Shown here: one piece after another, positions 1 through 64,000 of the stretch | How the letters are laid out: each line of letters starts with the position of its first letter | Numbering within the stretch: position 1 is the first letter of the stretch | NCBI GenBank assembly: GCA_964405835.1 | Contig: CAYOPN010000003.1 | Coordinates: forward strand, 29,273 to 93,272 | Origin: an uncultured Elusimicrobia bacterium | Lineage (GTDB): Bacteria > Elusimicrobiota > Elusimicrobia > F11 | Direction of reading: 5' to 3' | Length of the DNA stretch: 64,000 nt | Notes under the pieces: model-generated | Seen by the model: the letters and a program-made list of their open reading frames with translations, nothing else | Told to the model about the DNA's origin: nothing | Databases searched by the model: none | Position numbers and translations under genes: made by a program

Positions 1-729
1 AAGCCAGCTTTCTATCTGTTTGATGCGGGTTTCATCGGAAGGATGGGTGGAGAGAAATTCGGGTGGTTTTTGACCGCCTTGAGCGGACATGCGTTTCCAG
101 AAATTAACGGCCTCGCGCGGATCGTAGCCGGCCTTGGCCATGAGAATGAGTCCAATCTTGTCGGCCTCGGATTCGTGGTTCCGGCTAAACGGCAGGATCA
201 CGCCCACCTGGGCCCCCAGACCAAACGCTTGCAGGGCCCCGTCCCGTACCGCGGGGTCGGCCTTACCAAGGCCAACGGCCAACAATTGATAAACGATTTG
301 CGTGCCCATTCCCTGGCTCATCCGCTCGGCACCATGATGGGCCAAAGCATGCGCCACTTCATGTCCCATGACGACCGCGACACCGGCATCGCTGTCGCAA
401 ATTGGCATTATGCCGTCCCAAAAAGCTACTTTGCCGCCTGGCAAACAGAAAGCATTGACCTCTTTACCTTGCAGAACGTTGAACTCCCACTGAAAGTCGG
501 GTTTTTCGGCAGCGGCTTGGATGCGGGCGCCGATCGCTTTTAGGCGGCGTTGATAATCGGCGTTCTTGGTAAGAGGTGTTTTCTTTAGCACGTCCGCGTA
601 GGCTTGTTCCCCTAACTGAGCTTCCTCTTGTGGCGAGATTAAATTGAATTGTTTGCGACCCGTGTATTGAACCGTGGCGCAAGCGCCCAAAAGGACAGCG
701 GTAGTACAAATCAAGAATGAGTGTTTCAT
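1..729 (-). CDS. M48-family zinc metallopeptidase lipoprotein (YcaL/LoiP-like); gene runs off window start so C-terminus missing
   Basis: Reverse-strand translation from ATG at 729..727 gives MKHSFLICTTAVLLGACA (lipobox LLGAC) and HEXXH motif GHEVAHALAHH (revcomp of 321-363). Absent from ORF track because no stop inside the window. The + ORF 43..543 is its antisense shadow. Confidence 0.75.
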   Translation of the reverse strand, partial: MKHSFLICTTAVLLGACATVQYTGRKQFNLISPQEEAQLGEQAYADVLKKTPLTKNADYQRRLKAIGARIQAAAEKPDFQWEFNVLQGKEVNAFCLPGGKVAFWDGIMPICDSDAGVAVVMGHEVAHALAHHGAERMSQGMGTQIVYQLLAVGLGKADPAVRDGALQAFGLGAQVGVILPFSRNHESEADKIGLILMAKAGYDPREAVNFWKRMSAQGGQKPPEFLSTHPSDETRIKQIESWL

Positions 730-826
730 CGCCGGAGATTACCAAATCGACGTCAAAACCCATTGGCAGGACTGATGCACTATTGCTGTTGTCTGAGCAC
801 TAAACCTAACGAATGGGAGTTGACAC

Positions 827-2110
827 ATGTCACCTTTAAAATTGATTCAAAAGACGATACATAAGGCCATGCATAAATCTAATTCGATTCTGATGACAAA
901 ACAAACAATCGCCTTCTTAATTGGTGTCGTTTTGATGAATTTACCCACAAATGCCGCAGCCGATGCCGGCGTTTCCGGTGGTTTATCCCTATTAAATGAG
1001 GGAAGCGCCCGTTGGTCCTCTTTGGGACAAGCCGGTGTGGCCGCCCACGACGATATCGCTGGCATGGCCTACAATCCGGCCACCCTTGGCTCGCTTTCTT
1101 CCGGTCAAGCTTCCTTCTTATATCAGCAGGGGCTGATTGAAGACGCTTACGGTCAATTTATGATCGGCACCCCGCGCGGTGAAAAATCCGCCTTGGGCTT
1201 CTCGTTTGGTTATTACAACGGCGGAGACATTGAGCTGACCAATGAAAACGGCCAGACCGAAAGCGTGAACGCCCAGACCGATATGACCGCTGCTTTGGGT
1301 TATTCCGTCAAGATGGGCGGCATGTCCATGGGCCTTTCCGGAAAGGTTTTGAATTCGAAATTGATCGACCAATATTCGGGCACCGCCTATGCCGCCGACC
1401 TTGGTATGGTCATGCCGGTGGGTTCGCGCTTGCAACTTGGCGCCGCGGCCCTTAATTATGGAACGCAATTGAAATATGCCGAAGAAGGCGACCCGCTTCC
1501 CCGCATGCTTCAGGTCGGTGGATCGTTCGCCCTCCGTCAAAACGCCACCCTTTTATTGAGCATTCCTTATATGGTGAACGAAAAGATGACCACCCCGTCT
1601 CTGGGTCTTGAGACCTTGTTCGGCCCGCTGGCCATTCGCGCCGGCTACCGTTCGGGCAAAGATGTCCAAGAGTTCACCATGGGCGCCGGCTTTGCGCTGG
1701 GCCGTTCATCTCTCGATTACGCGTTCGGAATGGTCAACCAATTGGACGCTCAGCACAAAGTGAGCATGGCCATGAGATTCGGCGGCGCTTCGGCGACCCC
1801 GGCCTTAATCACCAAGAAACCCACTATTGAACGTACCGTGGCGGCCCCCACGAAACAACGCACCGTAGAACAGACCGCGTCGAAGACCACTACCGTCGAG
1901 CGCCGTCATAGCCTCGGCGGCCAGCAAGTGCTCCGCGCCCCGGCCCGCACCCGCCGCGTGTACATCGTGAAACAAGGCGACACCCTGGCTTCGATTGCGA
2001 AAGAAGAACTTGGCGATAAGCGCCAATGGCAGTCCATTTATTCGGCGAACAAGCACTTGATTGACGACCCGGCCTCAATTGAAAAAGGGATGCGGATCAT
2101 CATCCCGTAA
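827..2110 (+). CDS. Outer-membrane beta-barrel protein with C-terminal LysM peptidoglycan-binding domain (paralogue of 26276..27769)
   Basis: N-terminal signal-like hydrophobic stretch; beta-barrel-like alternating pattern with motif GMAYNPATLG (cf. FYNPAGL in paralogue); C-terminal YIVKQGDTLASIAKEELGD...IIIP is LysM-like. Exact start uncertain among N-terminal Met codons. Confidence 0.6.
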   Translation: MSPLKLIQKTIHKAMHKSNSILMTKQTIAFLIGVVLMNLPTNAAADAGVSGGLSLLNEGSARWSSLGQAGVAAHDDIAGMAYNPATLGSLSSGQASFLYQQGLIEDAYGQFMIGTPRGEKSALGFSFGYYNGGDIELTNENGQTESVNAQTDMTAALGYSVKMGGMSMGLSGKVLNSKLIDQYSGTAYAADLGMVMPVGSRLQLGAAALNYGTQLKYAEEGDPLPRMLQVGGSFALRQNATLLLSIPYMVNEKMTTPSLGLETLFGPLAIRAGYRSGKDVQEFTMGAGFALGRSSLDYAFGMVNQLDAQHKVSMAMRFGGASATPALITKKPTIERTVAAPTKQRTVEQTASKTTTVERRHSLGGQQVLRAPARTRRVYIVKQGDTLASIAKEELGDKRQWQSIYSANKHLIDDPASIEKGMRIIIP

Positions 2111-2131
2111 AAATACGCAGACTTACCTCCG

Positions 2132-2197
2132 CGAAACCCTCACACTACGACCTGATTAATGAATAAGGACGTAGTGTGGGGGTTTCGTATTTTTACG
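2132..2197 (+). terminator. Rho-independent terminator for gene 827..2110 (18-bp stem with one G.U, 20-nt loop, then UAUUUUUAC)
   Basis: CGAAACCCTCACACTACG (2132-2149) pairs with CGTAGTGTGGGGGTTTCG (2170-2187); followed by tatttttacg. Confidence 0.6.
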
Positions 2198-2228
2198 TCA
2201 TCCTGGAATGTCTTAATCCAGGATCCAA
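2196..2228. repeat. REP-like hairpin element, singleton copy (stem CCTGGA/TCCAGG, loop ATGTCTTAA, 5' flank CGTCAT)
   Basis: cgtcatCCTGGAatgtcttaaTCCAGGatcc. Same loop with different but still complementary stems recurs at 27781-27852, 35466-35544 and 63962-63993. Confidence 0.6.
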
Positions 2229-2229
2229 T

Positions 2230-3198
2230 TTAATAGATGGGATTTGGCTGGATGAGGTGGAGGCGGACGTAGTCCGAGACGGAGCTTTCCAATGATTGAA
2301 TCGGTTTTGTGTAGCCGGCGGCTCGGAGCTTCGACAGATCTGCTTCCGTGAAATACTGGTATTGGCCGCGCAACTTCTCAGGCATCGGGAAATAGGTGAT
2401 TTTGGGTTCTTTCTTTAACGCCGCAAACACCGCCAACATGAGATCCTTAAACGAACGGGCCTTCCCAGAGCCGATATTGAAAATTCCGTTTTTCTCCGGG
2501 TTCTCCACGAAATAAAACATCGCGTCATCGACGTCTTTTACATAGACAAAATCACGTTCCTCGGACCCGTCGCCGTAACCGGGGCGCGACGACGCGAACA
2601 ACCGCACCGCGCCGTCCTTCTTAATTTGGTCAACCGCCTTGCACACCATGCTCCGCATGTCGCCCTTGTGGTATTCGTTGGGCCCAAATACATTGAAATA
2701 ACGGAAACCCACGACCTCGTCCGTGAGCTTGTTTTCGACGAGCCAGGAATCAAACGCATGTTTGGATTCGGCATAAGGATTAAGAGGTTTGAATTTCGGT
2801 AGTTCGCGGTCGTCGTCTTTGTAGCCGTTTTTTCCGTCGCCATAGACCGACGCGCTCGAGGCGTAGTGGAACCGTTTGCCGTTGGCCAGCGCCCATTTGG
2901 CGAGCGTCTGGCTGTATTCGAGATTGTTCCGTTTGAGAAAGGCCCGGTCCATTTCGGTGGTGTCCGAGCAAGCGCCCAAATGGACAATCAGGTCGGCGGA
3001 GAGTTTGTTCTTGGACAGCGCGTCCAGCGCGGCCTCGCGCGAAAGGTAGTCGCGGTACTTCTTCCCTCCAAAATTGGCGATGCCGTCCGGCGACGCCATG
3101 GTATCGACAAGCACAATGTCGTCCAACCCCATTTCATTGAGTTTCCGAAGGTAACAACTACCGATAAACCCGGCCGCGCCAGTCAAAAGGATCTTCAT
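2230..3198 (-). CDS. hldD: ADP-L-glycero-D-manno-heptose-6-epimerase
   Basis: MKILLTGAAGFIGS Rossmann motif; VGFRYFNVFGP, FKRDFVYVKDV and YFPMPEKLRGQYQYFTEADLSKLRAAGY align well with E. coli HldD/RfaD. Confidence 0.85.
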   Translation of the reverse strand: MKILLTGAAGFIGSCYLRKLNEMGLDDIVLVDTMASPDGIANFGGKKYRDYLSREAALDALSKNKLSADLIVHLGACSDTTEMDRAFLKRNNLEYSQTLAKWALANGKRFHYASSASVYGDGKNGYKDDDRELPKFKPLNPYAESKHAFDSWLVENKLTDEVVGFRYFNVFGPNEYHKGDMRSMVCKAVDQIKKDGAVRLFASSRPGYGDGSEERDFVYVKDVDDAMFYFVENPEKNGIFNIGSGKARSFKDLMLAVFAALKKEPKITYFPMPEKLRGQYQYFTEADLSKLRAAGYTKPIQSLESSVSDYVRLHLIQPNPIY

Positions 3199-3221
3199 GA
3201 GCGGCGCATGATAACAGGTTT

Positions 3222-3260
3222 TCTTAAAAAACTTTAATTCGGCGTTAATGGGCGGTTAAT
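3222..3260 (+). promoter_or_regulatory. Four phased TTAA(T) half-sites (spacing 10/11/11 bp) upstream of arnB: PmrA/BasR-box-like response-regulator site
   Basis: cTTAAa (3224), tTTAAT (3234), gTTAAT (3245), gTTAAT (3256). OmpR/PhoB-family regulators bind direct repeats at ~11-bp periodicity; the PmrA box is CTTAAT-N5-CTTAAT. Confidence 0.45.
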
Positions 3261-3306
3261 GGTCGAATTTTATGCTGAGGGCATGAAATCAAGTGATTCG
3301 CCCAAA

Positions 3307-4464
3307 ATGCTCCGGCCGACCTTCCTCCCCTTCTCACGACCTTCCGTCGGACAGGAAGAAATCGATGAGATTGTCGACTCCATCAAATCCGGATGGATAA
3401 CAACCGGTCCGAAAGTCGAAAAGTTTGCGGCCGAATTGGCTGGATATGTTGGAGCTCCCTATGTCGCACCGGTTTCATCGGCGACCGCAGGGCTGCATTT
3501 AGCGCTGTTGGCGCACGGGATCGGGCCCGGGGACGAAGTCATTACCACGCCGATGACGTTTGCCGCGACGGCCAATGTGATCGTGTTGACCGGCGCCACG
3601 CCGGTGTTTGCCGATATCGACCGGGCCACCCTTCAAATCCGACCGGAGACCGTCGCCAAGAAAATCACTTCCAAAACGCGCGCCATCATTCCCGTGCATT
3701 ACGCCGGACAACCGGTGGATTTGGATACGTTAATGGACATCGCCAAAAAACACAAGCTGGCCGTCATTGAAGACGCCGCGCACGCCATCGGCACCGAATA
3801 TAAAGGAAAGCGGATTGGTTCGCACGGGAACACGGTTGTGTTCTCGTTTCATCCCAACAAGAACATGACCACCGGGGAAGGCGGCGCGGTCGCAACATTT
3901 GACGAGGACATCCACAAAGCTGTTTCGCTGCTGCGCTTTCACGGCATGGATAAAAACGCTTGGAAACGGTTCGACAAAGCCGGATCGCCGCGTTACGACA
4001 TCGCCTTGCCCGGCTACAAATACAACATGATGGACATTCAAGCGGCGATGGGCCTCCATCAATTAAAGAAATTGGACGGGTTCATCGAAGAACGCACCAA
4101 CCGGGCATTGAAGTACCAGGAATTTTTTAGTGGGCTCTCCGGCCTCATTATTCCGCAGGAAGTTTCCTATGCCCATCGTCACGCGTGGCATCTCTACACG
4201 CCGCTGATCAACACAGACATGCTTTCCATTTCCCGGGACCAATTCATCCAAGAACTAAAGGACCGGAACATCGGCTCCGGTCTCCACTACACCGCCGTGC
4301 ACGAGTTTTCTTTCTACGCCGAAAAATACGGTTACAAACCCGAAGATTTTCCCGAGGCCCACTTTGTATCGGAGCGGATTTTGTCCCTCCCTTTATTCCC
4401 CTCCATGACCGACCAAGACCAGGAAGACGTTGTTGAAGCCGTCATTGGGATCTGTGAACAATGA
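3307..4464 (+). CDS. arnB: UDP-4-amino-4-deoxy-L-arabinose--oxoglutarate aminotransferase (DegT/DnrJ/EryC1 family)
   Basis: MLRPTFLPFSRP...GWITTGPK...SSATAGLH...IPVHYAG aligns with E. coli ArnB (MSEFLPFSRPAMG...). Track start 3259 lies inside the TTAAT repeat; 3283 or 3307 is more plausible. Confidence 0.85.
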   Translation: MLRPTFLPFSRPSVGQEEIDEIVDSIKSGWITTGPKVEKFAAELAGYVGAPYVAPVSSATAGLHLALLAHGIGPGDEVITTPMTFAATANVIVLTGATPVFADIDRATLQIRPETVAKKITSKTRAIIPVHYAGQPVDLDTLMDIAKKHKLAVIEDAAHAIGTEYKGKRIGSHGNTVVFSFHPNKNMTTGEGGAVATFDEDIHKAVSLLRFHGMDKNAWKRFDKAGSPRYDIALPGYKYNMMDIQAAMGLHQLKKLDGFIEERTNRALKYQEFFSGLSGLIIPQEVSYAHRHAWHLYTPLINTDMLSISRDQFIQELKDRNIGSGLHYTAVHEFSFYAEKYGYKPEDFPEAHFVSERILSLPLFPSMTDQDQEDVVEAVIGICEQ

Positions 4465-5153
4465 AAGACATCTCGATCGCGATTCCGATATTTAACGAGG
4501 AAAAAAATATTCCGCTGTTGCTGCCGCGGCTGCTGACGGTCCTTGATTCAATGAAGCGGCCTTACGAAATCATTTTTGTGGACGATGGAAGCCGCGACGG
4601 CTCGTTGAGACTGCTCAAGAAAGCGGCGGAACAATATCCCGGACGCATCCACGTTATCGGTCTTTCCAGAAACATCGGCCAACATCAGGCACTTTTGATT
4701 GCCTTCAAAAGTGTGCAAGGCCGCCACATCGTGACGCTCGACGCGGACCTCCAGAACCCACCGGAAGAAATCCCGAAAATCCTCGCAAAACTGGACGCCG
4801 GCCACGACGTCGTGGGAGGGATCCGCATGAACCGCCAAGACACTTTATTCCGGAAAACGGCGTCGCGCCTCGTAAACAGGATAACGTCTTTGATCACGCA
4901 CCTGGACCTTCAAGATTGCGGATGCATGTTGCGCGGTTATTCCCATGACGTTGTCGAAAAGATTGTCGCCTGCGATAAGCGGTCGGCATTTATTCCGGCC
5001 CGCGCGCTTTTGTTCGCGCGCAACCCCATCGACATCCCCGTCGCCCACGCATCCCGCGCCGAGGGCGAGTCAAAATACTCGCTCACCAAATTGGTCCGTT
5101 TGAATTTTGACGTCATGCTCGGTTTCTCCGCGTCGGGACGGAAGGCCCTATGA
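4461..5153 (+). CDS. arnC: Undecaprenyl-phosphate 4-deoxy-4-formamido-L-arabinose transferase (GT2), short form without C-terminal TM helices
   Basis: IPIFNEE...IIFVDDGSRDGS...TLDADLQNPPEEIP...CMLRGY...ESKYS aligns with the first ~230 residues of E. coli ArnC. Ends 5153 with ATGA overlap into the next gene, so there is no room for the ~90-aa TM tail. Confidence 0.8.
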   Translation: MKDISIAIPIFNEEKNIPLLLPRLLTVLDSMKRPYEIIFVDDGSRDGSLRLLKKAAEQYPGRIHVIGLSRNIGQHQALLIAFKSVQGRHIVTLDADLQNPPEEIPKILAKLDAGHDVVGGIRMNRQDTLFRKTASRLVNRITSLITHLDLQDCGCMLRGYSHDVVEKIVACDKRSAFIPARALLFARNPIDIPVAHASRAEGESKYSLTKLVRLNFDVMLGFSASGRKAL

Positions 5154-6043
5154 GCAGCCGGCCGCGCATCGTGGTATTTGCCTATTCGGAAGTGGGCCAT
5201 GCCTGTTTAAAAGCATTACTGGACCGCGGAGAAAACGTGGTCTGCGTTTATACGCATGAAGACAACCCGGATGAATCCCTTTGGTTTCCCTCAGTCGCCA
5301 AACTGGCGGCCGAGCATTCATTGCTGGTCCGGACGGAAGAATTATCGGGAGCTGATCGTCCCCCTTTCAGTTCCCACCGCCCGGACCTTATATTCTCGTT
5401 CTATTACCGGAACCTCATACCCAAATCCATTTTGGATTTGGCGCCGCTTGGAGCGTTCAACATGCACGGATCGCTTTTACCGCGCTACCGCGGGCGGGCC
5501 CCCATAAATTGGGCCGTGTTAAACGGCGAGGAAAAAACCGGCGCCACCTTACACGCCATGGTGGAAAAAGCCGATGCCGGCGATATCGTGGATCAGGAAG
5601 CGGTCGACATCGGTCCAGACGATACGGCTGCAACAGTCCAATCCCGGGTCACAAAGGCCGCGGTGACCGTGTTGGTTCGCCAACTGGAAAATTTGAAATC
5701 AGGCCGCGCGCCGCGCATCCCGCAAGACTCCTCCAAAGCCACGGTGTTCGGACGCCGCCGGCCCGAAGATGGCTCCATCAACTGGAATTGGCCGGCCAAA
5801 CGTGTCCACGATTTGGTGCGCGCTGTTTCGCGTCCCTACCCCGGGGCTTTCGGAATGATCAACGGGGGAAAATTTCGAATCTGGAAGTCTCAGCTAACCA
5901 ACGAAACGGCGATCGTTAAAAACCCCGGCATGGTCCAGGTTCGGGAAAAACAGACCTTTGTCACTTGTGGAGACGGAAAACTTTTGGAAATTATTGAAAT
6001 GCAAAAGGAGCCAATCAATGAAAGTATTAATACTCGGCGTTAA
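5150..6043 (+). CDS. arnA: UDP-4-amino-4-deoxy-L-arabinose formyltransferase (ArnA N-terminal domain as a separate ORF)
   Basis: [19 protein letters not shown]...[10 protein letters not shown]...[22 protein letters not shown]...[13 protein letters not shown] matches the E. coli ArnA formyltransferase domain; stop TAA at 6041-6043. Confidence 0.8.
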
Positions 6044-7064
6044 CGGATTTATCGGGAACGCCCTCACCGAACGGATTTTGACCACGACGAATTGGGAGGT
6101 GTACGGCCTCGACGTCGGTTCCGACAAAATCAAACCGTTCCTAACCAACCCGCGCTTCCGTTATTTGGAAGGCGACATTTCTATTAATAAGGAATGGACC
6201 GAATACCACGTCAAAAAAGCGGATGTCGTACTCCCGCTCGTGGCCATTGCAACGCCGGCGGCCTATGTTGAGAGACCGCTCGAAGTGTTCCAGCTCGACT
6301 TCGAGGAAAACCTGCGCATCATCAAGCAGTGCGTAAAATACAAGAAGCGACTGGTATTCCCTTCCACGTCCGAAGTCTACGGCATGTGCCCCGATGAGGA
6401 GTTCGACGAAGAAGTCTCGAACATGGTCTATGGCCCCATCCACAAACAGCGCTGGATTTATTCCTGCTCGAAACAACTGCTTGACCGCGTCATTTACGCG
6501 TTCGGCCAATCCGAAGGGCTGCGGTTCACGTTATTTCGTCCATTCAACTGGATCGGCCCGAACCTGGACAACATCGACGCGCCGAAAGAAGGTTCGTCAC
6601 GGGTGCTCACGCAGTTCCTCCACAATATTCTCTATAAACAGCCGATCAAATTGGTCGACGGCGGCACGCAACGGCGTTGCTTCACTTATATTTCCGACGG
6701 CGTGGACGCGTTGATGAAAATTCTCGTGAACGAGAAGAAATGCGCGGACGGCCAGATTTTTAACATCGGCAATCCGGACAACGATTTTTCGATCAAGGAC
6801 TTGGCGGAAAAACTGATCGCGGCCGTTGCCAAATACCCGGGATACGAAGACCTGGCGGCCAAAGCGAAGATCGTCCCTATGCATTCGGACGCCTATTACG
6901 GGCTGGGATATCAAGACATCATGACGCGCAAGCCATCGCTGCGCCACATTCGCCACACGCTCGGATGGCAGCCACAGGTTTCCATGGACGAGGCCCTGGC
7001 GAAAACGCTGGACTTCTACCTCAAGAACCGGAAACCGGGCGTCCGCTCTCACGCGACCGTATGA
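6018..7064 (+). CDS. arnA: UDP-glucuronic acid decarboxylase/dehydrogenase (ArnA C-terminal domain as a separate ORF)
   Basis: [21 protein letters not shown]...[18 protein letters not shown]...[11 protein letters not shown]...[10 protein letters not shown] matches E. coli ArnA 317-660. Start ATG 6018 preceded by AAGGAG; overlaps the FT ORF by 26 nt. Confidence 0.8.
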
Positions 7065-7960
7065 CTTCCATACCGCGCATCGCGCTGAAGGTGGATTGCG
7101 ACACCTTCGCAGGAACGCGGAACGGCATTCCCGCGCTGTTGCGGACATTTGACAGGACCCATGTGCGGGCCAGCTTCTTTTTCACTCTCGGCCCCGACCG
7201 GTCCGGGCTCGCCATCAAACGCGTGTTCACGCAGAAAGGGTTCCTAAAAAAAATGTTCCGTTCAAATGCCGCTTCTCTCTACGGTCCCAAGACCGCGCTT
7301 TATGGGACGCTCCTTCCGGCGCCGCTGATTGGAAAAAATTTAAAAAATGCAATCCGTTCCGTTATGTCGGCCGGTCATGAAATCGGTGTGCACGGCTGGG
7401 ACCATGTACGCTGGCACGACCAGTTGGATTACATGACGGAAAGCGAAATAGCGCACGACTACGGAAGAGCTCACCGCATGTTTGAAGAAATTTTCGGCCG
7501 TCGTGCGCGGGCCTCAGCGGCACCCGGATGGCACGCAACCGCAACTTCATTAAAAATCCAGGACCAGTACGATATGCTCTACGCATCCGACACACGCGGC
7601 GGCCCGCCTTTCTTCCCTCATGTTGAAGGAACAACATTCAAGCTTCTTCAGATCCCCACCACGCTACCCACTTGGGACGAAGCGCTGGTTGACCCGACAT
7701 TCCGCGACCGGCACGCATTGATCGGACGTTACAACACGTCCATTCAAGGCACCGAAGTCCATACCATTCATACCGAGGTGGAAGGAGGACGGTACAATTT
7801 CGCTTTCGAAGACCAGCTTAAAGCATGGTCGTCGCTGGGATTCGCTTTTATCACGATGGAAGAAATCGCGCGCGAAACTCTTTCGGACATTGGAAACGTT
7901 CCGGTAAAAGAAATTGCGCGCGTCAGCATTCTGCACCGCGGCGGACTTGTGTCGGCATGA
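7061..7960 (+). CDS. arnD: 4-deoxy-4-formamido-L-arabinose-phosphoundecaprenol deformylase (polysaccharide deacetylase fold)
   Basis: [27 protein letters not shown]...[10 protein letters not shown]...[11 protein letters not shown] aligns with E. coli ArnD. ATG 7061 overlaps the arnA(DH) stop (ATGA). Confidence 0.8.
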
Positions 7961-9387
7961 GCAAGAAATTCTGGCTCTTCTTATTGGCGCTCGTGCCGCT
8001 TTACATGACGTGGACGTTCGACCATTCTCTTTGGAACCCGGACGAAACGCGCGACGCCGGCATTGCGAGCGAGATGTACCGGACCGGCGAATTCGCGATA
8101 CCGAAACTTAATGGCGAACCCTTCCTTGAAAAACCTCCTCTTTATTATTGGACGTGCGTTGCGGTTTACAAACTGACCGGCCGTGTCACCGCCGGCACCA
8201 CGCGACTTCCATCGGCCTTGTACGGGATCCTCGGAGTACTATTCACATTCCTCATTGGCCGGCGACTCTTCAACGAGCGCGCGGGTCTTTTTGCCGCGGC
8301 GATCCTGGCCACGACGTCGCAGTATTTCCGCATGAGTCATTTCGCGATGATGGACATCTCATTGGCCGCCATGGTGGCGGGCGCGCTGTTTTTCTATTTG
8401 AAAGGCTCGCGCGTGGGATTCGCTGTATTTACCGTGCTGGCTTTTTATGCGAAAGGATTTCTTGGAGTTGTCCTTCCCGGCATTGTCGTAACGCTCGACT
8501 TGCTTCTTGATAAAAAACCAAAAGAACTCGCCAAGACCATCGCGGTCAGCGCCCTGGTATTTCTCGCGCTAACGTTGCCATGGTTTTGGGAACTGTGGCA
8601 CAAAGGCGGCCGGAAGTTCCTCGAAGTATTTTTCATCGACAACCACTGGAAAAGGTACACCGTCGACACCGGCGACCACACCGAACACTTCTGGTTTTTT
8701 TACCTGTTGTCGTTTCCGGTCGACTTTCTGCTCTGGACCCCGATTTTTTTTGGCGCGCTAAGAAGTTTATCGCTGAATATTCCAGACCATTTCGAATCCA
8801 GGCCCAAACGGTTTCTATGGTTATGGTTTTTTGGGCTGCTGCTGTTTTTCACGGTTTCCTCCAGCAAACGAAGCCTTTATTTGTTGCCGCTTTTTCCAGC
8901 GGCCGCTTTACTGGCAGGGACGTGGCTGGATGAGGTGATCAAAAAAGAATCGTGGGCCTATTGGGCCTTTGGCGGCGTGGGCGCTGCGATTGCGTTCGCA
9001 AGTTTTCTGTTCGCGGGCCGGTTGGACAATGAAAAAACTTTTGTCCCGTTGTGCGAAGTTATTGCCGCAAACCGCACAGGAAAAGACCTGGTGGGGTTCG
9101 ATATGAACGAAATGGAGCGCGGGGTCTTCAGTTTTTATTTGGGTGGGCCCATCGCAAATGTTATTCATGCGGAAGACCTTCAAAAAATGATGGCGCAGGA
9201 ACCATCAAAAAAGTTTTTGGTGCTTTCCAGCAAAAACAAGCGGGTCTCAATGGCTCCATTGGAGCCGGACTTGAAACTTTTGTTCGAATACCGGCCGCAA
9301 AAAAAGACGCGGTCCTATCTCCTTTATGAAAGTACTGATCATCGAAGACGACAAAACGATAAGGTCCTTCATCGCCAAGGGGCTTAA
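7957..9387 (+). CDS. arnT: Undecaprenyl phosphate-alpha-4-amino-4-deoxy-L-arabinose arabinosyl transferase (GT83)
   Basis: [65 protein letters not shown] is the typical ArnT/PMT N-terminus; multi-TM. ATGA overlap with arnD; 3' end overlaps the RR gene by 62 nt. Confidence 0.8.
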   Translation: MSKKFWLFLLALVPLYMTWTFDHSLWNPDETRDAGIASEMYRTGEFAIPKLNGEPFLEKPPLYYWTCVAVYKLTGRVTAGTTRLPSALYGILGVLFTFLIGRRLFNERAGLFAAAILATTSQYFRMSHFAMMDISLAAMVAGALFFYLKGSRVGFAVFTVLAFYAKGFLGVVLPGIVVTLDLLLDKKPKELAKTIAVSALVFLALTLPWFWELWHKGGRKFLEVFFIDNHWKRYTVDTGDHTEHFWFFYLLSFPVDFLLWTPIFFGALRSLSLNIPDHFESRPKRFLWLWFFGLLLFFTVSSSKRSLYLLPLFPAAALLAGTWLDEVIKKESWAYWAFGGVGAAIAFASFLFAGRLDNEKTFVPLCEVIAANRTGKDLVGFDMNEMERGVFSFYLGGPIANVIHAEDLQKMMAQEPSKKFLVLSSKNKRVSMAPLEPDLKLLFEYRPQKKTRSYLLYESTDHRRRQNDKVLHRQGA

Positions 9388-10003
9388 AGAAGAAGGACAT
9401 ACCGTTTCCCAGGCCGCGGATGGCCAAGAAGGCCTTAAAGCCGCGCTTTCCGGCGAGAATGAGTTCATTATTCTCGACCTCATGCTCCCCAAAATGGACG
9501 GCATCGCCCTCTGCAGGAAGGTCCGCGAGAGCGGCATCGAGACCCCCATCGTGATGCTGACCGCCAAAGACGCGCTGGAAAACCGGATCGAAGGACTCGA
9601 AACCGGCGCCGATGACTACCTCGTAAAACCATTTGCTTTCGGCGAACTCCTGGCCCGCATCAAGGCCGTGGCCCGGCGAAAAAATTCCGAGCCGCAAACC
9701 ACCATTGAAATTGCCGGGCTTGCCATCGACCTGGTCCGCCACAAGGTCTCTTACGAAGACAAGAACGTGGAACTCACCAGCCGCGAGTTCGCGCTGCTGC
9801 AGCATTTCATGAAGCGGCGCGACCACGTGCTCAGCCGGACCATGATCATTGAATCGGTGTGGGGCTACGACTTCCAGGCCGGCACCAATATCATCGATGT
9901 GTACATCAATTTTCTCCGGCGAAAACTCCACAAACTGACCGGAAAAGAATGGATCCGCACCGTGCGCAACCGCGGATATGTTTTTGAAGAACCCGCCGAA
10001 TGA
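9326..10003 (+). CDS. OmpR-family two-component response regulator (PmrA/BasR-like; candidate regulator of the arn operon)
   Basis: MKVLIIEDD...ILDLMLPKMDG...LTAKDA receiver domain, then winged-helix ...IRTVRNRGYVFE. Confidence 0.8.
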   Translation: MKVLIIEDDKTIRSFIAKGLKEEGHTVSQAADGQEGLKAALSGENEFIILDLMLPKMDGIALCRKVRESGIETPIVMLTAKDALENRIEGLETGADDYLVKPFAFGELLARIKAVARRKNSEPQTTIEIAGLAIDLVRHKVSYEDKNVELTSREFALLQHFMKRRDHVLSRTMIIESVWGYDFQAGTNIIDVYINFLRRKLHKLTGKEWIRTVRNRGYVFEEPAE

Positions 10004-11373
10004 AGTTCTCCATCCGCACCAGGCTGACGTTCATTTTTGTTTTGGTCTTTGCGGCGCTCTTGGTCCTGTTCACGGGCGTGGTCTATTACATTCTCTCTTC
10101 CAACCTTCACAAGGACCTCGTCGAAGATTCCCTTCACGACATGAGCGTCATGACCACCAACATGACCAAGAAAAATTGGCGGGATGAAGTCAATGAAATG
10201 CCGGACGAAGCGGATGAATTCCGCCTTTTAATAAAAGTTTTCGATCCCGAGGGACGCCCGCTTATTCTGGCCGGAAAATTCCTTCCCGAGGATTGGCCCA
10301 CCGATTTAGGGGAATTAAAACGTTCCTTGACTGGCCCGCAATGGTCGGAGTCGGAAATAAACGAGACACCCTATCTCGTGTTGACCCAATCTTTTGTCCC
10401 TCCCGGCCAAAAACCGCATTTTGTCCAAATTGCCAACTCCGGTGTGGACGGGGAACGAATACGCAACCAATTCATCAATTGTGTGAACATTGGGACCCCC
10501 ATCATCTTGTTGGTTGCCGGATTTGCCGGTTTCTTTTTTTCCCGGCGGGCGTTATTGCCTGTTGCCCGCATCAGTGAACGCGCCCAACGAATCAACACCG
10601 ACAACCTGCACGAAAGGCTGAGTTACGACGGCCCCAACGACGAGCTTCAGCATCTGACCGATACGTTAAACGGCATGTTGGGCCGCGTTCAAAAATCCGT
10701 CGAGCAAATGCGGGGGTTTATCGCCGACGCGTCCCATGAATTGCGGATCCCTATTACGGGACTGCGGGGAACGCTGGAAGTCGCGCTGCGCAACGACCGT
10801 TCGAAGGAAGACTATAAACAGGTGGTCGAAACCGCCTACAGCGAATCGGAACGGTTAAGCGAATTGGTATGGGACCTGCTTTCCCTGGCCCGCTCGGACG
10901 CCGGAGAAATGAAGGTTGAAAAAACCAGGGTCGACCTTGGGCCCTTTATCCGCAATGTGTTTGAGGAAGCCAACATCATTAATTCCGAAAAACAAGTGGC
11001 GGTCCGCCTTGGAAATGTTCCCCAAGGGACCGGCCTCTTTGATGAAACCAAAGTCCACCAATTGCTGATCAACCTGATTGAAAACGCGATCCGTTACAAC
11101 AAGTCCGGAGGAGAAGTGGTCCTCTCCGGAGAAATAAAACCTGGAACGCTTCTTTTCTCCGTTAAAGACACCGGAATTGGAATATCCAAGGCCGACCTCC
11201 CACGCATATTCGACCGTTTTTACCGCGTGGACAAGGCCCGCTCGCGTGAAGCAGGCGGGACCGGCTTGGGCCTCTCCATTGCCAAGTCCATCGCAGAAGC
11301 GCACGGCGGATCGTTGACGGTCGCGAGCACGCTCGGCAACGGGTCTGAATTTACGCTGAAGCTACCTGTTTAG
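10000..11373 (+). CDS. Sensor histidine kinase (PmrB/BasS-like): two TM segments, HAMP, HisKA, HATPase_c
   Basis: H-box ADASHELRIPITGL; N/G boxes IENAIRYN, DTGIGI, GGTGLGLSIAK. ATGA overlap with the RR gene. Confidence 0.8.
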   Translation: MKFSIRTRLTFIFVLVFAALLVLFTGVVYYILSSNLHKDLVEDSLHDMSVMTTNMTKKNWRDEVNEMPDEADEFRLLIKVFDPEGRPLILAGKFLPEDWPTDLGELKRSLTGPQWSESEINETPYLVLTQSFVPPGQKPHFVQIANSGVDGERIRNQFINCVNIGTPIILLVAGFAGFFFSRRALLPVARISERAQRINTDNLHERLSYDGPNDELQHLTDTLNGMLGRVQKSVEQMRGFIADASHELRIPITGLRGTLEVALRNDRSKEDYKQVVETAYSESERLSELVWDLLSLARSDAGEMKVEKTRVDLGPFIRNVFEEANIINSEKQVAVRLGNVPQGTGLFDETKVHQLLINLIENAIRYNKSGGEVVLSGEIKPGTLLFSVKDTGIGISKADLPRIFDRFYRVDKARSREAGGTGLGLSIAKSIAEAHGGSLTVASTLGNGSEFTLKLPV

Positions 11374-11390
11374 TACACTCCGCGCCCGAG

Positions 11391-11455
11391 GTCGCTAAAC
11401 AGCTCAGCGACCGAGCCGGCTTGGTCGCCGCGCCGTTTGGCGACCGTGGCAAAAA
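11391..11455. repeat. Two adjacent 7-bp-stem/9-nt-loop hairpins (GGTCGCT-aaacagctc-AGCGACC and GGTCGCC-gcgccgttt-GGCGACC) within a ~45-bp sequence that is repeated at 11765-11810
   Basis: Hairpin A 11400-11422, hairpin B 11433-11455. ctccgcgcccgaggtcgctaaacagctcagcgaccgagccggc is repeated (1 indel, ~3 mismatches) as ttccgcgctcgaaggtcgctaaacagctcagcgaccaagccggc. Confidence 0.6.
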
Positions 11456-11506
11456 TCAGCAAGTCCCAATAATTCCTTCCAAAAACCACCCCTCCATGGA
11501 GTACCC

Positions 11507-11752
11507 ATGGAATATTACGTCTACATCCTTAAGAGCCTAAAGTCAGATCGCACATATGTCGGCATGACTTCGAATGTCGACCAACGTTTAGCGGAACATA
11601 ATCGCGGGAAATGCCCAACAACAAGCATTGGAATTCCGTGGAAGTTATTACGAGCTGAGAAGCATCCGAATAGCGATAGAGCTCGAAGAAGGGAAAAGTA
11701 TTTAAAAAGCGGAGATGGACGATTAACACTTAAATCGTGGGTCGGAAAATGA
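11507..11752 (+). CDS. GIY-YIG nuclease family protein (UPF0213-like), low-GC gene
   Basis: MEYYVYILKSLKSDRTYVGMTSNVDQRLAEHN matches the GIY-YIG motif (YVYIL...YVG...R..EH). GC visibly lower (~44%) than flanks; flanked by direct repeats. Confidence 0.75.
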   Translation: MEYYVYILKSLKSDRTYVGMTSNVDQRLAEHNRGKCPTTSIGIPWKLLRAEKHPNSDRARRREKYLKSGDGRLTLKSWVGK

Positions 11753-11764
11753 TTTTGATATATT

Positions 11765-11798
11765 CCGCGCTCGAAGGTCGCTAAACAGCTCAGCGACC
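11765..11798. repeat. Second copy of hairpin A (GGTCGCT-aaacagctc-AGCGACC) immediately 5' of tRNA-Leu
   Basis: 11776-11798 hairpin; direct repeat of 11391-11430. Confidence 0.6.
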
Positions 11799-11800
11799 AA

Positions 11801-11883
11801 GCCGGCGTGGCGGAATGGCAGACGCGTCAGACTCAAAATCTGATACTCGCAAGGGTGTGTAGGTTCAAGTCCTATCGCCGGTA
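11801..11883 (+). tRNA. tRNA-Leu (anticodon CAA), long variable arm, CCA not encoded
   Basis: Acceptor GCCGGCG/CGCCGGT; D-stem GCG/CGC; anticodon stem TCAGA/TCTGA with loop CTCAAAA (CAA); long variable arm TACTCGCAAGGGTGTG; T-arm GTAGG-TTCAAGT-CCTAT; discriminator A. Confidence 0.7.
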
Positions 11884-11949
11884 CTCTTAGCCCTCCTTAG
11901 TGCAATCCCGAAGTAAGCAAAAGCAGCGCCACTCTTTTGCTTAATTTGT

Positions 11950-11969
11950 ATATTCGCTTAAGCGAATAT
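11950..11969. promoter_or_regulatory. Perfect 20-bp palindrome ATATTCGCTTAAGCGAATAT overlapping the arsR start codon: candidate ArsR autoregulatory operator
   Basis: revcomp(ATATTCGCTT)=AAGCGAATAT; arsR ATG at 11968-11970 lies inside the right arm. Confidence 0.5.
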
Positions 11970-12315
11970 GTCAAACATCAAACTTGATCAATTGTTTAAG
12001 GCCTTTGCCGATGAAAGCCGGCTGCGGATCCTGAGTTTGCTTGTGCGCGGAGAGCTTTGCGTGTGCGACGTCATGGACGTTCTTAAGTTGCCTCAAGCCA
12101 AAGTTTCCCGCCATCTCGCCTACCTACGGAAGTGCGGACTGGTCGAAACGCGGAGAGACGGCCAATGGATTTATTACGCGCTCGGGAAACCCGGCGGCCC
12201 TTTCCACAAACGGCTGCTCGATTGCCTCGATGGATGTTTCGACGAAGCGCCCATTTTTAAACGCGACGCCAAGGCGCTTCAGGCGATCACCAAAAAGAAC
12301 AATGCCTGCTGCTAA
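11968..12315 (+). CDS. arsR: ArsR/SmtB-family metalloregulator
   Basis: ESRLRILSLLVRGELCVCDVMDVLKLPQAKVSRHLAYLRKCGLV: the ELCVCD metal-binding motif plus an HTH. Confidence 0.85.
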   Translation: MSNIKLDQLFKAFADESRLRILSLLVRGELCVCDVMDVLKLPQAKVSRHLAYLRKCGLVETRRDGQWIYYALGKPGGPFHKRLLDCLDGCFDEAPIFKRDAKALQAITKKNNACC

Positions 12316-12970
12316 ATTCGTGGCCGAAGCGATCGGCACTTTTTGCCTGGTTTTTGCGGGAACGGGGGCCATTGTTGTGGACCGGTTATCGGGCGGCACG
12401 GTGACACACCTCGGCGTTAGCCTGGTGTTCGGCCTGATTGTGCTCGCGATGATCTATTCCATCGGCCCCATTTCCGGGGCCCACATGAACCCGGCGGTGA
12501 CCATCGGTTTTTGGTCGGCCGGCCGCGTTTCTTTTCCGGAAATTGCCCCCTACGTTGCCGCCCAGTTGATTGGCGCGTTCGCCGCCAGCGGCTTGCTCGC
12601 CTTGATGTTTGGCCGGACAACAGCGGACCTCGGCGCCACTATTCCCTCGGGAACGTGGCAACAAAGTTTCGTTATGGAATTTGTGCTGACGTTTATCCTC
12701 ATGTTCGTCGTGATGGGCGTGGCCCACGACAACCGGGCCGAAGGCGTCATGGCCGGCGTGGCGATCGGGGCCGTTGTCGCCTTGGAAGCGGTAATAGGAG
12801 GGCCCATCTCAGGCGCGTCGATGAACCCGGCCCGCTCGTTCGCGCCCGCCGTCGTCTCGGGGAATTTGGCCCATCAATGGATTTACTGGGTCGCGCCGGT
12901 CGCGGGAAGCATCGCCGCGACGGCCGTCCAAACAAAGATGCTGTTGCCCCGGAGGAGTCCCCATGCCTAA
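12302..12970 (+). CDS. MIP-family aquaglyceroporin (AqpS-like arsenite channel in an ars operon)
   Basis: Two NPA boxes (GAHMNPAVT, GASMNPARS) and 6 TM segments. Start MPAAKFVAEAIG at 12302; track ORF 12041.. is an upstream in-frame read-through of the arsR-overlapping frame. Confidence 0.8.
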   Translation: MPAAKFVAEAIGTFCLVFAGTGAIVVDRLSGGTVTHLGVSLVFGLIVLAMIYSIGPISGAHMNPAVTIGFWSAGRVSFPEIAPYVAAQLIGAFAASGLLALMFGRTTADLGATIPSGTWQQSFVMEFVLTFILMFVVMGVAHDNRAEGVMAGVAIGAVVALEAVIGGPISGASMNPARSFAPAVVSGNLAHQWIYWVAPVAGSIAATAVQTKMLLPRRSPHA

Positions 12971-13436
12971 AACAAAAGTGTTGTTCGTGTGCATTCATAA
13001 TTCGGCCCGCAGCCAGATGGCCGAAGCGTTTTTAAAAAAATTCGGCGGGGAAAAATTTGAGGTTGAAAGCGCGGGCATTGAACCCGGGAAACTCAACCCT
13101 CTGGTTGTCGACGTGATGAAAGAAATCGGTATCGACATTTCAAACAACCAGACCAAGCAGGTCTTCGACTTCGTGAAACGGGGTGACTTATTCCATTACG
13201 TCATTACGGTCTGCGACGAAACCAGCGCCGAACGGTGCCCCGTTTTCCCCGGCGTCACCAAACGTATCCATTGGAGTTTTTCAGATCCGTCGAGCTTTCA
13301 AGGTCCCTATGAAGAGCCGCTCGAGAAAACCAGGCGGGTGCGCGAAGAAATCTCCACCAAGGTGGCCGCGTTCGCTACTTCATTAACCGCGCATCCGCCA
13401 ACCACGCGGTATACTGCAGCGCCCCCTCCTCGTTGA
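12963..13436 (+). CDS. arsC: Arsenate reductase, LMW-PTP/thioredoxin-coupled type
   Basis: VLFVCIHNSARSQMAE (CX5R P-loop), GIDIS, VITVCDETSAERCP (Cys82/Cys89 equivalents) cf. B. subtilis ArsC. 8-nt overlap with the aquaporin gene. Confidence 0.85.
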   Translation: MPKTKVLFVCIHNSARSQMAEAFLKKFGGEKFEVESAGIEPGKLNPLVVDVMKEIGIDISNNQTKQVFDFVKRGDLFHYVITVCDETSAERCPVFPGVTKRIHWSFSDPSSFQGPYEEPLEKTRRVREEISTKVAAFATSLTAHPPTTRYTAAPPPR

Positions 13437-14382
13437 TGTGGATATCGTCTGCAAAATACTCTTCCGGAAAAACCACGCTCTCTCCGATATAAAAGAACCC
13501 TTTTTTCCCTTCCACCAACGTTGAAAGGGCCGAGTCCAGTTTTCGGAGGTTTTCCCGCGAACAGGGTTCTTTGATGAGCGATTCCCGCACCGGCGGTTTC
13601 ACAATCACCACGCGCAGCGAACCATCCGATGCCAATGCCGCCAATGATTCCAACGCCTTCTCGCTCATGGGAGAAACCACGGGCGTCTCAGGACACGAAA
13701 CGCCGGAGGACGAAGGGATCTCTTCATAAACCACATAGTCCCGTGTTTGGCCGGTTTTCTTCGTTCCAATCTGGATGGATTGGAACCCCAGCGGCGACAA
13801 CTCAATGTTCTTCTTAAACTGATGCCGCTCGAAAACCAGATCGAACGGATTGATTGAATACGATGGAATCAGACGCAACAACAACCCTTTCACGAGTTGG
13901 ACCGGACGTTTCCATAAAACGGCGACAGGAGACGGTTCGAGCGCAAACCAATCGGCCCAGGAAATGGGCAGCCGGGCCCAATCGTTATTGATCTCGTTTT
14001 GCTGCCATCCTGACAATGAATTAATAATCAGGAGCGTGCGTGGAAGCCGGCCGTGCCGTTTCAAATGTCGCGGCAACCACGCCAGTTGGAGCGGGCCCGC
14101 GAGCCGGTAGGTATTGAGATTCAGGCTTGTTCCCCCTCCCAATTTTTGAAAGAGGGCGGGTTCAAACGCATCAAGTCCACTCGAATCACCGATGCTGATC
14201 ACGTCATACCGCGGGCCGTCTTTGACCAAATCCCACTTCAACTCAACAATGCCGAACTCGCGCTTGTCCCAAAACGTTTTGGCGATAGGCCTCGTCGCGA
14301 TCACAAAAATTAAAAACAAAAAAACGGCCGATGCCCACATCGCTGTGACCCGGACCACTTTTTTGTTGTCGGAATTTTGCAT
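13375..14382 (-). CDS. Membrane-anchored SGNH/AlgX-AlgJ-DltD-like partner of the MBOAT acyltransferase
   Basis: N-terminal TM (VVRVTAMWASAVFLFLIFVIA); C-terminal DDIHINEEG resembles the SGNH block V (DxxH). Gene sits immediately downstream of the MBOAT gene. Confidence 0.5.
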   Translation of the reverse strand: MQNSDNKKVVRVTAMWASAVFLFLIFVIATRPIAKTFWDKREFGIVELKWDLVKDGPRYDVISIGDSSGLDAFEPALFQKLGGGTSLNLNTYRLAGPLQLAWLPRHLKRHGRLPRTLLIINSLSGWQQNEINNDWARLPISWADWFALEPSPVAVLWKRPVQLVKGLLLRLIPSYSINPFDLVFERHQFKKNIELSPLGFQSIQIGTKKTGQTRDYVVYEEIPSSSGVSCPETPVVSPMSEKALESLAALASDGSLRVVIVKPPVRESLIKEPCSRENLRKLDSALSTLVEGKKGFFYIGESVVFPEEYFADDIHINEEGALQYTAWLADARLMK

Positions 14383-14384
14383 GG

Positions 14385-15827
14385 CTAGAAATTGAAATAA
14401 ATGAATTCGGCGGGCGCGTACGTTTTAAACACGTAGAGCACCATCAAACACAAACCGTAGACGCCGCCGCGGACCATTGCCGGCATACGGACAATGATTT
14501 CCAAATCGTTTTTGCGGTACTGAAAATACTGATAAATCAAAAGCGGGAGCGTGCAGACGAGAAATACCGTCAAGAACTCGGGCGTCCGGCGTGAGAATTC
14601 GAGCGATGTGTGGCCCAACATATAAAGCGCCGTTTTCACCGAATCCGCCCGGAAGAACATCCAACCGGCCATAACGACGAAGAGCGTTAGAAAATGACTT
14701 AGTAATGATGGAAGCTTCACGTGCCAGGGTTTGTCTTTCGAGTTGGACCAGATGCGAAAAACCACCAGCGCCATGCCGTGCATAAGCCCCCACGCCAAAA
14801 ATGTCCAATTCGCCCCGTGCCAGAAGCCGGCCAGCAGCATGGTAAAAAGCAAGTTCACGGTAGTCCGACGGAGACCGCGTTCGTTTCCGCCGAGCGGAAT
14901 ATAAACGTAGTCCCGGAACCAAAAGGACATCGTTATATGCCAACGGCGCCAAAACTCCTGAATATTTCTCGCGAAATACGGAAGATTGAAATTAAGCGCG
15001 AGTTCAAAACCCATCAACCGCGACAGACCGCGGGCCATGTCCGAATAAGCGGAGAAGTCGCAATAGATTTGAAAGCCGAAGCACACGGCCGCCAACGGAT
15101 AATCAAAACCCGCGAACGCGGCTGGCTGCGAAAAAACCGGTTCAACGACGGCCGCCAAATTGTCCGCCATCAATATCTTCTTCACGTAACCCAGCACGAT
15201 TAGCGAGAGCCCCGCATCAATATCCTCGATGCGGAGCACGCGCGGCCGTTTGATTTGCGGCAACAAGTCACCGGCGCGATCAACGGGACCGGCCACCAAC
15301 TGCGGAAAGAAAGTGACGAAAAGCGCGAAATCGATGAAGTTACGCTCGGGTCCGATTTTCCGCCGGTACACATCGATGGTGTAGGCCAGGTTTTGGAACG
15401 TGTAGAACGAAATGCCGGAAGGCAAAACAAGATTTAAAACCACAAAATCCGGCTGCATTCCGAACGACCGCAAAAGATCGGCGAAGCTCGCAACGAAAAA
15501 CCCGTAGTACTTGAACAATCCGAGCACGCCCAGATTAATGATCGCCGAATAAGCGACCAGCGCTTTCCGGGCCTTGGGGTTCTCCGTCTCCGACAACCAC
15601 TTGGTCGCGGTGAAATCGACCACCGTCGACAAGCCGATCAACAATGTAAAACGCCACTCCACGTACGAATAAATAAAAAGGCTTCCGATAAGCAGAACGA
15701 CGTTTTGAAGTTTGTGGTGTTTATGAAGGATTAAATAGGCGAGGTAGGTGTAAAGAAAGTATTCGACGAAGGTCAGGGAGTTAAACGCCATCGCGGAGCA
15801 TGATAGGAAATGGCCAAATCGATGCAA
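14385..15827 (-). CDS. MBOAT-family membrane O-acyltransferase (AlgI/DltB/PatA-like)
   Basis: Conserved His region FWRRWHITMSFWFRDYVYIPLGGNERG; multi-TM. Confidence 0.85.
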   Translation of the reverse strand: MHRFGHFLSCSAMAFNSLTFVEYFLYTYLAYLILHKHHKLQNVVLLIGSLFIYSYVEWRFTLLIGLSTVVDFTATKWLSETENPKARKALVAYSAIINLGVLGLFKYYGFFVASFADLLRSFGMQPDFVVLNLVLPSGISFYTFQNLAYTIDVYRRKIGPERNFIDFALFVTFFPQLVAGPVDRAGDLLPQIKRPRVLRIEDIDAGLSLIVLGYVKKILMADNLAAVVEPVFSQPAAFAGFDYPLAAVCFGFQIYCDFSAYSDMARGLSRLMGFELALNFNLPYFARNIQEFWRRWHITMSFWFRDYVYIPLGGNERGLRRTTVNLLFTMLLAGFWHGANWTFLAWGLMHGMALVVFRIWSNSKDKPWHVKLPSLLSHFLTLFVVMAGWMFFRADSVKTALYMLGHTSLEFSRRTPEFLTVFLVCTLPLLIYQYFQYRKNDLEIIVRMPAMVRGGVYGLCLMVLYVFKTYAPAEFIYFNF

Positions 15828-15891
15828 TACATACGCGGAGCCATGTCCGGAATCATCTTGACTTCCTACTCAATAGAGATTAAATAAACAT

Positions 15892-18800
15892 ATGCAGGAC
15901 CGAGGCAGATACATGCGAAAGACAATTTTCACGCTGATTTTTCCGTCACTTTTGGCGCCTGCCGTCGCGATGGCGCTCGACTGCGCCAATCCGGCACAGT
16001 TTATCGGCCACGGTCCGGATCCTTTCATTCCCTACGTCGCTTATCCCGGCTACGTCGCGCCCGGCCAATCGTTGATTGAATCCATCCAAGACGGCCCATG
16101 GGAATCGCCCGCCACGTGGGCAGGCAATATTGTCCCGTCCCCCAATAACGTTGTCATCATCAAGCACCGCGTCACCCTCAACTCCACCGTTCGCGTCGCC
16201 GATACCGCGGTCATTTCCACTGGCAAACTGACTTTCAATTCGACCCTTGATACGCGACTTGAACTGGGGACGCTTCAAGTGGTGTGCGGACAGCTCGAAA
16301 TCGGCACCGAAAACGCTCCGGTCGAAAGCAACCGCAAAGCCGAAATAGTTTTTCTCGATATTCCAATTAATACCACGCGCGACCCCGGCCAATACAACAA
16401 CGGCCTGGTCGTGATAGATGGCAAGGTGACGATCCATGGCGCACCGAAGATGGACACATTCCTTCGCCTGGCGGCCGAAGCGCCGGCGGGCGCCTCCATG
16501 GTGACGCTTGAAAACCCAACGACCGGGTGGAAACCGGGCGACCTGCTCATGTTTCACGATACGCGCCAATATACGAACACGACGCGGCCGGACATCCCCG
16601 AGGCGGATCACACCGTTCAAAGCGAAGTAATCCCCATCGCATCCATTTCCGGCGATGGCCGCAGCGTTACTTTGGCATCGTCACTGCAATATGCTCACAA
16701 GGGCGCCCGCGACGGAGATGACGTATTAATCTTTCGCCCCTGGGTCGGCAATCTGACGCGCAATGTCAACATCCGCTCGGCCAATCCCAATGGCACGCGC
16801 GGGCATATGTTGTTTATGCACCGCAGCCAAATCGACATTCGCTACGCTCAAATGTTTGAACTCGGCCGAACCAAAACGGATCCGCTCAACAACACCCTGT
16901 TCACTCCTTCCGGAAGTCCAACTCAGATCGGAACCAATCAGATCGGCCGCTACTCCGCGCATTTTCATCATGTTGCCGGTCCGCTTTCCACACCGGCCAA
17001 CGGCTATCAGTTCACCTTTCAAGGGAACTCGGTGTTTTCACTATTGGAAACCACCTCTTTTAAGTGGGGCATAGCTCTTCACAACAGCCATTTCGGTCTC
17101 ATCAAGGACAACGTTGTTTATAACTGGTCCGGCGCGGGCATTGTGGCAGAAGACGGCAATGAAACCGCTAACATGGTTGCTCACAATTTTGTGAATCGCC
17201 TGACCTACACGGGCACAGGCGAAGATTCGCGTAGCCGTGAGGACGTCGGCCATACAGGAGCTCCTTTTTGGTTTCGTGGCCCGAACAACATCATCCGCGA
17301 TAATGTGGCCAGCGGCGGGACCGGCGGATTCGCGATTGTTGTGGGAGCGATGGCCAATCCAACGACGCGTATCCCATTGGGACCTGGTTCAGACACAGCG
17401 GAGGCGGGTCAATACACGATGAAAGACATGATGGCCATCGCCATTCGCGAATTTGCACGCAACGAAGTCGCTGGGGCCACCATCATGGGATCGACCATCT
17501 GGAATGTCGGATCCCGGAACAATGTCACACCCGTAAATGAGATAGAAGAATCGGTCATCAAAGATTTCCGCGTGTGGCACGTTAGCTCGTATGTGTACTA
17601 CAACTATAAGACGAACCGTGTTACTTTTGATGGGGCGGTCTGCCTAGGTGACTTTCAAACCTTGAGAAACCTTACATCCGCCGCCGGCGCGTTTTTCTTC
17701 AGCGACTATGTCTCGTTCAATTTCAAAATCATCAACTCGAACATTCAAGGATTTTTGAATGGCATTTTAATCGGGCCCGTCGGTGACCAGACCATTGAAA
17801 ATACGTATATGCGTAATTACATCTCTATCATTAAGGTCCCAACATGGATGGCCAGTGGCGCGCCCGCTCCAGAACTACCGCCGCGCACCGTTACGCTGAA
17901 AAATGTGCGGTTTGTACCGACCGGAACGCCGTCACGCAACGACTGGGGAACACAGGCATTTATCCGATTGACCGGCATACCCCATGCGCGCGCGACCAAC
18001 TTGATTCAACGCGATCGCTTGTTTGTTTACAACCACAACGGCGTCGTGGGAGATAATTTCCGCGGATTTACTCCGGAACAAAAATTTGACGCGATCATGC
18101 CCAAGACACAAGTGCGCCAAGATGGCTGGATCGAGCTCCTCGCTTCTCCAGATGAAGGTTTGACCAATCAACAGAACCGCGATCTTCACGGCATCATGAC
18201 CGCGGGTGAAATTGCGCCGTGCCATGACACGCGCACCGGTATCATTGGATTTGTTTGTCCAATGGTAAACGATGCCACTCCGCCTTCAATACCACAAGGG
18301 CTTCAGGCGACCGTGGTCAGCGACAACCGGATCAATTTGACCTGGTCTGCCTCCAACGATCCGGAGTCCGATGTTGCCCAGTACAACATTTACAGGAATG
18401 GAGTCTTTATCCGGGAAACGCCCTCGACGAATTTTTCCGATACCGGTCTCAGAGAAGCGACGCAGTACCAATACGAAGTTTCAGCCGTAAATCTGGCGGA
18501 CATCGAATCGCCGAAAAGCGCACCCGCCTCCGCCACGACCCTTGTGGACAACACTCCTCCTCAACTCATGTCCGTGTTCGCCGCGGGAAATCCAAATTTC
18601 GTGAACGCGGTCTTCAACGAACCGGTCAATGAGGCCAGTGCGGAAAGCGTTTTAAATTACGTCATCAACCTCGGCGTGACAGTCCAGGCAGCGGTGCTTC
18701 AAGCCGACCTGAAAACAGTTGCTCTGACTGTTTCGGGTTTACTGGAAAATATTCAGTACCTGCTCACGGTCAATAACGTCACGGACCGTTCGCTTGCTGG

Positions 18801-19140
18801 AAATACCATTGCCTCCAACACGCAGCTTCCATTTACCTTTGACAGTCAATCGTCACCCGGACAAACCCCCAATGGAGGAACCCCCTCCGCCTCGAATCCT
18901 CGCGGGGGAAATTCCATCTATACCATCAACCCCTCCCGGGGATGGAACTCCATAGAGATGGCTTGCGAAGCGGATTTGGCCTCCATCTTCAATCGGATCG
19001 GGAAGGAAGTGGCCGTCGTGCCGACATACCAAAGACATTTGAGCTGGTACGGCAGAAATAACGAAGGGAGAGCTTGTCCTTCTGGCACCTATATTATTTC
19101 AGGCTGCGGCGGAAAAAAGAAGGTCGTCATCGTAAGATAA
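15892..19140 (+). CDS. Large secreted protein: signal peptide, G8 domain, right-handed beta-helix (CEMIP/TMEM2-like fold), FN3 and Ig-like domains
   Basis: Signal MRKTIFTLIFPSLLAPAVAMA. G8-like WESPATWAGNIVPSPNNVVII...GKLTF. Repetitive N/G-rich beta-helix turns. FN3-like PPSIPQGLQATVVSDNRINLTWSASNDPESDVAQYNIYRNG. Confidence 0.5.
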   Translation: MQDRGRYMRKTIFTLIFPSLLAPAVAMALDCANPAQFIGHGPDPFIPYVAYPGYVAPGQSLIESIQDGPWESPATWAGNIVPSPNNVVIIKHRVTLNSTVRVADTAVISTGKLTFNSTLDTRLELGTLQVVCGQLEIGTENAPVESNRKAEIVFLDIPINTTRDPGQYNNGLVVIDGKVTIHGAPKMDTFLRLAAEAPAGASMVTLENPTTGWKPGDLLMFHDTRQYTNTTRPDIPEADHTVQSEVIPIASISGDGRSVTLASSLQYAHKGARDGDDVLIFRPWVGNLTRNVNIRSANPNGTRGHMLFMHRSQIDIRYAQMFELGRTKTDPLNNTLFTPSGSPTQIGTNQIGRYSAHFHHVAGPLSTPANGYQFTFQGNSVFSLLETTSFKWGIALHNSHFGLIKDNVVYNWSGAGIVAEDGNETANMVAHNFVNRLTYTGTGEDSRSREDVGHTGAPFWFRGPNNIIRDNVASGGTGGFAIVVGAMANPTTRIPLGPGSDTAEAGQYTMKDMMAIAIREFARNEVAGATIMGSTIWNVGSRNNVTPVNEIEESVIKDFRVWHVSSYVYYNYKTNRVTFDGAVCLGDFQTLRNLTSAAGAFFFSDYVSFNFKIINSNIQGFLNGILIGPVGDQTIENTYMRNYISIIKVPTWMASGAPAPELPPRTVTLKNVRFVPTGTPSRNDWGTQAFIRLTGIPHARATNLIQRDRLFVYNHNGVVGDNFRGFTPEQKFDAIMPKTQVRQDGWIELLASPDEGLTNQQNRDLHGIMTAGEIAPCHDTRTGIIGFVCPMVNDATPPSIPQGLQATVVSDNRINLTWSASNDPESDVAQYNIYRNGVFIRETPSTNFSDTGLREATQYQYEVSAVNLADIESPKSAPASATTLVDNTPPQLMSVFAAGNPNFVNAVFNEPVNEASAESVLNYVINLGVTVQAAVLQADLKTVALTVSGLLENIQYLLTVNNVTDRSLAGNTIASNTQLPFTFDSQSSPGQTPNGGTPSASNPRGGNSIYTINPSRGWNSIEMACEADLASIFNRIGKEVAVVPTYQRHLSWYGRNNEGRACPSGTYIISGCGGKKKVVIVR

Positions 19141-19179
19141 AGAGACCCGGTTGTTCTGTTTGCTAAGATCCGCAAATCC

Positions 19180-19719
19180 ATGACGTCCAAAAATCCCAAT
19201 CCCTACATGCTGGTTCCCCCCGGAAACGATATTCCCCGTGTTGTGAACGCCATCATCGAAATCCCGAAAGGACGCCGCAACAAATTCGAAGTTGATAAAA
19301 AAACCGGGCTCATTCGTTTGGACCGGCATCTCTTTGCTTCCAGCCATTACCCGGGCGACTACGGATTTATTCCACAAACCCTGGCCGAGGATGGCGACCC
19401 GCTCGACGTGTTGGTTATGGTAAACGAGCCAACGTTCAGCGGCTGTTTGATTGAGTCTCGCGTCATTGGACTCTTCAAGATGAAAGACGGCGGGAAAAAC
19501 GATTTCAAAGTCCTGGGTGTCCCCAACACCGACCCGCTGTTCGCGGAATACCACGAGTTAAAAGACGTGCCGAGCCATTTTCTCCGGGAAGTTGAACATT
19601 TCTTTGGGACCTACAAACAACTGGAAGGTGTGCCGATTGACGTTTTGGGATGGGCGAAGGCCGCCGATGCAGTGGCCGAAGTAAAAAAGTCCGTCGAAAG
19701 ATACAAGAAGAAACGTTAG
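19180..19719 (+). CDS. ppa: Inorganic pyrophosphatase (family I)
   Basis: IEIPKGRRNKFEVD...DGDPLDVLV...KVLGV motifs. Confidence 0.9.
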   Translation: MTSKNPNPYMLVPPGNDIPRVVNAIIEIPKGRRNKFEVDKKTGLIRLDRHLFASSHYPGDYGFIPQTLAEDGDPLDVLVMVNEPTFSGCLIESRVIGLFKMKDGGKNDFKVLGVPNTDPLFAEYHELKDVPSHFLREVEHFFGTYKQLEGVPIDVLGWAKAADAVAEVKKSVERYKKKR

Positions 19720-20480
19720 ATCCCCAGCAGTTCCCCCGCCGTTACGATCGCAAATCCTTTTTCTTTGGCCGCCTTGATCACCGCTTCGGTGATTGCGAGC
19801 GATTTGTCGCTCTTGGGCCAGCCGTCGTGGAGAAGAATGACAGCACCAGGGCGAATGGCCTTAACATAACCGGGAATATCCGTCTCGGCTCCCGTCGAGT
19901 TCCAATCGGTCCCGTAGGTCCAATTGACTAGCACGAACCCGGTTTCCTTGGCGGCTTGTTTTATCCACGGTTTATCGATGCCATGCGGCATGCGCATGAT
20001 TTTTAACTTTTGACCGCCGGTTTTCTCGATGATCCGCTGTGAATCGCGGATATCTTTCACCAAATCGTCTTTGGCCAGCTCGGCCGCTTTGTCCGCGTTC
20101 CCGACCTCTTGAAGCCGCGCTTTGTACCGCTTGTTGTAGTTCATGTGCGTCATCGTGTGATTGGCGATTTCATGCCCTTGCGCGCTGATCTTTTTCAACA
20201 TCGACGGTCTAAGCCTCGACTGTTCCCCCAACACGAAAAAAGTGGCCTTCACCTGATACCGGTCGAGTAAGTCCAGAAATTTTTCGGTGTTGGGGCCGGG
20301 ACCGTCATCAAATGTCAACGCGATCTTCTTTTCTTTGGTCGGCCCCTGCGTCAGAAAATCGCCCGGCTTCGGCGCCGCCATCGCCGCGACCGTCACAAAA
20401 AATAGCAACAAGAAAGTGTTAGTACGCTTTATCATCAGGGTCCCAGAAATTGACCGAACGTTCTTCGCCGCTGACCACAC
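19716..20480 (-). CDS. Secreted polysaccharide deacetylase (CE4/NodB homology)
   Basis: ALTFDDGPGPNTEKFLDLLDRYQVKATFFVLG, HEIANHTMTH. Start may be the internal Met at 20435 (MIKRTNTFLLLFF signal). Confidence 0.8.
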   Translation of the reverse strand: MWSAAKNVRSISGTLMIKRTNTFLLLFFVTVAAMAAPKPGDFLTQGPTKEKKIALTFDDGPGPNTEKFLDLLDRYQVKATFFVLGEQSRLRPSMLKKISAQGHEIANHTMTHMNYNKRYKARLQEVGNADKAAELAKDDLVKDIRDSQRIIEKTGGQKLKIMRMPHGIDKPWIKQAAKETGFVLVNWTYGTDWNSTGAETDIPGYVKAIRPGAVILLHDGWPKSDKSLAITEAVIKAAKEKGFAIVTAGELLGI

Positions 20481-21327
20481 CGGACGACGATACGTTCAAC
20501 GACCAAAGACTTCTTACCATTCCGCGGGACGAAAAAATAATTTTCCCCCAATCCACGCGCCAACCGCCCTCTGGGAGCGGAACGGCCCGACCGACCGCCC
20601 AATGCGTCGTTTTGGAGAACCGGCGGATATTATCCGAGGTCAAACTGGCCTTGATCGGAAAAGAATCCATGTCGGTCCAGGCGGTCACTCCTTTTTTCTC
20701 TTTGCCGGTTAGCAGGTTGATGTGGCGCGAACTGTAGGCACAACAAGGCGGAATGTCGGTCACCGCCGTCCATCCGAACGGATTGATCACGCCGGCCACA
20801 ATCTCGGTCTTTTCCCCTTCGCCGTTGCGTCCGACCAAATGGTTCGCGTAAGCGCGGCTCGATATCGAAAGGACCAGGTAGAGCCCCCAACTGACCCACA
20901 TCCACCGCGTGGCGGCCCACCCCTCGGTTTTCCGACGATGAACGAACCAAAGCCCCACACCCATGAACAATAGCGGGATCACCGTCACCGCCGGGACCAG
21001 ATTCGCCCCGTATTCCTCGAATGTGAAGGGAGAAAACAGCGGCACGCCATAACTCGTCAAGTAATCGCAAACCGAATGCAAAAAGAAAGGCAGGGAATAA
21101 TGAAACCAGCGCTGCCGGAAAGGGCCCGGATCAAAACGGGACAAAACCGCCGCGAAGAAACATGATTGGACCACCGCGCCAAAAAACGAATGGCTGATAC
21201 CGCGGTGCTGCAACCAATACGACCACGGTCCGCACCAATGAAAAAAAACGTCCAGATCGGGAACGTTGGCGAGCGCGGCCATGATCCAGAACCGCCGTGG
21301 CGACGCGCGGAAGGTCTTGGCGGCCAA
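20419..21327 (-). CDS. Membrane-bound metal-dependent hydrolase (YdjM/DUF457-like) with extra C-terminal domain
   Basis: NVPDLDVFFHWCGPWSYWLQHRGISHSF resembles YdjM LPDIDH...GHRGFTHS; multiple TM segments. Confidence 0.55.
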   Translation of the reverse strand: MAAKTFRASPRRFWIMAALANVPDLDVFFHWCGPWSYWLQHRGISHSFFGAVVQSCFFAAVLSRFDPGPFRQRWFHYSLPFFLHSVCDYLTSYGVPLFSPFTFEEYGANLVPAVTVIPLLFMGVGLWFVHRRKTEGWAATRWMWVSWGLYLVLSISSRAYANHLVGRNGEGEKTEIVAGVINPFGWTAVTDIPPCCAYSSRHINLLTGKEKKGVTAWTDMDSFPIKASLTSDNIRRFSKTTHWAVGRAVPLPEGGWRVDWGKIIFSSRGMVRSLWSLNVSSSGVVSGEERSVNFWDPDDKAY

Positions 21328-21347
21328 TCCCCCCGTCAGTGTGTGTG

Positions 21348-22103
21348 TTATCGGGTCCGTACGCGCTCCTTAATGAGGCGGTAGGTGTGCTGCGCGCCTT
21401 GCCATCCCAAATCTGCTGAGAGGATCCATCCCTCCCAGGTTTCCTTGCCAACGGCCTTGGCATAAGAAGAAAAGGTGGGTGTTTTAGCGAAGAGACCGAT
21501 GCCGAGGAACCCCACGACCAGCGTATTGCCGATCAAGATCAATACGCCCGAAAGAAACAGGCCAAGTACTTTTAAATCGGGTTGGTGCTTGTGGACGGCC
21601 GAAATGGTGAGCGAGATGTGAAAGGCCAGCGCCAACCCCAGAACAAATTGGAAGACCGGCAACAATTCCGGCGGGTTCCACCAGCGCCGCGTCACCGTGT
21701 AGATGAGAACGATCGCGATCAAATAAATCGGAATGATATAGGGCGAGAGCGCAATGAACGCGTTTGACTTCGACAGCCGCACTTCGCCGCCCGTCGACCT
21801 GGCCTTGAACGAATGGACTTTCGCGCCAGACAGAATGCCGGTGAGCGCATGCGTCATTTCATGTCCGAATACATACAGCCACATGGGCTTGGTCAGGAAC
21901 CGTTCCACGAGCAGATAGGTGAGCATGCCCGCCAGGTAAAGCCACAGGGATTGAAAACCGGTTTCCAAGAGATCGGGGAGCATGAGGCCGGTTTGATGAA
22001 GGACCGCCCATAAACAGGGAATAAGCGCCAGCGCGATAAACCAGCGGCCGGCGCGGCCGAATTTAGTCGAACGTCGTGTCTTCGAAAGGTATTTTTTGCT
22101 CAC
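21348..22103 (-). CDS. Putative integral-membrane zinc metallopeptidase (HExxH in TM context, M50B-like)
   Basis: LYVFGHEMTHALTGIL; several TM helices. Confidence 0.45.
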   Translation of the reverse strand: MSKKYLSKTRRSTKFGRAGRWFIALALIPCLWAVLHQTGLMLPDLLETGFQSLWLYLAGMLTYLLVERFLTKPMWLYVFGHEMTHALTGILSGAKVHSFKARSTGGEVRLSKSNAFIALSPYIIPIYLIAIVLIYTVTRRWWNPPELLPVFQFVLGLALAFHISLTISAVHKHQPDLKVLGLFLSGVLILIGNTLVVGFLGIGLFAKTPTFSSYAKAVGKETWEGWILSADLGWQGAQHTYRLIKERVRTR

Positions 22104-22521
22104 GCAGTTCTTGTTTCCATAACTCCAGGGCCTCGGGCGCTTTCACGCGCGCCATCTTGACCCATTTGGATTCGGGCGGGCTGAACAATTCGTAGGTGTC
22201 TTTGTACCATTGGTAGGCGTATTTGAGAGAGGACTCGCTGACGGCGTAATCGCGGTCGAATTCGAGGGCGTCAAGTTTTTCGACGTATTCGGGCGACGTG
22301 GGATCTCCCAGCGCTGATTTCTCCTGCTCAAACTTTTTGTCGAAAAATTCTTTTTTCAACTGCGGAGAGCGATGCCAGGCCATGTACTTCTCGGCTTCTT
22401 CGTAGGAATGCCGCGCCCGGCTCACCACATCGCGGTAAATAAGGCCGTAAACTCCGGCCGCTCCCACCAAAAAAACCAGGCTGCCTTTGACCCACCCTTT
22501 TTTCAGCCACTCCACCATCAA
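22063..22521 (-). CDS. Hypothetical protein with N-terminal TM anchor
   Basis: LVFLVGAAGVYGLIY TM then charged soluble domain; no recognised motif. Confidence 0.35.
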   Translation of the reverse strand: MMVEWLKKGWVKGSLVFLVGAAGVYGLIYRDVVSRARHSYEEAEKYMAWHRSPQLKKEFFDKKFEQEKSALGDPTSPEYVEKLDALEFDRDYAVSESSLKYAYQWYKDTYELFSPPESKWVKMARVKAPEALELWKQELREQKIPFEDTTFD

Positions 22522-22994
22522 AACCGTTCGTTAAAACCCTGTGGTGTGTCTTGGGAATTTTGGGCCCGCTGATCGGCCATGGTCATGGTGTTCAGCATCT
22601 TGTGGACTTTAATGAGGATTGTTTCAGGACGGAAAGGTTTCTCAATGTAACCGGCCATATTGGATTCTTGTTTCAACATGGCCTTGGTCGAGTCGTTCAT
22701 GTGGGAACCGGTGATCATAAAAACGGGCACTTTGCTGGTGATCGGGTCGCTCTGGAGTGTGCGCAACACGTCGTAGCCGCCGACACCGGGCATCATCAAG
22801 TCGGAAATGATGATGTCGGGCAGGAATTCCGCAGCAACTTTGGCGATGTTGCGGCCGTCCTTGCCGACTTTGACCTGGAAACCTTCCATCTCAAACGCGG
22901 ACCTTAAAAGGGCCAGGATTGAATCATCGTCGTCCATGATGAGGACTTTTTTTGTGGAGGGATGCGCCTTGGCGGGTGTTTTTGCATCAGCCAT
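22518..22994 (-). CDS. Single-domain response regulator (CheY-like receiver)
   Basis: KKVLIMDDDDSIL...IIISDLMMPGVGGYDVL...VPVFMITG...KPF. Confidence 0.8.
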   Translation of the reverse strand: MADAKTPAKAHPSTKKVLIMDDDDSILALLRSAFEMEGFQVKVGKDGRNIAKVAAEFLPDIIISDLMMPGVGGYDVLRTLQSDPITSKVPVFMITGSHMNDSTKAMLKQESNMAGYIEKPFRPETILIKVHKMLNTMTMADQRAQNSQDTPQGFNERF

Positions 22995-23364
22995 GTTTTT
23001 TTACTCCGGCGCGGACCGCCAAAACACGGTTTCGGTTATCGACTTGCACAAATTGGGGTTTAAGTTTTTTGGCCTTGGCGTCTTCGAGCCATGCCACGGA
23101 CATGATGATCACTTTATCGCCGGGGTCGCCGAGCCTCGCGGCGGCGCCGTTCAGGCCGATAACGCCGGAATGGCGCGGGCCTTTGATGATATAGGTCTCA
23201 AAACGGTTTCCGTTGGCGAGATTGGCCACGAGGACCATTTCGTGTTCGTACATTCCGGCGGCCTCGATGAGGGCCTGGTCGACCTCAATGCTGCCTTCGT
23301 AATCAAGCCGGCTGGCGGTGATGGTGGCGCGGTGGATTTTTGCTCTGCACATGCGTCGTAACAT
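22987..23364 (-). CDS. panD: Aspartate 1-decarboxylase
   Basis: MLRRMCRAKIHRATITASRLDYEGSIEVD...NGAAARLGDPGDKVIIMS aligns with E. coli PanD incl. the Gly-Ser self-cleavage site. The track ORF's 61-aa N-terminal extension is a PST-rich read-through. Confidence 0.85.
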   Translation of the reverse strand: MLRRMCRAKIHRATITASRLDYEGSIEVDQALIEAAGMYEHEMVLVANLANGNRFETYIIKGPRHSGVIGLNGAAARLGDPGDKVIIMSVAWLEDAKAKKLKPQFVQVDNRNRVLAVRAGVKKHG

Positions 23365-23398
23365 AAGGGGCGCATCGTAGCATGAAAAACGGAGGGCG

Positions 23399-23746
23399 TT
23401 AAGAAATGGTGAAACCGCCGGCGTAGGCGAGCGCGGCGATGACGTCACGGAGGGTCTCCTGGTCCACCACGTCGTCAAACGCGATGCCGGCCAGATAGTA
23501 GCCTTCCTTGTAGGTGGAGCGGATGATGCGGGCGCGCAAGTTTTCAAGATGAGCGCCGTCTTTGAGAGAAAACGTCACGTACACAACGCCCGCGACCTTC
23601 ATCTGAAAAGCCGTTTCAATCAACAGGCCTTCCGGGCTCAAATTGAGGATCCGGCCCCACCCTTCTTTGGCGCGGCCTTCCGGAAAACGGAGCCCGACCG
23701 GGATGCTCGTCGAAAACCGTGCGGTTTGGCGGCGCACGATTTCCAT
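23399..23746 (-). CDS. PilZ-domain protein (putative c-di-GMP receptor)
   Basis: From internal Met: MEIVRRQTARFSTSIPV...ILNLSPEGLLIET, i.e. RxxxR and D/NxSxxG-like PilZ motifs. Start overlaps the upstream stop (TAATG). Confidence 0.55.
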   Translation of the reverse strand: MEIVRRQTARFSTSIPVGLRFPEGRAKEGWGRILNLSPEGLLIETAFQMKVAGVVYVTFSLKDGAHLENLRARIIRSTYKEGYYLAGIAFDDVVDQETLRDVIAALAYAGGFTIS

Positions 23747-24906
23747 TATTTCCACCCGTCCAATTGGCGTTCGATTTCTTTCAGCGGACGCGACACCATG
23801 TGCGGCGCGCCGCCCGTGACCACCCACAGGCGCTCAAAGCCGACCGCCATGCCCGATGGCGGCACGTCCGGCGCGGTGAAATCGTTTAATTTGTACGGAC
23901 CGCGCCACACCACGGCCGCCCCTTTGCGCTCCAGTTTGGCCAGGCGGAGTGGTTTGCCCCCCATCACCCACAAAGCGTTGCCGTCCCAAGCGATACCGCT
24001 CGGATCGGGCAAGAGCGACTGCACGGTATCGATTACGCGCAGGTCCGGCCCATGTTTGTAGATAAGTCCGGTCTGCGCATCGCTCGACCACAAATTGACG
24101 CCGTCCCAGGCGATGCCGGTCGGGTTTGTGCCGGGAGCGGAAGCGGTCTGAAGCGTCGGCAACCCCAAAATGCGCTGGTGGCTGCGGAACTTCAAATCAA
24201 AACCGATCGTCACGAGACTGTCCGGCGTGTCACAGACCAAAATCGGCTGGCTGTCCTGCATGCGGAAAATTTCGTCGGCGATCAACGCGCGGCCCTTTTC
24301 GGTGAGGCCTTTTTTCAAAACATAATGCGTGATGGTCGAGTCGTACCAGTTGCCGACCCACAGCGATCGGCCGTCCCATTGGATGCCAGAGAGCGTGGCC
24401 GAGGCCAGGTTCATGGTCGGCGCGGGCGCGCCGTTCCAGCGGGCGCTGAGACCTTTACCGACAACAAACGACAACAAGATCCCAAACGTGATGGCGGCCC
24501 ACGGGACCTTGTCCTCTTTCAACCGTTTGCCGAACAACGTCCGTCCGTTCGCGGAGGCGGCGCGTTTGGCCGCGGTCAGCACGCGGAAACGCGTCAGCGG
24601 TTCCGGCAAACAATCAAACGCGCCGGCGTTCATGGCGTCGAGCGCGGGCACCGCCTTGCTTTCGTTGAGAACAACCAAAAACGGCGTGGCCGGCGCGGAT
24701 TTTTTAAGCGTTTGCTGCAAATTGTGCAGCGATTCCATCGGATCGGGTTTGGGCACGATCACCAACGTCGGCGGATCGGCCGGGATTTTCTCGATCGCTG
24801 CTTCAATTCCCGGCAGCATCTCGCAGGTCACGCCCACCGTTTTGAAATAACCGTCCATGCGCAGCTGGTCTTTTTTTGAAAAACCGATGAGCATTACGCG
24901 GGGCAC
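23746..24906 (-). CDS. Degenerate receiver-like domain, TM helix, periplasmic beta-propeller-like repeats (GIxWDGxxLW x3)
   Basis: N-terminus resembles REC but the phospho-acceptor position reads LVIVPKPDP. TM WAAITFGILLSFVV. Repeats GIQWDGRSLWVG, GIAWDGVNLWSS, GIAWDGNALWVM. Confidence 0.45.
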   Translation of the reverse strand: MPRVMLIGFSKKDQLRMDGYFKTVGVTCEMLPGIEAAIEKIPADPPTLVIVPKPDPMESLHNLQQTLKKSAPATPFLVVLNESKAVPALDAMNAGAFDCLPEPLTRFRVLTAAKRAASANGRTLFGKRLKEDKVPWAAITFGILLSFVVGKGLSARWNGAPAPTMNLASATLSGIQWDGRSLWVGNWYDSTITHYVLKKGLTEKGRALIADEIFRMQDSQPILVCDTPDSLVTIGFDLKFRSHQRILGLPTLQTASAPGTNPTGIAWDGVNLWSSDAQTGLIYKHGPDLRVIDTVQSLLPDPSGIAWDGNALWVMGGKPLRLAKLERKGAAVVWRGPYKLNDFTAPDVPPSGMAVGFERLWVVTGGAPHMVSRPLKEIERQLDGWK

Positions 24907-26279
24907 ACGAGGCTCCTCTCGAGCGGCAATTCAACCTGAAACGTGGTGCCGTCCGTGCCGCTTTTCAGCAATTGCAGCGTGCCGCCGTGATATTCCACGT
25001 AACGTTTGGCCCGGCTTAAACTCAAACCCTGGCGGTGTTCCTTCGTCGAGAAAAAGGGTTGGAAGAGGCGCGGCGCCAAATGTTCCGGAACACCGCGGCC
25101 CGAATCGCGCACGAGCATTTGGATCACGCCCAAATCGCTGCGGTTCTTGATGGAAATCGTGATCTGACCGGATTCGTTCGGCAACGCCTCCAATGCGTTC
25201 CGGAGCAATTCGTGCACCACAAAACGAAGCAACGTGGGGTCGCCGGGAACGTCCGGCATTGGATCATCGGTGAGAAACTCCACGGCCAGCGTGGGCCGGC
25301 GTTCTCCAAAAATCTCAGCCATTTCGCGGTTGACCAAATCTTTAAGGGACACCGGCGCCGTCGACATCTGCCGGCGGCTGGTCAAGTGCAGGTAATCATC
25401 GAGCGCGCTGGTCACGTCCTGAAGCTGCGCCTGGATCGCGCGGAAATTTTCGCTCAACTCGCCCGCGCCTTCCACCAACAAACGGAGCCGCGCTTTCCAG
25501 AACGATTCGCTCTTGCTCTGCGGGTCGAGCAAACCCAATCGCTCCAGTGTCAACAGAAGCTGACCTTGGGCGGAAACCAGCGTCGTACGCACGCGCTGAG
25601 CGACGCCTTTCGCAAACATCTCCTCTTCGGTCCAAGAGAGTTCCTGTTTTTTGCGGATGGCCCTTTCCATTTCTTCGACAAGTTTTTTCTGCAACAGGCC
25701 GATCTCTTCCTGTTTTGCGGAAACGTACTGGTTGCTCGCGTCGGAGAACAATGTCCGCAAATTCCCAATGCGGCTTTCCAGATCTTTGAGCTGGTTTTTT
25801 AGCGTCTCATGATTTTCCGAGTAAAACCGGATGTCGTTGTCGCGCAACCGCAACTGCTGGGCGCGGAACACTTCCGACTGCTGCTCGAAATCGTGCAGCC
25901 GTTTGCGCAGTCCTTCGTTTTCCCCTTCCAGTTCGCTCGTGCGCCGCCGCAGTTCAACGGACTCTTCGGCCAAAACGGTCTTATCATCGGCAAGTCCCTT
26001 CACTTCTTGCGCCAGCTTGAGCGCCTTGGATTTCAGATCATCCTCTGAAACGCCAAGCAACGAACGCAGCAGTTCGTTTTCGTCGGTGGACACTTTTTCC
26101 TGGGACTTGATGGCGGTCGCCATGCCGTTCATGGCTTTCTCAAAATCATCGAGGTCGGAGAGATATTCACGGAAGACCATTTCTTTTTCGGTTTCGGTGA
26201 CAGTGGGCAGCGCCCAAAGACGTTTGGCCAGTTTCTCTTTAAACGCGCGCAGCTCTTTCTGCCAGTCGGGCAGCGTCAT
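24894..26279 (-). CDS. Coiled-coil-rich histidine-kinase-like ATPase (HATPase_c); H-box not canonical
   Basis: C-terminal N/G1/G2 boxes: VVHELLRNALEA, RDSGRGVP, GLSLSRAKRYVEYHGG. N-terminal ~300 aa heptad-rich. 13-nt overlap with the downstream gene. Confidence 0.55.
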   Translation of the reverse strand: MTLPDWQKELRAFKEKLAKRLWALPTVTETEKEMVFREYLSDLDDFEKAMNGMATAIKSQEKVSTDENELLRSLLGVSEDDLKSKALKLAQEVKGLADDKTVLAEESVELRRRTSELEGENEGLRKRLHDFEQQSEVFRAQQLRLRDNDIRFYSENHETLKNQLKDLESRIGNLRTLFSDASNQYVSAKQEEIGLLQKKLVEEMERAIRKKQELSWTEEEMFAKGVAQRVRTTLVSAQGQLLLTLERLGLLDPQSKSESFWKARLRLLVEGAGELSENFRAIQAQLQDVTSALDDYLHLTSRRQMSTAPVSLKDLVNREMAEIFGERRPTLAVEFLTDDPMPDVPGDPTLLRFVVHELLRNALEALPNESGQITISIKNRSDLGVIQMLVRDSGRGVPEHLAPRLFQPFFSTKEHRQGLSLSRAKRYVEYHGGTLQLLKSGTDGTTFQVELPLERSLVCPA

Positions 26280-27769
26280 GGCACGACCAGTGTCGAACCG
26301 GCCTTGGGCAACCCGCGCTCGATTTTGTCGGGGTTAGCGTTGTAGATTTTCTTCCACTGGTTCGGGTCGCCGTAATATTCCCGCGCAATCGACTGCAGCG
26401 TCTCACCGGCCTGCACTCTGTGCGTGCGCACGGTGTTTTGTTTACGGCGGATCTCGCTGAGTGTGCCGCGCTCTGCGGAAAGGTTGCCTTCCAGATCGCG
26501 GATGCGGGCCTTTAGGTCCCGGATCACGGCGTCGCGCTCCCCCAACAAATCTTTGTTTTTGAGCTGATCAATGCGGGACTTGGCGTTTTCCATCTCTTCG
26601 ACCGCCAGCCGTTTCTTCTGTTCAAGCTCGGCCAAGGACGCTTTCAGTTCCGCTTCGCGTGAGGTCATCAGCACCACATTCTGGTCGAGCTGGCTGGCCT
26701 GTTCCAACGCGCGGTCGTAATAAATTTCTGAGAACTGTGGCCGGCCGAACTTGTAGGTGAGCGACGCCCGGAACTGGCTCGCGTCGTCGTTGGCGGTCTT
26801 AAGCGGGATCAGATAGGCGATGTCGATCTGCATCGGCGAGATGTAAAGTCCGACGCCGGTGGCCAGGAAGTCGATACCGCCATCATCGCGCGAACCCCAA
26901 CCGAGCCGCGGACGCACCACCCCGCGTGCGAGCAGCCATTCCATCCCGGGATGAATGCGCCAGACACCGCCTGTTCCGAACTCCAAGTCGGCGATCATCA
27001 ACAAATAGTCCGCGTATTTAAATTGCACGCCACCGATGAGCGAGGGGCCGTCCGCGTTGGCGCCGGGATTAAAAATCTGCCGGAGCGCGAGCCCCGACTG
27101 GAGCCGGCGGTTCATGGGAAAAATGAAGCCTCCCGTAAAACCCAAACCAATATTGGACTCGCCAATGCGGGAAGATTTATCGTCGCCATTCTGGTGGCGG
27201 ATCGTGGCGGCCAGACCGACTTTGGCCGGAAATTTGAGGAAGCCTTTGGTCCAACGTTCCAATGGCGCATCGCCGGCGGTGCCCATCGTGATGTCGACCA
27301 TGTGCGCGCCCTCGGCCGGCGTCATGCCATACACGCCCAGCGCGACCGGGTAATTCTTATCGCGGAACCGGTACGGCCGCGCATACACGCCGTTGAAATC
27401 GGAACCGGCCGTTAACCCCACGCTATGAAACCGGCCGTAATCGACCGTCATTTCTTCTTGAGTGATGTCGTGAAGACCCGCCGGGTTGTAGAAAAGCGCG
27501 TAGGAATCGCCCGACACCGCCGAATAGCCGTTTCCCAGCGCCAGAGGGCGGGCGCCGCGGCCTTGCCGCGGGGAGGCATGGCTCATCGCCACCAGTGCCA
27601 CCACGAACACGAAAACAAAAACCAGCACGGGGAGCCAACGGATATAGAACGGGTCTTTACGCCAGATGGGGCGGGGAGGGCCTAACTTGAACAGGGCGGG
27701 CCGGTCACTAAGGTGCCGGTGCTTTTCAGGATTATTTTTGTGTGTTGGTTCCGAGCGCATAGAGTCCAA
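26276..27769 (-). CDS. Outer-membrane beta-barrel protein with coiled-coil segment and C-terminal LysM domain (paralogue of 827..2110)
   Basis: FYNPAGL motif shared with the 827 ORF; LysM RVQAGETLQSIAREYYGDPNQWKKIYNANPDKI...STLVVP. Confidence 0.6.
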   Translation of the reverse strand: MDSMRSEPTHKNNPEKHRHLSDRPALFKLGPPRPIWRKDPFYIRWLPVLVFVFVFVVALVAMSHASPRQGRGARPLALGNGYSAVSGDSYALFYNPAGLHDITQEEMTVDYGRFHSVGLTAGSDFNGVYARPYRFRDKNYPVALGVYGMTPAEGAHMVDITMGTAGDAPLERWTKGFLKFPAKVGLAATIRHQNGDDKSSRIGESNIGLGFTGGFIFPMNRRLQSGLALRQIFNPGANADGPSLIGGVQFKYADYLLMIADLEFGTGGVWRIHPGMEWLLARGVVRPRLGWGSRDDGGIDFLATGVGLYISPMQIDIAYLIPLKTANDDASQFRASLTYKFGRPQFSEIYYDRALEQASQLDQNVVLMTSREAELKASLAELEQKKRLAVEEMENAKSRIDQLKNKDLLGERDAVIRDLKARIRDLEGNLSAERGTLSEIRRKQNTVRTHRVQAGETLQSIAREYYGDPNQWKKIYNANPDKIERGLPKAGSTLVVP

Positions 27770-27780
27770 TTCGGCGAAGT

Positions 27781-27852
27781 CGTCATCCTGGAATGTCTCT
27801 ATCCAGGATCCACTTTAACATGGGCCCTGGATTAAGACATTCCAGGGCGACG
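27781..27852. repeat. REPIN-like inverted doublet of the ATGTCTTAA-loop hairpin element
   Basis: cgtcatCCTGGAatgtctctaTCCAGGatcc (27781-27811) and, inverted, ccCTGGAttaagacatTCCAGGgcgacg (27826-27852). Outer arms are mutually complementary. Confidence 0.6.
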
Positions 27853-27913
27853 AACTACGTCGATTTGGTTCTAAGCGTAAGGGGATTGAGGCGGAAAATC
27901 AACGCGTCTTTTA

Positions 27914-28063
27914 TTAATTGGCCGAGGAGGAAACGGGGGCGACACCCTTCTTAACTTTGCCTTCCGCGATCAATTTGGCGCGCTGGCGTTTGAGGCGGCG
28001 TTTCCAGCGTTGATCGTTCTTATGACGGGTGCGTTTTTGACCACTTTTTGTGCGATGACTCAT
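27914..28063 (-). CDS. Candidate small, highly basic protein (49 aa), not in ORF track
   Basis: ATG 28063 with GGAG 8-11 nt upstream: MSHRTKSGQKRTRHKNDQRWKRRLKRQRAKLIAEGKVKKGVAPVSSSAN. Lies between the REPIN and hemH. Confidence 0.3.
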   Translation of the reverse strand: MSHRTKSGQKRTRHKNDQRWKRRLKRQRAKLIAEGKVKKGVAPVSSSAN

Positions 28064-28174
28064 GAAATGACGGCTCCAATATTTGAATTGTGATGGGGTC
28101 AGTTACCACTTTAAGCAAAGCTAGGCAACCGCGGCCTTCCCACAACCGCTTTCAAGTTTGCTAACAGGTGAGGC

Positions 28175-29161
28175 ATGAGTCCAGCGAAACGCGCGATTTT
28201 GTTTCTCAATTTGGGCGGGCCGGAAACACAGGACGACGTGAAGCCGTTTTTGTATCGGCTGTTTGAAGACCCGGAAATCATTCGTATCCGGTTCACGCCG
28301 CTGCGGAAGTTTGTGGCGTGGGCCATCACGGCGTCGCGCTGGAAAGAATCCCAAAAAATGTACCAGATGATCGGCGGCGGCTCGCCGATCCGCCGCCTGA
28401 CCGATGAGCAGGCCGCGGCCACCCAGACGTCCCTCGAGAAAAAAGGGTATCTCGCCAAAATCCGCACCGCGTTCAACTGCTCGGCGCCGCTCGTGGAAGA
28501 CGTTGTCAAAGAACTGGCCGACGCCGGTTACGACCGGTTCCTGGCGTTCCCGCTTTACCCGCAATATTCGCTCACCACAACCAAAGGCGCGCTTGACCGC
28601 TCCCGCGCCGCCGTGAAAAAATTCGCGCCGAAAGCCTCCTTTCACGAAATCAATTCTTGGCACCTGCAACCCGACTTCATCCGGGCCCATGCGGACCTCA
28701 TCCGCGAGACCGCGCGCGGTTTTTCGGACAAAGACGACCGGAACACCCACCTCGTTTTTTCAGCCCATTCGATCCCCGAGAAACTCGTGACCGAGCTCGG
28801 CGACCCGTACAAAAAACAGATGGAAGAGACCGTCAAAGCGGTGGTTGAAAAAGCCGCCTGGAAAGGACCTTGGACGCTGGCCTGGCAATCCAAATTGGGC
28901 CCCGTCAAATGGCTGGGACCGTCGACGGAAGAAACGGTGTTACAGCTCGGGAAAAACGGGGTCAAACAAGTGCTTGTGGACCCGATTGCGTTTGTGACCG
29001 ACCACATCGAAACGCTTTACGAGCTTGATCAAGAACTGGCCGAAGAGGCCAAGGAAGCGGGCGTGTCGGAATTCCGGCGGACGCCGGGGCTCAACAGCAA
29101 CCCCGGCTTCATCGCGGGGTTGACCGATATCGCTATTCAGCAGCGATCGTTTTGGGACTAG
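28175..29161 (+). CDS. hemH: Ferrochelatase
   Basis: LFLNLGGPE, FPLYPQYSLTT, FSAHSIP, AFVTDHIETLYELD signature blocks. Confidence 0.9.
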   Translation: MSPAKRAILFLNLGGPETQDDVKPFLYRLFEDPEIIRIRFTPLRKFVAWAITASRWKESQKMYQMIGGGSPIRRLTDEQAAATQTSLEKKGYLAKIRTAFNCSAPLVEDVVKELADAGYDRFLAFPLYPQYSLTTTKGALDRSRAAVKKFAPKASFHEINSWHLQPDFIRAHADLIRETARGFSDKDDRNTHLVFSAHSIPEKLVTELGDPYKKQMEETVKAVVEKAAWKGPWTLAWQSKLGPVKWLGPSTEETVLQLGKNGVKQVLVDPIAFVTDHIETLYELDQELAEEAKEAGVSEFRRTPGLNSNPGFIAGLTDIAIQQRSFWD

Positions 29162-30149
29162 AAAAATTCCGGACGGCCTCTCCCACTTTGCGGTTTAAAT
29201 CGTAAACGACCTGGGCCATCGCGCTATCCACCCAACCCTCCACCGTCTTCTCCATCAACGCGTCCAAGAGTTGTCCTTCTTTTTCCGTTAAGGGGGTCGT
29301 ATCGGGAAATCCCGGCTCCCATTCGTACCCGCCTATGAATGTTTTCCGGTAACCGTGACGGCGGCGCCATTCGCCCATGTCGTATTTCCAGCGATAACCT
29401 CGGGGAAGAGAAATGCAGGTACCTTGCGAAGCTGGCGCAGTAGAACGGGTGACTTCAAAATCGATTTTGACCGGCATATGCCACAAATTGATTTGAAACA
29501 GCGCGGGAGTCGAACCGTAAAGTCCGTCTGCGGAATAACGCAGCTTTAGCGGCTTCTCCATTTTCCAATTGGGTTTGGCAGGCCGCGGCACCGACGACCA
29601 GTCGGCGCCTTTTTGCGTGTCGCCGGTCGCCAAATAATCCGCCAATCTTTTTTTCACCCAATACCCCCACACGTTGCGCAGAACACGGTCATAAAAAGCG
29701 CCAGCGACCGGGTCCATCATCGGCCGCTCATCGGCCAACGAGTTGTAAAAATATCCTTTTCCTGAAAAGAACTGATAGCCGTGCCGGTGCCGCCACAAAT
29801 TCCAAGGACTCTCGTTTTTGTTCCGGGTGATGGGATCGATGCGCATCGTCAGCAAGCTCTTCCGGGTTACGTCCGTCTCAAACGTGACTTCCGCTCCCAC
29901 CCCCCACATTTCGGCGCGCGACACGCCATAACTGGGAGCGATCCATTCAACGGGACTGAAATTAATTTCGTCGCCGCGGCGGTCGGTGGTCTGCTGCCAA
30001 CCGGGCTCCAAGAATTTCGCGAACAAATCGAGGGTAAAAACGTCTTCTCTGATTTCGGGGACTTCCGCGGCCGTTTCCCCAGCGGAAAGCGGGAGTGAAA
30101 GGAGGGCGGAAAAAACCAGCGCCAGCCCCAGCGGGCGGCGCAACATCAT
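29133..30149 (-). CDS. Secreted hypothetical protein (signal peptide)
   Basis: MMLRRPLGLALVFSALLSLPLSAGE signal; Trp/Tyr-rich; no recognised motif. Confidence 0.35.
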   Translation of the reverse strand: MMLRRPLGLALVFSALLSLPLSAGETAAEVPEIREDVFTLDLFAKFLEPGWQQTTDRRGDEINFSPVEWIAPSYGVSRAEMWGVGAEVTFETDVTRKSLLTMRIDPITRNKNESPWNLWRHRHGYQFFSGKGYFYNSLADERPMMDPVAGAFYDRVLRNVWGYWVKKRLADYLATGDTQKGADWSSVPRPAKPNWKMEKPLKLRYSADGLYGSTPALFQINLWHMPVKIDFEVTRSTAPASQGTCISLPRGYRWKYDMGEWRRRHGYRKTFIGGYEWEPGFPDTTPLTEKEGQLLDALMEKTVEGWVDSAMAQVVYDLNRKVGEAVRNFSSPKTIAAE

Positions 30150-30925
30150 CGAGAGGAACGGATGAGTTGGATCAACCGTGGGATCTCTTCGCGCGCGTGG
30201 CCGTGGTATTCACGCCCTTTATCGGAAGAGAGCACGTCTTCCCAGATGGCAATCGCCTCCAGGTAACGTTTTTGAAATTTGTAGGAATTGGCCAGGACCG
30301 ACTTCACGATGGTGGGGCAATTCGGATCGCGCAGCGCGTCTTCCAACATGCGGATCATGTTTTGCATCTGGTTCGTGCGCATGTACCCGATGCCCGCGGC
30401 ATAGGTCCGGAAGGCCCAATACGTCGGATTGTAATGGATCCCTTCGGCCAGGACTTCCAACGCTTCATCGGGACGGTTCGTGGAGCGCAGCCAGGCCAGC
30501 GTGGCTGCGCCAAACAAATAGGCGCGGTGGAAATAGGGATCAATGCGCGTCACGCGCAGCGTGTCATTTTTGAGATAGGGATAATTTTTCGAGCTCTTGA
30601 CCCCATCGTAACTGCCCATGTTTTGAAGCAATTGGACCCAGGCCACGTCGGCTGCCAAGCGGCGAAAGCCGAACGTGATAAAGGCCGCGTCCTGAATGCC
30701 GCTGGTTTTTGTGAGCAACGCATCAAAATGCGGGAAAGGCGGTGTGTAGCTCCGCTCCAGACGGATTTGAGAAAACAGCAAGAGGAGCAGCAGCCCGACA
30801 AATAAAATTGGTTTTTTAAGGGACGCCGCCGTCACTAAAATTCCTTTTTCGAAAACGACCAGCTGGTGAGAAAAAGCGCAATGCCGACGTACGACACGGA
30901 ATACAGGGCCAGCCAACCGAACCAT
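30146..30925 (-). CDS. TPR-like repeat protein with N-terminal TM
   Basis: N-terminal TM; helical-repeat pattern (AYLFGAATLAWL..., EALEVLAEGIHYNP...). Confidence 0.35.
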   Translation of the reverse strand: MVRLAGPVFRVVRRHCAFSHQLVVFEKGILVTAASLKKPILFVGLLLLLLFSQIRLERSYTPPFPHFDALLTKTSGIQDAAFITFGFRRLAADVAWVQLLQNMGSYDGVKSSKNYPYLKNDTLRVTRIDPYFHRAYLFGAATLAWLRSTNRPDEALEVLAEGIHYNPTYWAFRTYAAGIGYMRTNQMQNMIRMLEDALRDPNCPTIVKSVLANSYKFQKRYLEAIAIWEDVLSSDKGREYHGHAREEIPRLIQLIRSSR

Positions 30926-31602
30926 ATTGCGGGCGGGGTCACCGTGGCCTGCCAGAAATCCCGGTAATTAAAAATCCCAAAATTGGGGGCGACATAACTG
31001 AGGAACTCCGCCACCGCTTTCACGAGCGGGTTGGCCGAACGCTCGGACATGTACCGCAATTCCGAAGTAAAGTGCCCCAGCACCCACAAAAAACCGGTGA
31101 GTGTCATAGAAGAAGCGGTGGACGTTGTGATTAGGGATATCAATAGCGCCAGGGACCCAACCACGGCAATTTTGGCGATAGAACAGAGCACAGCAATCGG
31201 ATAAAAAAGTTCGAGTTTCCATCCCATGAGTTTGAGGCTGCCGACATGCAGCACGGCCATGATCAGCATTCCGCACACGAGCGCCGCCAGGGTCCCGGCA
31301 AACCGGCCGACGATGTATTGCCAGCGTTCGACCGGATGGCTGAGAATGAGATAAACACTGCGCGTTTCCATTTCCGTAAGCACCAGATTGACGGTCACGA
31401 ACAACACCGCGAGCAATGCCAGAAATTCAATGCCGCCCAACCCCAGATCGAGCATCATGCGCGTCTGTTCCTCGACGGCCAGCGCCGAAATGACCACCCC
31501 GCCGCCCATGAGAATGATCCCGAAAAGCACAACCGTAAAGTAGATCTTGTTGCGGATATGTTCTTTCAGCGTGTACTGCGCGACAGCTAAGAGGCTTTCC
31601 AT
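30835..31602 (-). CDS. ABC-2-type transporter permease
   Basis: Six predicted TM helices; partner ATPase immediately upstream. Confidence 0.55.
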   Translation of the reverse strand: MESLLAVAQYTLKEHIRNKIYFTVVLFGIILMGGGVVISALAVEEQTRMMLDLGLGGIEFLALLAVLFVTVNLVLTEMETRSVYLILSHPVERWQYIVGRFAGTLAALVCGMLIMAVLHVGSLKLMGWKLELFYPIAVLCSIAKIAVVGSLALLISLITTSTASSMTLTGFLWVLGHFTSELRYMSERSANPLVKAVAEFLSYVAPNFGIFNYRDFWQATVTPPAIWFGWLALYSVSYVGIALFLTSWSFSKKEF

Positions 31603-32375
31603 TTTCCCTCCTCAATAAATTTGAGCGGGCCGATGCTTTCGGTGCGGACCACCGAGGAAGCAAACACCTCTTCCAGCTTGCCTTCTTTTCCTTTCCAATC
31701 GGTGTTTTCCATCACGGTCGTCAGATGACCGGCCGCCAGAATGCCGATGCGGTCGCAGACCCGCTCGACTTCGGAAATGTTGTGCGAGGACAAAAGGACC
31801 GTTTTCCCCTGGGACTTGAGCCACAAGATCAATTGACGGAGCTCCTGGATCGCGAGCGGATCGAGGCCGGTCACCGGCTCGTCCATAATCAAAATGTCGG
31901 GGTTGTGCACAAGCGCCTGGCCCATACTGACGCGCTGCATCATTCCTTTGGAATAATCGGAGATGCGGCGATCGGCGCTTTTGGACAAGCCCACTTTTTC
32001 GAGGATATCGTTGATGCGCTCTTCCCGCCCCGCGCGCGGCATGCGGGACAGTTTTGCGAAGGTGCGCAGGGCCTCCCGGCCGGTGAGATATTTGTTGATA
32101 TAAGCGGCCTCCGGCAGGTAGCCGATCTTGGTCAATGCGGAGAGGTCCGGCATTCGCCGTCCCATTACTTCCACTTTGCCCTTCGTGGGGCGCAACAGAC
32201 CCAACAACAATTTGATGGTGGTGGTTTTTCCCGAACCGTTCAGGCCCAGAAGGCCGAACACTTCTCCTTGGCGGATTTCGAGCGACAGGTCCGAAAGCCC
32301 AAGGCTTTCCTTGGTCCTGCCGAGGTGGGACCGTTTGTATATCTTCGTCAATTTTTCAAACCGGATAATGCTCAT
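31587..32375 (-). CDS. ABC transporter ATP-binding protein
   Basis: Walker A GLNGSGKTTT; signature YSKGMMQRVSMG; Walker B ILIMDEPVTGLD. Confidence 0.85.
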   Translation of the reverse strand: MSIIRFEKLTKIYKRSHLGRTKESLGLSDLSLEIRQGEVFGLLGLNGSGKTTTIKLLLGLLRPTKGKVEVMGRRMPDLSALTKIGYLPEAAYINKYLTGREALRTFAKLSRMPRAGREERINDILEKVGLSKSADRRISDYSKGMMQRVSMGQALVHNPDILIMDEPVTGLDPLAIQELRQLILWLKSQGKTVLLSSHNISEVERVCDRIGILAAGHLTTVMENTDWKGKEGKLEEVFASSVVRTESIGPLKFIEEGKWKAS

Positions 32376-33073
32376 TCCTCACTCCTTCGAAAAAAACGGT
32401 AATGCACCCGGTAAAATATAAAAATCAGCGCGATCCAGAAAAAAGGACTTGAGACAACACGCAGGAGCATCGCTTTAAACCGCTCCTTTTTTTTCTGTCC
32501 CTCCGTGTATTCGCGGCCGGCCACAACAAATTCAAAATCCGGTTTTTCATAGGGAATTTCCAACTCCAGCGGCTCCTTCCCCACCACCTTTAATCTGGTC
32601 ACAAAAACGCCGTCCTCCTCGTGCCGTTGGCCCGACCGCGCGATTTCCTCGTAATACTCGCGAAAAAATTGGGCGCGCCCGGAAAGCCGCGCGCCCACCG
32701 GTGCTACCGGATACGAAATGTCGAACTCAACACGGGCCGCGGAAGGACCAAAAGGTTCCTGGATGAAACGGGGGCGGAAATCGTCAAAAGCCAGCGCGCG
32801 GCCGTCGGAAAAAATCTGGAAGGACTTGGAAATATAGTCTTTGGCGCGGGATTGATAGAGCGGGTCCCAATCACGGGCGGGAAGCGGTTTGTTGGCGGGT
32901 ACATTCATTATCTCATCGGTCCAGTATTCCGCGTGGGCGTCAATATGAACACGCACGCGGTCTGCTTCGATTTTCAATTTGACTTCCACCGGATGCATCC
33001 GGAATTCGTGGGCGGAAAGAATGGGATTGATAAGTCCTGCCAACACCAGCGCCGGCGTGAGGCGAAATTTCAT
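32372..33073 (-). CDS. Hypothetical periplasmic protein with C-terminal TM anchor
   Basis: Signal MKFRLTPALVLAGLINPILSA; C-terminal hydrophobic FFWIALIFIFY. Confidence 0.35.
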   Translation of the reverse strand: MKFRLTPALVLAGLINPILSAHEFRMHPVEVKLKIEADRVRVHIDAHAEYWTDEIMNVPANKPLPARDWDPLYQSRAKDYISKSFQIFSDGRALAFDDFRPRFIQEPFGPSAARVEFDISYPVAPVGARLSGRAQFFREYYEEIARSGQRHEEDGVFVTRLKVVGKEPLELEIPYEKPDFEFVVAGREYTEGQKKKERFKAMLLRVVSSPFFWIALIFIFYRVHYRFFRRSEE

Positions 33074-33948
33074 GCGTGGACTTTAATAAGCCGTACCTTG
33101 TTTATCAAGACGCAGATGAGCAAGACCACCGCGAAAACCGCCACATTGGTGGGTCCCAACGGAAGGTCATAGTGATACGAGACATAGAAACCAGCCAGCC
33201 CACTGAATCCTCCCACCAGCGACGAAGCCAGGAAAAAACCCGGCATCCGTCGACAAAAACGCCGCACCGCGAGCGGAGGGATCACAAAAGCCGCGAACGT
33301 CAACATGGGTCCCGCAATCAGCACCCCGAGGGAAATGGCGATACCAATGATGGAATAAAGCAGCACATCCCATGCGGCGACATTTTTACCGATGGTCCGC
33401 GCGAAATCCCGGTCAAACGACACCATCAAGAGCGACCGGTGCGCCACCAGAAGGACCCCGGTCAACAACGCGAACGCCGAAAGCAGCAACGTCAAATCGC
33501 TGGCGCCGACCGTCACGATTTCCCCCTGCAACAGACCCAGGAGTTCTATTTTTCCCGATGGATTTTTGGCCACCAGCAAAATGGCCAGCGCGGAAGCCAC
33601 CGAATAAAACGCGCCGATGCGGTTTTGAACGGCCCCGTCTCCTTTTCTTTCAAGAATCGCCAAGATCAAGAGAGCACCAAGCGTAAACAATAGCGAACCC
33701 GCCAGGGCCGCGAACCGGTCGTTCACTTCGCCCGGATGCAGCGACCAGTGGACCCCCATTCCCTGCAGGAAAAACGCGAAGGCAATGCCAGCCGCCGAGA
33801 TTTGCGGGAGCGCAACGCCCATGAGCACCATGCGGCGCAACATGAAATAAACACCGATCAACGGGCAGAAGAAACCGACCGCCACGCTGCCCCAAAGCGC
33901 ATGCCGCAAAATAAAACCATGTTCAAACAACTGGAAGAAATCACTCAT
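33070..33948 (-). CDS. znuB: Metal (Zn/Mn) ABC transporter permease, ABC-3 family
   Basis: Multi-TM permease typical of ZnuB/TroC-type; sits between the ATPase and downstream genes. Confidence 0.75.
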   Translation of the reverse strand: MSDFFQLFEHGFILRHALWGSVAVGFFCPLIGVYFMLRRMVLMGVALPQISAAGIAFAFFLQGMGVHWSLHPGEVNDRFAALAGSLLFTLGALLILAILERKGDGAVQNRIGAFYSVASALAILLVAKNPSGKIELLGLLQGEIVTVGASDLTLLLSAFALLTGVLLVAHRSLLMVSFDRDFARTIGKNVAAWDVLLYSIIGIAISLGVLIAGPMLTFAAFVIPPLAVRRFCRRMPGFFLASSLVGGFSGLAGFYVSYHYDLPLGPTNVAVFAVVLLICVLINKVRLIKVHA

Positions 33949-34550
33949 GGCTGGCCCAACGAAAGGGTCTTTTTGGCATAACGTTTGAGCAGCGGGATTT
34001 TGTGGGAGACCAGCACAATGGCGAGGTTGTCCCGGGTGTTTAACTCCGCCAGCATGTCCATGATTTCTTGCTCCGCCACCGCATCCACGCCAGACGTGGG
34101 TTCGTCCAGCACCAACACACGCGGCGCGACCGCCAGCGCGCGTGCGATCAGTACCCGTTGCTGTTGGCCGCCGGATAACGCCGCGTAGGATGCATCGATG
34201 TGCGGCGCCATTTTGACCTTCTCAAGGAACGTCAGCACGATCGCGCGTTCCGGCGCGGAACCCGTGAGACTCATGCGCACCACATCAAACACCGTGAGCG
34301 GATAAAGCGGGTCCAATTGCCCGCGCTGTGGGACATATCCGATTCGATTCGCCATCTCGGGATAACGCGTCACTTGGCCCCGCAACGGCTTGAGCAAACC
34401 CAAGATCCCTTTCATCAATGTGGTCTTGCCGGAACCGTTTTCTCCGACGATACCGAGGAAATCGCCCTCGTTGATGACCAGGTCAAAGTCCGATAGGACG
34501 ACGTTTGGCCCGTAACCGAACGAGGTTTTTTGAAGTGATAAGAGTTCTAT
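33945..34550 (-). CDS. znuC: Metal ABC transporter ATP-binding protein; canonical start codon not found
   Basis: Reading upstream of the track start (34418) in frame: (I)ELLSLQKTSFGYGPNVVLSDFDLVINEGDFLGIVGENGSGKTTL (N-terminus with Walker A). Only ATA/CTG/TTG candidates; an in-frame TGA lies a few codons upstream, inside znuA's last codons. Confidence 0.65.
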   Translation of the reverse strand: MELLSLQKTSFGYGPNVVLSDFDLVINEGDFLGIVGENGSGKTTLMKGILGLLKPLRGQVTRYPEMANRIGYVPQRGQLDPLYPLTVFDVVRMSLTGSAPERAIVLTFLEKVKMAPHIDASYAALSGGQQQRVLIARALAVAPRVLVLDEPTSGVDAVAEQEIMDMLAELNTRDNLAIVLVSHKIPLLKRYAKKTLSLGQP

Positions 34551-35449
34551 TTGAGCGCCTCCAAGACCGAATTGATGTTGTGCTCAATCATTCCCATGTA
34601 CGTGGCGGAATCCGAAAAAGCGCCGCCCATGGTGGCCACTTTTGCGACCCGGATGCCGGTTTGGTCCGCAAGCCAATGCGGCGCGCTTTCCGAATACTGA
34701 ATTTCGAACAAGAGCAGCTTGGCATTTTCCTTTTTGATCTTTTCCGCCAACTCCGCCAGATGCCGCGGCGACGGCGCAATGCCCGGCTTGGGTTCGATCT
34801 CGCCAATCAAAACAATTTTCAGATAGTCCGCGAAGTACACCATGTCGCGGTGATACGAGATGGCGCGAAGGCCTACCAGCGAAGCGGTCCGCTTCTCCCA
34901 CTCCTTTAATTTCCCGGCCAATTCCTGTTCAAAGGCCGCGCGGTTCTTCTCGTAAACGGCCTTGTTAGTCGTGTCCAACCGCGCGAATGCCTCGGCAATA
35001 GCGCGCGCGATGGCCGTGCCGTTGCGCGGGTCGGTGTTGTAATGCGGATTCCCGTCGGGATGCAGCTCCCCTTCGGCGCGGGACAGACTCACCGGGACAT
35101 TGAGCGGCTTTATGTGGACGGAACAATCAATGTCTCCGTTTTGGCCCGGTTGCAAAGCCGGGTTCGCCGCCGCCTCGATGAGCGCCGGCAAAAAAGCGTG
35201 CTCGGCCCAAAGACCCAGATGAACAATGCCTTGTGCCTGCGCGAGCTTCGGCACGAAGCTCGGGCGCTGGGGCACCGAGTGGATGTCCTCCGTGCCCTTC
35301 GCCAAGGTCTCCACGTTCACCAAGTCGCCGCCGACGCGCCGCGCGATGTCCGCCAAGTCCGGCGTGGTCGCCACAATCCGCAGCTTTGCATGGGCCGGCG
35401 TTGCCGCCCATAACAAACAAGAAAAAAACAGAAGTCTCTTTAAAACCAT
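34547..35449 (-). CDS. znuA: Periplasmic metal-binding protein (TroA/ZnuA-like, cluster 9 SBP)
   Basis: Signal MVLKRLLFFSCLLWAATPAHA; His/Asp/Glu-rich metal site region. Start M11 (35449) has GGAGG 4 nt upstream; track start 35479 lies inside a REP hairpin loop. Confidence 0.8.
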   Translation of the reverse strand: MVLKRLLFFSCLLWAATPAHAKLRIVATTPDLADIARRVGGDLVNVETLAKGTEDIHSVPQRPSFVPKLAQAQGIVHLGLWAEHAFLPALIEAAANPALQPGQNGDIDCSVHIKPLNVPVSLSRAEGELHPDGNPHYNTDPRNGTAIARAIAEAFARLDTTNKAVYEKNRAAFEQELAGKLKEWEKRTASLVGLRAISYHRDMVYFADYLKIVLIGEIEPKPGIAPSPRHLAELAEKIKKENAKLLLFEIQYSESAPHWLADQTGIRVAKVATMGGAFSDSATYMGMIEHNINSVLEALK

Positions 35450-35465
35450 AAACCCTCCATTAATT

Positions 35466-35544
35466 CGTCTCCCCGGCATGTCTTTGGCCGGGGTCTCCCG
35501 TTTTCAAAACTAGAGTTCCCGGCCAAAAGATTGCCGGGATGACG
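35466..35544. repeat. REPIN-like inverted doublet (loops ATGTCTTTG / AATCTTTTG) in the omp-znuA intergenic region and 5' UTR
   Basis: cgtctCCCCGGCatgtctttgGCCGGGGtctcc (35466-35498) and, inverted, ttCCCGGCcaaaagattGCCGGGatgacg (35516-35544; revcomp starts cgtcat). Confidence 0.6.
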
Positions 35545-36759
35545 CTAGCGGTCCTTAAACGCGTGCGCGTGTTTGCCGATCACCGCCGTCCATTGCAAAA
35601 AAACCTGATGGTCGGTTTCGGTGCCCGGCACGTTGTCTTTCACCTGCGAATACTGCGCGCGGATCCGCTGGAATTCCGACGGGATGAAATTGATGAACCC
35701 GCCAGCGCTGCGCGTCACTTCATCGGGATTATCGATGCTTTCGGAGTAATCGTAAAAACCGCCACCACTAAACAGACGGGCCAAGGCCGCTTCCACGTAG
35801 GAATAACCACCGAGCGCGCTGCGACGCTCGAACGTATCTGTGTCGCCGATGTTGTCCGCATCCGTGTCGAGCGCGAGTTCCTGGCGGCGGCGTTCGTTGT
35901 TATGAAACCCCTCCAGCCCCCAAGTAATTTTTTTGAACAGGTTTTGGCGAACGGGTTCGTAGCGATACGTGATATCCACACCAGTCAAATAGCGGCGGTT
36001 GTTCGACATGTCGTTCGCGATGCCGCCGATAAAGTTCTGCCGCGGCGTGTAGGCCTCGCTCACCCCCACATCAACGCCTTGGTTATCTCCCAGCGGAAGA
36101 TACGTGAACAGCCGCGCGTTGTAGGTCATTGCGTTCCATTTGCGGCCGGACGTGTCGCCATCGCCGCCGGTCTCTTCCAAACGCGTGTTCTCCGAACCGA
36201 TCTTGTTCGTTGCGCCGACGGTCCCTTGCAGGAAAAACGGGACGTAGAACAAGTGGGTCAATTCGACGCCATCCGATTTTGTTTCGCCGCCAACAAACGA
36301 ATCAAGCGAGGTCAAACGCTCCACGAACGGCAATTCGTGTTCGTGGAATTTCGGCAAGCGCCCAAAATTTGAGAAATAACGACCGAACCGCACGGTCATG
36401 TGGGCCGGCAACGCGGTCGTCACCACGGCCGCTTCCTCGACTTCAACCTCTTCGTCGGTGCCGTTGATGATTGCGTAGACCTTCGCGAACGGGTCCACGG
36501 TCGCCTGGAAATTTAGCTCCGCTCCGCGGAAATCAAAACCTCCTTTATCTTCTTTCGTGTCTTTGACCACGGCATCCAATACCAGGCCCATGGCCGGGTT
36601 AAACGCCGATGAATCCGCGGACGTGCGGCGCGCGTCCAACTCCTTTAATACCGCCTGTTTCACTTCTTCCACCGTGACTTCCGAATAAATGGGACGGATA
36701 AAACTCACTGCCAAAAATACGGCCGCCAATAGGCGGAACAAATGCATGTGTTGCAACAT
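35545..36759 (-). CDS. Putative outer-membrane beta-barrel protein (in znu/dps metal cluster)
   Basis: Signal MLQHMHLFRLLAAVFLAVSF; Gly/Tyr-rich alternating strands; C-terminus ...HAHAFKDR. Confidence 0.45.
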   Translation of the reverse strand: MLQHMHLFRLLAAVFLAVSFIRPIYSEVTVEEVKQAVLKELDARRTSADSSAFNPAMGLVLDAVVKDTKEDKGGFDFRGAELNFQATVDPFAKVYAIINGTDEEVEVEEAAVVTTALPAHMTVRFGRYFSNFGRLPKFHEHELPFVERLTSLDSFVGGETKSDGVELTHLFYVPFFLQGTVGATNKIGSENTRLEETGGDGDTSGRKWNAMTYNARLFTYLPLGDNQGVDVGVSEAYTPRQNFIGGIANDMSNNRRYLTGVDITYRYEPVRQNLFKKITWGLEGFHNNERRRQELALDTDADNIGDTDTFERRSALGGYSYVEAALARLFSGGGFYDYSESIDNPDEVTRSAGGFINFIPSEFQRIRAQYSQVKDNVPGTETDHQVFLQWTAVIGKHAHAFKDR

Positions 36760-36837
36760 AGAAATACCTCCAAAACAATAAGGGCCTAAATCAAAGGGCC
36801 TGATCCGCCAAGGCGGACCGGTTACGACGGATGGAGG

Positions 36838-37110
36838 TTAAGCGAGAGGTGGGGCGCGGGGAGAGGCGGTAAGAAGTGAGGCGCGAGAAACAAACGTCTC
36901 AAAAGAAAACGGGAGCAATTCCTCGACGACATGAACATTCAGTACGGCCGAACCGGCGTCAATGTCTCCGGTCGAGATGGTGTGGCAAACAACGCAACCA
37001 TGATCATTGACGGAAGCGTGCGAAGCGTCCGCGTGGGCGACGTGGAGTTGGGCGGCCAAAACCGCCACAACTCCGAGGAAAAACGCCGATCGCTTCAGAA
37101 ACTGCTTCAT
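36838..37110 (-). CDS. Small secreted His/Cys-rich protein (putative periplasmic metal-binding)
   Basis: Signal MKQFLKRSAFFLGVVAVLAAQLHVAHA then DASHASVNDHGCVVCHTISTGD. ATG 6 nt after dps stop with AAGG RBS. Confidence 0.4.
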   Translation of the reverse strand: MKQFLKRSAFFLGVVAVLAAQLHVAHADASHASVNDHGCVVCHTISTGDIDAGSAVLNVHVVEELLPFSFETFVSRASLLTASPRAPPLA

Positions 37111-37116
37111 GTGCCT

Positions 37117-37593
37117 TTATTTATCAAGGAATGAACGCAACATCCAGGCCATTTTTTCATGGCCTTCCATCAAGCCGGTAAGAAAATCGCTGGTGCCGGT
37201 GTCGTGGTGCTTCTCGTTGGTGGTATCGACATCTTGGCGCAGCGTGCGGATGACGGTCTCATGATCATTTAAGAGATTCTTGATCATGTTGGGCGCGCTC
37301 GGGAATTTCCCGGGGTGTTCATTCAACTGGGAAAGTTTCGTGAATTCCCTCAGCGTCGCCACCGATTTCCCCCCGAGGCTGCGGGAACGTTCGGCCACTT
37401 CATCGATGGACTCATTGAGGGCCTCGTATTGCGCTTCAAAGAACTTATGGAGATCGTTGAACTGCATGCCAACGACATTCCAATGGTAATTTCGCGTTTT
37501 CATGTAGAGAACATACAGGTCAGCCAGGTTTCGATTGAGAATCTTTACGACCGCTTCCCGGTCTTTATCAGCAATGGCGATACTGGCTTTCAT
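37117..37593 (-). CDS. dps: DNA protection during starvation protein (ferritin-like)
   Basis: LNRNLADLYVLYMKTRNYHWNVVGMQFNDLHKFFEAQYEAL... is the Dps ferroxidase-site region. Confidence 0.9.
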   Translation of the reverse strand: MKASIAIADKDREAVVKILNRNLADLYVLYMKTRNYHWNVVGMQFNDLHKFFEAQYEALNESIDEVAERSRSLGGKSVATLREFTKLSQLNEHPGKFPSAPNMIKNLLNDHETVIRTLRQDVDTTNEKHHDTGTSDFLTGLMEGHEKMAWMLRSFLDK

Positions 37594-37603
37594 ATGTTCC
37601 TCC

Positions 37604-38167
37604 TTAACGGCTAATTACTTTGAATTCAATCCGTCGGTTGTTCGAACGGCCATCGGCGGTCTGATTGTCGGCGATGGGTTTCGACTCACCGTAACCTTTG
37701 CTGCTGAGCCGAGTTCCCGAAACGCCTTTCTCAACCAAATAAACTTTTACGGCGTCAGCGCGACGCTGAGAAAGCGCTTGGTTCGCGTTGTCTTCTCCGA
37801 CATTGTCGGTATGGCCCTGGACTTCCACGTTAACCGACGGATTCGCATTGAGTGTCGCGGCGGCCTCATTCAACACCACCAAGCTGCTGGGTTGAAGACG
37901 ATCCGAATTGGTTTCAAAATTAACTCCCTTGAGAACCCATTCGCCTTGCGGAACGGCCATGGCCTGTTTCGCTGGCTCGGATTTTTTCACCGGAGCAGAG
38001 GCGGGAGCGGGTTGAATCTCGGTGCAATAGTTCCATCCCGATTGGTGCTGGAGCTGAACGTAGGGTGTTTTGCAATCCCAGCGAAGATCGGCTGGATAGA
38101 TTGGCGAGGCGATAACGGCGGATGTTCCCATCCCCAACAACATTGCGGCGGCGATTAATTTTTTCAT
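37604..38167 (-). CDS. OmpA-family peptidoglycan-associated protein
   Basis: C-terminal OmpA-like domain: NFETNSDRL...VQGHTDNVG...ALSQRRADAV...RRIEF. Confidence 0.8.
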   Translation of the reverse strand: MKKLIAAAMLLGMGTSAVIASPIYPADLRWDCKTPYVQLQHQSGWNYCTEIQPAPASAPVKKSEPAKQAMAVPQGEWVLKGVNFETNSDRLQPSSLVVLNEAAATLNANPSVNVEVQGHTDNVGEDNANQALSQRRADAVKVYLVEKGVSGTRLSSKGYGESKPIADNQTADGRSNNRRIEFKVISR

Positions 38168-38191
38168 TTGAGTCTCCCTGTTAATTTTGAA

Positions 38192-38917
38192 TTAGTACGT
38201 CGCAACCAGCGCGACGGTGGTGGTGGTGTCATTGCGGCCAAATCCTCTCGGCGGCTCGCCGACGTGTTTCCAAACGTACGAGAGCTTGAGTGACATGGCC
38301 GTGTTGATAGCGGCGGTGATAGCGGTCTCGGTGTTCACTCGGAAGTCGCGGCGGTTCTCAAAGTTATGGAGATATTCCGCGTCCTGGCTGAAGTTGGATG
38401 TGGGAGAAATCGTCCACACGTATTTGCTGTAGGCGCGGCCGGAGGTGAACTCTTCATCATCATCGTTGATGCGGTATTCCTCGATGTAACCGACACCGAC
38501 TTCGCCGATCAGGAAGTTCACAGGCGACTTGATGAGTTCGCGTCCCATACCGACGTTGTTGTCGTAGCGTCCGCGGATACCGGCGAAACGGTCTTTGTCC
38601 CACACGAATTTCTGATAGCCGTAGTTTTTCTCTGAGAATTTCTGAGTAAGTTTTTCGCTCGCGCTGTACTTCTCGGCCGTGGTGCTTCCCTGATTCGATG
38701 CTCCCAGGGCGCTGCCAATCAGCTCAAGCACGGTCTTGGACTTCCATTCGTAATTAAAGGTGTCTTTCACGGACCCGCTCTGCGATTTGGTGTTTCCATT
38801 AGCGCTGACGGCGGAAAGCTCGGTCGAATTCTTCCAGGGTTTCTTCGGTGCTTCTTCCGCGCCGGCGGTTGCTGCAACAGCGAACAAAACGGCCGCGGAA
38901 ATAACTTTCAACTTCAT
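38192..38917 (-). CDS. Outer-membrane beta-barrel protein, DUF481 (YdiY-like)
   Basis: Signal MKLKVISAAVLFAVAATAGA; barrel ends ...TTTTVALVATY. Confidence 0.55.
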   Translation of the reverse strand: MKLKVISAAVLFAVAATAGAEEAPKKPWKNSTELSAVSANGNTKSQSGSVKDTFNYEWKSKTVLELIGSALGASNQGSTTAEKYSASEKLTQKFSEKNYGYQKFVWDKDRFAGIRGRYDNNVGMGRELIKSPVNFLIGEVGVGYIEEYRINDDDEEFTSGRAYSKYVWTISPTSNFSQDAEYLHNFENRRDFRVNTETAITAAINTAMSLKLSYVWKHVGEPPRGFGRNDTTTTVALVATY

Positions 38918-38953
38918 GATAACTCCTTATCTATGTCTTGGTGGTTGTACGAA

Positions 38954-39373
38954 TTAGTTGGCCGGTACGTTCGAAGTGCAAAATGCGCATTTCGTGGCCT
39001 TCAACGGAATATTGGACAGACAAAGCGGGCAGGGTTTGGAGGTAGGGGTGAGCACACCGACTTCTTTCCGTTTCATCTGATTCATGACTTTCACAACGAG
39101 GAAAACACAGAAAGCAACAATGATGAAATCGAGCACGTTGTTGATGAAAACACCGTAATTAAAGGTGGCGGCTTTGGTGGTCTCGGTCGCCTCCCGCATA
39201 ACAATTTTCAAATCGCTGAAGTCAACGTTCCCAAGCAGCACGCCGACCGGAGGCATGATCAAATCATTGACGGCAGATGAGACGATCTTTCCGAAGGCCC
39301 CGCCGATAATAACGCCAACCGCCAAATCAACCACATTTCCGCGCATGGCAAACTCTTTGAATTCTTTCAGCAT
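38954..39373 (-). CDS. mscL: Large-conductance mechanosensitive channel with C-terminal Cys4 (CxxC...CxxC) tail
   Basis: [33 protein letters not shown]... aligns with E. coli MscL; tail ...[27 protein letters not shown] replaces the usual cytoplasmic helix. Confidence 0.9.
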
Positions 39374-39403
39374 GGGATCACCTCGTTATGATTTTTTTGG
39401 GAG

Positions 39404-39826
39404 TTACTTCGGACTCGAATTAACGGCGGGCAAAGGGGGTGGCGCGACAGCGTTTTCAACGGGCACAACATCGGTGGCAAAATAATCGGTCTCGGCAAAA
39501 ATCGGGAGCGGGATGAAGCGGTGCTGATCGTATTTGAGGACCACGCGCTGACCAAGCGTGCCTTTTAATTTCTCTGCAACGGCGGCGTCCACGACGCTGA
39601 AAATAAACAACTCGGGCATGGCGCCGGGCAAATTCACCATCGCCAGTTCACCTTCCCAGGTCTTGAAAATCCAACCACGCTTGGAGAATTTCTGGATGTA
39701 GCCGGCACGTTCACCCGTGGAGAACACGTATTTGAGCGTAAACCAGAACCACAGGCCAAAACCAATGGTGCCTACAAGCACCACAGTTACAAGGGATTTG
39801 ACGATCCAACGGCGAAGGGCTTCCAT
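39404..39826 (-). CDS. Hypothetical membrane protein
   Basis: N-terminal TM LVTVVLVGTIGFGLWFWF; no recognised motif. Confidence 0.35.
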   Translation of the reverse strand: MEALRRWIVKSLVTVVLVGTIGFGLWFWFTLKYVFSTGERAGYIQKFSKRGWIFKTWEGELAMVNLPGAMPELFIFSVVDAAVAEKLKGTLGQRVVLKYDQHRFIPLPIFAETDYFATDVVPVENAVAPPPLPAVNSSPK

Positions 39827-39850
39827 AAGGGCGGGGATTGTACATCAAAA

Positions 39851-40981
39851 ATGCGTGATGGATTGTCTACAATGCACGTTCTCATGAAAACGTTTTTTAA
39901 ATCCCGGTTTTTGATTTCCTGTTTTGCCGTCCTACTGTCCGGCTGCGTACTCCGCCAGGAGCAGCCGCTCAACTCGCGTTATCTTGGCGACTACACCGGA
40001 TTTCAACAAGTGGACTTCAAGGCTGAAACATTGGTGTACCGCCATCCCACCACCCGTGTCACCGACTACAACAAATTCATGATCGCGCCCGTCATAGTGT
40101 ATGAGAACGCGCCCAAAATCAAAGAATCCAACCGCCCTTTTTACGATGATCTGGCCGATGAACTGCATTCAAAACTTGTCGGCATCATTTCCAAAAACTA
40201 TTCGATTGTGAAGGATCCGGGCCCGGGCGTGTTATTGTTGGAGTACGCCATCGTCGACATCAAGCCCTACACCTGGATGACGAAAGAAGACGGGACCCGC
40301 TATTTCCGGACCGACACGACCCGCAAGGGCTCGCAGTTCGAGCTCGACTGCCGCGATTCGCAATCGGACGAGCGTATTTTCGCGATTTCGACGCGGTACG
40401 TGGGCAAGACCTACATGGCCTACGCCAACATGTCTTGCCTGCCCAACATTCAAACCGCCTTCGACCAATGGGCGCGTTTCCTCGACAGCCTGCTGGCGCG
40501 CGCGAAACAAGACCGGGCCGCGGCGCGCCAAGAAGATGCCGCTTCTTTTCGCCCCGCCACATCGTCCTACCGTTCCGATCCCAAAAATCCGGGCGCGGTC
40601 GTTTACCGGCACCCCAAGCTGCGCGTTACGAATTATGAAAAGTTTTATGTCCCGGTCCCCCGCCTCGAGGGCCGCCCCAATATGACCGCCGATGAACGCA
40701 AGGAAATCGGCCTAAAATTGCGCGACGAAGCGATCCTGATTTTCGACGACCCGTCCCTTTTCGTGAACCATCCCGGCCCCGGCATTCTCACCGTCCGGAC
40801 GCGGATTGAAGAGTCCCCGACCGGCCACAAATTTACGCTGGAATGCATCGATCCGGCCCAAGGCACACTGGTCTTCGGCATGATCCAAACTGTGCCAGGG
40901 CAGGATTTGTTTAAGGCCTATAAGAAATGGAACGAGAAACTCAAGGAGCGTTGGGAAGAAGCGCTCGAGGCCAAACCATGA
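39851..40981 (+). CDS. Lipoprotein with internally duplicated domain
   Basis: Lipobox VLLSGC. Two repeats: LVYRHPTTRVTDYNKFMIAPV... and VVYRHPKLRVTNYEKFYVPVP... Confidence 0.45.
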   Translation: MRDGLSTMHVLMKTFFKSRFLISCFAVLLSGCVLRQEQPLNSRYLGDYTGFQQVDFKAETLVYRHPTTRVTDYNKFMIAPVIVYENAPKIKESNRPFYDDLADELHSKLVGIISKNYSIVKDPGPGVLLLEYAIVDIKPYTWMTKEDGTRYFRTDTTRKGSQFELDCRDSQSDERIFAISTRYVGKTYMAYANMSCLPNIQTAFDQWARFLDSLLARAKQDRAAARQEDAASFRPATSSYRSDPKNPGAVVYRHPKLRVTNYEKFYVPVPRLEGRPNMTADERKEIGLKLRDEAILIFDDPSLFVNHPGPGILTVRTRIEESPTGHKFTLECIDPAQGTLVFGMIQTVPGQDLFKAYKKWNEKLKERWEEALEAKP

Positions 40982-41529
40982 CCCTGCTTCGCCGATGGCT
41001 ACGCAGGGCAAGCCCGCTCTTGTTGTTAACAGGAGTAGCGATGGCGGCGGACACGGACCCCATGAAGATCGATGACATTGTGAAGAACGTTGGTCCACGC
41101 TCACGGATACTGGTGCAAGGTACCATCACAAAAGCCATTAGCTTCGATACGATGGTATTAGACGATGGGACCGGGAAAATGGTGCTGGACCTTACCCAAG
41201 CCAAGAACGAACTAAAAGTCTCGGATACGGTGGTGGTATACGGGAAATACCGCGGGACTTCAACTTACCGGGCGTACAACGCGGAGATGTTGGCGTTGGA
41301 ATTGGCTTCCCCCACCGACACCGAAACCGTCAAGAAACTCGGCGAAAAATTTGCAAAGAACCACCCGATAACAAAAGAAGATCGCGCTAAGAAAAAAGAA
41401 GAGAGCGCGCCGAAAGTGGAGAAATCCGTGGAAGGACGGCTGGAAGAACTTGAAAAGCTCAAATCAAAAAACCTGGTCACTCCCGAAGAGTATCAAGAGC
41501 AGCGCAAACGCCTGCTAAACGACCTCTAA
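40978..41529 (+). CDS. Secreted OB-fold (YgiW/BOF-like) protein with C-terminal SHOCT-like segment
   Basis: Signal MTLLRRWLRRASPLLLLTGVAMAA; C-terminus LEELEKLKSKNLVTPEEYQEQRKRLLNDL. ATGA overlap with the preceding gene. Confidence 0.45.
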   Translation: MTLLRRWLRRASPLLLLTGVAMAADTDPMKIDDIVKNVGPRSRILVQGTITKAISFDTMVLDDGTGKMVLDLTQAKNELKVSDTVVVYGKYRGTSTYRAYNAEMLALELASPTDTETVKKLGEKFAKNHPITKEDRAKKKEESAPKVEKSVEGRLEELEKLKSKNLVTPEEYQEQRKRLLNDL

Positions 41530-41530
41530 C

Positions 41531-42058
41531 TCAATTCCCTTCTGATAAAAGCCGTTTGACTTCCTCACGCCATTTCGCCGGATCTTTGACGTTGTAACCC
41601 GTGTGGATAAAACGAACATTCCCCTTCCGGTCAATAATGTAGGAACTCGGCATCGCTTCGGCCTCGTATTTGGCGACGACCGCGCTTTCCGGATCGAGCA
41701 ACACCGTCAACACCAGCGGTCGATTAATTGGTTTGGCGAGAAATTTTTGCACTGCGGCCGGCTTCTTGTCCACATTGATGGCCAGTACTTTGAATTTTTC
41801 CGTTTGGTATTCCTTCGCGAGACTGTTCAGTTCGGGGAACTCCACGTTGCAAGGCGGACACCACGTCGCCCAAAAGTTGACCAAAACAACGCTGCCACGA
41901 AGCGCCTTTAACTCAACCTGGTTTCCTTCCAGGTCCTTAAGTGAAAATTCCGGAGCGGGTTTATCGGTCCCGGCAGAAAATACCGGCCCAACCATCAGCA
42001 TCAACGCGAAAAAAACTGTTTTTAGCTTCATATTCATCTCCTTGACCGCTAATAGCAC
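41531..42058 (-). CDS. TlpA/ResA-like periplasmic thiol:disulfide oxidoreductase
   Basis: WATWCPPC active site; signal peptide. Confidence 0.85.
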   Translation of the reverse strand: MLLAVKEMNMKLKTVFFALMLMVGPVFSAGTDKPAPEFSLKDLEGNQVELKALRGSVVLVNFWATWCPPCNVEFPELNSLAKEYQTEKFKVLAINVDKKPAAVQKFLAKPINRPLVLTVLLDPESAVVAKYEAEAMPSSYIIDRKGNVRFIHTGYNVKDPAKWREEVKRLLSEGN

Positions 42059-42897
42059 CAGTGGCGGACACCAGCGCTTTCCAAGAAAGCATCTGCTGTT
42101 GCGCCGTTTAAAAATCCATACGTCGAAAGGAAACCGGCTTCGGTGCAGGTGTTCGCAGCCACCGTGACCGACCGTGGCGCGTCACTTACAGGCCAGCCAT
42201 TACGCGGGTCAAGAATATGGCCGTAGCGTTTGCCGTTGATCATCAGGAATTTTTTGGAATCCCCGCTGGTGGCCAGCGCGCCCTCTTTCGCTTCGATTAT
42301 GCGAACGGCCACATGCTCTTTCTCGGCGTCTTCAATACCGACTGTCCAGGGTTTACCATCCCGGCGTTTCCCTTCCATAGCAATGTCACCGCCGTAATTC
42401 ACCAACACCGCAACACCATAGCGGTCGCGGAGGGCCCGCAAGCTGCGATCGACCGCGTATTCTTTTCCAATGCCGCCCAAATCGATTTCCATACCGGGCG
42501 CAAGTTCAATCACAGGGTTCCGCCATTTCACTTTGTTCCACCCCACCAGCGGTAGGATCGTTTTTACGTCCTCCTCTTTGGGCACGCGGTCGCTACCGTC
42601 AAACTTCCAAACCTTGCGCAAAATTCCCGACGTAATGTCGAAGAGCCCGTTGCTGATCCGGTGGCAATGATCAGCGAAATCAATCAACCGCGCCGTTTCC
42701 TCATCGACTTTTACCGGCCGTCCCGCCGAAGTGTTGATTTGATGGACAATATTGCCCTCAATATAGCGGCTGAACTTTTTTTCAATACGGAACGCTTCCG
42801 CTTTGGCGATCTCCAACATCTCTTTGCCCAACACCGCGTCATCCGTATCGATCAGGATCTCACAAGGACAGGCCATCGCTCGAAAAGACCCTTTCAT
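42049..42897 (-). CDS. apbE: FAD:protein FMN transferase (ApbE family)
   Basis: EIDLGGIGKEYAVDRS and ApbE-like overall pattern. Confidence 0.8.
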   Translation of the reverse strand: MKGSFRAMACPCEILIDTDDAVLGKEMLEIAKAEAFRIEKKFSRYIEGNIVHQINTSAGRPVKVDEETARLIDFADHCHRISNGLFDITSGILRKVWKFDGSDRVPKEEDVKTILPLVGWNKVKWRNPVIELAPGMEIDLGGIGKEYAVDRSLRALRDRYGVAVLVNYGGDIAMEGKRRDGKPWTVGIEDAEKEHVAVRIIEAKEGALATSGDSKKFLMINGKRYGHILDPRNGWPVSDAPRSVTVAANTCTEAGFLSTYGFLNGATADAFLESAGVRHWCY

Positions 42898-42907
42898 CTC
42901 AATTTCC

Positions 42908-44179
42908 CTAGAAGGTGTATTGAATCTGGGCGATGGTCGCCTTTAGATTGGGATACGCGTCCAAACCACGCTGGACACCGATCAAGGAAGAAGGACTCTG
43001 GTCTCCGAAGGTGTTGTAGTACTCGAGCCGGAGAAGGAACGCATGCCCGTTCTTCATGTCCCATCCCCATTTCAGTCCATAGGTAAAACCGTGGAACTTC
43101 GCGAGGCGGTAATCCGAGCTGGCCTCGCGCGGCAACGGATCGCCGCTGATGAGGTTCAGGTGATAAAAGTCGGCTTCCGACTGACTGTAAAACCGCAGGC
43201 GCGGCTCCAGGTAATGATGTTCGGCAAACTTCCAGTTGTAATTCATATCAAGCGTATGGGAAGTGATGCCCCAGTCATCGAAGAAGTAACGGTAGGAAGC
43301 GCTGATCACGTCGCGGTCAAAATTATAGCGGGTCAACCAATAAAGCGAATGTTTGGTTCGGCTATCGGGACGGTTCTCATAAATATTGTCGACGGTCGAA
43401 CCCGTGTTACGGTCAATACGGCTCAACATTTTATAGGGATCGTTTAAGTAACCGCTCGCGCTGCTCAACGAATAATTCAACTGCATCAACGTGCGGCGGT
43501 TGATCACCTGCGTGACGCCCAGCAGTCCATCGAGCACGTTCTTACTGTCGCCGCCGCCCAAACGGGGTTGGACCTGGCCGGCGCCGACGGTCGTGGCAAG
43601 GGGGACCGGCACGCCGCCGACGGGATCAACCTGATCAAATTCACCGGAGAGACCGGCCATCAATGTCGTGTTTTTTTCATTGAAGTCGCGGGACAAAAGC
43701 ACGCTGCCCCCCGTAGAAAAGAAGTCGTATTCCTTCGATCCGTTGAGGACCAGCGTCAAAGACGTGAGACGGTTAAGGGGTTGCTTCCAGCTGGCATTGC
43801 CCGCAAAACGCGTGTCGTGAAAAGTGGGATCGAGCGGAATTTCTCCGGGAGCGACCACGTAACTGGCGCCACCGGACGGCGTCGTGAACGTCTGCGGCAC
43901 ATTCGTCGGCGTGGCCCCATTCGGCGTGGCGCCCGTTAGCACGTCCACCGTGAATTTTAAATTTGCCTCGCGCCCTTCGCTGAAGCGTTTCCTTAAATCA
44001 AGGACCGGTTCGATCGCTTTAACGCGGTCATCGGCCTCTTGATAATTCAGGACGGAGACGTCGACATTCCAGCTTTTTTCCTGGTCCTCGGCCGCTTTGG
44101 CCATGGGAACGGTCCCGAGCAACGCACAGGTGGCTGCGGAAAGTTTCTTTTTTAACTGGTCGTTGTTAGTTGCAGCCAC
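42908..44179 (-). CDS. DUF3570-family outer-membrane beta-barrel protein
   Basis: Signal; long barrel ending ...ATIAQIQYTF; conserved neighbourhood with DUF4266/ApbE/TlpA. Confidence 0.6.
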   Translation of the reverse strand: MAATNNDQLKKKLSAATCALLGTVPMAKAAEDQEKSWNVDVSVLNYQEADDRVKAIEPVLDLRKRFSEGREANLKFTVDVLTGATPNGATPTNVPQTFTTPSGGASYVVAPGEIPLDPTFHDTRFAGNASWKQPLNRLTSLTLVLNGSKEYDFFSTGGSVLLSRDFNEKNTTLMAGLSGEFDQVDPVGGVPVPLATTVGAGQVQPRLGGGDSKNVLDGLLGVTQVINRRTLMQLNYSLSSASGYLNDPYKMLSRIDRNTGSTVDNIYENRPDSRTKHSLYWLTRYNFDRDVISASYRYFFDDWGITSHTLDMNYNWKFAEHHYLEPRLRFYSQSEADFYHLNLISGDPLPREASSDYRLAKFHGFTYGLKWGWDMKNGHAFLLRLEYYNTFGDQSPSSLIGVQRGLDAYPNLKATIAQIQYTF

Positions 44180-44378
44180 AACCGCCGCCTCCGAATCCGC
44201 GCCCGCCGCTGGATCCTTCTATGCTGAAATAAATGTGATCATCGAATGCGGATTGAATTGGGTCCGGATCAACTTGCATGGCCCGAACAGACAACAGATC
44301 ACGTTCCCACGGTTTCACGCCCAACGAGGCGCACCCCCCCAAAGTCATTAGAGCGATTGCCAGTATCACGCGGCCCAT
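44166..44378 (-). CDS. DUF4266-family small lipoprotein
   Basis: MGRVILAIALMTLGGCASLG lipobox; C-terminal GGRGFGGGGCGCN motif typical of DUF4266. Confidence 0.6.
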   Translation of the reverse strand: MGRVILAIALMTLGGCASLGVKPWERDLLSVRAMQVDPDPIQSAFDDHIYFSIEGSSGGRGFGGGGCGCN

Positions 44379-44743
44379 AGCGCCACCAAATTCCCTTCGC
44401 GGTCCCGGAACCATTGATACGACCCGCGTCCTTTCCCCAAATCCACCCGTTCGCCAACAATCATTCCGCCCAATTCCTTGACCCGGGCGGTATACCGGTC
44501 CAAATCGTCCACTGAAAAATACAGAACGGTCGTGTTCGCGTTGCGGTCAATGGAAGGGACTTTCCGAAGTCCTCCGATCAATTCCTGGCCGGACTGGATC
44601 ACCCAATAGTCGGAGATCGACGCGTCTTGCAGGAGCAAAAATTCCCATTCGAAAAGGCCTTCGTAAAACATGCGGGCGTCCATAACATTGGCGGCGGGAA
44701 GATCAAACCAATTCGTTTTGACAATGGGTTTTGTTATTAGCAT
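44366..44743 (-). CDS. VOC/glyoxalase-family protein
   Basis: ~125 aa with glyoxalase-like pattern (FYEGLFEWEF..., ...GNLVALW). Confidence 0.5.
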   Translation of the reverse strand: MLITKPIVKTNWFDLPAANVMDARMFYEGLFEWEFLLLQDASISDYWVIQSGQELIGGLRKVPSIDRNANTTVLYFSVDDLDRYTARVKELGGMIVGERVDLGKGRGSYQWFRDREGNLVALWAA

Positions 44744-44901
44744 GTCCTTAGTATATCCAATGATCTTTAAAACGATATTAATGCCGGATTAAAATCCTTT
44801 AATTTTAATCTTGTAGAATGCCGCGCCCCTCGAGCAACTTGGTCGCCAAGCATCGTGGCGACTGAACCCGGCGGAGATTAATAGGAGTACCCGGTTCATT
44901 T

Positions 44902-47900
44902 ATGGCAACACAGATACCGGGCGTAGAACGTGTCTCATTGAATGGCGCAACCCACCTTGATGACGACAGTCTCGTCCGTTACATCAACTTAAAACTGGCC
45001 GCCCTCGGCCAACCGACGTTCGGGACTACCAACGACCCTGGATTTGTCGAATTCGCCACGCCGTTCCTGCGGAACCATCAAGAGAAAAACCGGCTGCTGC
45101 TTAATTACGCGCCACCGGTCGACCGGCGCATCCAAGATTTCCTGAACGACATGCTGAAAGATATTTCCCCGGCCGTGACCATCAAATTGCCCAATGCTTT
45201 TATCCTGGACCGACCCGGCCTCGCCCGCACGATGTCACTTCCGCCGGACCGTGATATTTTCCAATCTGACATTGTCGAGACCTACCGTGTGAAACAGGGC
45301 GTCTTGCACAATCCCAAACACGATCGCCGCACCACCCAAGGCGTGTTCCATGTTGCCGAAGGCGGCCTGCCAATTCCCGAAGACAAACTGGCCGTTCCCA
45401 AAGCGACGTTTGCCAGGCTATTGCAAGCAGCCCTGCGTCCGCCGCGAGAACTTCTGCAGCTTCCGTTCACAGCCAGCCAAGAGAAGAAGGCAGAATTGTT
45501 TGTGTCGCTTCTTATGCGGCCACTCGTTTGTCCGTCCGCCGGAGCTGGCACCAAAGAAAAACGGATGGAAATTCGTTTCTTCGCGCCGGGCAACCTGGTC
45601 GGCAACCTGGATTTCGTTGAAATGATTTTTGGGAACGCGGGAGACCCGTTCCTGCCCGAAAACGATGCAGCGTTGGAAGTGGATGGATGGACCGGACACA
45701 CCGGCTGCGTTATTCTCGCGCCGCACCTGATCACGTTAACGAAAAAAGAAATGGGCCTTCCTTCCTATGACAAAGCCAACGAGCGCCAACGCCGCGACAG
45801 TATGTGCTGGAAGAAAGAAGACGAACTCTACAACAACGGCTCCGCCTTCAAGGTAACCTGCCGCGACGCGCGCGGCGTGATGGTCACCGTGATCGCCGAC
45901 AACTATTTCGGTTACTGCAAAAAAGAAGTGAAGACCCAGATCAGTTTTTCCGCCAACCTGTTTGGGCTCTGCGAGGAAGAACATTCGGGTGGCGCAGTCG
46001 CTTATCCAAGCTACATTCTCGGCCGCGATTTCTACGCGAACACCGCTTTCTCACAAAACAAGCGTGTGTTTGCCGACGCCATGGCGCTATTAAAAGACAA
46101 CGTCGAAATAAAACCGGACGGTTTCGCGGTTGATAAAAATCATCCAAGCATCCTCTACTTCCCTGAAAATACGCAATTCAATGTGCGTCAGCGCAGCATC
46201 AATTGGGAACATAACAAGGTCGCCAAGAAACGGAAGTTACTGGCGAACGAAACCTACGTTCTGCCTTCCGGATACAAAGTTCATCTGGAGCGTCAGATTG
46301 GAGGCCCCGCGTGGCGCCTAATTGGCACCGTTGCCGAGGGAACCCTCTGCCACAAACCCTGTACGGTGTCGGGCGGTGGAAAGTCGGAAATCTCCAAATC
46401 CATCTCTTACTCCATGTTACAGGGGCCGGTTTTTGTGAAGGATTTTCACAAGGATTTTGACGAGCTCGCGCAAATCCTGAAAAAGGATTTCACGCATCGC
46501 TTTAAAACACCGCCTCCGGATTACAAACACCGGCCCATCCTGAGCCCCGAACGCTCGCTGGGCTCCGTGGTCAAACTTTTTACGCCGTCACCAGAATTTA
46601 CCGATGAATATAACGCGTGGCTGGTGTCCTTGCCGCAAACTATCCGCCAACTTGTGTTCGTGGTCAAACGTTATTACAAGCCGGAGTGGGGCGATGACTG
46701 GCGCGAACATTTCAGCGTCGACCGAATTAACGGTTTTCTTGGCCACGAATTAAAATACGGCGACCAGCGCCTCATCGCAAATTATCTGCGTGTCGGCCAC
46801 GATAGGGACGGATCTTGGCGCATTTTCAAAGTCCGACCGGACTTCAACCCAGCTGAGAAAGTCCAGGTGGAAGACGATATCACGGCTTCCATCGTTGTGC
46901 CGCGCGAGGCGTTGAACGATCTATATCCCGCGGACGACAACAACAGCGTAAAGCTCGTGACCAACTGCGAATCGGTCTTGTTCCAGCGGCCCGATGACGC
47001 GAAACTTCGCGGCTATGACAAACAAGCCGAGGCCGATCTGTCCGAACCCGAGACGTTCCTTTCGAACTGGCAACCACTCAACCGCGGCGATGTCGTTGAT
47101 TTGGTTGAAAACATCGTCGACTTCGACGACTACAGCGAACCAATGAAAAAATTGTTGCTGGGATTCCTGCAGGACAACAAACCCAAATACGCGGTGTCCT
47201 CCGCGCACGCGCGCCTCGTTGATGGAAAAAGATCAAAAAATCCCCGCTATCTACAGAAGCGCCCCGACCGCGTGAACGCGCGCGCCACTTATTTGGCCGA
47301 GGTCGGCATCCGCTTGTCCCGCGGCATTCCGGTCGACCGGACAGTGCATTACCCGGTGAATTCGGTGCTCGCCGGCCGTCGCAACAACCCGCCCGACAAA
47401 GAAGCGGGGTTGCCGGCGCTCGCGGTCTACAATCCGATCCATTACCAGGAATTACCGGAGCTCTTCATGGACTTTGTGTCGAGCTTGACCGGCAAGTCCC
47501 CCTCAACGACAGGCTTTGGCTCCGAAGGCGCCCTGACGAAAGGGCCATTTAACGCGCTTTGGCCGGTCGTTGATTTGAACAACGCGCTGCTCTCCTTTAT
47601 TTTGACCGGTTACGACGGTTTCACAACGGCCGCCGGCCATGTGGGCCCTTACATTGAAGTTGAACACGACATCAGCATGTTGATCCCAGAAATTTGGTCG
47701 CGCATGAAAGTGTCCGAACGGAAACCCGACTTCATGTTCAAGAACGGTTTCTTGGAGCCGCTCGCGGACTTCGAGCACAAAGGAAAGAAAGTGCTCGCGA
47801 GCCGACTGGGCTCCCGCATCACCAACCGTTTCGTCGACCTCTTTTTGGGCCGGTTGTTTGAAAACCCGAACCTGGTTTTCTCGGAAGACATGCTCAAACC

Positions 47901-48360
47901 CGAGAAACAGGACCTGGACATGTTCGTGGAAGGCGTGAACGAGATCGTCGCAACGCAGAAACGTGTGGCTGAAAATTATTTCAAAGACGGCAGCGTGGAC
48001 GCCGCCTGCCCTCCGCTAAAAGCGGTGCTGCACATCATGGCGAAGGGAAATTACGAAGGAAAGGATTCCAAACATCCGGACGTCCGCAAACTCTTTGACC
48101 GTGAGACCGTGCTGAAGAGCGATTGGTACAAAGAACGCCTCGCCACCAAACAGAAACGGGACATTGATCTATGGAACAAACACATTTCCTACATTGACGA
48201 ATTCAACAAACGCCCCGGCAACGTTGAGACCGTGGCCACGCTAAACCTGGAAACCCGTTTAGAAACCGCCAAAACAAAACTGGCGGAAGTGAAGAACGCG
48301 TCCTACCTAAAGACCCTGATCGGCACGCTTGGCGCCGACCCGTTCCACATACAGACCTAA
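44902..48360 (+). CDS. Large (1152 aa) cytoplasmic protein of unknown function; size compatible with PPi-dependent PEP carboxykinase family (speculative)
   Basis: Uninterrupted 3.46-kb ORF; no signal peptide; no motifs I recognise with certainty. Confidence 0.5.
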   Translation: MATQIPGVERVSLNGATHLDDDSLVRYINLKLAALGQPTFGTTNDPGFVEFATPFLRNHQEKNRLLLNYAPPVDRRIQDFLNDMLKDISPAVTIKLPNAFILDRPGLARTMSLPPDRDIFQSDIVETYRVKQGVLHNPKHDRRTTQGVFHVAEGGLPIPEDKLAVPKATFARLLQAALRPPRELLQLPFTASQEKKAELFVSLLMRPLVCPSAGAGTKEKRMEIRFFAPGNLVGNLDFVEMIFGNAGDPFLPENDAALEVDGWTGHTGCVILAPHLITLTKKEMGLPSYDKANERQRRDSMCWKKEDELYNNGSAFKVTCRDARGVMVTVIADNYFGYCKKEVKTQISFSANLFGLCEEEHSGGAVAYPSYILGRDFYANTAFSQNKRVFADAMALLKDNVEIKPDGFAVDKNHPSILYFPENTQFNVRQRSINWEHNKVAKKRKLLANETYVLPSGYKVHLERQIGGPAWRLIGTVAEGTLCHKPCTVSGGGKSEISKSISYSMLQGPVFVKDFHKDFDELAQILKKDFTHRFKTPPPDYKHRPILSPERSLGSVVKLFTPSPEFTDEYNAWLVSLPQTIRQLVFVVKRYYKPEWGDDWREHFSVDRINGFLGHELKYGDQRLIANYLRVGHDRDGSWRIFKVRPDFNPAEKVQVEDDITASIVVPREALNDLYPADDNNSVKLVTNCESVLFQRPDDAKLRGYDKQAEADLSEPETFLSNWQPLNRGDVVDLVENIVDFDDYSEPMKKLLLGFLQDNKPKYAVSSAHARLVDGKRSKNPRYLQKRPDRVNARATYLAEVGIRLSRGIPVDRTVHYPVNSVLAGRRNNPPDKEAGLPALAVYNPIHYQELPELFMDFVSSLTGKSPSTTGFGSEGALTKGPFNALWPVVDLNNALLSFILTGYDGFTTAAGHVGPYIEVEHDISMLIPEIWSRMKVSERKPDFMFKNGFLEPLADFEHKGKKVLASRLGSRITNRFVDLFLGRLFENPNLVFSEDMLKPEKQDLDMFVEGVNEIVATQKRVAENYFKDGSVDAACPPLKAVLHIMAKGNYEGKDSKHPDVRKLFDRETVLKSDWYKERLATKQKRDIDLWNKHISYIDEFNKRPGNVETVATLNLETRLETAKTKLAEVKNASYLKTLIGTLGADPFHIQT

Positions 48361-49140
48361 AAGAATCAGCGCACCGCCCGCGAGCGACAGCAGCGACGGC
48401 ACTTCCTTGAGCCACAGCCATCCGATCAACGTGGCGACCACCGGAATCAAATAAAGAAACATTACCGCGCGGGACGCCGGCATCCGCTTGATCACGCTGG
48501 CCCACAGCACAAACGTGATCGCGCCGGGGAACACGCCGAGATAGACGGTCGACCAGGTCGCTTCGGCTGAGGCGGCGCGAAACGCGGCCGGAAGGCCCGA
48601 TGCAAATGGCAGCAGCATCAGCGTGCCGAACCAGATGATGTAGCAGTTGAAATTAATGGAATCGTAGTTGCCGATAAGTTTTTTTTGGATCGTCGTGTAT
48701 ATGCTGCCGCAAAGCGCCGACAACAACACGAAACCCACGTAGCTGTTTATTTGAAACCCGCCGCCTTCCCCAAAAGCGATGACGCCAGCGCCCGCGAAAC
48801 TCAAGGTCACGCCGACCCAAGCGCCAAACGAAAATTTTTCTTTCAGGAAAATACCTGCCCAGATGATCGCCCAGATCGGCAGCGTGCTCAAAATCAAGCT
48901 TGCCGCGCTTGCGGTCACGTTCTTCTCTCCGATGTTCAAACAAACGTGGTAGCCGGGAATGCTGAAGAACGCGGCAATGATCAATAGCGGCACATCGGTT
49001 TTGCGCGGAAGGCGGAAACCACGGACAAGCACCAGTGGCACCAGCGCAAGGGAAGCGACCGAGAAACGGAAGACCGCCATGGTGATGGGGTCGTAACCGT
49101 GGAGCGCCGCGCGGATGGCTGGGAAGGCAGAACCCCACAA
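48307..49140 (-). CDS. EamA/DMT-family transporter
   Basis: 10-TM pattern with duplicated EamA-like halves. Confidence 0.75.
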   Translation of the reverse strand: MWGSAFPAIRAALHGYDPITMAVFRFSVASLALVPLVLVRGFRLPRKTDVPLLIIAAFFSIPGYHVCLNIGEKNVTASAASLILSTLPIWAIIWAGIFLKEKFSFGAWVGVTLSFAGAGVIAFGEGGGFQINSYVGFVLLSALCGSIYTTIQKKLIGNYDSINFNCYIIWFGTLMLLPFASGLPAAFRAASAEATWSTVYLGVFPGAITFVLWASVIKRMPASRAVMFLYLIPVVATLIGWLWLKEVPSLLSLAGGALILLGLYVERVGAKRADQGL

Positions 49141-49172
49141 GACGATGCTGAGGACAAGTGTGGCGGTGAGGT

Positions 49173-50210
49173 TCAGAGCGGGAAGACCTGAAACGCGGTG
49201 ATGCCGATGAAGACTTCGCGGCCCACTTCAAAACCGCTGGCGAGCACGATACCTTTGGGCACGTGCGCAATGATGTGTTTCTCGGCGCCCAGGTCGAGCA
49301 AGAGCTCAATTTGTGGACCGCGGAAGCGGGTCTTGATGATTTTTCCTTTCACTTGCAGCGTCTCCGGCACGGAGCTCACGTACACATCGTGTGGCCGGAA
49401 ATAAATGCGCACGCGCTGTCCGACCTTGTGGCCGGTCACCGTGAACCGAAACGGACCCCACGTCACCAACTCCGGCCCCGTCACTTCGGATTCAATGAAG
49501 TTGGATTCCCCCACAAACTCGGCGACAAACTGGGTCGACGGCTTGTCGAAAATTTCGAGCGGCGTGCCTTCCTGTTCGACCCGGCCGTGGTTCATCACGA
49601 GCACCTTACTCGCGATCTCGAGCGCCTCGTGCTGGTCGTGCGTCACGAAAATTGTGGTCACGTGCATCTGCTCGTGCAGGCGGACGATCCATTCGCGCAG
49701 TTCGTCGCGCACCTTCGCATCTAACGCGCCAAACGGTTCGTCCAACAAAAGCACTTTCGGGTCCGGCGCGAGCGCGCGCGCGAGCGCGACGCGTTGACGC
49801 TGCCCGCCCGACAATTGTGACGGGAACCGGTGCCCCAGACCGTCGAGCGAGACCAAACCCAGCAATTCGCTCACACGCTCGTCCCGTTCTTTTTTGGAGA
49901 CATTGCGGACCAACAAACCGAACGCAATGTTCTCGGCGACCGTCATGTGGCGGAAAAGCGCGTAGTGCTGAAACACAAACCCGATGTTGCGATCGCGCGC
50001 CGATTGGGCCGATGATTCCTGGCCGATGATCTGGATTTCACCCGAATCGGGGATCTCAAGCCCCGCGATCATGCGGAGCAGCGTGCTTTTTCCGGAACCG
50101 CTCGGCCCCAAGAGCGCCACCAAAGAGCCGCCGTCAACCGCGAAACTGACATTGTCCACCGCCGCCAGCTTCCCAAAGCGCTTGTTTAAATTTTTTACCG
50201 CAATACTCAT
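49173..50210 (-). CDS. cysA: Sulfate/thiosulfate (or molybdate-type) ABC importer ATP-binding protein with C-terminal TOBE domain
   Basis: Walker A GPSGSGKST; LSGGQRQRVALARAL; LLLDEPFGALD; C-terminal TOBE-like ...VRIYFRPHDV. Confidence 0.85.
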   Translation of the reverse strand: MSIAVKNLNKRFGKLAAVDNVSFAVDGGSLVALLGPSGSGKSTLLRMIAGLEIPDSGEIQIIGQESSAQSARDRNIGFVFQHYALFRHMTVAENIAFGLLVRNVSKKERDERVSELLGLVSLDGLGHRFPSQLSGGQRQRVALARALAPDPKVLLLDEPFGALDAKVRDELREWIVRLHEQMHVTTIFVTHDQHEALEIASKVLVMNHGRVEQEGTPLEIFDKPSTQFVAEFVGESNFIESEVTGPELVTWGPFRFTVTGHKVGQRVRIYFRPHDVYVSSVPETLQVKGKIIKTRFRGPQIELLLDLGAEKHIIAHVPKGIVLASGFEVGREVFIGITAFQVFPL

Positions 50211-51088
50211 AACTCCTCCGTCTTCGATTCCTGCCTGGTCCTTGATTCCACGATGGCCTTCGCGACCAGCGTCACCACTGACAACAATGCCAGCAACGAT
50301 GCCACCGCGAACGCGCCGGCGAAATTGTATTCGTTGTAAAGAATTTCAACGTGCAATGGGATCGTGTTCGTCATGCCGCGGATGTGCCCTGACACGACCG
50401 AGACCGCGCCGAATTCGCCCATCGCGCGTGCGTTGCACAAGATCACGCCGTAGAGCAGCCCCCACTTGATGTTCGGCAGCGTCACTTTTTTAAAAATTTG
50501 CCAGCCGTTGGCGCCGAGCACCCACGCGGCCAACTCCTCATCGGGCCCCTGTGCTTGCATGAGCGGGATCAGCTCGCGCGCAACGAACGGGAACGTCACG
50601 AACCACGTGGCCAGCACAATCCCCGGCGTTGCAAAAATAATTTTGAACCCGTGGTCGATGAACCAGGGCCCGAAAAACCCATGCAGCCCGAACATCAACA
50701 CAAAAATCATGCCGGAGATGACCGGCGAAACCGAAAATGGCAAATCAATCAACGTGATCAAGAGCGCCTTGCCGCGGAAATTGAACCGCGCGATGGCCCA
50801 CGACGCCGCCAATCCGAAAATCACATTCAGCGGCAGCACGATCGCGGTCACAATGATGGTGAGTTTGATGGCCGACCACGACATCGGGTCGGCAATCGCC
50901 TGCCAGTACAACTCCACCCCTTTCTTCAATCCTTCGTAAAAAACGGCGACGAGCGGCAAGAATAAAAAGAGCGCGAGAAATACGAGCGCGACCGTGATGA
51001 GCAGCACGCGCACGGGGCGCGACTCACTCATCCCATGCGTCGGGAAACCGCCGGTCTTGGTCTGGAGTCTCGAGATCGCGCCGGCCAT
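50207..51088 (-). CDS. cysW: Sulfate ABC transporter permease
   Basis: CysW-like permease with EAA-type loop. Start taken at the Met one nt after the cysT stop (TAATATG); ATGA overlap with cysA. Confidence 0.75.
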   Translation of the reverse strand: MAGAISRLQTKTGGFPTHGMSESRPVRVLLITVALVFLALFLFLPLVAVFYEGLKKGVELYWQAIADPMSWSAIKLTIIVTAIVLPLNVIFGLAASWAIARFNFRGKALLITLIDLPFSVSPVISGMIFVLMFGLHGFFGPWFIDHGFKIIFATPGIVLATWFVTFPFVARELIPLMQAQGPDEELAAWVLGANGWQIFKKVTLPNIKWGLLYGVILCNARAMGEFGAVSVVSGHIRGMTNTIPLHVEILYNEYNFAGAFAVASLLALLSVVTLVAKAIVESRTRQESKTEEL

Positions 51089-51089
51089 A

Positions 51090-51929
51090 TTAGATGGCCC
51101 CCTGGCGACGGCGGCTCCACCACTGGATGACATTGATCATAAGGATCAGCACAAACGCCATGACGAGCATCACCACCGCGATGGCGGCCGCGCCCGCGTA
51201 ATCAAATTGCTCAAGCTTGGTCATGATCAAAAGCGGCGTGATCTCGGTCTTAAGGGGCATGTTGCCCGAAATAAAAACGACCGAGCCGTATTCGCCGAGG
51301 GCACGCGCGAACGCGAGCGTGAAACCGGTGACGATGGATGGGAATATCACGGGAAAAACGGCCCAACGGATGGTTTGCCACCGCGAAGCGCCTAGCGTCG
51401 CCGCCGCTTCTTCCATGTCGCGGTCCATGTCTTCGAGCACGGGTTGGACGGTGCGCACAACAAACGGTAATCCGATGAACGTCATCGCGAGCAGGATGCC
51501 AAGCGGCGTGTAAGCGACCTTGATGCCGATTTTCTCGAGCGGCGCGCCGATCCAGCCGTTCTGAGAATACAGCGTGGTAAGCGTGATGCCGGCGACCGCG
51601 GTGGGAAGCGCAAAAGGAAGGTCCACGATGCCATCGATGATTTTTTTACCGGGGAACGAGTAACGCACGAGCACCCAGGCCACAATCACGCCGAAAAAGG
51701 CGTTGATGAGCGCGGCTATGAGGGAGGTGGAGAATGTGAGCTTAAGGGAAGCAAGCACGCGCGGGGAGGTAACGACATCAAGGAATTCTTTCCAACTCAA
51801 GTCCGCTGCCCGGAAAAACAGCGTGGAAAGCGGGAGCAACACGACCAGCGTCAACAATAGCAGGGTCAACCCCATGCTGAGGCCGAAGCCGGGTAACACG
51901 CTCCGTTCTTTTTTAAACAGTGAAAACAT
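51090..51929 (-). CDS. cysT: Sulfate ABC transporter permease
   Basis: CysT/CysU-like permease; AAGGAG RBS 6 nt upstream of ATG. Confidence 0.75.
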   Translation of the reverse strand: MFSLFKKERSVLPGFGLSMGLTLLLLTLVVLLPLSTLFFRAADLSWKEFLDVVTSPRVLASLKLTFSTSLIAALINAFFGVIVAWVLVRYSFPGKKIIDGIVDLPFALPTAVAGITLTTLYSQNGWIGAPLEKIGIKVAYTPLGILLAMTFIGLPFVVRTVQPVLEDMDRDMEEAAATLGASRWQTIRWAVFPVIFPSIVTGFTLAFARALGEYGSVVFISGNMPLKTEITPLLIMTKLEQFDYAGAAAIAVVMLVMAFVLILMINVIQWWSRRRQGAI

Positions 51930-51938
51930 TTTTCTCCT

Positions 51939-51982
51939 TAAAAATAAAAATCCCGTGCCAACTTTTTCAAAGCTGACACGGG
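51939..51982 (-). terminator. Intrinsic-terminator-like hairpin plus U-tract in the cysTWA leader, abutting the RBS
   Basis: Minus strand: CCCGUGUCAGC-UUUGAAAAA-GUUGGCACGGG (11-bp stem, 2 G.U) then AUUUUUAUUUUUAAGGAGAAAAAUG. Confidence 0.45.
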
Positions 51983-52117
51983 TTTCGAAAAACGTTTTCC
52001 GTAACTGCGCCGCTTTAGCCCTGTTTTTGTCCGGTCGGGCAAGTTGGTATTAAATTCCACCGTGCTAGCGCGCGAACAGTAATAATTTTTTTTGAAAATG
52101 TCATCATCTGCTTCTTC

Positions 52118-52867
52118 ATGAGCAACCAGACCTTCATCGCATTTGACCACGCCGGCGTGGTCCGCGGATCAAAACACCTGGTGTTGTGGGCAGCGATGCT
52201 GTTAATGACGCCGGTGCTGGGGACCGCCGTTGATATGGAACAATTGAAGGCCGAGGTATCGGTCTCGCCGGGCCGCCTTGCCGAACAACTCAACGTGGAA
52301 ATCCGCCCGGCCACAGACCAATTGCCTCCCCATTTGCGGTACTCATTCGACGACGACAAATTGTCCGATCAAATAAATCACCGCGAACGCCAGTTGTTGA
52401 TCATTCCCATCGATGCTTACCGCGCGCAGTACAACAAACGGGAAATGAAGGCCTTCGACAAGCGTTTGTTCGGACTTAAACAGGTGATTTACCGCAACAT
52501 CGGCGAATACGTCGGCCAGATCCCAATTTTCCCTGTGATAAATGCGCGGCAGGCCTTTCATGCCGCGATCGCTCAATTGGGATTTGACGGCGGGGGCGGG
52601 GTGCGTTTCATTACGCGGTATGGAAAGGAAGGAAGCATCAGCACCAACAAAAACATTTTTTACACATTCCAAGGCGTGACCAGAAACGGCAAAGCGCTGG
52701 TCTGCCTGTTCTATCCGATTGCGGTCCGCAACTTACCTCTGACCGCAGAAGACAGCACGTGCGCCATGTACATCGACCAGCAAACACCCGAGCGCTTCAC
52801 ACCGCACCTGCACGACCTGGACAAGATTGTCCAAGCCATTCAGATAAAACAAGAAAAGAAACGCTAG
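52118..52867 (+). CDS. Hypothetical protein with N-terminal TM/signal segment
   Basis: HLVLWAAMLLMTPVLGTAV hydrophobic segment; no recognised motif. Confidence 0.35.
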   Translation: MSNQTFIAFDHAGVVRGSKHLVLWAAMLLMTPVLGTAVDMEQLKAEVSVSPGRLAEQLNVEIRPATDQLPPHLRYSFDDDKLSDQINHRERQLLIIPIDAYRAQYNKREMKAFDKRLFGLKQVIYRNIGEYVGQIPIFPVINARQAFHAAIAQLGFDGGGGVRFITRYGKEGSISTNKNIFYTFQGVTRNGKALVCLFYPIAVRNLPLTAEDSTCAMYIDQQTPERFTPHLHDLDKIVQAIQIKQEKKR

Positions 52868-53568
52868 GCCGCCATCTCCCAGACCAGCACTTCCGCGCCT
52901 GATTTTTCGTCGGCCGTGAGTTTCGGCGCGCCGGCCGCGGTCAACCGCACCGCGTCACCTTGCGCCAGTTTTCCCGCGCCTTCCAACGTAGCCGATCCTT
53001 TCGCGATGAACACATGCGCGTAGCGCGCATCGGGGACCTTCACCGACTCACCGGCTTTTAAACGCCCACCCCAAAGCACGGCGCCTTTTTGACGAATGGA
53101 GATGGCCGCGTTGTGGTTGCGACCGGACGCAATCGGCACGAGGCCGCCTTTGTCCATCTCCTTATTAATATCCAGCTGTTCGTAACTGGGGTTAATGGAC
53201 TCCTTATCCGGGAGCACCCACATCTGGACCAGGTGCACAGGGTTGTCGCCGCTCGGGTTCATTTCGGAATGCCAAATACCGCGGCCTGCGCTCATGCGCT
53301 GCGCGAGACCGGGATAAATAATCCCTTTATTCCCCACCGAGTCCTTGTGTTCAAGCTCACCCGAGAGCACCCAGGTAACGATCTCCATGTCCTGATGCGG
53401 GTGCGTCGAGAAACCGGAACCCGGGTGGATCACGTCGTCGTTGTTGACGAGCAATAACCCGTGGTTTGTGTTATCGGCATCATAATGTTGACCAAAGCTG
53501 AAGCTGTGATACGAATCCAGCCAACCGATGTTGGTCTTAAACCTCTCGTTTGCGCGTTTAATGTCCAT
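52864..53568 (-). CDS. Pirin-family (cupin) protein
   Basis: GFSTHPHQDMEIVTWVLSGELEHKDSVGN...MSAGRGIWHSEMN matches the pirin metal-binding block. Confidence 0.85.
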   Translation of the reverse strand: MDIKRANERFKTNIGWLDSYHSFSFGQHYDADNTNHGLLLVNNDDVIHPGSGFSTHPHQDMEIVTWVLSGELEHKDSVGNKGIIYPGLAQRMSAGRGIWHSEMNPSGDNPVHLVQMWVLPDKESINPSYEQLDINKEMDKGGLVPIASGRNHNAAISIRQKGAVLWGGRLKAGESVKVPDARYAHVFIAKGSATLEGAGKLAQGDAVRLTAAGAPKLTADEKSGAEVLVWEMAA

Positions 53569-54726
53569 TTATATCTCCATGAGCAGCCTTTGCATGTCTC
53601 TATCGGAAACGAAGCGCCGGGTGTCGGCGAATATTTTGAATTTCCGGAAGAACGTCTCAAAATTCTCTTGTGACATTCTATAACCGAGTTGGCGGATTTT
53701 AGTTTCCAGGGCCCTTCGTCCGCTACGGTTGGTGAGCGGCAAGGAAGTTCCCGGCGCGCCCACGTCTTCGGCACGCATGATCTCATAGGTGGAGCGATTT
53801 TTCAGCATGCCGTCTTGATGGATGCCCGATCCGTGCGAGAACGCGTTTCCGCCAACGACCGCCTTGTTGGCCGGCACGGCCATGTTCATGGCGCGCGCCA
53901 CCATTTGACTGGTCGCATAGAGTTCCGGCGTGTTCACGGTGGTGCGCCGACCGAAGAAGTCCGCGCGGGTCTTGAGCGCCATAACGACCTCCTCCAGAGA
54001 ACAGTTGCCGGCCCTCTCTCCCACGCCGTTTACGGTGCAATCGATTTGTTCCACTCCCGCCCGCACCGCAGCCAACGAATTGGCGACCGCCATGCCCAGA
54101 TCGTCATGGCAATGGACGGACAACCGCGCGTGACAGATATTCCGAACATTGGTTTGCAGATAACGGATGAGCCCCACGAATTCATCGGGCGTCGCGTAAC
54201 CGACCGTATCGGCCACGTTGATCGTGGTTGCGCCCGCGTCGATGACCGCCTCGACCATTTGCGCCAAGTAGGCGCGGTCCGCGCGTGAGGCGTCTTCCGG
54301 CGTGAATTGAACGTCGGCGACAAACGATTTGGCGAACGCCACGCCTTTCACGGCCTGTTCCAACGCTTCGTCACGCGATTTGCGGAGTTTGTGTTCCAGG
54401 TGGATGTCAGAAGAAGCAATGAATACGTGGATCCGCCGGCGGTGCGCGGGTTCGATCGCCTGCCAACAGGCCTCGATGTCTTTGTCCACACAGCGCCCAA
54501 ACGCGGTGATGACCGGCGCGTTCTCAGCGCGCCCCACCGTTTCGGCGATTTTGCGGACCGCGCCCAACTCGGCCGGCGATGAGACCGGGAACCCGGCCTC
54601 GATGGCGTCGACTCCCAGTTTGTGCAATTGCTTCGCGATCGCGAGCTTCTGCTCCGGCCTCAAATGACAACCCGGCGCCTGCTCCCCATCTCTTAACGTT
54701 GTGTCCGATACGAATACCTTCTCCAT
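53569..54726 (-). CDS. 2-isopropylmalate/homocitrate/citramalate synthase family enzyme (HMGL-like, short form without LeuA regulatory domain)
   Basis: TTLRDGEQAPG...; HCHDDLGMAVANSLAAVRAGV...; DCTVNGVGERAGN. Confidence 0.8.
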   Translation of the reverse strand: MEKVFVSDTTLRDGEQAPGCHLRPEQKLAIAKQLHKLGVDAIEAGFPVSSPAELGAVRKIAETVGRAENAPVITAFGRCVDKDIEACWQAIEPAHRRRIHVFIASSDIHLEHKLRKSRDEALEQAVKGVAFAKSFVADVQFTPEDASRADRAYLAQMVEAVIDAGATTINVADTVGYATPDEFVGLIRYLQTNVRNICHARLSVHCHDDLGMAVANSLAAVRAGVEQIDCTVNGVGERAGNCSLEEVVMALKTRADFFGRRTTVNTPELYATSQMVARAMNMAVPANKAVVGGNAFSHGSGIHQDGMLKNRSTYEIMRAEDVGAPGTSLPLTNRSGRRALETKIRQLGYRMSQENFETFFRKFKIFADTRRFVSDRDMQRLLMEI

Positions 54727-54761
54727 GATCTTTTCCTTACCATCGCCACGGAGGGGTCCCT

Positions 54762-54797
54762 AAAAATAAAAAAACCCATCCGCGTAGCGAATGGGTT
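54762..54797 (-). terminator. Intrinsic terminator in the leader of the leuA-family gene (attenuator candidate)
   Basis: Minus strand: AAACCCAUUCGC-UAC-GCGGAUGGGUUU then UUUUUAUUUUUAG, ~36 nt before the ATG. Confidence 0.5.
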
Positions 54798-54830
54798 TGT
54801 TTGATTGTTCAGCTTTGTTTTATCTGTGCT

Positions 54831-54920
54831 TTACGCAGCCACAACGAACCCATTTCCACGGCCAATAAGGGCGAGGATCGGTAGAAGGTTCGTATTAATA
54901 AGGTGGTTTACGTTAAACAT
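54831..54920 (-). CDS. Candidate 29-aa leader peptide rich in Leu/Ile/Val codons (MFNVNHLINTNLLPILALIGRGNGFVVAA)
   Basis: ATG at 54920 (weak AGGT upstream). 5 Leu (CTT x3, CTA, CTC) + 3 Ile + 3 Val. GGAAATGGGTTCG in its 3' end can pair with the terminator's 5' arm AAACCCATTCGC (antiterminator). Confidence 0.35.
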   Translation of the reverse strand: MFNVNHLINTNLLPILALIGRGNGFVVAA

Positions 54921-55055
54921 CGACGGAAACCTAGCAAAATGCGAGGAAGAGAAGCAAACCCTCTTTTTTTTCCTCCTTTAGATGTAACCTCCGGCCCGCA
55001 CCCGGCGTATTGGGAGCTGAGAGGTGTGATTTAAATCAACAAAAAGGGGCTATTA

Positions 55056-55430
55056 ATGAAAAAGCTGAATAAGTTAATGACCGCGGCCATCGCGGGCATT
55101 ATGAGCGCGTCGTTTGCGGGATCCACGCTGCAGGCCGAAGAGGCCAAAGCGAAGGACGCAAAACCGGCGGCCGAAAAACACGCCTGCAAAGGCGAACATG
55201 GTTGTAAAGGCGACCACGCCTGCAAAGGCAAAGGCGCTTGTAAAGGCGAGCACGGATGCAAAGGCAAAGACGGCTGCAAGGGCCATAAGAAAGACCACAA
55301 GTGCGAAGACATGTGCTCGAAAGAGTGCTGTGTTAAGGCCCGCGGCGCTGAGAAGAAAGGCAGCGATGCTTGCAACGGCCCAAACGGCTGCGGCGGGAAA
55401 AATAGCTGTGGTGGAAAAGAAAAGAAATAA
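55056..55430 (+). CDS. Secreted Cys/His/Lys-rich small protein with (H/G)(A/G)CKG repeats: putative RiPP precursor for the downstream MNIO enzyme (bufferin-like)
   Basis: Sec signal MKKLNKLMTAAIAGIMSASFAGSTLQA; core HACKGEHGCKGDHACKGKGACKGEHGCKGKDGCKGHKKDHKCEDMCSKECC...ACNGPNGCGGKNSCGG (13 Cys). Confidence 0.6.
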   Translation: MKKLNKLMTAAIAGIMSASFAGSTLQAEEAKAKDAKPAAEKHACKGEHGCKGDHACKGKGACKGEHGCKGKDGCKGHKKDHKCEDMCSKECCVKARGAEKKGSDACNGPNGCGGKNSCGGKEKK

Positions 55431-56292
55431 AAAAGATTCTTCACTGGGGGTCGGTTTAGGCCTCCGGACGGTGCATTACAAGCACATCCTAAAGCACCGT
55501 CCGGGGGTCCCCTGGTTTGAGATCATTTCCGAGAACTACATGGGCAACACCGCCGGTTCCGGCGGGCGCTCCGTGCAGGTTCTCGATGAAATCCGTAAAG
55601 ATTATCCCGTTGTCATGCACGGGGTTTCCCTCTCCATTGGGTCGAAAGACCCCCTCGATTTTGATTATTTGAAACGCCTGAAGCGCTTGGCCAGCCGGAT
55701 CGAGCCAATGTGGATGTCCGATCATTTGTGCTGGACCGGCGTGAACGGCCACAATTTGCACGATCTTTTGCCGCTCCCCTACACGAAAGAAACCATCGAC
55801 CATCTGGTCTCCCGCATCTCGCAAATCCAAGATTTTCTCGGCCGGCAAATCCTTATGGAAAATGTTTCCAGCTACGTTTCGTATGAACATTCGGAGATGA
55901 CCGAATGGCAATGCCTGACCGAAGTCGCCCAAAAGGCCGACTGCTTGGTGCTGTTGGACGTGAACAACATCCATGTGAGCGCCGTGAACCATAAATTTGA
56001 CGCCGTGGAATTTATAAACGGCATCCCGAAAGACCGCGTGGGTCAATTCCATCTGGCCGGTTACTCCGACATGGGCACGCACTTGATCGACACCCACGAC
56101 CATCCGGTGTCCGATCCCGTTTGGAAACTTTACGCGAAGGCCGTGGAGCGCTTCGGCGCCGTGCCGACATTGATCGAATGGGACGACAACATTCCCCCCT
56201 TCAAACGGCTCTGGCAGGAAGCACAACACGCTGAGAAAATCCAAAAGAAACACCTCTCCCATGCCGACAACCAACGCACCGTCCTTATCTGA
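55366..56292 (+). CDS. MNIO family enzyme (DUF692, MbnB/BufB-like TIM-barrel); start codon uncertain
   Basis: LGVGLGLRTVHYKHIL...VPWFEIISENYM...MHGVSLSIGS...LIEWDD pattern typical of DUF692. Only in-frame ATG is 55366 (overlaps precursor by 65 nt); otherwise non-ATG start near 55444 (CTG) or 55471 (GTG). Confidence 0.7.
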   Translation: MLATAQTAAAGKIAVVEKKRNKKDSSLGVGLGLRTVHYKHILKHRPGVPWFEIISENYMGNTAGSGGRSVQVLDEIRKDYPVVMHGVSLSIGSKDPLDFDYLKRLKRLASRIEPMWMSDHLCWTGVNGHNLHDLLPLPYTKETIDHLVSRISQIQDFLGRQILMENVSSYVSYEHSEMTEWQCLTEVAQKADCLVLLDVNNIHVSAVNHKFDAVEFINGIPKDRVGQFHLAGYSDMGTHLIDTHDHPVSDPVWKLYAKAVERFGAVPTLIEWDDNIPPFKRLWQEAQHAEKIQKKHLSHADNQRTVLI

Positions 56293-57106
56293 TCTCCAAG
56301 CCTGGATGAAGTGGGTGATCATGCACCCGCAAGGGGCCTCCTTTGCCCTGAAAAAACCGCACGCGCTCACGCGCCTGTGCGTGCCCGTGATCGGGCAAAC
56401 CGCCGAGGTGCCGCGTGAGGAACGCCTTTCCATATATGGGACCGCGTATTTTCTGCGGATACTAGGCGCGCTCGCGTCAAATTTTAGCGCTGTCAAAAAC
56501 ACAGCCGGCGAAAAGGCGTTCAACCAAGCAGCTCGCGCATATCTCGTGAAATTTCCTTCTAAATACAAAAGCATCGACGATATCGGCGCGGAACTGCCCT
56601 CTTTTTTGAGACGGCGCCCGCTTTCCAAGAAATATCCTTTTCTTTCCGACCTCGCCGCGCTGGATTGGGCTGCGCACCGCGCTTTTTTTGCGGATGACGA
56701 ACCAGCCATGGACCGCAAAAGGTTGGCGGGCCTTTCCGGACGGACCTGGGCCAACGCCGTTTTTCATTTGGACCCCTCCACGCGATTGCTGGACCTCTCT
56801 TGGCCGGTGGCGGACCTATGGAAGGACGACGGGCTATGGCCTGCACGACGGCTCCGTTCATTAAAACCGGAACGCCAATGCGCGCTTGTTTTCCGGCGGT
56901 CCGACAAAAAGGTGCGGGTCCGTATACTGGAGCCAGCGCAATATGACGTGCTGGACCAGCTCGACCGCGGCCATACTTTCCAAAAAGCGCTGCTCTTTAT
57001 TTCCAAGAAACATTTCTCAAAGGAAGCCACGCCCCCAATCGGCGCGTGGTTCGAGCAATGGACGGCCGACGGCCTCTTTTCTCGGATCGACATTCCCTCA
57101 AGATGA
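56261..57106 (+). CDS. DUF2063-family protein (MbnC/BufC-like partner of MNIO enzymes)
   Basis: ERLSIYGTAYFLRILGALA and LSDLAALDWAAHRAFFADD resemble conserved DUF2063 blocks; 32-nt overlap with the DUF692 gene. Confidence 0.7.
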   Translation: MPTTNAPSLSDLQAWMKWVIMHPQGASFALKKPHALTRLCVPVIGQTAEVPREERLSIYGTAYFLRILGALASNFSAVKNTAGEKAFNQAARAYLVKFPSKYKSIDDIGAELPSFLRRRPLSKKYPFLSDLAALDWAAHRAFFADDEPAMDRKRLAGLSGRTWANAVFHLDPSTRLLDLSWPVADLWKDDGLWPARRLRSLKPERQCALVFRRSDKKVRVRILEPAQYDVLDQLDRGHTFQKALLFISKKHFSKEATPPIGAWFEQWTADGLFSRIDIPSR

Positions 57107-58008
57107 AATACCTCATTCTCATTTCCTTGCTTATTGGCGGCATAGTTCTGTCCGGTTGCGTCACCTCGATTGGCCTCAAAGTCCTCTACCGCGAAGCGCC
57201 GCTGGCCCCTTCGCAAATAACCAAAAACATTTGTTACGAATCCGACGGCGAATGCAAAAATTCCCGCCACCATTTGGATTTGTACGCGCCGGACGGCAAA
57301 GATTGGCCGGTCATGATCTTTGTTCACGGCGGAGGGTGGAACAGCGGCGATAAAGATTTAAAAGTAAAAAAAGCCGACGTGTACGCAAATATCGGCCGGT
57401 ATTACGCGGCGCGGGGAATCGGCGTGGCCGTGATCAATTACGGACTTCAACCCGGTGTGACATGGGACCGGCAGGTGGCGGATGTGGAATCGGCCGTCGC
57501 CTGGGTTCGGGCCAATATTCAAGACCGCGGCGGAAACCCCGATCAGGTCTTTCTGATGGGCCATTCAGCGGGCGCGTACCTGGCTTCTTACGCGGCACTG
57601 CGGTTGAGCCAGAATGAAAAAACGCCCTATCTTCGCGGCGTGATTGCGGTTAGCGGGGCGGCACTCGATATGGTCGACCAGAAAACGTACGAAATGGGCG
57701 AACGCGTGGAATACTACCAGCAGCGTTTCCAGGGGTCTGACACGACCGAAAACTGGAAAAAAGACGCTTCTCCGTCCTATCAAGCCACCAAAAACGCTCC
57801 GCCTTTTCTAATCATTTATGGGGGCAAGGAAAAAGTGACTTTACAGCGTCAATCGCTGCTTTTAAACAACGCAATTAGCGAAAAAGGGGTGCCTTGCCGG
57901 GTCATAAAAGAGCCCGGGCAATATCATTCTTGGATGGTATTGGCTTTAACGCGTGAGGACCGGATGTCCGCCCCGGCCGTGGTGGAATTTATTCGCGGAT
58001 CAATTTAG
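57103..58008 (+). CDS. Lipoprotein alpha/beta-hydrolase (esterase/lipase, HGGG + GHSAG), translationally coupled to DUF2063
   Basis: Lipobox LSGC; VMIFVHGGGW; LMGHSAGAY nucleophile elbow; ATGA overlap with the upstream gene. Confidence 0.7.
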   Translation: MKYLILISLLIGGIVLSGCVTSIGLKVLYREAPLAPSQITKNICYESDGECKNSRHHLDLYAPDGKDWPVMIFVHGGGWNSGDKDLKVKKADVYANIGRYYAARGIGVAVINYGLQPGVTWDRQVADVESAVAWVRANIQDRGGNPDQVFLMGHSAGAYLASYAALRLSQNEKTPYLRGVIAVSGAALDMVDQKTYEMGERVEYYQQRFQGSDTTENWKKDASPSYQATKNAPPFLIIYGGKEKVTLQRQSLLLNNAISEKGVPCRVIKEPGQYHSWMVLALTREDRMSAPAVVEFIRGSI

Positions 58009-58323
58009 GAAGGAACAGAGATATTCGGCGAGACCGGATTCGACTTTGATGTCGAACGAAGACTTTCCCGGCACATGAAACGTCTGCCCGCCGTTGTACG
58101 TCTTCCAATCTTTTTCGCCCGCCAACAACACGCGGCACGTTCCGGAAACAACATCCATTTGCTCGGGAGCATCGGTGTTGAAGTGGTAACTGCCGGGACG
58201 GATGATGCCGATGGTCTTCTTCGTTCCGTCCGGAAAAATCACGCTGTGGCTGACCACGCCGCCGTCGAAATAGACGTTGGCCTTTAAAGTTACGCTGACC
58301 TGGTCAAGTTTTGATGGGACCAC
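58000..58323 (-). CDS. ppnP: Pyrimidine/purine nucleoside phosphorylase (DUF1255/YaiE)
   Basis: ANVYFDGGVVSHSVIFPDGTKKTIGIIRPGSYHFNTDAPEQMDVVSGTCRVLLAGEKDWKTY aligns with E. coli PpnP. Confidence 0.8.
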   Translation of the reverse strand: MVPSKLDQVSVTLKANVYFDGGVVSHSVIFPDGTKKTIGIIRPGSYHFNTDAPEQMDVVSGTCRVLLAGEKDWKTYNGGQTFHVPGKSSFDIKVESGLAEYLCSFLN

Positions 58324-59361
58324 TCAGAACTCCTCGCTGAATACCACGTCGCCCGTCACGCCCACCTGGTAGGCCGACACGCGCCGCTCAAAGAAGTTGG
58401 ACAGTTCCTGCACGTCCTGCAGTTCCATGAACGTAAATGGGTTCTTGGCTTCATAAATGGGATGAAGTCCGAGCGCGGAGAGCCGCCGGTCGGCCACGTA
58501 TTCAAGATATTGCCGCATGTCCTTGGCGGACATTCCGGCCACGCCCATCGACAACACGTCCTCGCCGAACGCCATCTCACAATCGACCGCTTCTTTCATC
58601 ATGGTGACGATCTGATCTTGAAGCTCAAAATCAAACAAACCCGGGTCTTCACGGCGCACCGTGTTGATCACTTCAAACGCAAAGTTGATGTGGCAGCTTT
58701 CATCGCGGAACACCCAGTTCGTTCCGGCCGCGAGCCCGTTCAACAAGCCTTTTGACCGCAAGAAATACACGTACGCAAACGCCGCAAAGAAGAACAGCCC
58801 TTCGATGCAACAGGCGAAGCAAATCAGGTTGAGAAGAAACTGTTTCTTATCGGCGGTCGTCCGGATTTCGGTGAGTTCTTGGATCGAAGCGATCCATTTG
58901 AAACAAAATTCGGCTTTTTTCTTGATGGCCGGGATGTTTTCGATGGCCTGAAAGGCCTTCTCGCGTTCGGCCGTGTCGGGAATGTAGGTGTCGAGCAATG
59001 TCAGGTAGAACTGCACGTGCAGCGCTTCCTCGTAAAGCTGGCGCGACAAATACATGCGCGCTTCCGGTGAATTGATGTGCGTATAGAGATTCAACACCAA
59101 GTTATTGGAGACAATCGAGTCGCCGGTCGCGAAGAACGCGACCAGACGGTGGATCAAATGCCGTTCCGCCTCGGTCAAACGCTGGGACAAGTCCGTTATG
59201 TCGGACGAAAAATCGACTTCGTCGACCGTCCAGGTGTTCTTGATGGCGGACTTGTACATCTCAAAGAAGACCGGGTACTTCATCGGCCTTAGATTGAGAT
59301 CAAAACCTCGGTCGAGAATCATTGGCAGGACTCGCAGCTCTCGGGATTTTCCAATGAGCAA
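58324..59361 (-). CDS. nrdB: Ribonucleoside-diphosphate reductase class I beta subunit
   Basis: Diiron/tyrosyl radical blocks (EEALHVQFY..., ...FFAAFAYVYFL..., ...RDESCHINFA...). Alternative start at 59322 makes an ATGA overlap with nrdA. Confidence 0.85.
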   Translation of the reverse strand: MLIGKSRELRVLPMILDRGFDLNLRPMKYPVFFEMYKSAIKNTWTVDEVDFSSDITDLSQRLTEAERHLIHRLVAFFATGDSIVSNNLVLNLYTHINSPEARMYLSRQLYEEALHVQFYLTLLDTYIPDTAEREKAFQAIENIPAIKKKAEFCFKWIASIQELTEIRTTADKKQFLLNLICFACCIEGLFFFAAFAYVYFLRSKGLLNGLAAGTNWVFRDESCHINFAFEVINTVRREDPGLFDFELQDQIVTMMKEAVDCEMAFGEDVLSMGVAGMSAKDMRQYLEYVADRRLSALGLHPIYEAKNPFTFMELQDVQELSNFFERRVSAYQVGVTGDVVFSEEF

Positions 59362-61718
59362 GCGATCTGCGCTTCCATGGTGGGTTTCGGCGCGACCGCC
59401 GCTTCAACGGTGGTGGTCGTCTTGTTGATCTTCGTCGCGGGACGCGAACGCAAATAATAGGTGGTTTTGAGTCCTTTCTTCCACGCATACATATACATCG
59501 ACGACATTTTGCCGATGGTCGGGCTCTCGATAAAAAGATTAAGCGACTGGCTTTGATCGATGTAAGCGCCGCGATCGGCCGCCATGTCAATCAACGAACG
59601 CATCGGCACTTCCCACACGGTGCGGTACACGGCGCGGATGTTTTCGGGGATCTCTTCGATTTCCTGGATCGATCCTTCGGCCATCTTGATGCGATTGCGC
59701 ACGCTTTCGTTCCAGAGCCCCAACTTCTTAAGTTCCAATACCAGATACTTGTTCACCTGCATGAATTCACCCGACATGGTCTCGCGCTTGAACACGTTCG
59801 ACACTTGCGGTTCGATCGATTCATAGGAACCGACAATGGAGGCGATGGTGGCCGTGGGCGCAATCGCGATCAGAAGCGAGTTGCGCATTCCGGTTTCGCG
59901 CATGCGCACGCGCAATTCCTGCCAGCGCGCCATGTTGTCTGGTGACACGTTCCACATCTCAAACTGAAAAACGCCCTGGGACGCGCGGGTCTGCTCGAAA
60001 GCGGCGTGCGGACCGTTCTGGGCCGCGATATCGCAGGAGGCCGACAGCGCATGGAAATAAATCTCTTCCTGGATCTTCTGGGAGAGGAGCCGGGCTTCGC
60101 GCGCGTCGAACGGCAGGCGCAATTTGAAAAACAGGTCCTGAAGCCCCATGATGCCGAGCCCCACCGGGCGCCAACGCTTATTGGATTCTGCGGCCTGGGT
60201 GGTCGGATAGAAATTCTCATCAATCACGTGGTCCAAGTATTTGACCGCGGTGCGCACATTTTTGCCGAGTTTCTCGAAATCGAACAGTCCATCGTCGCCC
60301 ACGTACATCGCCAAGTTGATCGAACCCAAGTTGCAGACGGCGGTCTCGCTGGAGGAGGTCACTTCCACGATTTCCGTGCAAAGGTTAGACGAGTGGACCA
60401 CGTTGCCGGGTTGCAGCGTCTGGTTGGACTTTTGATTGCAGGCGTCTTTAAAGTTCATCCAGCCGTTGCCGGTCTCGGCCAAGGTCTTCATCATGCGCGC
60501 ATAGAGATCACGCGCTTTCACCTGCCGGGAGTAGCTCTTCTTGAATTCTGCTTCCACGTAGGCCTTTTCAAAGGCCGCGCCGTAGAGATCGGTCAGCTGC
60601 GGCATTACTTTCGGGTCAAACAGCGACCACATACCGTCTTCCTCGACGCGTTTCATGAACAGGTCGGGGATCCAGTTGGCCAGGTTCAAATTGTAAGTGC
60701 GGCGCGCTTCTTCGCCGGTGTTGTCTTTAAGTTCGAGGAACTCTTCGATGTCGGCGTGCCAGATCTCCAGATACACGCAGCAGGCGCCTTTGCGCTTCCC
60801 GCCCTGGTTAACGGCCGCGACCGAGGAATCAAGCGTCTTGAGCCACGGCACGATGCCGTTGGAAAGGCCGTTCGTGCCTTGGATCAGCGAACCACGCGAG
60901 CGGATCCGGTGATAGGCAATCCCGATGCCGCCCGAGTACTTGGAAAGCTGGGCCACGCTCAAATAGCTCTTATAAATGGACTGGATGTCGTCTTTCGGAG
61001 AGTCCAACAGGTAGCAAGAAGACATTTGGGACCGGCGGGTGCCGGAATTGAACAACGTCGGCGTGCTCGGCATGTATTCAAACGATGAAATCAGATTGTA
61101 GAGCTCAATCGCTTCCCCAACATTCTTGGAAAGGCCGCAAGCGACCCGCATGAAGAAATATTGCGGTGATTCAATCACGTTCCGCGTGATCGGGTGCTTC
61201 AAAAGATAGCGGTCGTAGACCGTCCGGAGACCAAAATACTCAAACAGTTCGTCGCGCGAGGTGTCGATGCAGTCGTTGAGCTTGCGCATGTTCTCTTTGA
61301 CAAACAAATACGTCTTCTCAGCCACCAGGTTCTCTTCAAAACCCATGCCGATGGCTTGTGAAAAGGAATGAATGTCTTGGTTTTGGACTTCTTTTTCGAT
61401 GGTGGTGGCCAACAGGCGGGCGGCGAGCTTGGAATATTCCGGCTCTTCCATTATTAACTGGGCGGCGGTCTGGATGGAAAGGTTATCGAGCTCTTTGGTG
61501 GTGGCGCCGTCGTAGATGCCGCCAATGGTCTTGGTGGCGACCTTCATGGGGTCCACGTTGGAGAGCCCGGAGCAGTTGCGAAGCACGGCGCGGACGATTT
61601 TGTCCACATTAACGGCCTCAAACGTGCCGTTCCGTTTGCGGATGTGCATCGATTGTTCAGGGCGGATGGTGGTAGGCACCGATGGGATTAGGGTCCCGGA
61701 ACTCTCAGTCGATATCAT
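59319..61718 (-). CDS. nrdA: Ribonucleoside-diphosphate reductase class I alpha subunit with N-terminal ATP-cone
   Basis: ATP-cone HIRKRNGTFEAVNVDKI; catalytic blocks incl. C-terminal CxxC (CESCQ). Start at internal Met 61718 (GGAG upstream), not track start 61787. Confidence 0.9.
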   Translation of the reverse strand: MISTESSGTLIPSVPTTIRPEQSMHIRKRNGTFEAVNVDKIVRAVLRNCSGLSNVDPMKVATKTIGGIYDGATTKELDNLSIQTAAQLIMEEPEYSKLAARLLATTIEKEVQNQDIHSFSQAIGMGFEENLVAEKTYLFVKENMRKLNDCIDTSRDELFEYFGLRTVYDRYLLKHPITRNVIESPQYFFMRVACGLSKNVGEAIELYNLISSFEYMPSTPTLFNSGTRRSQMSSCYLLDSPKDDIQSIYKSYLSVAQLSKYSGGIGIAYHRIRSRGSLIQGTNGLSNGIVPWLKTLDSSVAAVNQGGKRKGACCVYLEIWHADIEEFLELKDNTGEEARRTYNLNLANWIPDLFMKRVEEDGMWSLFDPKVMPQLTDLYGAAFEKAYVEAEFKKSYSRQVKARDLYARMMKTLAETGNGWMNFKDACNQKSNQTLQPGNVVHSSNLCTEIVEVTSSSETAVCNLGSINLAMYVGDDGLFDFEKLGKNVRTAVKYLDHVIDENFYPTTQAAESNKRWRPVGLGIMGLQDLFFKLRLPFDAREARLLSQKIQEEIYFHALSASCDIAAQNGPHAAFEQTRASQGVFQFEMWNVSPDNMARWQELRVRMRETGMRNSLLIAIAPTATIASIVGSYESIEPQVSNVFKRETMSGEFMQVNKYLVLELKKLGLWNESVRNRIKMAEGSIQEIEEIPENIRAVYRTVWEVPMRSLIDMAADRGAYIDQSQSLNLFIESPTIGKMSSMYMYAWKKGLKTTYYLRSRPATKINKTTTTVEAAVAPKPTMEAQIACSLENPESCESCQ

Positions 61719-61764
61719 GGTGGGGTCTCCAAAAAAATTGATTTTTAAACGGACACGGATCACA

Positions 61765-61787
61765 CATCTTTGATTTTCATGTGTCAA
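61765..61787. promoter_or_regulatory. Palindrome ACACAT-N11-ATGTGT ~45-70 bp upstream of nrdA (candidate operator)
   Basis: gatcACACATctttgattttcATGTGTcaa in the nrdA/AOX divergent intergenic region; does not fit the 16-bp NrdR box spacing exactly. Confidence 0.3.
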
Positions 61788-61877
61788 ATCGAAAACCCTT
61801 TCTCGACGGTAAACAGAGTTTTTCTATTGCCCAACGGAACCGCTCGAAGTAACCTGTGTTCCCAACCAAGGAAACAC

Positions 61878-62534
61878 ATGACGCAAACAACCGCAACATT
61901 GCTAAAAGAAGAACAAGCAAAAACGCTGGACACGCCGCGGCGGCGCTACGGGTTTCTCGCAAAATGCCTGTTCGTTGGAATGGACCTCGTCTACGGCCGA
62001 AAGAGGACCCTCTCGAAATTTAAAGTCCTCGAGATCATCGCGCGCGTACCGTACCAGTCGTGGGAGCACGTGGCCTACATTGCGATGACGCACACCTACA
62101 GCAAACCCGAATTCGCGCGCCGCATTTTTGAATTCGTGAAAGAATCGCGCGACCAACAGGACAACGAGCAGTGGCACCTGTTGATTTTGCAGGAACAGAT
62201 CAAGAAGTCTGGCCGCCCGGAAAGTTTTTATCTGCACAAAGCGCTGCCCCAAATCATTGCCTTCCTTTATTACCACGTGAGCTGGCTGCTCTACGTGATC
62301 AAACCCAGCCTCAGTTATTCGTTGAACGCCGACTTCGAGGACCACGCCGAACACGAATATATGGAGTTTGTGCGCGAAAACCCGACGTTTGAATTGGACG
62401 TGTTCGAAAGCGCGTTCGAACAGGACTACGGAAGTTTCGAAAGCATGGCCGATTTCCTGCGCCAGGTCGGACTGGACGAACGGAAACACAAAGAAGAAAG
62501 TTTGCATCGCATCGAGCGCGCGCGGTTCTCATGA
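61878..62534 (+). CDS. Alternative oxidase family (AOX/PTOX-like) diiron carboxylate protein
   Basis: LEIIARVPYQSWEH (LETVA-like), DNEQWHLL (NERMHL-like), EDHAEHEY (LEEEA-H-like), DERKHKEES (RADE-H-like). Start at ATG 61878 with AAGGAA RBS. Confidence 0.65.
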   Translation: MTQTTATLLKEEQAKTLDTPRRRYGFLAKCLFVGMDLVYGRKRTLSKFKVLEIIARVPYQSWEHVAYIAMTHTYSKPEFARRIFEFVKESRDQQDNEQWHLLILQEQIKKSGRPESFYLHKALPQIIAFLYYHVSWLLYVIKPSLSYSLNADFEDHAEHEYMEFVRENPTFELDVFESAFEQDYGSFESMADFLRQVGLDERKHKEESLHRIERARFS

Positions 62535-63952
62535 TCAAACGCGCGCTGATACTCATGACGATGGCTTCACTGGCCGGCGTCATTCCCCTCCACGCCAATA
62601 ATCTCTCGCTGGAAGAATATTTGGCCCGGGTTGGGAATCTTTCTGAAGACCTGCGCGCGATCGACAAAGACATTCAATCGCTGCGCGCTGAAATCGACGC
62701 GCGCGACTTGGAATTGACCGCCACGATCGACGTCGAAGTCAACCGCTTCTGGGACGACCGTCCCACTCTGTCCGCGAATCCGCAAGACGAAGGCCGCCGC
62801 GCCAACGTGGTGTTGGCCAAACCGCTCGCGACCGGCACGCGCTTGAGCTTGTTGGGCGGCGGCGACATCCAAAATTACCGCGCCGCGCCGAACATCGACC
62901 AAAACGAAATGAACTGGGAGTTGGGCGTGTCGCAATCGCTCTGGAACAACAGCTTCGGAAGGCAAACGTCGCTGCGGCGCCGGCGCGACCGCGACGAATT
63001 GCACACGCGTTTCCTGGACCTGACATTTCAACGCCAACAAATCATTATTGATTTTGAAACGCTGTTCTGGGACCTCTCTTACGCGCAACAGGAAGTAAAG
63101 ATCCGCAACGAGAACCTGGTGCGCAGTCGCCGCATTTCCTCCTATATTAAGGACCGCGTGTCACGCTCGGCCGCCGAACGGACCGACATGCTGCAAGCCC
63201 AGTCTTTGGTCTCGGGCCGCGAACTGCAACTGCAGGCCGCGGAAGATAATTTGAGGACGCTCCAAGCCCGGCTCCACGAACTCGTCAATTGGGAAGGCGA
63301 CCTGCTGCCATTGGAAGAAGATATCCGGCGCGACCGCGCGCTGCTCTCGTTGCCGGTGCAGGCCAATTTTGCGCCGCCGGCGCCGATGTTGATTGAAGCG
63401 CTCCGCGCCGAGTCCGACGCCGCCTATCTCGAAAGCCTCGCGAAATACGAAAAGGACCAACTCAAACCCGTGCTGGAGCTTGGGTACGTGTACGGCCAGC
63501 GCGGACTCGACACCTCGTTCTCGACCGCGCGCAGCGAAGCGGGCGATCACGACAACAATTTCCATCAGGTCGGCCTCTTGTTCACGGCGCCGCTCGACTT
63601 TTCCTTGATATCACAAGCGCGCCGCGCCACCGAGGCCCGCGCCGAAGCGCAGAGTTTCCGTTCCAACCGGTCCAATCGCCAGTCTCACGTGCAATGGGCG
63701 GACCTCGAACGGACCACGCTGGAACAAAAAGAGCGCGTGAAAACGGCTGTCGAGTTCGAAAAATTTCAGCAGAGCAAAAGCGCCGAAGAGCGCTCCCGTT
63801 ATCAAAAAGGACGGACGACCGCGTTTCAAGCCATTACGTTCGAGCTTGAGGCCGCTGAAAGCGAGTTGCTCGTTTATCAATTGCTGGCGCAGCTGCGCCG
63901 CACCGAAGCGCGGGCGCGCGCTTATATCCGCAGCTCGGAGGCCGTCCGATGA
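62531..63952 (+). CDS. TolC-like outer membrane efflux protein (OMF family)
   Basis: Signal MIKRALILMTMASLAGVIPLHA; two repeats of coiled-coil-rich OEP-like sequence. Confidence 0.75.
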   Translation: MIKRALILMTMASLAGVIPLHANNLSLEEYLARVGNLSEDLRAIDKDIQSLRAEIDARDLELTATIDVEVNRFWDDRPTLSANPQDEGRRANVVLAKPLATGTRLSLLGGGDIQNYRAAPNIDQNEMNWELGVSQSLWNNSFGRQTSLRRRRDRDELHTRFLDLTFQRQQIIIDFETLFWDLSYAQQEVKIRNENLVRSRRISSYIKDRVSRSAAERTDMLQAQSLVSGRELQLQAAEDNLRTLQARLHELVNWEGDLLPLEEDIRRDRALLSLPVQANFAPPAPMLIEALRAESDAAYLESLAKYEKDQLKPVLELGYVYGQRGLDTSFSTARSEAGDHDNNFHQVGLLFTAPLDFSLISQARRATEARAEAQSFRSNRSNRQSHVQWADLERTTLEQKERVKTAVEFEKFQQSKSAEERSRYQKGRTTAFQAITFELEAAESELLVYQLLAQLRRTEARARAYIRSSEAVR

Positions 63953-63961
63953 ACCTAATGC

Positions 63962-63993
63962 CGTCATTCCCGAATGTCTTAATCGGGAATCCA
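63962..63993. repeat. REP-like hairpin element, singleton with compensatory stem (TTCCCGA/TCGGGAA) and loop ATGTCTTAA
   Basis: cgtcatTCCCGAatgtcttaaTCGGGAAtcca. Confidence 0.6.
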
Positions 63994-64000
63994 GAACATG

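Follow-up and report, generated by a model that had tools for sequence, protein, structure and literature searches.

What is the function of four evenly spaced TTAA motifs upstream of an arnB-like gene in an uncultured member of the Elusimicrobiota, and which protein, if any, reads them? The motifs lie on the plus strand of a contig stretch of 64,000 nucleotides (hereafter, the window), where the TTAA cores start at positions 3224, 3234, 3245, and 3256 (spacing 10/11/11). The initial annotation of this DNA had described them as a PmrA-box-like array and had placed the array in an autoregulatory arn-pmrAB-like unit, whose operon ends with the genes for the cognate response regulator (RR) and histidine kinase (HK). 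We searched the literature for accounts of how arn genes are regulated in Elusimicrobia and found none. Here, we compare the array with chance expectation, with promoters of loci that carry or lack an ortholog of the RR, and with known operators of the OmpR/PhoB family.

Materials and Methods

Contigs for comparison were chosen solely for the presence of an RR ortholog (67–78% identity), which gave eight independent contigs. Contigs were retrieved for seven orthologs (P0002, P0005, P0008, P0018, P0022, P0027, and P0040; contigs L161/162/163, L164, L165, L166, L167, L168/169, and L170/171). Control loci (L001–L160, 2.17 Mb) were chosen by ArnB alone. An alignment of the window promoter with these ArnB-chosen loci, which came from GTDB genomes and JGI metagenomes, was abandoned because they were too distant and non-syntenic, and they were kept as negative controls. 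The position weight matrix (PWM) was trained on 12 sites, all from other contigs and none from the window. The test for an arn operon took in ArnB, ArnC, ArnA, ArnD, and ArnT.

Results

Position and composition of the array

The 60-bp gap between the epimerase gene (2230–3198, minus strand) and the arnB-like ORF contains TTTCTTAAAAAACTTTAATTCGGCGTTAATGGGCGGTTAATGGTCGAATTTTATGCTGAGGGCATG, and positions 3220–3263 read TTTCTTAAAAAACTTTAATTCGGCGTTAATGGGCGGTTAATGG. The array is composed of the hexamers CTTAAA (3223–3228), TTTAAT (3233–3238), GTTAAT (3244–3249), and GTTAAT (3255–3260). The initial annotation had read the last three half-sites as GTTAAT/TTTAAT, which agrees with these hexamers, and the ATG selected by the ORF caller at 3259 does fall inside half-site 4, as it had pointed out.

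The published pmra-box, XTTAAY-N5-XTTAAY, overlaps the −35 region (PMC10570014). Two XTTAAY hexamers 5 nt apart were found in GTTAAT-N5-GTTAAT at 3244–3260, and TTTAAT-N5-GTTAAT was also present at 3233–3249. The description of the array as PmrA-box-like fits half-sites 3 and 4; half-sites 1 and 2 form a Cus-box-like dyad. These two half-sites (cTTAAAA-nn-TTTTAAt) resemble the CusR/HprR box, CATTACAAAATTGTAATG (PMC9302797), in forming a dyad with 10-bp spacing. Half-sites 1 and 2 read TTAAAA-NN-TTTTAA in most orthologs, contain A- and T-tracts, and were the best-conserved part of the array, with the top information content in the 14-site alignment. Judged by its letters, the array is a composite in which a Cus-box-like dyad is followed by a PmrA-box-like direct repeat.

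The window contained 182 TTAA motifs, and chains of at least four at 10–11-bp spacing occurred twice (the 3224–3260 array and positions 44767–44802). No such chain was found in 300 Markov-1 simulations of the window, and no TTAA array was found in 2.17 Mb of unrelated arnB loci. When the 64-kb window was scanned with the PWM, the site at 3220 (plus strand) scored 38.6 bits and that at 44806 (minus strand) 26.3 bits; the next independent match in the window reached 5.7 bits, and the maximum over 20 shuffled windows was 10.1. The positions and spacing first reported for the four cores thus stand, far above chance expectation.

The operon and its surroundings

Homologs of ArnB, ArnC, ArnA (both activities), ArnD, and ArnT were found in one operon downstream of the array (Table 1), and each Ara4N pathway gene from 4461 to 9387 overlapped or abutted its neighbor. 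ArnA was split into two ORFs, one for the formyltransferase and one for the decarboxylase. The best NCBIfam matches of the operon products were ArnB, ArnC, ArnD, and ArnT, none of them at the equivalog cutoff. The presence of an RR and an HK at the 3′ end of the arn operon was confirmed by their Pfam domains. By Pfam, the RR was also the sole DNA-binding protein of the operon. Homologs of ribonucleotide reductase assigned the contig to Elusimicrobiota.

The ArnC-like GT of the window was 230 aa long, as compared with 314–358 aa in all orthologs. It aligned to positions 6–227 of the 316-position ArnC model, the C-terminal membrane segment being missing, and the ORF that follows it starts by an ATGA overlap.

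On the opposite side of the array, the divergent hldD-like gene was preceded by a −10-like TATCAT (3208–3213, minus strand) located 14 nt from site 1, so that the array sits over the −35 region of this gene. Co-regulation of the hldD-like gene through the array is possible and would be specific to the window; the divergent hldD-like neighbor was not conserved in the loci of the RR orthologs.

Table 1 Features of the window that are discussed in the text
Feature	Position	Strand	Description
hldD-like gene (divergent)	2230..3198	−	ADP-glycero-manno-heptose 6-epimerase; TIGR02197, 369.8 bits, above cutoff
Half-sites 1 and 2	3224..3237	+	cTTAAAAAACTTTAAt; dyad, TTAA starts 10 bp apart
Half-sites 3 and 4	3244..3260	+	GTTAAT-N5-GTTAAT direct repeat, 11-bp period, in predicted −35 region
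Predicted −10 hexamer	3271..3276	+	TATGCT; 15 nt past start of fourth TTAA
arnB-like gene	3283..4464	+	UDP-Ara4O aminotransferase; best matches Pfam DegT, NCBIfam ArnB
ArnC-like GT2	4461–5153	+	Truncated, 230 aa
Formyltransferase	5150–6043	+	Pfam/NCBIfam
Decarboxylase/epimerase ORF	5958–7064	+	Pfam/NCBIfam
ArnD-like deformylase	6965–7960	+	Pfam/NCBIfam
ArnT-like PMT_2	7825–9387	+	Pfam/NCBIfam
OmpR/PhoB-family RR	9326..10003	+	Pfam Response_reg and Trans_reg_C
Sensor HK	10000..11373	+	TM, ~135-aa periplasmic domain, TM, HAMP, HisKA, HATPase_c
Second target operon (putative)	41531..44743	−	glyoxalase-DUF4266-DUF3570-ApbE-redoxin
Redoxin	41531–42058	−	
ApbE	42049–42897	−	
DUF3570	42908–44179	−	
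DUF4266	44166–44414	−	
Glyoxalase-fold protein	44366–44743	−	
Second −10 hexamer (predicted)	44750..44755	−	TATACT; 15 nt past fourth TTAA; then AAGGAC, ATG 44743 (predicted leaderless)
Second operator copy (putative)	44767..44802	−	Four TTAA at 10/11/11, read on minus strand

Occurrence of the array with the RR

Approximately 40 proteins shared 67–78% identity with the RR, and those of the next tier (approximately 50%) were annotated as CusR/heavy-metal RR; an exact-protein look-up with the window RR gave no match. All contigs with an RR ortholog showed the gene order arnB-GT2-FMT-decarboxylase-deformylase-PMT_2-RR-HK. In every one of them, four TTAA cores at 10/11/11 were located upstream of arnB, and the upstream neighbors were unrelated (an HTH gene, integrases, ferritin, tRNA-Pro, a Cu oxidase, a DsbD cluster, and a Na/H exchanger). 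The consensus of 14 sites was ttTCTTAAAaAntTTTAATyyntcwTTAArcctncwTTAAGg; conservation was confined to the TTAA cores, some of the bases beside them, and the −10, and the spacers varied.

The ArnB-chosen control loci (2.17 Mb) contained no RR ortholog and no array. Four of these controls, arnB loci of Elusimicrobiota without the RR, showed ordinary TATAAT promoters and an SD-led arnB; one of the four had a GC content of 38% and 291 TTAA motifs. A relaxed pattern that included the −10 gave 25 matches in 300 kb of RR-bearing loci vs. none in 2.17 Mb of controls. The best ArnB-chosen relatives (73–76% identical; a Gemmatimonadaceae MAG; L081) differed in gene order, with an ArnT-like gene preceding arnB and a spacer of only 22 nt. 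From these sequence comparisons, we conclude that the array is a conserved cis-element. The array-bearing contigs apparently belong to one clade; thus, the co-occurrence of RR and array is partly confounded by phylogeny.

Phage-type integrase genes were located directly upstream of the arn-RR-HK operon in L166 (2319–3510) and L164 (1227–2138), and in L166 a tRNA-Pro (3420–3491) ended 19 nt ahead of the array; the arn-RR-HK module may reside at, or move with, integrative elements. In L170, ArnC and the formyltransferase were fused into one 603-aa protein (3325–5136), and an inserted methyltransferase gene and PEMT-like gene (8515–9995) separated the ArnT-like gene from the RR.

Promoter anatomy and start codon

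A −10-like hexamer, nAnnnT, was found exactly 15 nt past the start of the fourth TTAA in all 14 aligned promoters (A2 and T6 conserved). It was TATGCT in the window and TACTCT, TATTCT, CATACT, or TATACT elsewhere. A sigma-70 two-hexamer scan of positions 2900–3600 returned no −35/−10 pair and no −35 hexamer, which we read as absence of the −35 and not as absence of a promoter.

In 9 of the 14 promoters an ATG was located exactly 6 nt past the −10, and in one more the distance was 7 nt; six of these ATGs coincided with starts that gene calling in the source assemblies had selected independently. This short distance argues for leaderless mRNAs and suggests that transcripts of the regulon are generally of this type. 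Accepting this anatomy, the transcription start site (TSS) in the window is predicted to be the start codon at 3283 or an adjoining base. Relative to a TSS at 3283, the −10 hexamer is located at −12 to −7, site 4 at −27 to −24, site 3 at −38 to −35, site 2 at −49 to −46, and site 1 at −59 to −56. Sites 1 and 2 thus span approximately −59 to −46 and sites 3 and 4, as hexamers, approximately −39 to −23, and no TTAA site overlaps the −10 or the predicted TSS.

The initial annotation had argued that arnB starts at 3283 or 3307. We place the start at the ATG at 3283 because it is 6 nt past the −10, in keeping with the conserved rule, and because the N-terminus read from it, MKSSDSPKMLRPTF, matches that of L165, MNRSKSKPTIRSTF. 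The ATG at 3307 is at most an internal Met, and the ATG at 3259 was rejected because it is upstream of the predicted −10. The start codon annotation of arnB is corrected accordingly.

Additional arrays

Searching for further arrays, a check that the initial annotation had proposed, revealed the second one in the window (TTAA positions 44767/78/89/99) and more in the RR-bearing contigs. In the latter, the array module was found again directly past the stop codon of the HK and before extra ArnT-like (PMT) or PAP2 genes (L161 12048, L162 3854, L164 13271, L166 12048, and L167 12045, with a 10/12/10 variant at L168 12048). Arrays were found only beside genes tied to this RR family.

The glyoxalase-DUF3570 operon that follows the second array is a cluster of the type described by Méheust et al., a DsbD-associated flavinylation cluster with DUF3570/ApbE, the function of which is uncertain (PMC8238504). 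In sister genomes, the DUF3570/ApbE operon was located beside a divergent RR-HK pair of its own (RR2-HK2). These RR2 paralogs (54–61% identity), together with HK2, were divergent from the glyoxalase-DUF3570 operon in L165 (13314–14076), L174 (9906–10678), and L175 (5427–6223). The promoters on the RR2 side had the same 10/11/11-plus-15 geometry, with TTAG/yTAA/CTAA/yTAA as half-sites (for example, the palindrome ATTAGAA-AA-TTCTAAT), and the recognition helix of RR2 differed consistently (I194V, F196Y). That half-sites and paralogs vary together favors members of the RR family as binders of the arrays and suggests paralog-specific operators for RR and RR2.

No RR2-HK2 pair adjoined the glyoxalase operon in the window. 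Given that its array is made of TTAA only and that the RR2-HK2 pair is missing beside it, this operon would fall under the arn-linked RR; the data suggest that this RR also drives the glyoxalase-DUF4266-DUF3570-ApbE-redoxin genes. Capture of the glyoxalase regulon by the arn-linked RR in the window genome is possible.

Outward-facing −10-like hexamers (TATCAT and TAGAAT) were observed 14–15 nt outside the far end of each window array. The TAGAAT (44814–44819, plus strand) faces a 1152-aa ORF (44902–48360). These hexamers hint at use of the window operators in both directions; they were not conserved in other loci, and we make no claim of bidirectional use. Small GIY-YIG nuclease ORFs adjoined two-component/DUF3570 regions (window 11507–11752; L175 187–423).

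Family of the RR and HK

The RR combined PF00072 (9.7e-29) with PF00486 (2.5e-24), as is typical of the OmpR/PhoB family, and gave full-length matches to structures of PrrA, DrrD, PhoP, MtrA, and BasR. Its best NCBIfam match was the heavy-metal RR model TIGR01387 (238 bits, below the cutoff of 279.2), and that of the HK was TIGR01386, matched at full length (268.4 bits, below the cutoff of 292.55). The PmrA/BasR model NF007928 scored lower than TIGR01387 (194.9 bits, cutoff 330), and the RR was 42% identical to Escherichia coli CusR and 34% to BasR. On these scores, which are under the curated cutoffs, the RR/HK pair appears nearest to the heavy-metal (CusRS-type) subfamily. True orthology to PmrAB was rejected on NCBIfam scores and identities. 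The proposed arn-pmrAB-like unit thus holds insofar as the operon ends with the RR-HK pair at each ortholog locus, but its two-component system is not the PmrAB one.

When the DNA-binding domain (DBD) was considered alone, PrrA, ArlR, and PcoR were closer and BasR/PmrA ranked far below, so that TTAA specificity is not predictable from homology. In PmrA, residues T187, N188, and V192 contact the TAA bases (PMC10570014); all three were conserved at the same positions in the window RR. The DBD was nearly invariant across orthologs (GTNIIDVYINFLRRKL), in line with an equally constant DNA motif.

Neither the window HK nor any of the seven orthologs had the Met/His-rich periplasmic segment of CusS, and CusS-like metal sensing was therefore not supported. 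The periplasmic domain of the HK (window 10000–10560) carried an invariant acidic motif, EMPDE(S/A)xEF, which contains ExxE. The signal is probably not Cu/Ag; cations or cationic peptides would be our guess.

Discussion

We consider it likely that the array serves an activator-dependent promoter as its operator, that it is bound by the RR encoded at 9326–10003, and that the arn genes and the two-component system form an autoregulated unit that controls the second operon as well. With the RR and HK as the last genes of the operon in all ortholog loci, an autoregulated unit is the natural reading. In the mechanism that we infer, the phosphorylated RR would bind as two dimers, one on the dyad of sites 1 and 2 and the other on the direct repeat of sites 3 and 4, which would replace the −35. 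Because TTAA is self-complementary, the orientation of each bound protomer cannot be read from the core. The bound RR would recruit RNA polymerase, much as class II activators do, to the −10 of a sigma-70-type promoter, and transcription would start at or beside the A of the ATG at 3283, giving a leaderless mRNA. This polycistronic mRNA would comprise the Ara4N genes, the RR, and the HK, and would close a positive autoregulatory loop. The same RR would drive the second array-bearing operon of the window and, in relatives, the extra ArnT/PAP2 genes.

Other explanations of the array were weighed against activation by the RR. That four TTAA motifs arose by chance in AT-rich intergenic DNA and have no function is hardly credible: intergenic DNA is indeed more AT-rich than coding DNA, but neither the simulations nor the control loci produced a single array, the same spacing recurred in all eight independent orthologous promoters and in at least six further ones, and the PWM score of the array far exceeded the null maximum. 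The comparative data effectively refute this reading. It is unlikely, although less so, that the sites serve another factor, such as a nucleoid-associated or AT-hook-type protein or another transcription factor, or that they are bent, phased A/T DNA (UP-element-like) that acts without a regulator. The sites are indeed rich in A/T and in helical phase, A- and T-tracts occur in sites 1 and 2, and with 64 kb of the genome visible a regulator encoded elsewhere could use them. Bending alone would be insufficient to explain why the exact TTAA was conserved while the spacers ranged from GC-rich (TGGGCGG in the window) to T-rich. The confinement of arrays to genes tied to this RR family, the shift of half-site sequence with the RR paralog, and the RR being the one DNA-binding protein of the operon also argue against another binder.

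Even if the RR is the binder, it might act mainly as a repressor or dual regulator that occludes the hldD promoter or holds arn off until dephosphorylated. The E. coli annotation lists BasR as a dual regulator, and the array overlaps the −35 region of the divergent TATCAT promoter. We regard this mode as quite improbable, given that in 14 of 14 promoters, whatever the neighbor, a −10 without a −35 was combined with an array at the position of a class II OmpR/PhoB activator, and that the −10 and the TSS were free of any overlap with a site.

Activation by the RR also agrees with the similarity of the array to known operators. In the PmrA/BasR box, hexamers with a TTAA core are repeated with an 11-bp period and replace the −35 (PMC10570014); sites 3 and 4 have the same core and period and are predicted to take the place of the −35. 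The BasR-dependent arnB promoter of E. coli reads CTTAAG-N5-GTTAAT-N10-TAAAAT (TTAA at L178 1815 and 1826, TAAAAT at +15), a geometry identical to that of GTTAAT-N5-GTTAAT-N10-TATGCT in the window (TTAA-N7-TTAA, predicted −10 at +15). The PmrA/BasR regulon (arnB/pbgP, ugd, and pmrCAB/eptA-basRS) also targets the Ara4N lipid A-modification operon, and in eptA-basRS the two-component genes share a transcript with a lipid A-modification gene, an arrangement also predicted here. Unlike PmrA/BasR systems, the Elusimicrobiota loci have four half-sites instead of two, with an upstream dyad of 10-bp spacing; the two-component genes are joined to a complete arn operon, transcripts are predicted to be leaderless, and the phylum is a different one. 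Tandem Pho boxes and OmpR F1–F3 likewise consist of head-to-tail half-sites at a phasing of approximately 10–11 bp, with a proximal pair that abuts the −10 and replaces the −35, whereas their half-site sequences and regulators differ from those described here. The PhoB box spans −41 to −25 (PMC10570014).

The CusR/HprR-type box ATTACAA-AA-TTGTAAT has TTAC/GTAA, and the half-site core of the group is TGTAA/TGTCA, whereas the core of the Elusimicrobiota array is TTAA. CusR/HprR-type regulators (CopR/PcoR/CzcR) target metal efflux, whereas the arrays precede lipid A-modification and envelope-redox genes. At the CusR/HprR-dependent promoters of E. coli cusC (L173 4514–4567) and hiuH (L177 2872–2925), we found that the published dyad was followed by half-sites at +11/+11, the fourth being weak, and by a −10-like hexamer 16 nt past the fourth position. 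By our own reading, these promoters, with 10/11/11 and a −10 at +16, have the layout of the Elusimicrobiota arrays, and the four-site layout may be general to the CusR-like RR subfamily.

We tentatively extend this reading, with more doubt than confidence, to an ancestral promoter grammar of CusR-like regulators, in which the 10/11/11 spacing and a −10 at 15–16 nt were retained and paralogs became insulated by the half-site core (TTAA, TTAG/CTAA, or TGTAA/TGTCA), the redox operon having been captured by the arn-linked RR in the lineage of the window. If this were true, lipid A charge modification would be coupled to extracytosolic electron transfer, and most transcripts of the regulon would be leaderless.

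The switch is of an ordinary kind and will not surprise a specialist; it is found here in uncultured Elusimicrobiota. In a phylum with almost no genetics, it would give one two-component system an operator and promoter defined by sequence, along with a small regulon, and would mean that TTAA tandem repeats can control Ara4N lipid A modification in systems other than those of PmrA orthologs. A tie between the DUF3570/ApbE flavinylation cluster and a CusR-like two-component system would offer a concrete way to learn under which conditions the cluster is induced. MAGs can be scanned for the regulon directly with the motif.

Elsewhere in the window, we observed a PorV-like protein with a C-terminal LysM domain (827–2110) and a 1082-aa beta-helix/G8 protein (15892–19140) with a weak, sub-threshold match to CHU_C, a type IX secretion signal. 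Together, the PorV-like and CHU_C proteins point to possible type IX secretion in a contig that is otherwise Elusimicrobiota-like.

What the first reader, a model, noticed from the sequence alone, without database searches (positions are those of the whole stretch)
22518..27769. Compact minus-strand signalling cluster: OMP-LysM, coiled-coil HK-like ATPase, pseudo-receiver/TM/beta-propeller protein, PilZ, (panD), CheY-like RR; the OMP-LysM has a paralogue at 827-2110
Genes overlap or abut (13-nt and 1-nt TAATG overlaps). The HK-like protein has canonical N/G1/G2 ATPase boxes but no canonical H-box. The receiver-like domain of the next protein lacks the phospho-acceptor Asp (LVIVPKPDP). The PilZ protein implies c-di-GMP input. 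The outer-membrane partner carries a LysM domain, normally a peptidoglycan binder, fused to a beta-barrel. Together this looks like an envelope-spanning, second-messenger-linked sensory module of unclear output; panD embedded in it is odd.
Basis: inference. Interest (0 to 1): 0.55.

Follow-up and report, generated by a model that had tools for sequence, protein, structure and literature searches.

The report
Decayed two-component envelope module with PilZ
This Elusimicrobiota operon holds a conserved four-gene set that looks like a two-component signalling pair which lost its phosphorylation sites, gained a c-di-GMP-binding PilZ partner, and is linked to an outer-membrane barrel tied to the cell wall; nobody has described it.

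Summary
All the genes, domains and overlaps are real, and the gene order is conserved in about a dozen Elusimicrobiota contigs at 47-100% protein identity.

The conserved core is four tightly coupled genes:
- A PorV/FadL-type 14-strand outer-membrane barrel with a fixed 109-residue helical stalk and a C-terminal LysM domain.
- A soluble, coiled-coil histidine-kinase-like ATPase. Its phospho-acceptor position is Gln here. Across 56 homologues it is H, Q or N, with at least 8 switches.
- A bitopic protein with a pseudo-receiver that lacks all five catalytic residues, one membrane helix and a periplasmic five-bladed propeller.
- A PilZ protein with both c-di-GMP-binding motifs intact.

panD and the CheY-like regulator sit in a second block behind a variable junction. 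They are absent from distant versions of the module.

Distant relatives keep a canonical kinase and a canonical receiver-membrane-propeller protein, and have no PilZ. All relatives with a degenerate receiver have a PilZ-like gene directly downstream.

My best reading, which is inference, is a phosphorylation-independent complex. PilZ, with c-di-GMP in this clade, acts on the pseudo-receiver, and the signal passes outward to the propeller and the barrel's wall tether.

I found no paper on this module. It is a new variant of known signalling kinds. Function is untested.

The parts
27916..28063 (-). Conserved 49-aa, highly basic small ORF just upstream of the OMP gene. It may be the first gene of the operon.
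   Evidence: tblastn finds it at the same position in 9 loci at 56-84% identity. It has no Pfam or NCBIfam family.
26276..27769 (-). Outer-membrane protein. Long N-terminal region with signal-like hydrophobic core (residues 45-63); PorV/FadL-type 14-strand barrel (about residues 70-340; window 26750-27562); helical stalk (349-444; 26438-26725); LysM (448-497; 26279-26428).
   Evidence: AlphaFold2 model, pLDDT 78, with 14 strands and two long helices. The best Foldseek PDB hits are PorV 6h3i_F and 8gl6_F, then FadL, TodX and TbuX. LysM is a Pfam hit. PorV_fam hits are weak, 37 bits against a cutoff of 90. The distance from barrel end to LysM is 109 aa in 38 of 44 homologues.
24894..26279 (-). 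Soluble histidine-kinase-like ATPase. Conserved N-terminal motif, coiled-coil region, DHp-like helices with a degenerate H-box (FAKGVA-Q228-RVRTTL; window 25578-25616, Gln codon 25596-25598), and HATPase_c (residues 346-454; 24918-25244).
   Evidence: HATPase_c E 6.5e-21 with no HisKA hit. No hydrophobic segment. The acceptor position across 56 homologues is H 34, Q 19, N 3, always followed by R or K. There are at least 8 state changes on a neighbour-joining tree. The G2 box is GLSLS. A crude heptad score is above the 99th percentile of shuffles at residues 138-192.
23746..24906 (-). Bitopic inner-membrane protein. Cytoplasmic pseudo-receiver (residues 1-119; window 24550-24906; Pro52 at the acceptor position, codon 24751-24753); membrane helix (136-157; 24436-24501); periplasmic five-bladed beta-propeller (164-374; 23785-24417).
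   Evidence: AlphaFold2 pLDDT 91. The family profile hits NtrC/DctD receivers in the PDB. An alignment of 28 homologues shows no conserved Asp at the acceptor position and no DD, T/S or K. The most compact Foldseek matches are five-bladed glutaminyl cyclases 2iwa, 3nol and 3nok, and YjiK 3qqz. The blade repeats are related to Vgb_lyase, SGL and NHL-type repeats.
23399..23746 (-). Stand-alone PilZ protein (115 aa) with R6xxxR10 and N35-L-S-P-E-G40. It is translationally coupled to the preceding gene by a TAATG overlap.
   Evidence: Pfam PilZ 44.2 bits against a cutoff of 22.5. RxxxR is conserved in all 12 core-clade contigs compared and [DN]xSxxG in 11 of them (L007 has Asn at the Ser position). 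Orthologues at 36-58% identity lie directly downstream of distant REC-propeller genes.
22987..23364 (-). panD, aspartate 1-decarboxylase (125 aa), intact. It is the first gene of the second conserved block and not part of the core module.
   Evidence: TIGR00223 124.5 bits against a cutoff of 106. The Gly24-Ser25 self-processing site is read in the sequence. It follows a variable junction and is absent from remote versions of the module.
22518..22994 (-). Single-domain CheY/DivK-like response regulator with canonical DD, D, T/S and K. It is an accessory, not a constant part of the module.
   Evidence: Response_reg E 2.3e-22. Catalytic residues are conserved in the 8 contigs that have it. It is absent in L007 and L013 and absent next to remote modules.
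19716..22521 (-). Downstream envelope genes in the same tightly packed run: a 152-aa membrane-anchored protein (22063-22521), an M50B-like HExxH membrane protein (21348-22103), a YdjM-family protein (20419-21327) and a Polysacc_deac_1 deacetylase (19716-20480).
   Evidence: Pfam hits. Hydropathy. Order is conserved in all long core-clade loci. They are not found beside remote modules.
827..2110 (+). Paralogue in architecture: a PorV-family barrel plus C-terminal LysM. The pairwise alignment shows no counterpart of the cluster protein's helical stalk; it was not modelled.
   Evidence: NCBIfam PorV_fam 127.6 bits against a cutoff of 90. Pfam PorV 36 bits against 27, and LysM. 27% identity to the cluster's protein over the C-terminal 170 aa.

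Best explanation
The core is a four-gene module specific to Elusimicrobiota. It descends from a two-component pair made of a soluble coiled-coil histidine kinase and an unusual membrane-anchored response regulator, whose receiver is cytoplasmic and whose attached domain is a periplasmic five-bladed propeller.

In this clade the phosphotransfer chemistry has decayed on both partners:
- The receiver lacks the acidic pair, the acceptor Asp, the Thr/Ser and the Lys.
- The kinase's acceptor residue is Gln in this genome and drifts among His, Gln and Asn across the family.
- The kinase's G2 box is degenerate.

The two folds, the N, G1 and F nucleotide-binding boxes, and the gene coupling are all kept. 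A small PilZ protein is encoded directly behind the pseudo-receiver gene, and here it keeps both c-di-GMP-binding motifs.

Proposed mechanism (inferred, not shown). The pseudo-kinase dimer and the pseudo-receiver form a stable complex that mimics a kinase-regulator docking complex. PilZ binds this cytoplasmic hub, loaded with c-di-GMP in this clade. The resulting change passes through the single membrane helix to the periplasmic propeller, which is inside-out signalling. The propeller acts on the periplasmic tail of the partner outer-membrane protein or on peptidoglycan. That partner is a PorV/FadL-type barrel held to the cell wall by a fixed-length helical stalk ending in LysM. The output would be control of outer-membrane-to-wall tethering, or of whatever the barrel holds or passes at the cell surface.

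panD, the CheY-like regulator and the four downstream envelope genes are conserved neighbours in this clade only.
For: Shown:
- The gene set and order are conserved in all core-clade loci long enough to tell, at 47-100% identity. The four core genes overlap by 4, 13 and 1 nt.
- The receiver fold is present with every catalytic residue missing across 28 homologues.
- The kinase acceptor position is H 34, Q 19, N 3, with at least 8 changes on the tree, while the flanking FAKGVA-x-RVRT motif is almost invariant. The N and G1 boxes are kept.
- Four distant relatives have canonical receivers (DD, D, T, K). At three of the four loci an upstream kinase gene is seen (HisKA hit in L016/17; canonical GLGL G2 in L024; His kept in L023); L020 has too little upstream sequence to tell. 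None has PilZ downstream.
- All five distant lineages with a degenerate receiver, and all core loci, have a PilZ-like gene immediately downstream.
- A full-length OMP-LysM orthologue sits next to the REC-propeller gene in relatives at only 21-24% identity (L022 and L023).
- The stalk length is invariant at 109 aa in 38 of 44 homologues.
- PilZ motifs are intact in the window.

Inferred:
- The direction of signalling is inferred from the domain logic that a receiver domain is an input module.
- Physical contacts between the proteins are inferred from gene coupling and co-occurrence.
Against: - There is no experimental or structural evidence for any contact between these proteins. No complex could be modelled with the tools available.
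- In two distant lineages (L021, L022) the PilZ-like partner has lost both c-di-GMP motifs. c-di-GMP input is therefore not universal to the family.
- 61% of the kinase-like homologues keep His. Even the canonical relatives have R or Q after His. Some family members may therefore still autophosphorylate, and a canonical CheY-like regulator is encoded three genes downstream here.
- The correlation between PilZ and a degenerate receiver rests on few lineages that are not phylogenetically independent.
- The propeller's ligand is unknown.
- The promoter and terminator scans gave no information about operon structure.
- No GGDEF or EAL gene is present in this 64-kb window. That is uninformative about the whole genome.
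Confidence: 0.45

Rival explanations
1. Outside-in envelope sensor. The periplasmic propeller senses wall fragments or the state of the barrel-LysM tether. The pseudo-receiver relays this to the kinase-like ATPase, and the output leaves through the CheY-like regulator, PilZ, or both.
For: The membrane topology fits a sensor. The propeller is rich in invariant Trp residues, as sugar-binding propellers are (the comparison is from my own knowledge). A canonical single-domain regulator is in the same gene run. The operon carries envelope genes, including a deacetylase.
Against: The window's kinase-like protein has Gln at the only recognisable acceptor site, and His is lost repeatedly in the family. 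The regulator is absent in L007 and L013 and from all distant modules. In the canonical relatives the receiver sits on the propeller protein itself, which makes the propeller the receiver's effector domain rather than the kinase's sensor.
Confidence: 0.2
2. DivL/DivK-style reverse signalling. The CheY-like regulator is phosphorylated by an unlinked kinase. It then binds the pseudo-kinase's DHp helices and switches the complex. PilZ adds a second input.
For: The regulator scores against the DVU0259/DivK-type single-domain family (E 5e-18) and is fully canonical. The kinase-like protein lacks His here, as DivL does, and DivL (4q20) is among its PDB sequence hits.
Against: The DivL hit reflects general kinase homology. 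The regulator is dispensable in two close relatives and is absent from distant modules, so it cannot be the core input.
Confidence: 0.12
3. Surface-protein anchoring accessory. The PorV-like barrel holds or releases large surface proteins that carry a type-IX-like C-terminal domain. The decayed two-component pair plus PilZ regulates retention, in the manner of LapD/LapG/LapA.
For: In the canonical relatives, giant Ig/fn3 proteins with C-terminal CHU_C or FlgD_ig domains lie directly upstream of the module (L023, L016/17). The barrel's best structural match is PorV, which binds such C-terminal domains. A 1082-aa G8/beta-helix/fn3 protein with a weak CHU_C hit lies about 600 nt from the operon end in the window.
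Against: The CHU_C hit in the window is below threshold (20.5 bits against 27), and the gene is on the opposite strand. Most core-clade loci have no giant protein adjacent. No type IX core genes were seen. The barrel fails the PorV family cutoff.
Confidence: 0.13
4. No functional unit. The genes are neighbours by inheritance only and work independently. The barrel-LysM is a wall tether, and the kinase-like protein, pseudo-receiver protein and PilZ act as separate signalling proteins.
For: All the core-clade contigs are from one phylum and could share synteny by descent. The downstream block (panD to the deacetylase) shows that unrelated genes can stay syntenic here.
Against: Overlapping stop and start codons link the four core genes. 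The pairs recur in lineages at 20-31% identity, where all other neighbours differ. The degeneration of the receiver, the degeneration of the kinase G2 box and the presence of PilZ go together.
Confidence: 0.1

Closest known systems
LapD-LapG-LapA/LapE inside-out c-di-GMP signalling (Pseudomonas; PMC3032553)
   Same: A cytoplasmic c-di-GMP signal is read by a catalytically dead signalling domain on an inner-membrane protein. It is passed outward to a periplasmic domain that controls something at an outer-membrane barrel.
   Different: LapD uses degenerate GGDEF-EAL domains and a periplasmic Cache-like domain that traps a protease. Here the dead domains are a receiver and a histidine kinase, c-di-GMP would be read by a separate PilZ protein, the periplasmic domain is a propeller, and no protease or adhesin has been identified. 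There is no homology.
YfiBNR (Pseudomonas; PMC3375315)
   Same: A c-di-GMP module that spans the envelope, in which an outer-membrane protein with a peptidoglycan-binding domain is a signalling partner.
   Different: YfiB is an OmpA/Pal-like lipoprotein, not a barrel-stalk-LysM protein. YfiN makes c-di-GMP rather than reading it. The direction there is outside-in.
Pseudo-histidine kinases and pseudo-receivers (DivL, RetS, FrzS-type receivers)
   Same: Two-component folds are kept for protein-protein signalling after loss of the phospho-acceptor residue. DivL and RetS are among the PDB sequence hits.
   Different: Here both partners of one cognate, adjacent pair have decayed together. The acceptor His toggles among H, Q and N within one orthologous family. 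The pseudo-receiver is fused to a membrane helix and a periplasmic propeller.
PorV / FadL family outer-membrane barrels (type IX secretion shuttle; 6h3i, 8gl6)
   Same: A 14-strand barrel with an N-terminal plug-like segment. PorV is the best structural match, and the conserved N-terminal motif hits PorV/PorQ models.
   Different: The protein fails the family score cutoff. It carries a C-terminal 109-aa helical stalk plus LysM that PorV lacks. The phylum is not known to have a type IX system.
OmpM and intimin/invasin-type wall-anchored barrels (from my own knowledge)
   Same: An outer-membrane barrel joined to a periplasmic wall-binding domain. In OmpM the join is through a coiled-coil stalk. 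In intimin the wall-binding domain is LysM.
   Different: OmpM uses an N-terminal SLH domain and a porin barrel. Intimin has an N-terminal LysM, a 12-strand barrel and a passenger domain. Here the order is barrel, stalk, then C-terminal LysM, on a FadL/PorV-type barrel.

Membership tests
Histidine kinase (HisKA-type two-component sensor kinase) | Phospho-acceptor His in the H-box of the DHp domain | tested here: not met
   The window has Gln228 in FAKGVA-Q-RVRTTL. There is no HisKA Pfam hit.
Histidine kinase (HisKA-type two-component sensor kinase) | GHKL ATPase domain with N, G1, F and G2 boxes | tested here: inconclusive
   HATPase_c E 6.5e-21. N (residues 356-366), G1 (DSGRGV) and F (FQPFFSTK) are intact. 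G2 reads RQGLSLS, with two of three glycines lost. ATP binding was not testable.
Response regulator receiver domain (REC) | (beta-alpha)5 receiver fold | tested here: met
   The AlphaFold2 model has five strand-helix units at residues 3-119, pLDDT about 91. The family profile hits NtrC/DctD receivers.
Response regulator receiver domain (REC) | Acceptor Asp at the end of strand 3, plus the acidic pair, Thr/Ser and Lys | tested here: not met
   Pro52 is at the acceptor position. No DD, T/S or K in the window or in any of 28 homologues. Canonical residues are present only in distant relatives.
PilZ c-di-GMP receptor | PilZ domain above the Pfam threshold | tested here: met
   44.2 bits against a cutoff of 22.5.
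PilZ c-di-GMP receptor | RxxxR and [D/N]xSxxG binding motifs | tested here: met
   R6-QTA-R10 and N35-LSPE-G40. RxxxR is conserved in all 12 core-clade contigs compared and [DN]xSxxG in 11 of them.
PilZ c-di-GMP receptor | Binds c-di-GMP | not testable with these tools
   Needs a binding assay.
PorV/PorQ family (type IX secretion) | Family model score above the curated cutoff | tested here: not met
   NF033709 37.3 bits against a cutoff of 90 for the cluster's protein. The paralogue at 827-2110 passes with 127.6 bits.
PorV/PorQ family (type IX secretion) | 14-strand FadL-like barrel | tested here: met
   The AlphaFold2 model has 14 strands. The top PDB hits are PorV 6h3i_F and 8gl6_F.
PorV/PorQ family (type IX secretion) | Operates with type IX core machinery (SprA, PorK/L/M/N) | not tested
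   Only about 35 of the window's ORFs were scanned against family models, and none was a type IX core gene. The whole genome is not available.
LysM peptidoglycan-binding domain | LysM domain above threshold at a periplasmic terminus | tested here: met
   23.2 bits against a cutoff of 20.9, residues 450-497. It is modelled with pLDDT about 90. The C-terminus of an even-stranded barrel is periplasmic (established knowledge).
Aspartate 1-decarboxylase (PanD) | Equivalog model score and Gly24-Ser25 self-processing site | tested here: met
   TIGR00223 124.5 bits against a cutoff of 106. YEG-S is read in the sequence.
LapD-type inside-out c-di-GMP receptor | Degenerate GGDEF-EAL cytoplasmic module and a LapG-binding periplasmic domain | tested here: not met
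   No such domains in any gene of the cluster. The resemblance is in logic only.

The most novel reading that the evidence does not exclude
This is a previously unrecognised class of trans-envelope signalling device. It would be a response regulator whose effector domain lies in the periplasm, so that two-component signalling runs from the inside outward. Within Elusimicrobiota it has evolved into a phosphorylation-free machine: a kinase fossil and a receiver fossil form a permanent scaffold, and a PilZ adaptor supplies the input (c-di-GMP). The machine would mechanically or allosterically control a fixed-length barrel-stalk-LysM tether between the outer membrane and the cell wall.
Probability: 0.25. 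Interest if true: 0.8.

Novelty: new variant of a known kind. Interest (0 to 1): 0.62.

Why it matters
- It would be a natural, multi-lineage record of how a two-component pair loses phosphotransfer on both partners at once and is re-wired to another input. Pseudo-kinases and pseudo-receivers are usually studied one protein at a time.
- The ancestral form, a canonical receiver fused through one membrane helix to a periplasmic propeller, implies two-component signalling directed outward into the periplasm. That is a rarely considered output class.
- The barrel-stalk-LysM protein is a candidate outer-membrane-to-wall tether of a new layout, in a deep-branching diderm phylum whose envelope is essentially unstudied. 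Its stalk length is invariant, which suggests it could act as a periplasmic ruler.
- All of this can be tested with recombinant proteins, even though the organisms are uncultured.

Tried and rejected
It gave only one relevant but truncated locus, L025.
- The promoter and terminator consensus scans gave counts close to the shuffled expectation and no operon boundaries.
- A phmmer search of the PDB with PilZ found nothing meaningful.
- Literature searches for Elusimicrobia+LysM+outer membrane, PilZ+pseudo-receiver, PorV+LysM, Elusimicrobia+type IX secretion, and receiver/transmembrane/periplasmic/propeller/inside-out found no description of this module.
- A motif search for GGDEF or EAL genes in the window found none.
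- Glutaminyl cyclase as a function for the propeller was rejected. The match is at fold level only, at 12-17% identity.
- 'The kinase is dead because His is followed by Arg' was rejected as an argument, because canonical-pair relatives also have H-R or H-Q.
- panD as part of the module was rejected, because of the variable junction and its absence from distant modules.

Full report
**What is there**

The minus strand between 28063 and 19716 carries a run of tightly packed genes.

| Window coordinates | Product | Main evidence |
|---|---|---|
| 27916-28063 | 49-aa basic ORF | Conserved position in 9 loci |
| 26276-27769 | 497-aa outer-membrane protein | Barrel, stalk and LysM |
| 24894-26279 | 461-aa kinase-like protein | HATPase_c E 6.5e-21, no HisKA |
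| 23746-24906 | 386-aa membrane protein | Pseudo-receiver, membrane helix, propeller |
| 23399-23746 | 115-aa PilZ | E 2.5e-11 |
| 22987-23364 | panD | TIGR00223 124.5 bits against a cutoff of 106; Gly24-Ser25 site present |
| 22518-22994 | CheY-like regulator | Response_reg E 2.3e-22 |
| 22063-22521 | 152-aa membrane-anchored protein | No family hit |
| 21348-22103 | M50B-like protein | |
| 20419-21327 | YdjM-family protein | |
| 19716-20480 | Polysaccharide deacetylase | |

- ATGA between the outer-membrane gene and the kinase-like gene.
- A 13-nt overlap into the GTG start of the membrane protein. Its N-terminus MPRVML is conserved in homologues.
- TAATG into PilZ.
- A 34-nt gap before panD.
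- An 8-nt overlap into the regulator.
- TGATG into the next gene.

**The individual proteins**

*Outer-membrane protein.* The AlphaFold2 model has pLDDT 78. It shows a 14-strand barrel, then helices at residues 349-405 and 411-444, then LysM at 448-497. The best PDB matches are PorV of the type IX translocon (6h3i_F, 8gl6_F), followed by FadL, TodX and TbuX. Sequence models for PorV/PorQ hit only weakly, at 37 bits against a cutoff of 90. The distance from the end of the barrel to the start of LysM is 109 residues in 38 of 44 homologues and 106-109 in all of them. The stalk length is therefore under strong constraint.

*Kinase-like protein.* It has no hydrophobic segment. It has a conserved N-terminal motif and a heptad-rich region. 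A DHp-like segment reads FAKGVA-Q228-RVRTTL. The N, G1 and F boxes are intact, but the G2 box reads RQGLSLS.

*386-aa membrane protein.* The model has pLDDT 91. It shows a receiver fold at residues 1-119, a membrane helix at 136-157 and a five-bladed propeller at 164-374.
- A profile of the family hits NtrC/DctD receiver domains in the PDB.
- The acceptor position is Pro52. The acidic pair, the Thr/Ser and the Lys are also missing, in all 28 aligned homologues.
- The propeller's most compact structural matches are five-bladed glutaminyl cyclases and YjiK, at 12-17% identity.
- Its blade repeat is a widespread type related to Vgb-lyase, SGL and NHL repeats.

*PilZ.* It has R6xxxR10 and N35-LSPE-G40.

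*CheY-like regulator.* It is fully canonical.

**Conservation**

Each of the three signature proteins has only about 50 relatives among 5.8 billion database proteins. Wherever a source names them, they come from Elusimicrobia or Elusimicrobiota. A scan of species-representative genomes found nine loci, all in that phylum, including 'Candidatus Obscuribacterium magneticum'.

In every contig long enough, the order is the same: outer-membrane protein, kinase-like, receiver-propeller, PilZ, a variable junction, panD, regulator, 152-aa protein, M50B-like, YdjM, deacetylase.

- The junction after PilZ ranges from about 35 to 1200 nt.
- In seven of the relatives' loci the junction holds an extra membrane-HAMP-like gene that the window lacks.
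- The regulator is missing in L007 and L013.

**The phospho-acceptor His is dispensable**

Among 56 kinase-like homologues the acceptor position is His in 34, Gln in 19 and Asn in 3. The surrounding motif is nearly invariant. A neighbour-joining tree with Fitch parsimony needs at least eight changes among these states. The window's subclade is uniformly Gln.

The residue after the acceptor position is always Arg or Lys. Canonical relatives also have H-R or H-Q, so I do not use that residue as evidence of inactivity.

**Distant relatives show the ancestry**

A profile search of 1.84 billion representative proteins found full-length proteins with the receiver-membrane-propeller layout at 19-31% identity.

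| Group | Proteins or loci | Receiver | Upstream kinase | Gene directly downstream |
|---|---|---|---|---|
| Canonical | P0164, P0174, P0244, P0246 (loci L016/17, L020, L023, L024) | DD, D, T/S and K present | Kinase gene seen at three of the four loci (HisKA hit in L016/17; canonical GLGL G2 in L024; His kept in L023); L020 has too little upstream sequence | A Sigma54_DBD-like gene, rho, an opposite-strand gene, or ruvB; no PilZ |
| Degenerate | L014, L015, L018/19, L021, L022 | Catalytic residues lost | Present in some | A PilZ-like orthologue at 28-58% identity |

- L015 and L021 also have the kinase-like gene upstream. The L021 copy again has Gln.
- L022 (21% identity) and L023 (canonical receiver) have a full-length orthologue of the barrel-stalk-LysM protein next to the receiver-propeller gene.
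- In L021 and L022 the PilZ-like protein has lost both c-di-GMP motifs but keeps an invariant EGWGR motif.
- None of the distant loci carries panD, the stand-alone regulator or the downstream envelope genes.

**Interpretation**

The receiver-propeller protein is the hub.
- Its ancestral partner was an adjacent, soluble, canonical kinase.
- Because a receiver domain is an input module, its covalently attached periplasmic propeller is most simply read as the output. That makes the signalling inside-out.
- In the window's clade the relay chemistry has decayed on both partners. A PilZ-like adaptor sits behind the pseudo-receiver gene, and in this clade it keeps its c-di-GMP motifs.
- The recurring outer-membrane partner is a wall-tethered barrel with a length-invariant stalk.

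I therefore propose a phosphorylation-independent cytoplasmic complex of pseudo-kinase, pseudo-receiver and PilZ. Its state is set by c-di-GMP, and possibly by nucleotide binding to the kinase-like domain. That state is relayed through the membrane helix to the propeller, which acts on the barrel's stalk or LysM tail, or on peptidoglycan.

What is shown and what is inferred:
- The anatomy, the conservation and the pattern of joint degeneration are shown.
- Every protein-protein contact, the direction of signalling and the output are inferred.

Rival readings are scored separately in this report: an outside-in sensor; DivL/DivK-like input through the CheY-like regulator; a role in holding surface proteins that carry type-IX-like C-terminal domains; and mere inherited synteny.

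**Comparison with known systems**

In logic, the nearest systems are LapD/LapG inside-out c-di-GMP signalling (PMC3032553) and the YfiBNR envelope module (PMC3375315). Neither is homologous to this one.

The kinase-like and receiver-like proteins fail the defining phospho-acceptor tests of their families. They belong with pseudo-kinases and pseudo-receivers such as DivL, RetS and FrzS. Here, unlike those cases, a cognate adjacent pair has decayed together.

The barrel resembles PorV and FadL but fails the PorV model cutoff, and it carries a stalk and LysM that PorV lacks. From my own knowledge, OmpM (SLH, coiled coil, barrel) and intimin (LysM, barrel) are analogous wall-anchored barrels with different domain orders. 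Five literature searches found no description of this module.

**Verdict**

- It is a conserved module with an envelope-spanning layout that contains PilZ.
- The unit is four genes, not six.
- panD is an ordinary neighbour.
- The CheY-like regulator is accessory.
- The likely direction of signalling is outward.

I rate it a new variant of known signalling kinds, restricted to an uncultured-rich phylum. Interest is moderate to high, because it gives a testable case of a two-component pair re-wired after losing phosphotransfer, and a candidate new form of outer-membrane-to-wall tether.

Noticed in passing
window 27916-28063 (-): A 49-aa, extremely basic ORF (MSHRTKSGQKRTRHKNDQRWKRRLKRQRAKLIAEGKVKKGVAP...). 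It has no Pfam or NCBIfam family. It is conserved at 56-84% identity immediately upstream of the outer-membrane gene in 9 loci. Its function is unknown.
   Followed up: partly
L003 9711-10175, L004 9690-10271, and the equivalent positions in L005-L009; the window has only a 34-nt gap at 23365-23398: Many relatives carry an extra 154-193-aa membrane protein between PilZ and panD, with a HAMP-like segment judged by eye. The window, L001, L011 and L013 lack it. It may be a fifth, dispensable component of the module.
   Followed up: partly
window 2230-11373: Genes resembling the L-Ara4N lipid A modification pathway: DegT aminotransferase, GT2, formyltransferase, epimerase, deacetylase and a PMT_2 transferase. 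They are followed by an OmpR-type regulator and a HAMP/HisKA kinase. The PorV+LysM paralogue (827-2110) lies beside them.
   Followed up: no
window 15892-19140 (+): A 1082-aa protein with G8, CEMIP beta-helix and fn3 domains and a sub-threshold C-terminal CHU_C hit (type IX secretion type B signal). In the canonical-receiver relatives L023 and L016/17, giant Ig/fn3 proteins with CHU_C or FlgD_ig C-termini directly precede the module. This hints at a type-IX-like surface-protein link in a phylum not known to have that system.
   Followed up: partly
window 24894-24906: The public (NCBI) gene call for the receiver-propeller protein starts at the ATG and gives 382 aa. The conserved N-terminus MPRVML in homologues indicates the GTG start 4 codons upstream, which gives 386 aa and a 13-nt overlap.
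   Followed up: yes
L021 1971-2351; L022 6924-7241: In two distant lineages the PilZ-like partner has lost both c-di-GMP-binding motifs but keeps an invariant EGWGR motif. This suggests its conserved role is as a protein adaptor.
   Followed up: partly
L007 and L013: The CheY-like regulator gene is absent between panD and the 152-aa gene. Both lineages have Gln at the kinase acceptor position. All four His-bearing loci keep the regulator. The sample is too small for a conclusion.
   Followed up: partly
window 11801-11884 (+): tRNA-Leu (CAA) is the only tRNA in the window.
   Followed up: no
L003 3746-4728: The ferrochelatase gene, which is divergent from the cluster as in the window (28175-29161), is called as two ORFs of 179 and 148 aa. 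This is probably a frameshift or an assembly error in that contig.
   Followed up: no

Follow-up and report, generated by a model that had tools for sequence, protein, structure and literature searches.

We found that the window, the whole 64,000-nucleotide stretch of uncultured Elusimicrobia DNA that was analysed, carries six copies of one hairpin unit at four intergenic sites, two as singletons and two pairs as inverted doublets, and that these units are non-coding DNA, inserted after the lineage had diverged from the closest relatives available. By analogy with described elements, they are probably copies of CGTC-tagged REPs, also termed Ssn-related motifs (SRM), forming a sub-family whose loop is T-rich and 9 nt long (master sequence ATGTCTTAA) and serving as ssDNA hairpins for an Ssn-type nuclease. 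The outcome is mainly one of classification, in which a seemingly new repeat would belong to the CGTC-REP/SRM superfamily; the partner nuclease of that superfamily has been known only since 2025. The novelty is modest: the repeat class is already described, and what is new is the 9-nt loop together with identical 31-mers across phyla. The assignment would add to the superfamily a form with a 9-nt loop, which mostly escapes the published search expression, and would widen its hosts to Elusimicrobiota, Nitrospirota, Ignavibacteriota and Omnitrophota, phyla that have been little studied.

The count of six rests on direct reading combined with an exhaustive search in which a perfect 6-bp stem had to enclose a 9-nt loop (Table 1). 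The units follow a common plan, consisting of CGTC, an 8-bp stem (usually AT plus six further pairs), a 9-nt loop (ATGTCTTAA or a near variant), the returning stem and CCA. The unpaired tag CGTC and the loop length of 9 nt are found in all six units, and the tail is CCA in four of six (A, B, B' and D) and CTC in C and C'. The stem ends are AT...AT in A, B and D; C' is one mismatch short of this, B' is closed by GC and C by TC/GT. The sequence-only reading had spoken of five hairpin units with stems of 6-7 bp; the hairpins are present at the places it gave, but its count does not hold, since six were listed and six are confirmed, and the stems are 8 bp long, with the AT/AT dinucleotides beside the 6-7-bp core pairing as well. 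Reading the loop as a mini-ORF (ATG TCT TAA) is unsupported, as three of the six window loops do not contain it.

Table 1. Hairpin units and the REPIN-like doublet B/B' in the 64-kb window, with positions, strand, composition from tag to tail and score under the family covariance model.
Feature	Position	Strand	Composition	Covariance model (bits)
Unit A, singleton	2196-2227	+	CGTC ATCCTGGA ATGTCTTAA TCCAGGAT CCA	54
Unit B, left arm of doublet B/B'	27781-27812	+	loop ATGTCTCTA, tail CCA	51.4
Unit B', right arm of doublet B/B'	27821-27852	-	CGTC GCCCTGGA ATGTCTTAA TCCAGGGC CCA	50.9
Doublet B/B'	27781-27852	.	REPIN-like, tags outward, tails 8 nt apart	
Unit C, left arm of doublet C/C'	35466-35497	+	CGTC TCCCCGGC ATGTCTTTG GCCGGGGT CTC, stem with 1 mismatch	42.3
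Unit C', right arm of doublet C/C'	35513-35544	-	CGTC ATCCCGGC AATCTTTTG GCCGGGAA CTC	36.4
Unit D, singleton	63962-63993	+	CGTC ATTCCCGA ATGTCTTAA TCGGGAAT CCA	52.8

When examining the gene context, we observe that the units are intergenic and mostly directly 3' of stop codons, with three of the four loci at most 10 nt from a stop codon. Unit A lies 3 nt beyond the stop of a heptose epimerase gene (2230-3198, -) and 86 nt past a PorV/LysM OMP gene (827-2110, +), and doublet B/B' is flanked by the stop of the gene for a 49-aa basic protein (27914-28063, -) and the start of a LysM OMP gene (26276-27769, -). The tag of unit C' is 1 nt from the stop codon (35545-35547) of a 404-aa minus-strand gene, with znuA downstream, and unit D is found 10 nt 3' of the stop of a TolC-like (OEP) gene at 62531-63952. 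The gene contexts originally given for the copies are correct.

We compared the units with chance expectation. The loop word ATGTCTTWR occurs seven times in the window, against 1.06 occurrences expected, and CGTC followed by an 8-bp stem (at most one mismatch) around a 9-nt loop occurs six times, whereas 200 first-order Markov simulations averaged 0.42. Run over the window, the family covariance model scored the six units at 36-54 bits, the next match at 20 bits and the rest below 13 bits. A chance origin of the six units is excluded. When folded as ssDNA, the singletons reach about -6.5 to -6.9 kcal/mol (unit A, -6.5), and the doublets fold as single long hairpins of -24 to -29 kcal/mol with z-scores of -6.4 to -8 (B/B', -24 kcal/mol and z -8; C/C', -27 to -29 kcal/mol), in agreement with the proposal that they are REPIN-like inverted doublets forming a larger palindrome. 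The claim of stem covariation is likewise borne out, as across 27 distinct units 88% of the stem cells are paired, versus 69% in shuffles and 20-47% with the partner strand slid, and changes on both sides are observed in seven of the eight stem pairs.

We also note a weak and degenerate candidate for a seventh copy at 60635-60674 (+), composed of CGTC TTCCTCGAC, a 15-nt loop and GTCGGGGA TCCA, which may be due to chance; it scores 20.2 bits under the covariance model (rough E ~1e-4) and lies inside an 822-aa ORF at 59319-61787 (-). CGTC REPs inside genes are known.

Next, we investigated whether the sites are occupied in syntenic relatives. For sites B/B' and C/C' the relatives were L180 and L181 (Elusimicrobia bacterium GCA_022072025.1), in which gene order is kept and HemH is 66-72% identical, and for site A they were L183 (epimerase 89% identical) and L182 (81%). 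HemH of the window has a 100% identical counterpart among database proteins, and the comparison with the HemH relatives also assigns the window to Elusimicrobiota. At site B/B', the 72-nt doublet is absent from L180 and L181, and the non-coding block CGATTTGATTCYAAGC.TAAGGGGTTTGAGGCGGAAATTCAAT and the gene for the basic protein (49-50 aa) are kept. At site C/C', the upstream gene and znuA are separated in L180 by only 19 nt from stop to start, without a unit; in the window the same interval holds about 65 nt of other spacer and a 79-nt doublet that abuts the stop codon. At site A, the spacers of L183 and L182 measure 67 nt and 16 nt, both without a unit; that of L183 contains a GC-rich hairpin, and in the window a separate long hairpin is found beside the unit. 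In total, all three testable orthologous sites are filled in the window and empty in the nearest syntenic Elusimicrobiota (66-89% protein identity), and because of this we regard the units as insertions and not as conserved terminators. The comparison of occupancy with relatives had been called for by the sequence-only reading, and the refutation it had in mind, by which the sites would be ordinary conserved terminators of specific genes, fails. No target-site duplication is evident. Such clean pairs of filled and empty sites are evidence that the units insert, which had been a missing piece on the mobility of Ssn-linked repeats.

Beside doublet B/B', a non-coding block of about 50 nt, CGATTTGGTTCTAAGCGTAAGGGGATTGAGGCGGAAAATCAACG (27853-27913, minus-strand sense), is kept near letter-for-letter in L180 and L181, although their proteins share only 66-72% identity with those of the window. 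The block is situated between the doublet and the 27914-28063 gene; the gene for the conserved, highly basic 49-aa protein (MSHRTKSGQKRTRHKNDQRWKRRLKRQRAKLIAEGKVKKGVAPVSSSAN) precedes it, and the LysM OMP gene follows downstream. Rfam gave no match to the block, which may have a regulatory role or encode a small RNA.

The empty sites also bear on an RNA-level explanation, in which the neighbouring outer-membrane and transport genes would use the hairpins in their transcripts as terminators, processing sites or stabilisers of the 3' end. The stability of the hairpins and their closeness to stop codons at three of the four loci would suit such a role, and Di Nocera et al. (PMC3733652) make the case for transcription of many REPs and a possible tuning of expression by them. 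We nevertheless consider it improbable, since relatives lack the units in the orthologous spacers and have terminator-like hairpins of their own there, no U-tract follows the units, one doublet is located upstream of a gene start, and the unpaired tag and tail are strand-specific and kept whatever the direction of the neighbouring gene. An Rfam search of the window returned only tRNA-Leu at the gathering threshold, and a relaxed search added only sub-threshold, meaningless matches of the doublets to miRNA precursors. The structured RNA that had been offered as an alternative thus finds neither support in Rfam nor conservation at orthologous sites.

Upon comparison with known systems, the closest likeness is to the CGTC-tagged REPs. 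Prokaryotic REPs have been sorted into GTAG- and CGTC-tagged superfamilies (Di Nocera, De Gregorio and Rocco 2013, PMC3733652), of which the CGTC superfamily comprises families CGTC-1 to CGTC-4, including Neisseria dRS3 and Rickettsia RPE-4/RPE-6, and GTAG is the tag of the RAYT-associated REPs. According to that survey, a CGTC element consists of an unpaired tag CGTC (or TGTC/CCTC), an 8-9-bp stem with A-T in positions 1 and 2 "almost invariably", a loop of 4-5 nt and the tail CCA, and the families are multi-copy, mostly intergenic and mostly arranged as inverted dimers (PMC3733652). The window units share the unpaired CGTC, an 8-bp stem opening with A-T and T-A, and the tail CCA, and they also share the inverted dimers, often with different closing pairs, the intergenic location just downstream of genes and, as far as the 64-kb window and the public loci show, the lack of a linked transposase. 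They differ in the loop, which is of the 9-nt ATGTCTTAA type as opposed to 4-5 nt. Other loop lengths are given in the survey as exceptions in Bradyrhizobium, Kosmotoga and Mesotoga (PMC3733652), indicating that the 4-5-nt loop defines the families and not the superfamily. The hosts differ as well, here including Elusimicrobiota, Nitrospirota, Ignavibacteriota and Omnitrophota, none of which is named as a host in the available text of PMC3733652; a search of that text for Elusimicrobia and Nitrospira gave nothing.

The Neisseria element has since been redefined as NTS (CGTCATTCCCGCGMAVGCGGGAATCYRG) and generalised to "Ssn-related motifs" (Chenal et al. 2025, PMC11893778). Its nuclease SsnA is a stand-alone GIY-YIG protein of 94 aa (cd10448) that binds the hairpin in ssDNA alone and cuts a few nt upstream of it; cleavage is governed by the three nt that precede the palindrome, binding depends most on the C that directly follows it, the loop is dispensable, the stem is recognised by sequence as well as by shape, and the ssnA genes (stand-alone cd10448 GIY-YIG) are often flanked by the motif (PMC11893778). 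The flanks of the window units agree with the NTS consensus CGTCAT...ATCYRG (ATCC[A/G]). In two alignments, one of them of 18 sequences that include unselected partner units, the invariant columns are G2, T3, C4 and C30, the last being right after the palindrome. These invariant columns, the GTC and the post-palindrome C shared with NTS/SRM, coincide with the positions that govern cleavage and binding by SsnA in mutagenesis (PMC11893778). A further likeness is found in related genomes, in which canonical units with 4-nt loops (GAAA, GCAG, GAAG), some of them letter-identical to the Neisseria NTS, adjoin long-loop units. The SRM search expression, HGTCWYN(0-2)YYVSBRHN(0-5)WNVSBRGN(0-2)RNCYNB (PMC11893778), is matched by two of the six units, C and C', with 0.6 expected by shuffling. 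The remaining four (A, B, B' and D) fail it on loop length and stem composition, and the window units differ from NTS also in that their stems are not ATTCCCGC and that no linkage between ssnA and the units was seen.

The architecture of a hairpin with an unpaired 5' tetranucleotide, with inverted doublets as long palindromes, is equally that of classical REPs and REPINs mobilised by a RAYT (IS200/IS605-type Y1 transposase), which the sequence-only reading had proposed as partner. As in the GTAG REPs of Pseudomonas and Enterobacteria, the doublets fold into one long hairpin, singletons occur alongside and insertion polymorphism is observed. A RAYT is however very improbable as the mobilising enzyme and the proposal was abandoned, since the tag is CGTC in all six units and not GTAG, and the CGTC survey explicitly found no link to RAYT or IS200 genes and no transposase gene flanked by CGTC units (PMC3733652). 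In addition, a heuristic motif screen of the 64-kb window for HUH/Y1 (HUH plus Tyr) gave no candidate, and no such ORF is recurrent near the 99 public copies.

We examined the distribution of the same hairpins in public genomes by scanning one genome per species, 185,579 species in all, with the pattern CGTCAT-N6-7-ATGTCTTAA-N6-7-ATCC, in which the stems were left free. The scan returned 99 matches at 96 loci, of which 76 matches have perfectly complementary stems, several more have one mismatch, and about a dozen are plain chance. The genome-wide search that had been called for therefore yields many further copies, and these, together with the covariation, sustain the claim of a REP-like, structure-selected, multi-copy hairpin family. 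Perfect stems occur in at least seven phyla, and the hosts include Nitrospirota, Elusimicrobiota (including Ca. Obscuribacterium), Ignavibacteriota, Omnitrophota, Bacteroidota (Chitinophagaceae) and a gammaproteobacterium, with further hosts in "Deltaproteobacteria", Thermodesulfobacteriota and Syntrophobacteraceae. When counting all CGTC-type units over the 96 public loci, we find 205, as compared to 3 in shuffled sequence. MAGs rich in units include CAWDTD01, JAKAEG01, JAJAPZ01, CAVSHI01, CAYXDS01 and JBGAON01. The stem CCTGGA, shared by units A and B, occurs among the public matches in Elusimicrobia MAGs alone. In L184, a close relative of the window organism, the end of the contig is CGTCATTCCCGCGAAAGCGGGAATCC.

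The constancy of the loop in the 99-match set comes from the selection on that loop. Unselected units at the same loci, partner units among them, have variable long loops (for example ATGTTTTAA, AATCTTTAA, GGACCTTAA and GTGCCTCTA), an 11-nt loop, AGAGTTTCTGA, or canonical tetraloops, and the variable loops of partner units are of the type RKGYYTTWR, so that the loop conservation is weaker than had been claimed.

In one deltaproteobacterial genome, we observe a MITE-like element of 186 bp that has terminal inverted repeats (CTAGTACTTACTTGCGTAA...TTGCAATCAAGTACTAG) and, at its centre, a CGTC doublet composed of one unit with a 9-nt loop and one with an 11-nt loop. The element has at least 20 copies of 98-100% identity, located at L001, L003, L012, L019, L035 and others (contigs CAWDTD01, deltaproteobacterium MAG MFD03726.bin.2.121), and it is also found at the Syntrophobacteraceae loci L041, L050, L054 and L079. 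Separately, in unit-rich genomes (L010, L071, L090 and others) mechanically listed ORFs read through runs of CGTC hairpins, and the resulting spurious peptides have recurrent strings, among them "WIPAFAGMT" and "VIPECLNRGS"; these ORFs are likely an annotation artefact.

The public copies raise the alternative that the units are a distinct replicator, which would be separate, active, horizontally spreading and non-autonomous, with an enzyme (a loop-specific Ssn variant or another protein) that reads loop and tag, and with the SRM resemblance reflecting shared ancestry only. Several observations point in this direction. The 31-mer of unit D is identical at 10 loci (L007, L009, L037 and L049 among them) from at least three phyla, the MAGs being of Nitrospirota, Elusimicrobiota and "Deltaproteobacteria", and nine different perfectly complementary stems accompany the loop ATGTCTTAA. 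Whole doublets are conserved among Elusimicrobia genomes at non-syntenic places, where the matches to B/B' are 76-86% identical over the whole doublet, a doublet is carried by the highly identical 186-bp element, and all three testable sites in the window are recent insertions. Against this reading, the cross-genome set was selected on the loop, so that its constancy is by construction, and the loops of unselected partner units vary. Furthermore, no recurrent neighbouring gene was found at the 96 loci, and no vehicle for spread was identified, as there were no copies in plasmid or phage collections and IMG/VR gave one chance match without a stem. Overall, we regard a distinct long-loop replicator as unlikely, though it deserves more weight than either a RAYT or an RNA-level role. 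If true, it would explain both the identical 31-mers across phyla and the recent arrival of units in the Elusimicrobiota genome studied here, and it would conflict with strictly vertical inheritance of REP/REPIN populations, as REPINs are described as vertically inherited and lineage-specific, in contrast to the identical long-loop 31-mers.

Under the preferred assignment to CGTC-tagged REP/SRM copies, a mechanism can be proposed from the biochemistry of SsnA (PMC11893778). The functional form would be the hairpin extruded in ssDNA, during replication, repair or DNA uptake, and a small stand-alone Ssn-family GIY-YIG nuclease, encoded elsewhere in the genome, would bind the stem and the C that follows it and nick the tag-bearing strand a few nt 5' of CGTC. 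The outcome may be a domesticated control on the recombination of incoming ssDNA, a means of repeat spread, or both, and if the units influence mRNA 3' ends at all, this would be a secondary consequence. As SsnA can do without the loop, a long one would be tolerated; because SsnA reads the stem sequence too, the variable stems in the window would each need a matching enzyme specificity. A nuclease that ignores the loop would not account for the recurrence of exactly ATGTCTTAA in at least seven phyla, which leaves some room for a loop-reading partner and for horizontal spread. A loop-reading Ssn variant, if true, would represent a new specificity in a family that is being developed as programmable ssDNA cutters.

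We searched for a partner protein both around the public copies and in the window. In about 700 kb around the 99 public copies there was no GIY-YIG ORF, and no Ssn-type gene flanked by units was found. All-against-all clustering of 1,533 ORFs from the 96 public loci gave no family tied to the units, the clusters consisting only of common domains, spurious repeat read-through ORFs and one multi-copy protein of 131 aa. This 131-aa protein is located near CGTC units in four loci, L012, L035 and L073 (one deltaproteobacterial MAG) and L092, and appears to resemble the "GxxExxY" PD-(D/E)XK-type family. Its recurrence is probably due to the protein itself being multi-copy in that genome, and no link between it and the repeats was established. 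That no partner nuclease was recognised for the window units is not evidence of absence, as one gene per genome is expected and 64 kb were seen.

The window contains one stand-alone GIY-YIG ORF, at 11507-11752 (+), which encodes 81 aa (PF01541, E 4.6e-14) and has the UPF0213 protein BH0048 as its nearest solved relative. As a candidate for the partner nuclease it is unsupported, being 9 kb from the nearest unit and not flanked by units, and belonging to a clade that is tRNA-linked and poor in units, with 5 CGTC units in 365 kb among the best 80 of 452 relatives from a metagenome scan.

The surroundings of this GIY-YIG gene form an observation of their own (11387-11884 in the window). A tRNA-Leu(CAA) gene (11801-11884, +) begins 48 nt downstream of the ORF, and a 34-bp direct repeat (11387-11420 and 11772-11806), which contains both the initial 6 nt of the tRNA and a hairpin (GGTCGCT-AAACAGCTC-AGCGACC), brackets the gene. 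Among the best 80 of the 452 relatives, a same-strand tRNA starts -5 to +85 nt after the gene in 54 of the 69 loci with enough downstream sequence, and the identity of the tRNA varies, including Leu, Arg, Gln, Ala, Asn, Ser, Met and Phe. In the same set, an exact partial copy of the downstream tRNA, 11-81 nt in length, is found upstream of the gene in 42 of 55 loci, versus 0 of 55 when shuffled. The copy usually corresponds to the 5' end of the tRNA (acceptor stem and D arm) and its distance from the gene is 13-250 nt, in most cases 60-130 nt. We found no published description of a tRNA-embedded GIY-YIG cassette. The arrangement looks like a mobile, homing-type mini-cassette that sits in tRNA genes at the D-loop and duplicates the 5' part of the tRNA, and as such it is more unusual than the hairpin units.
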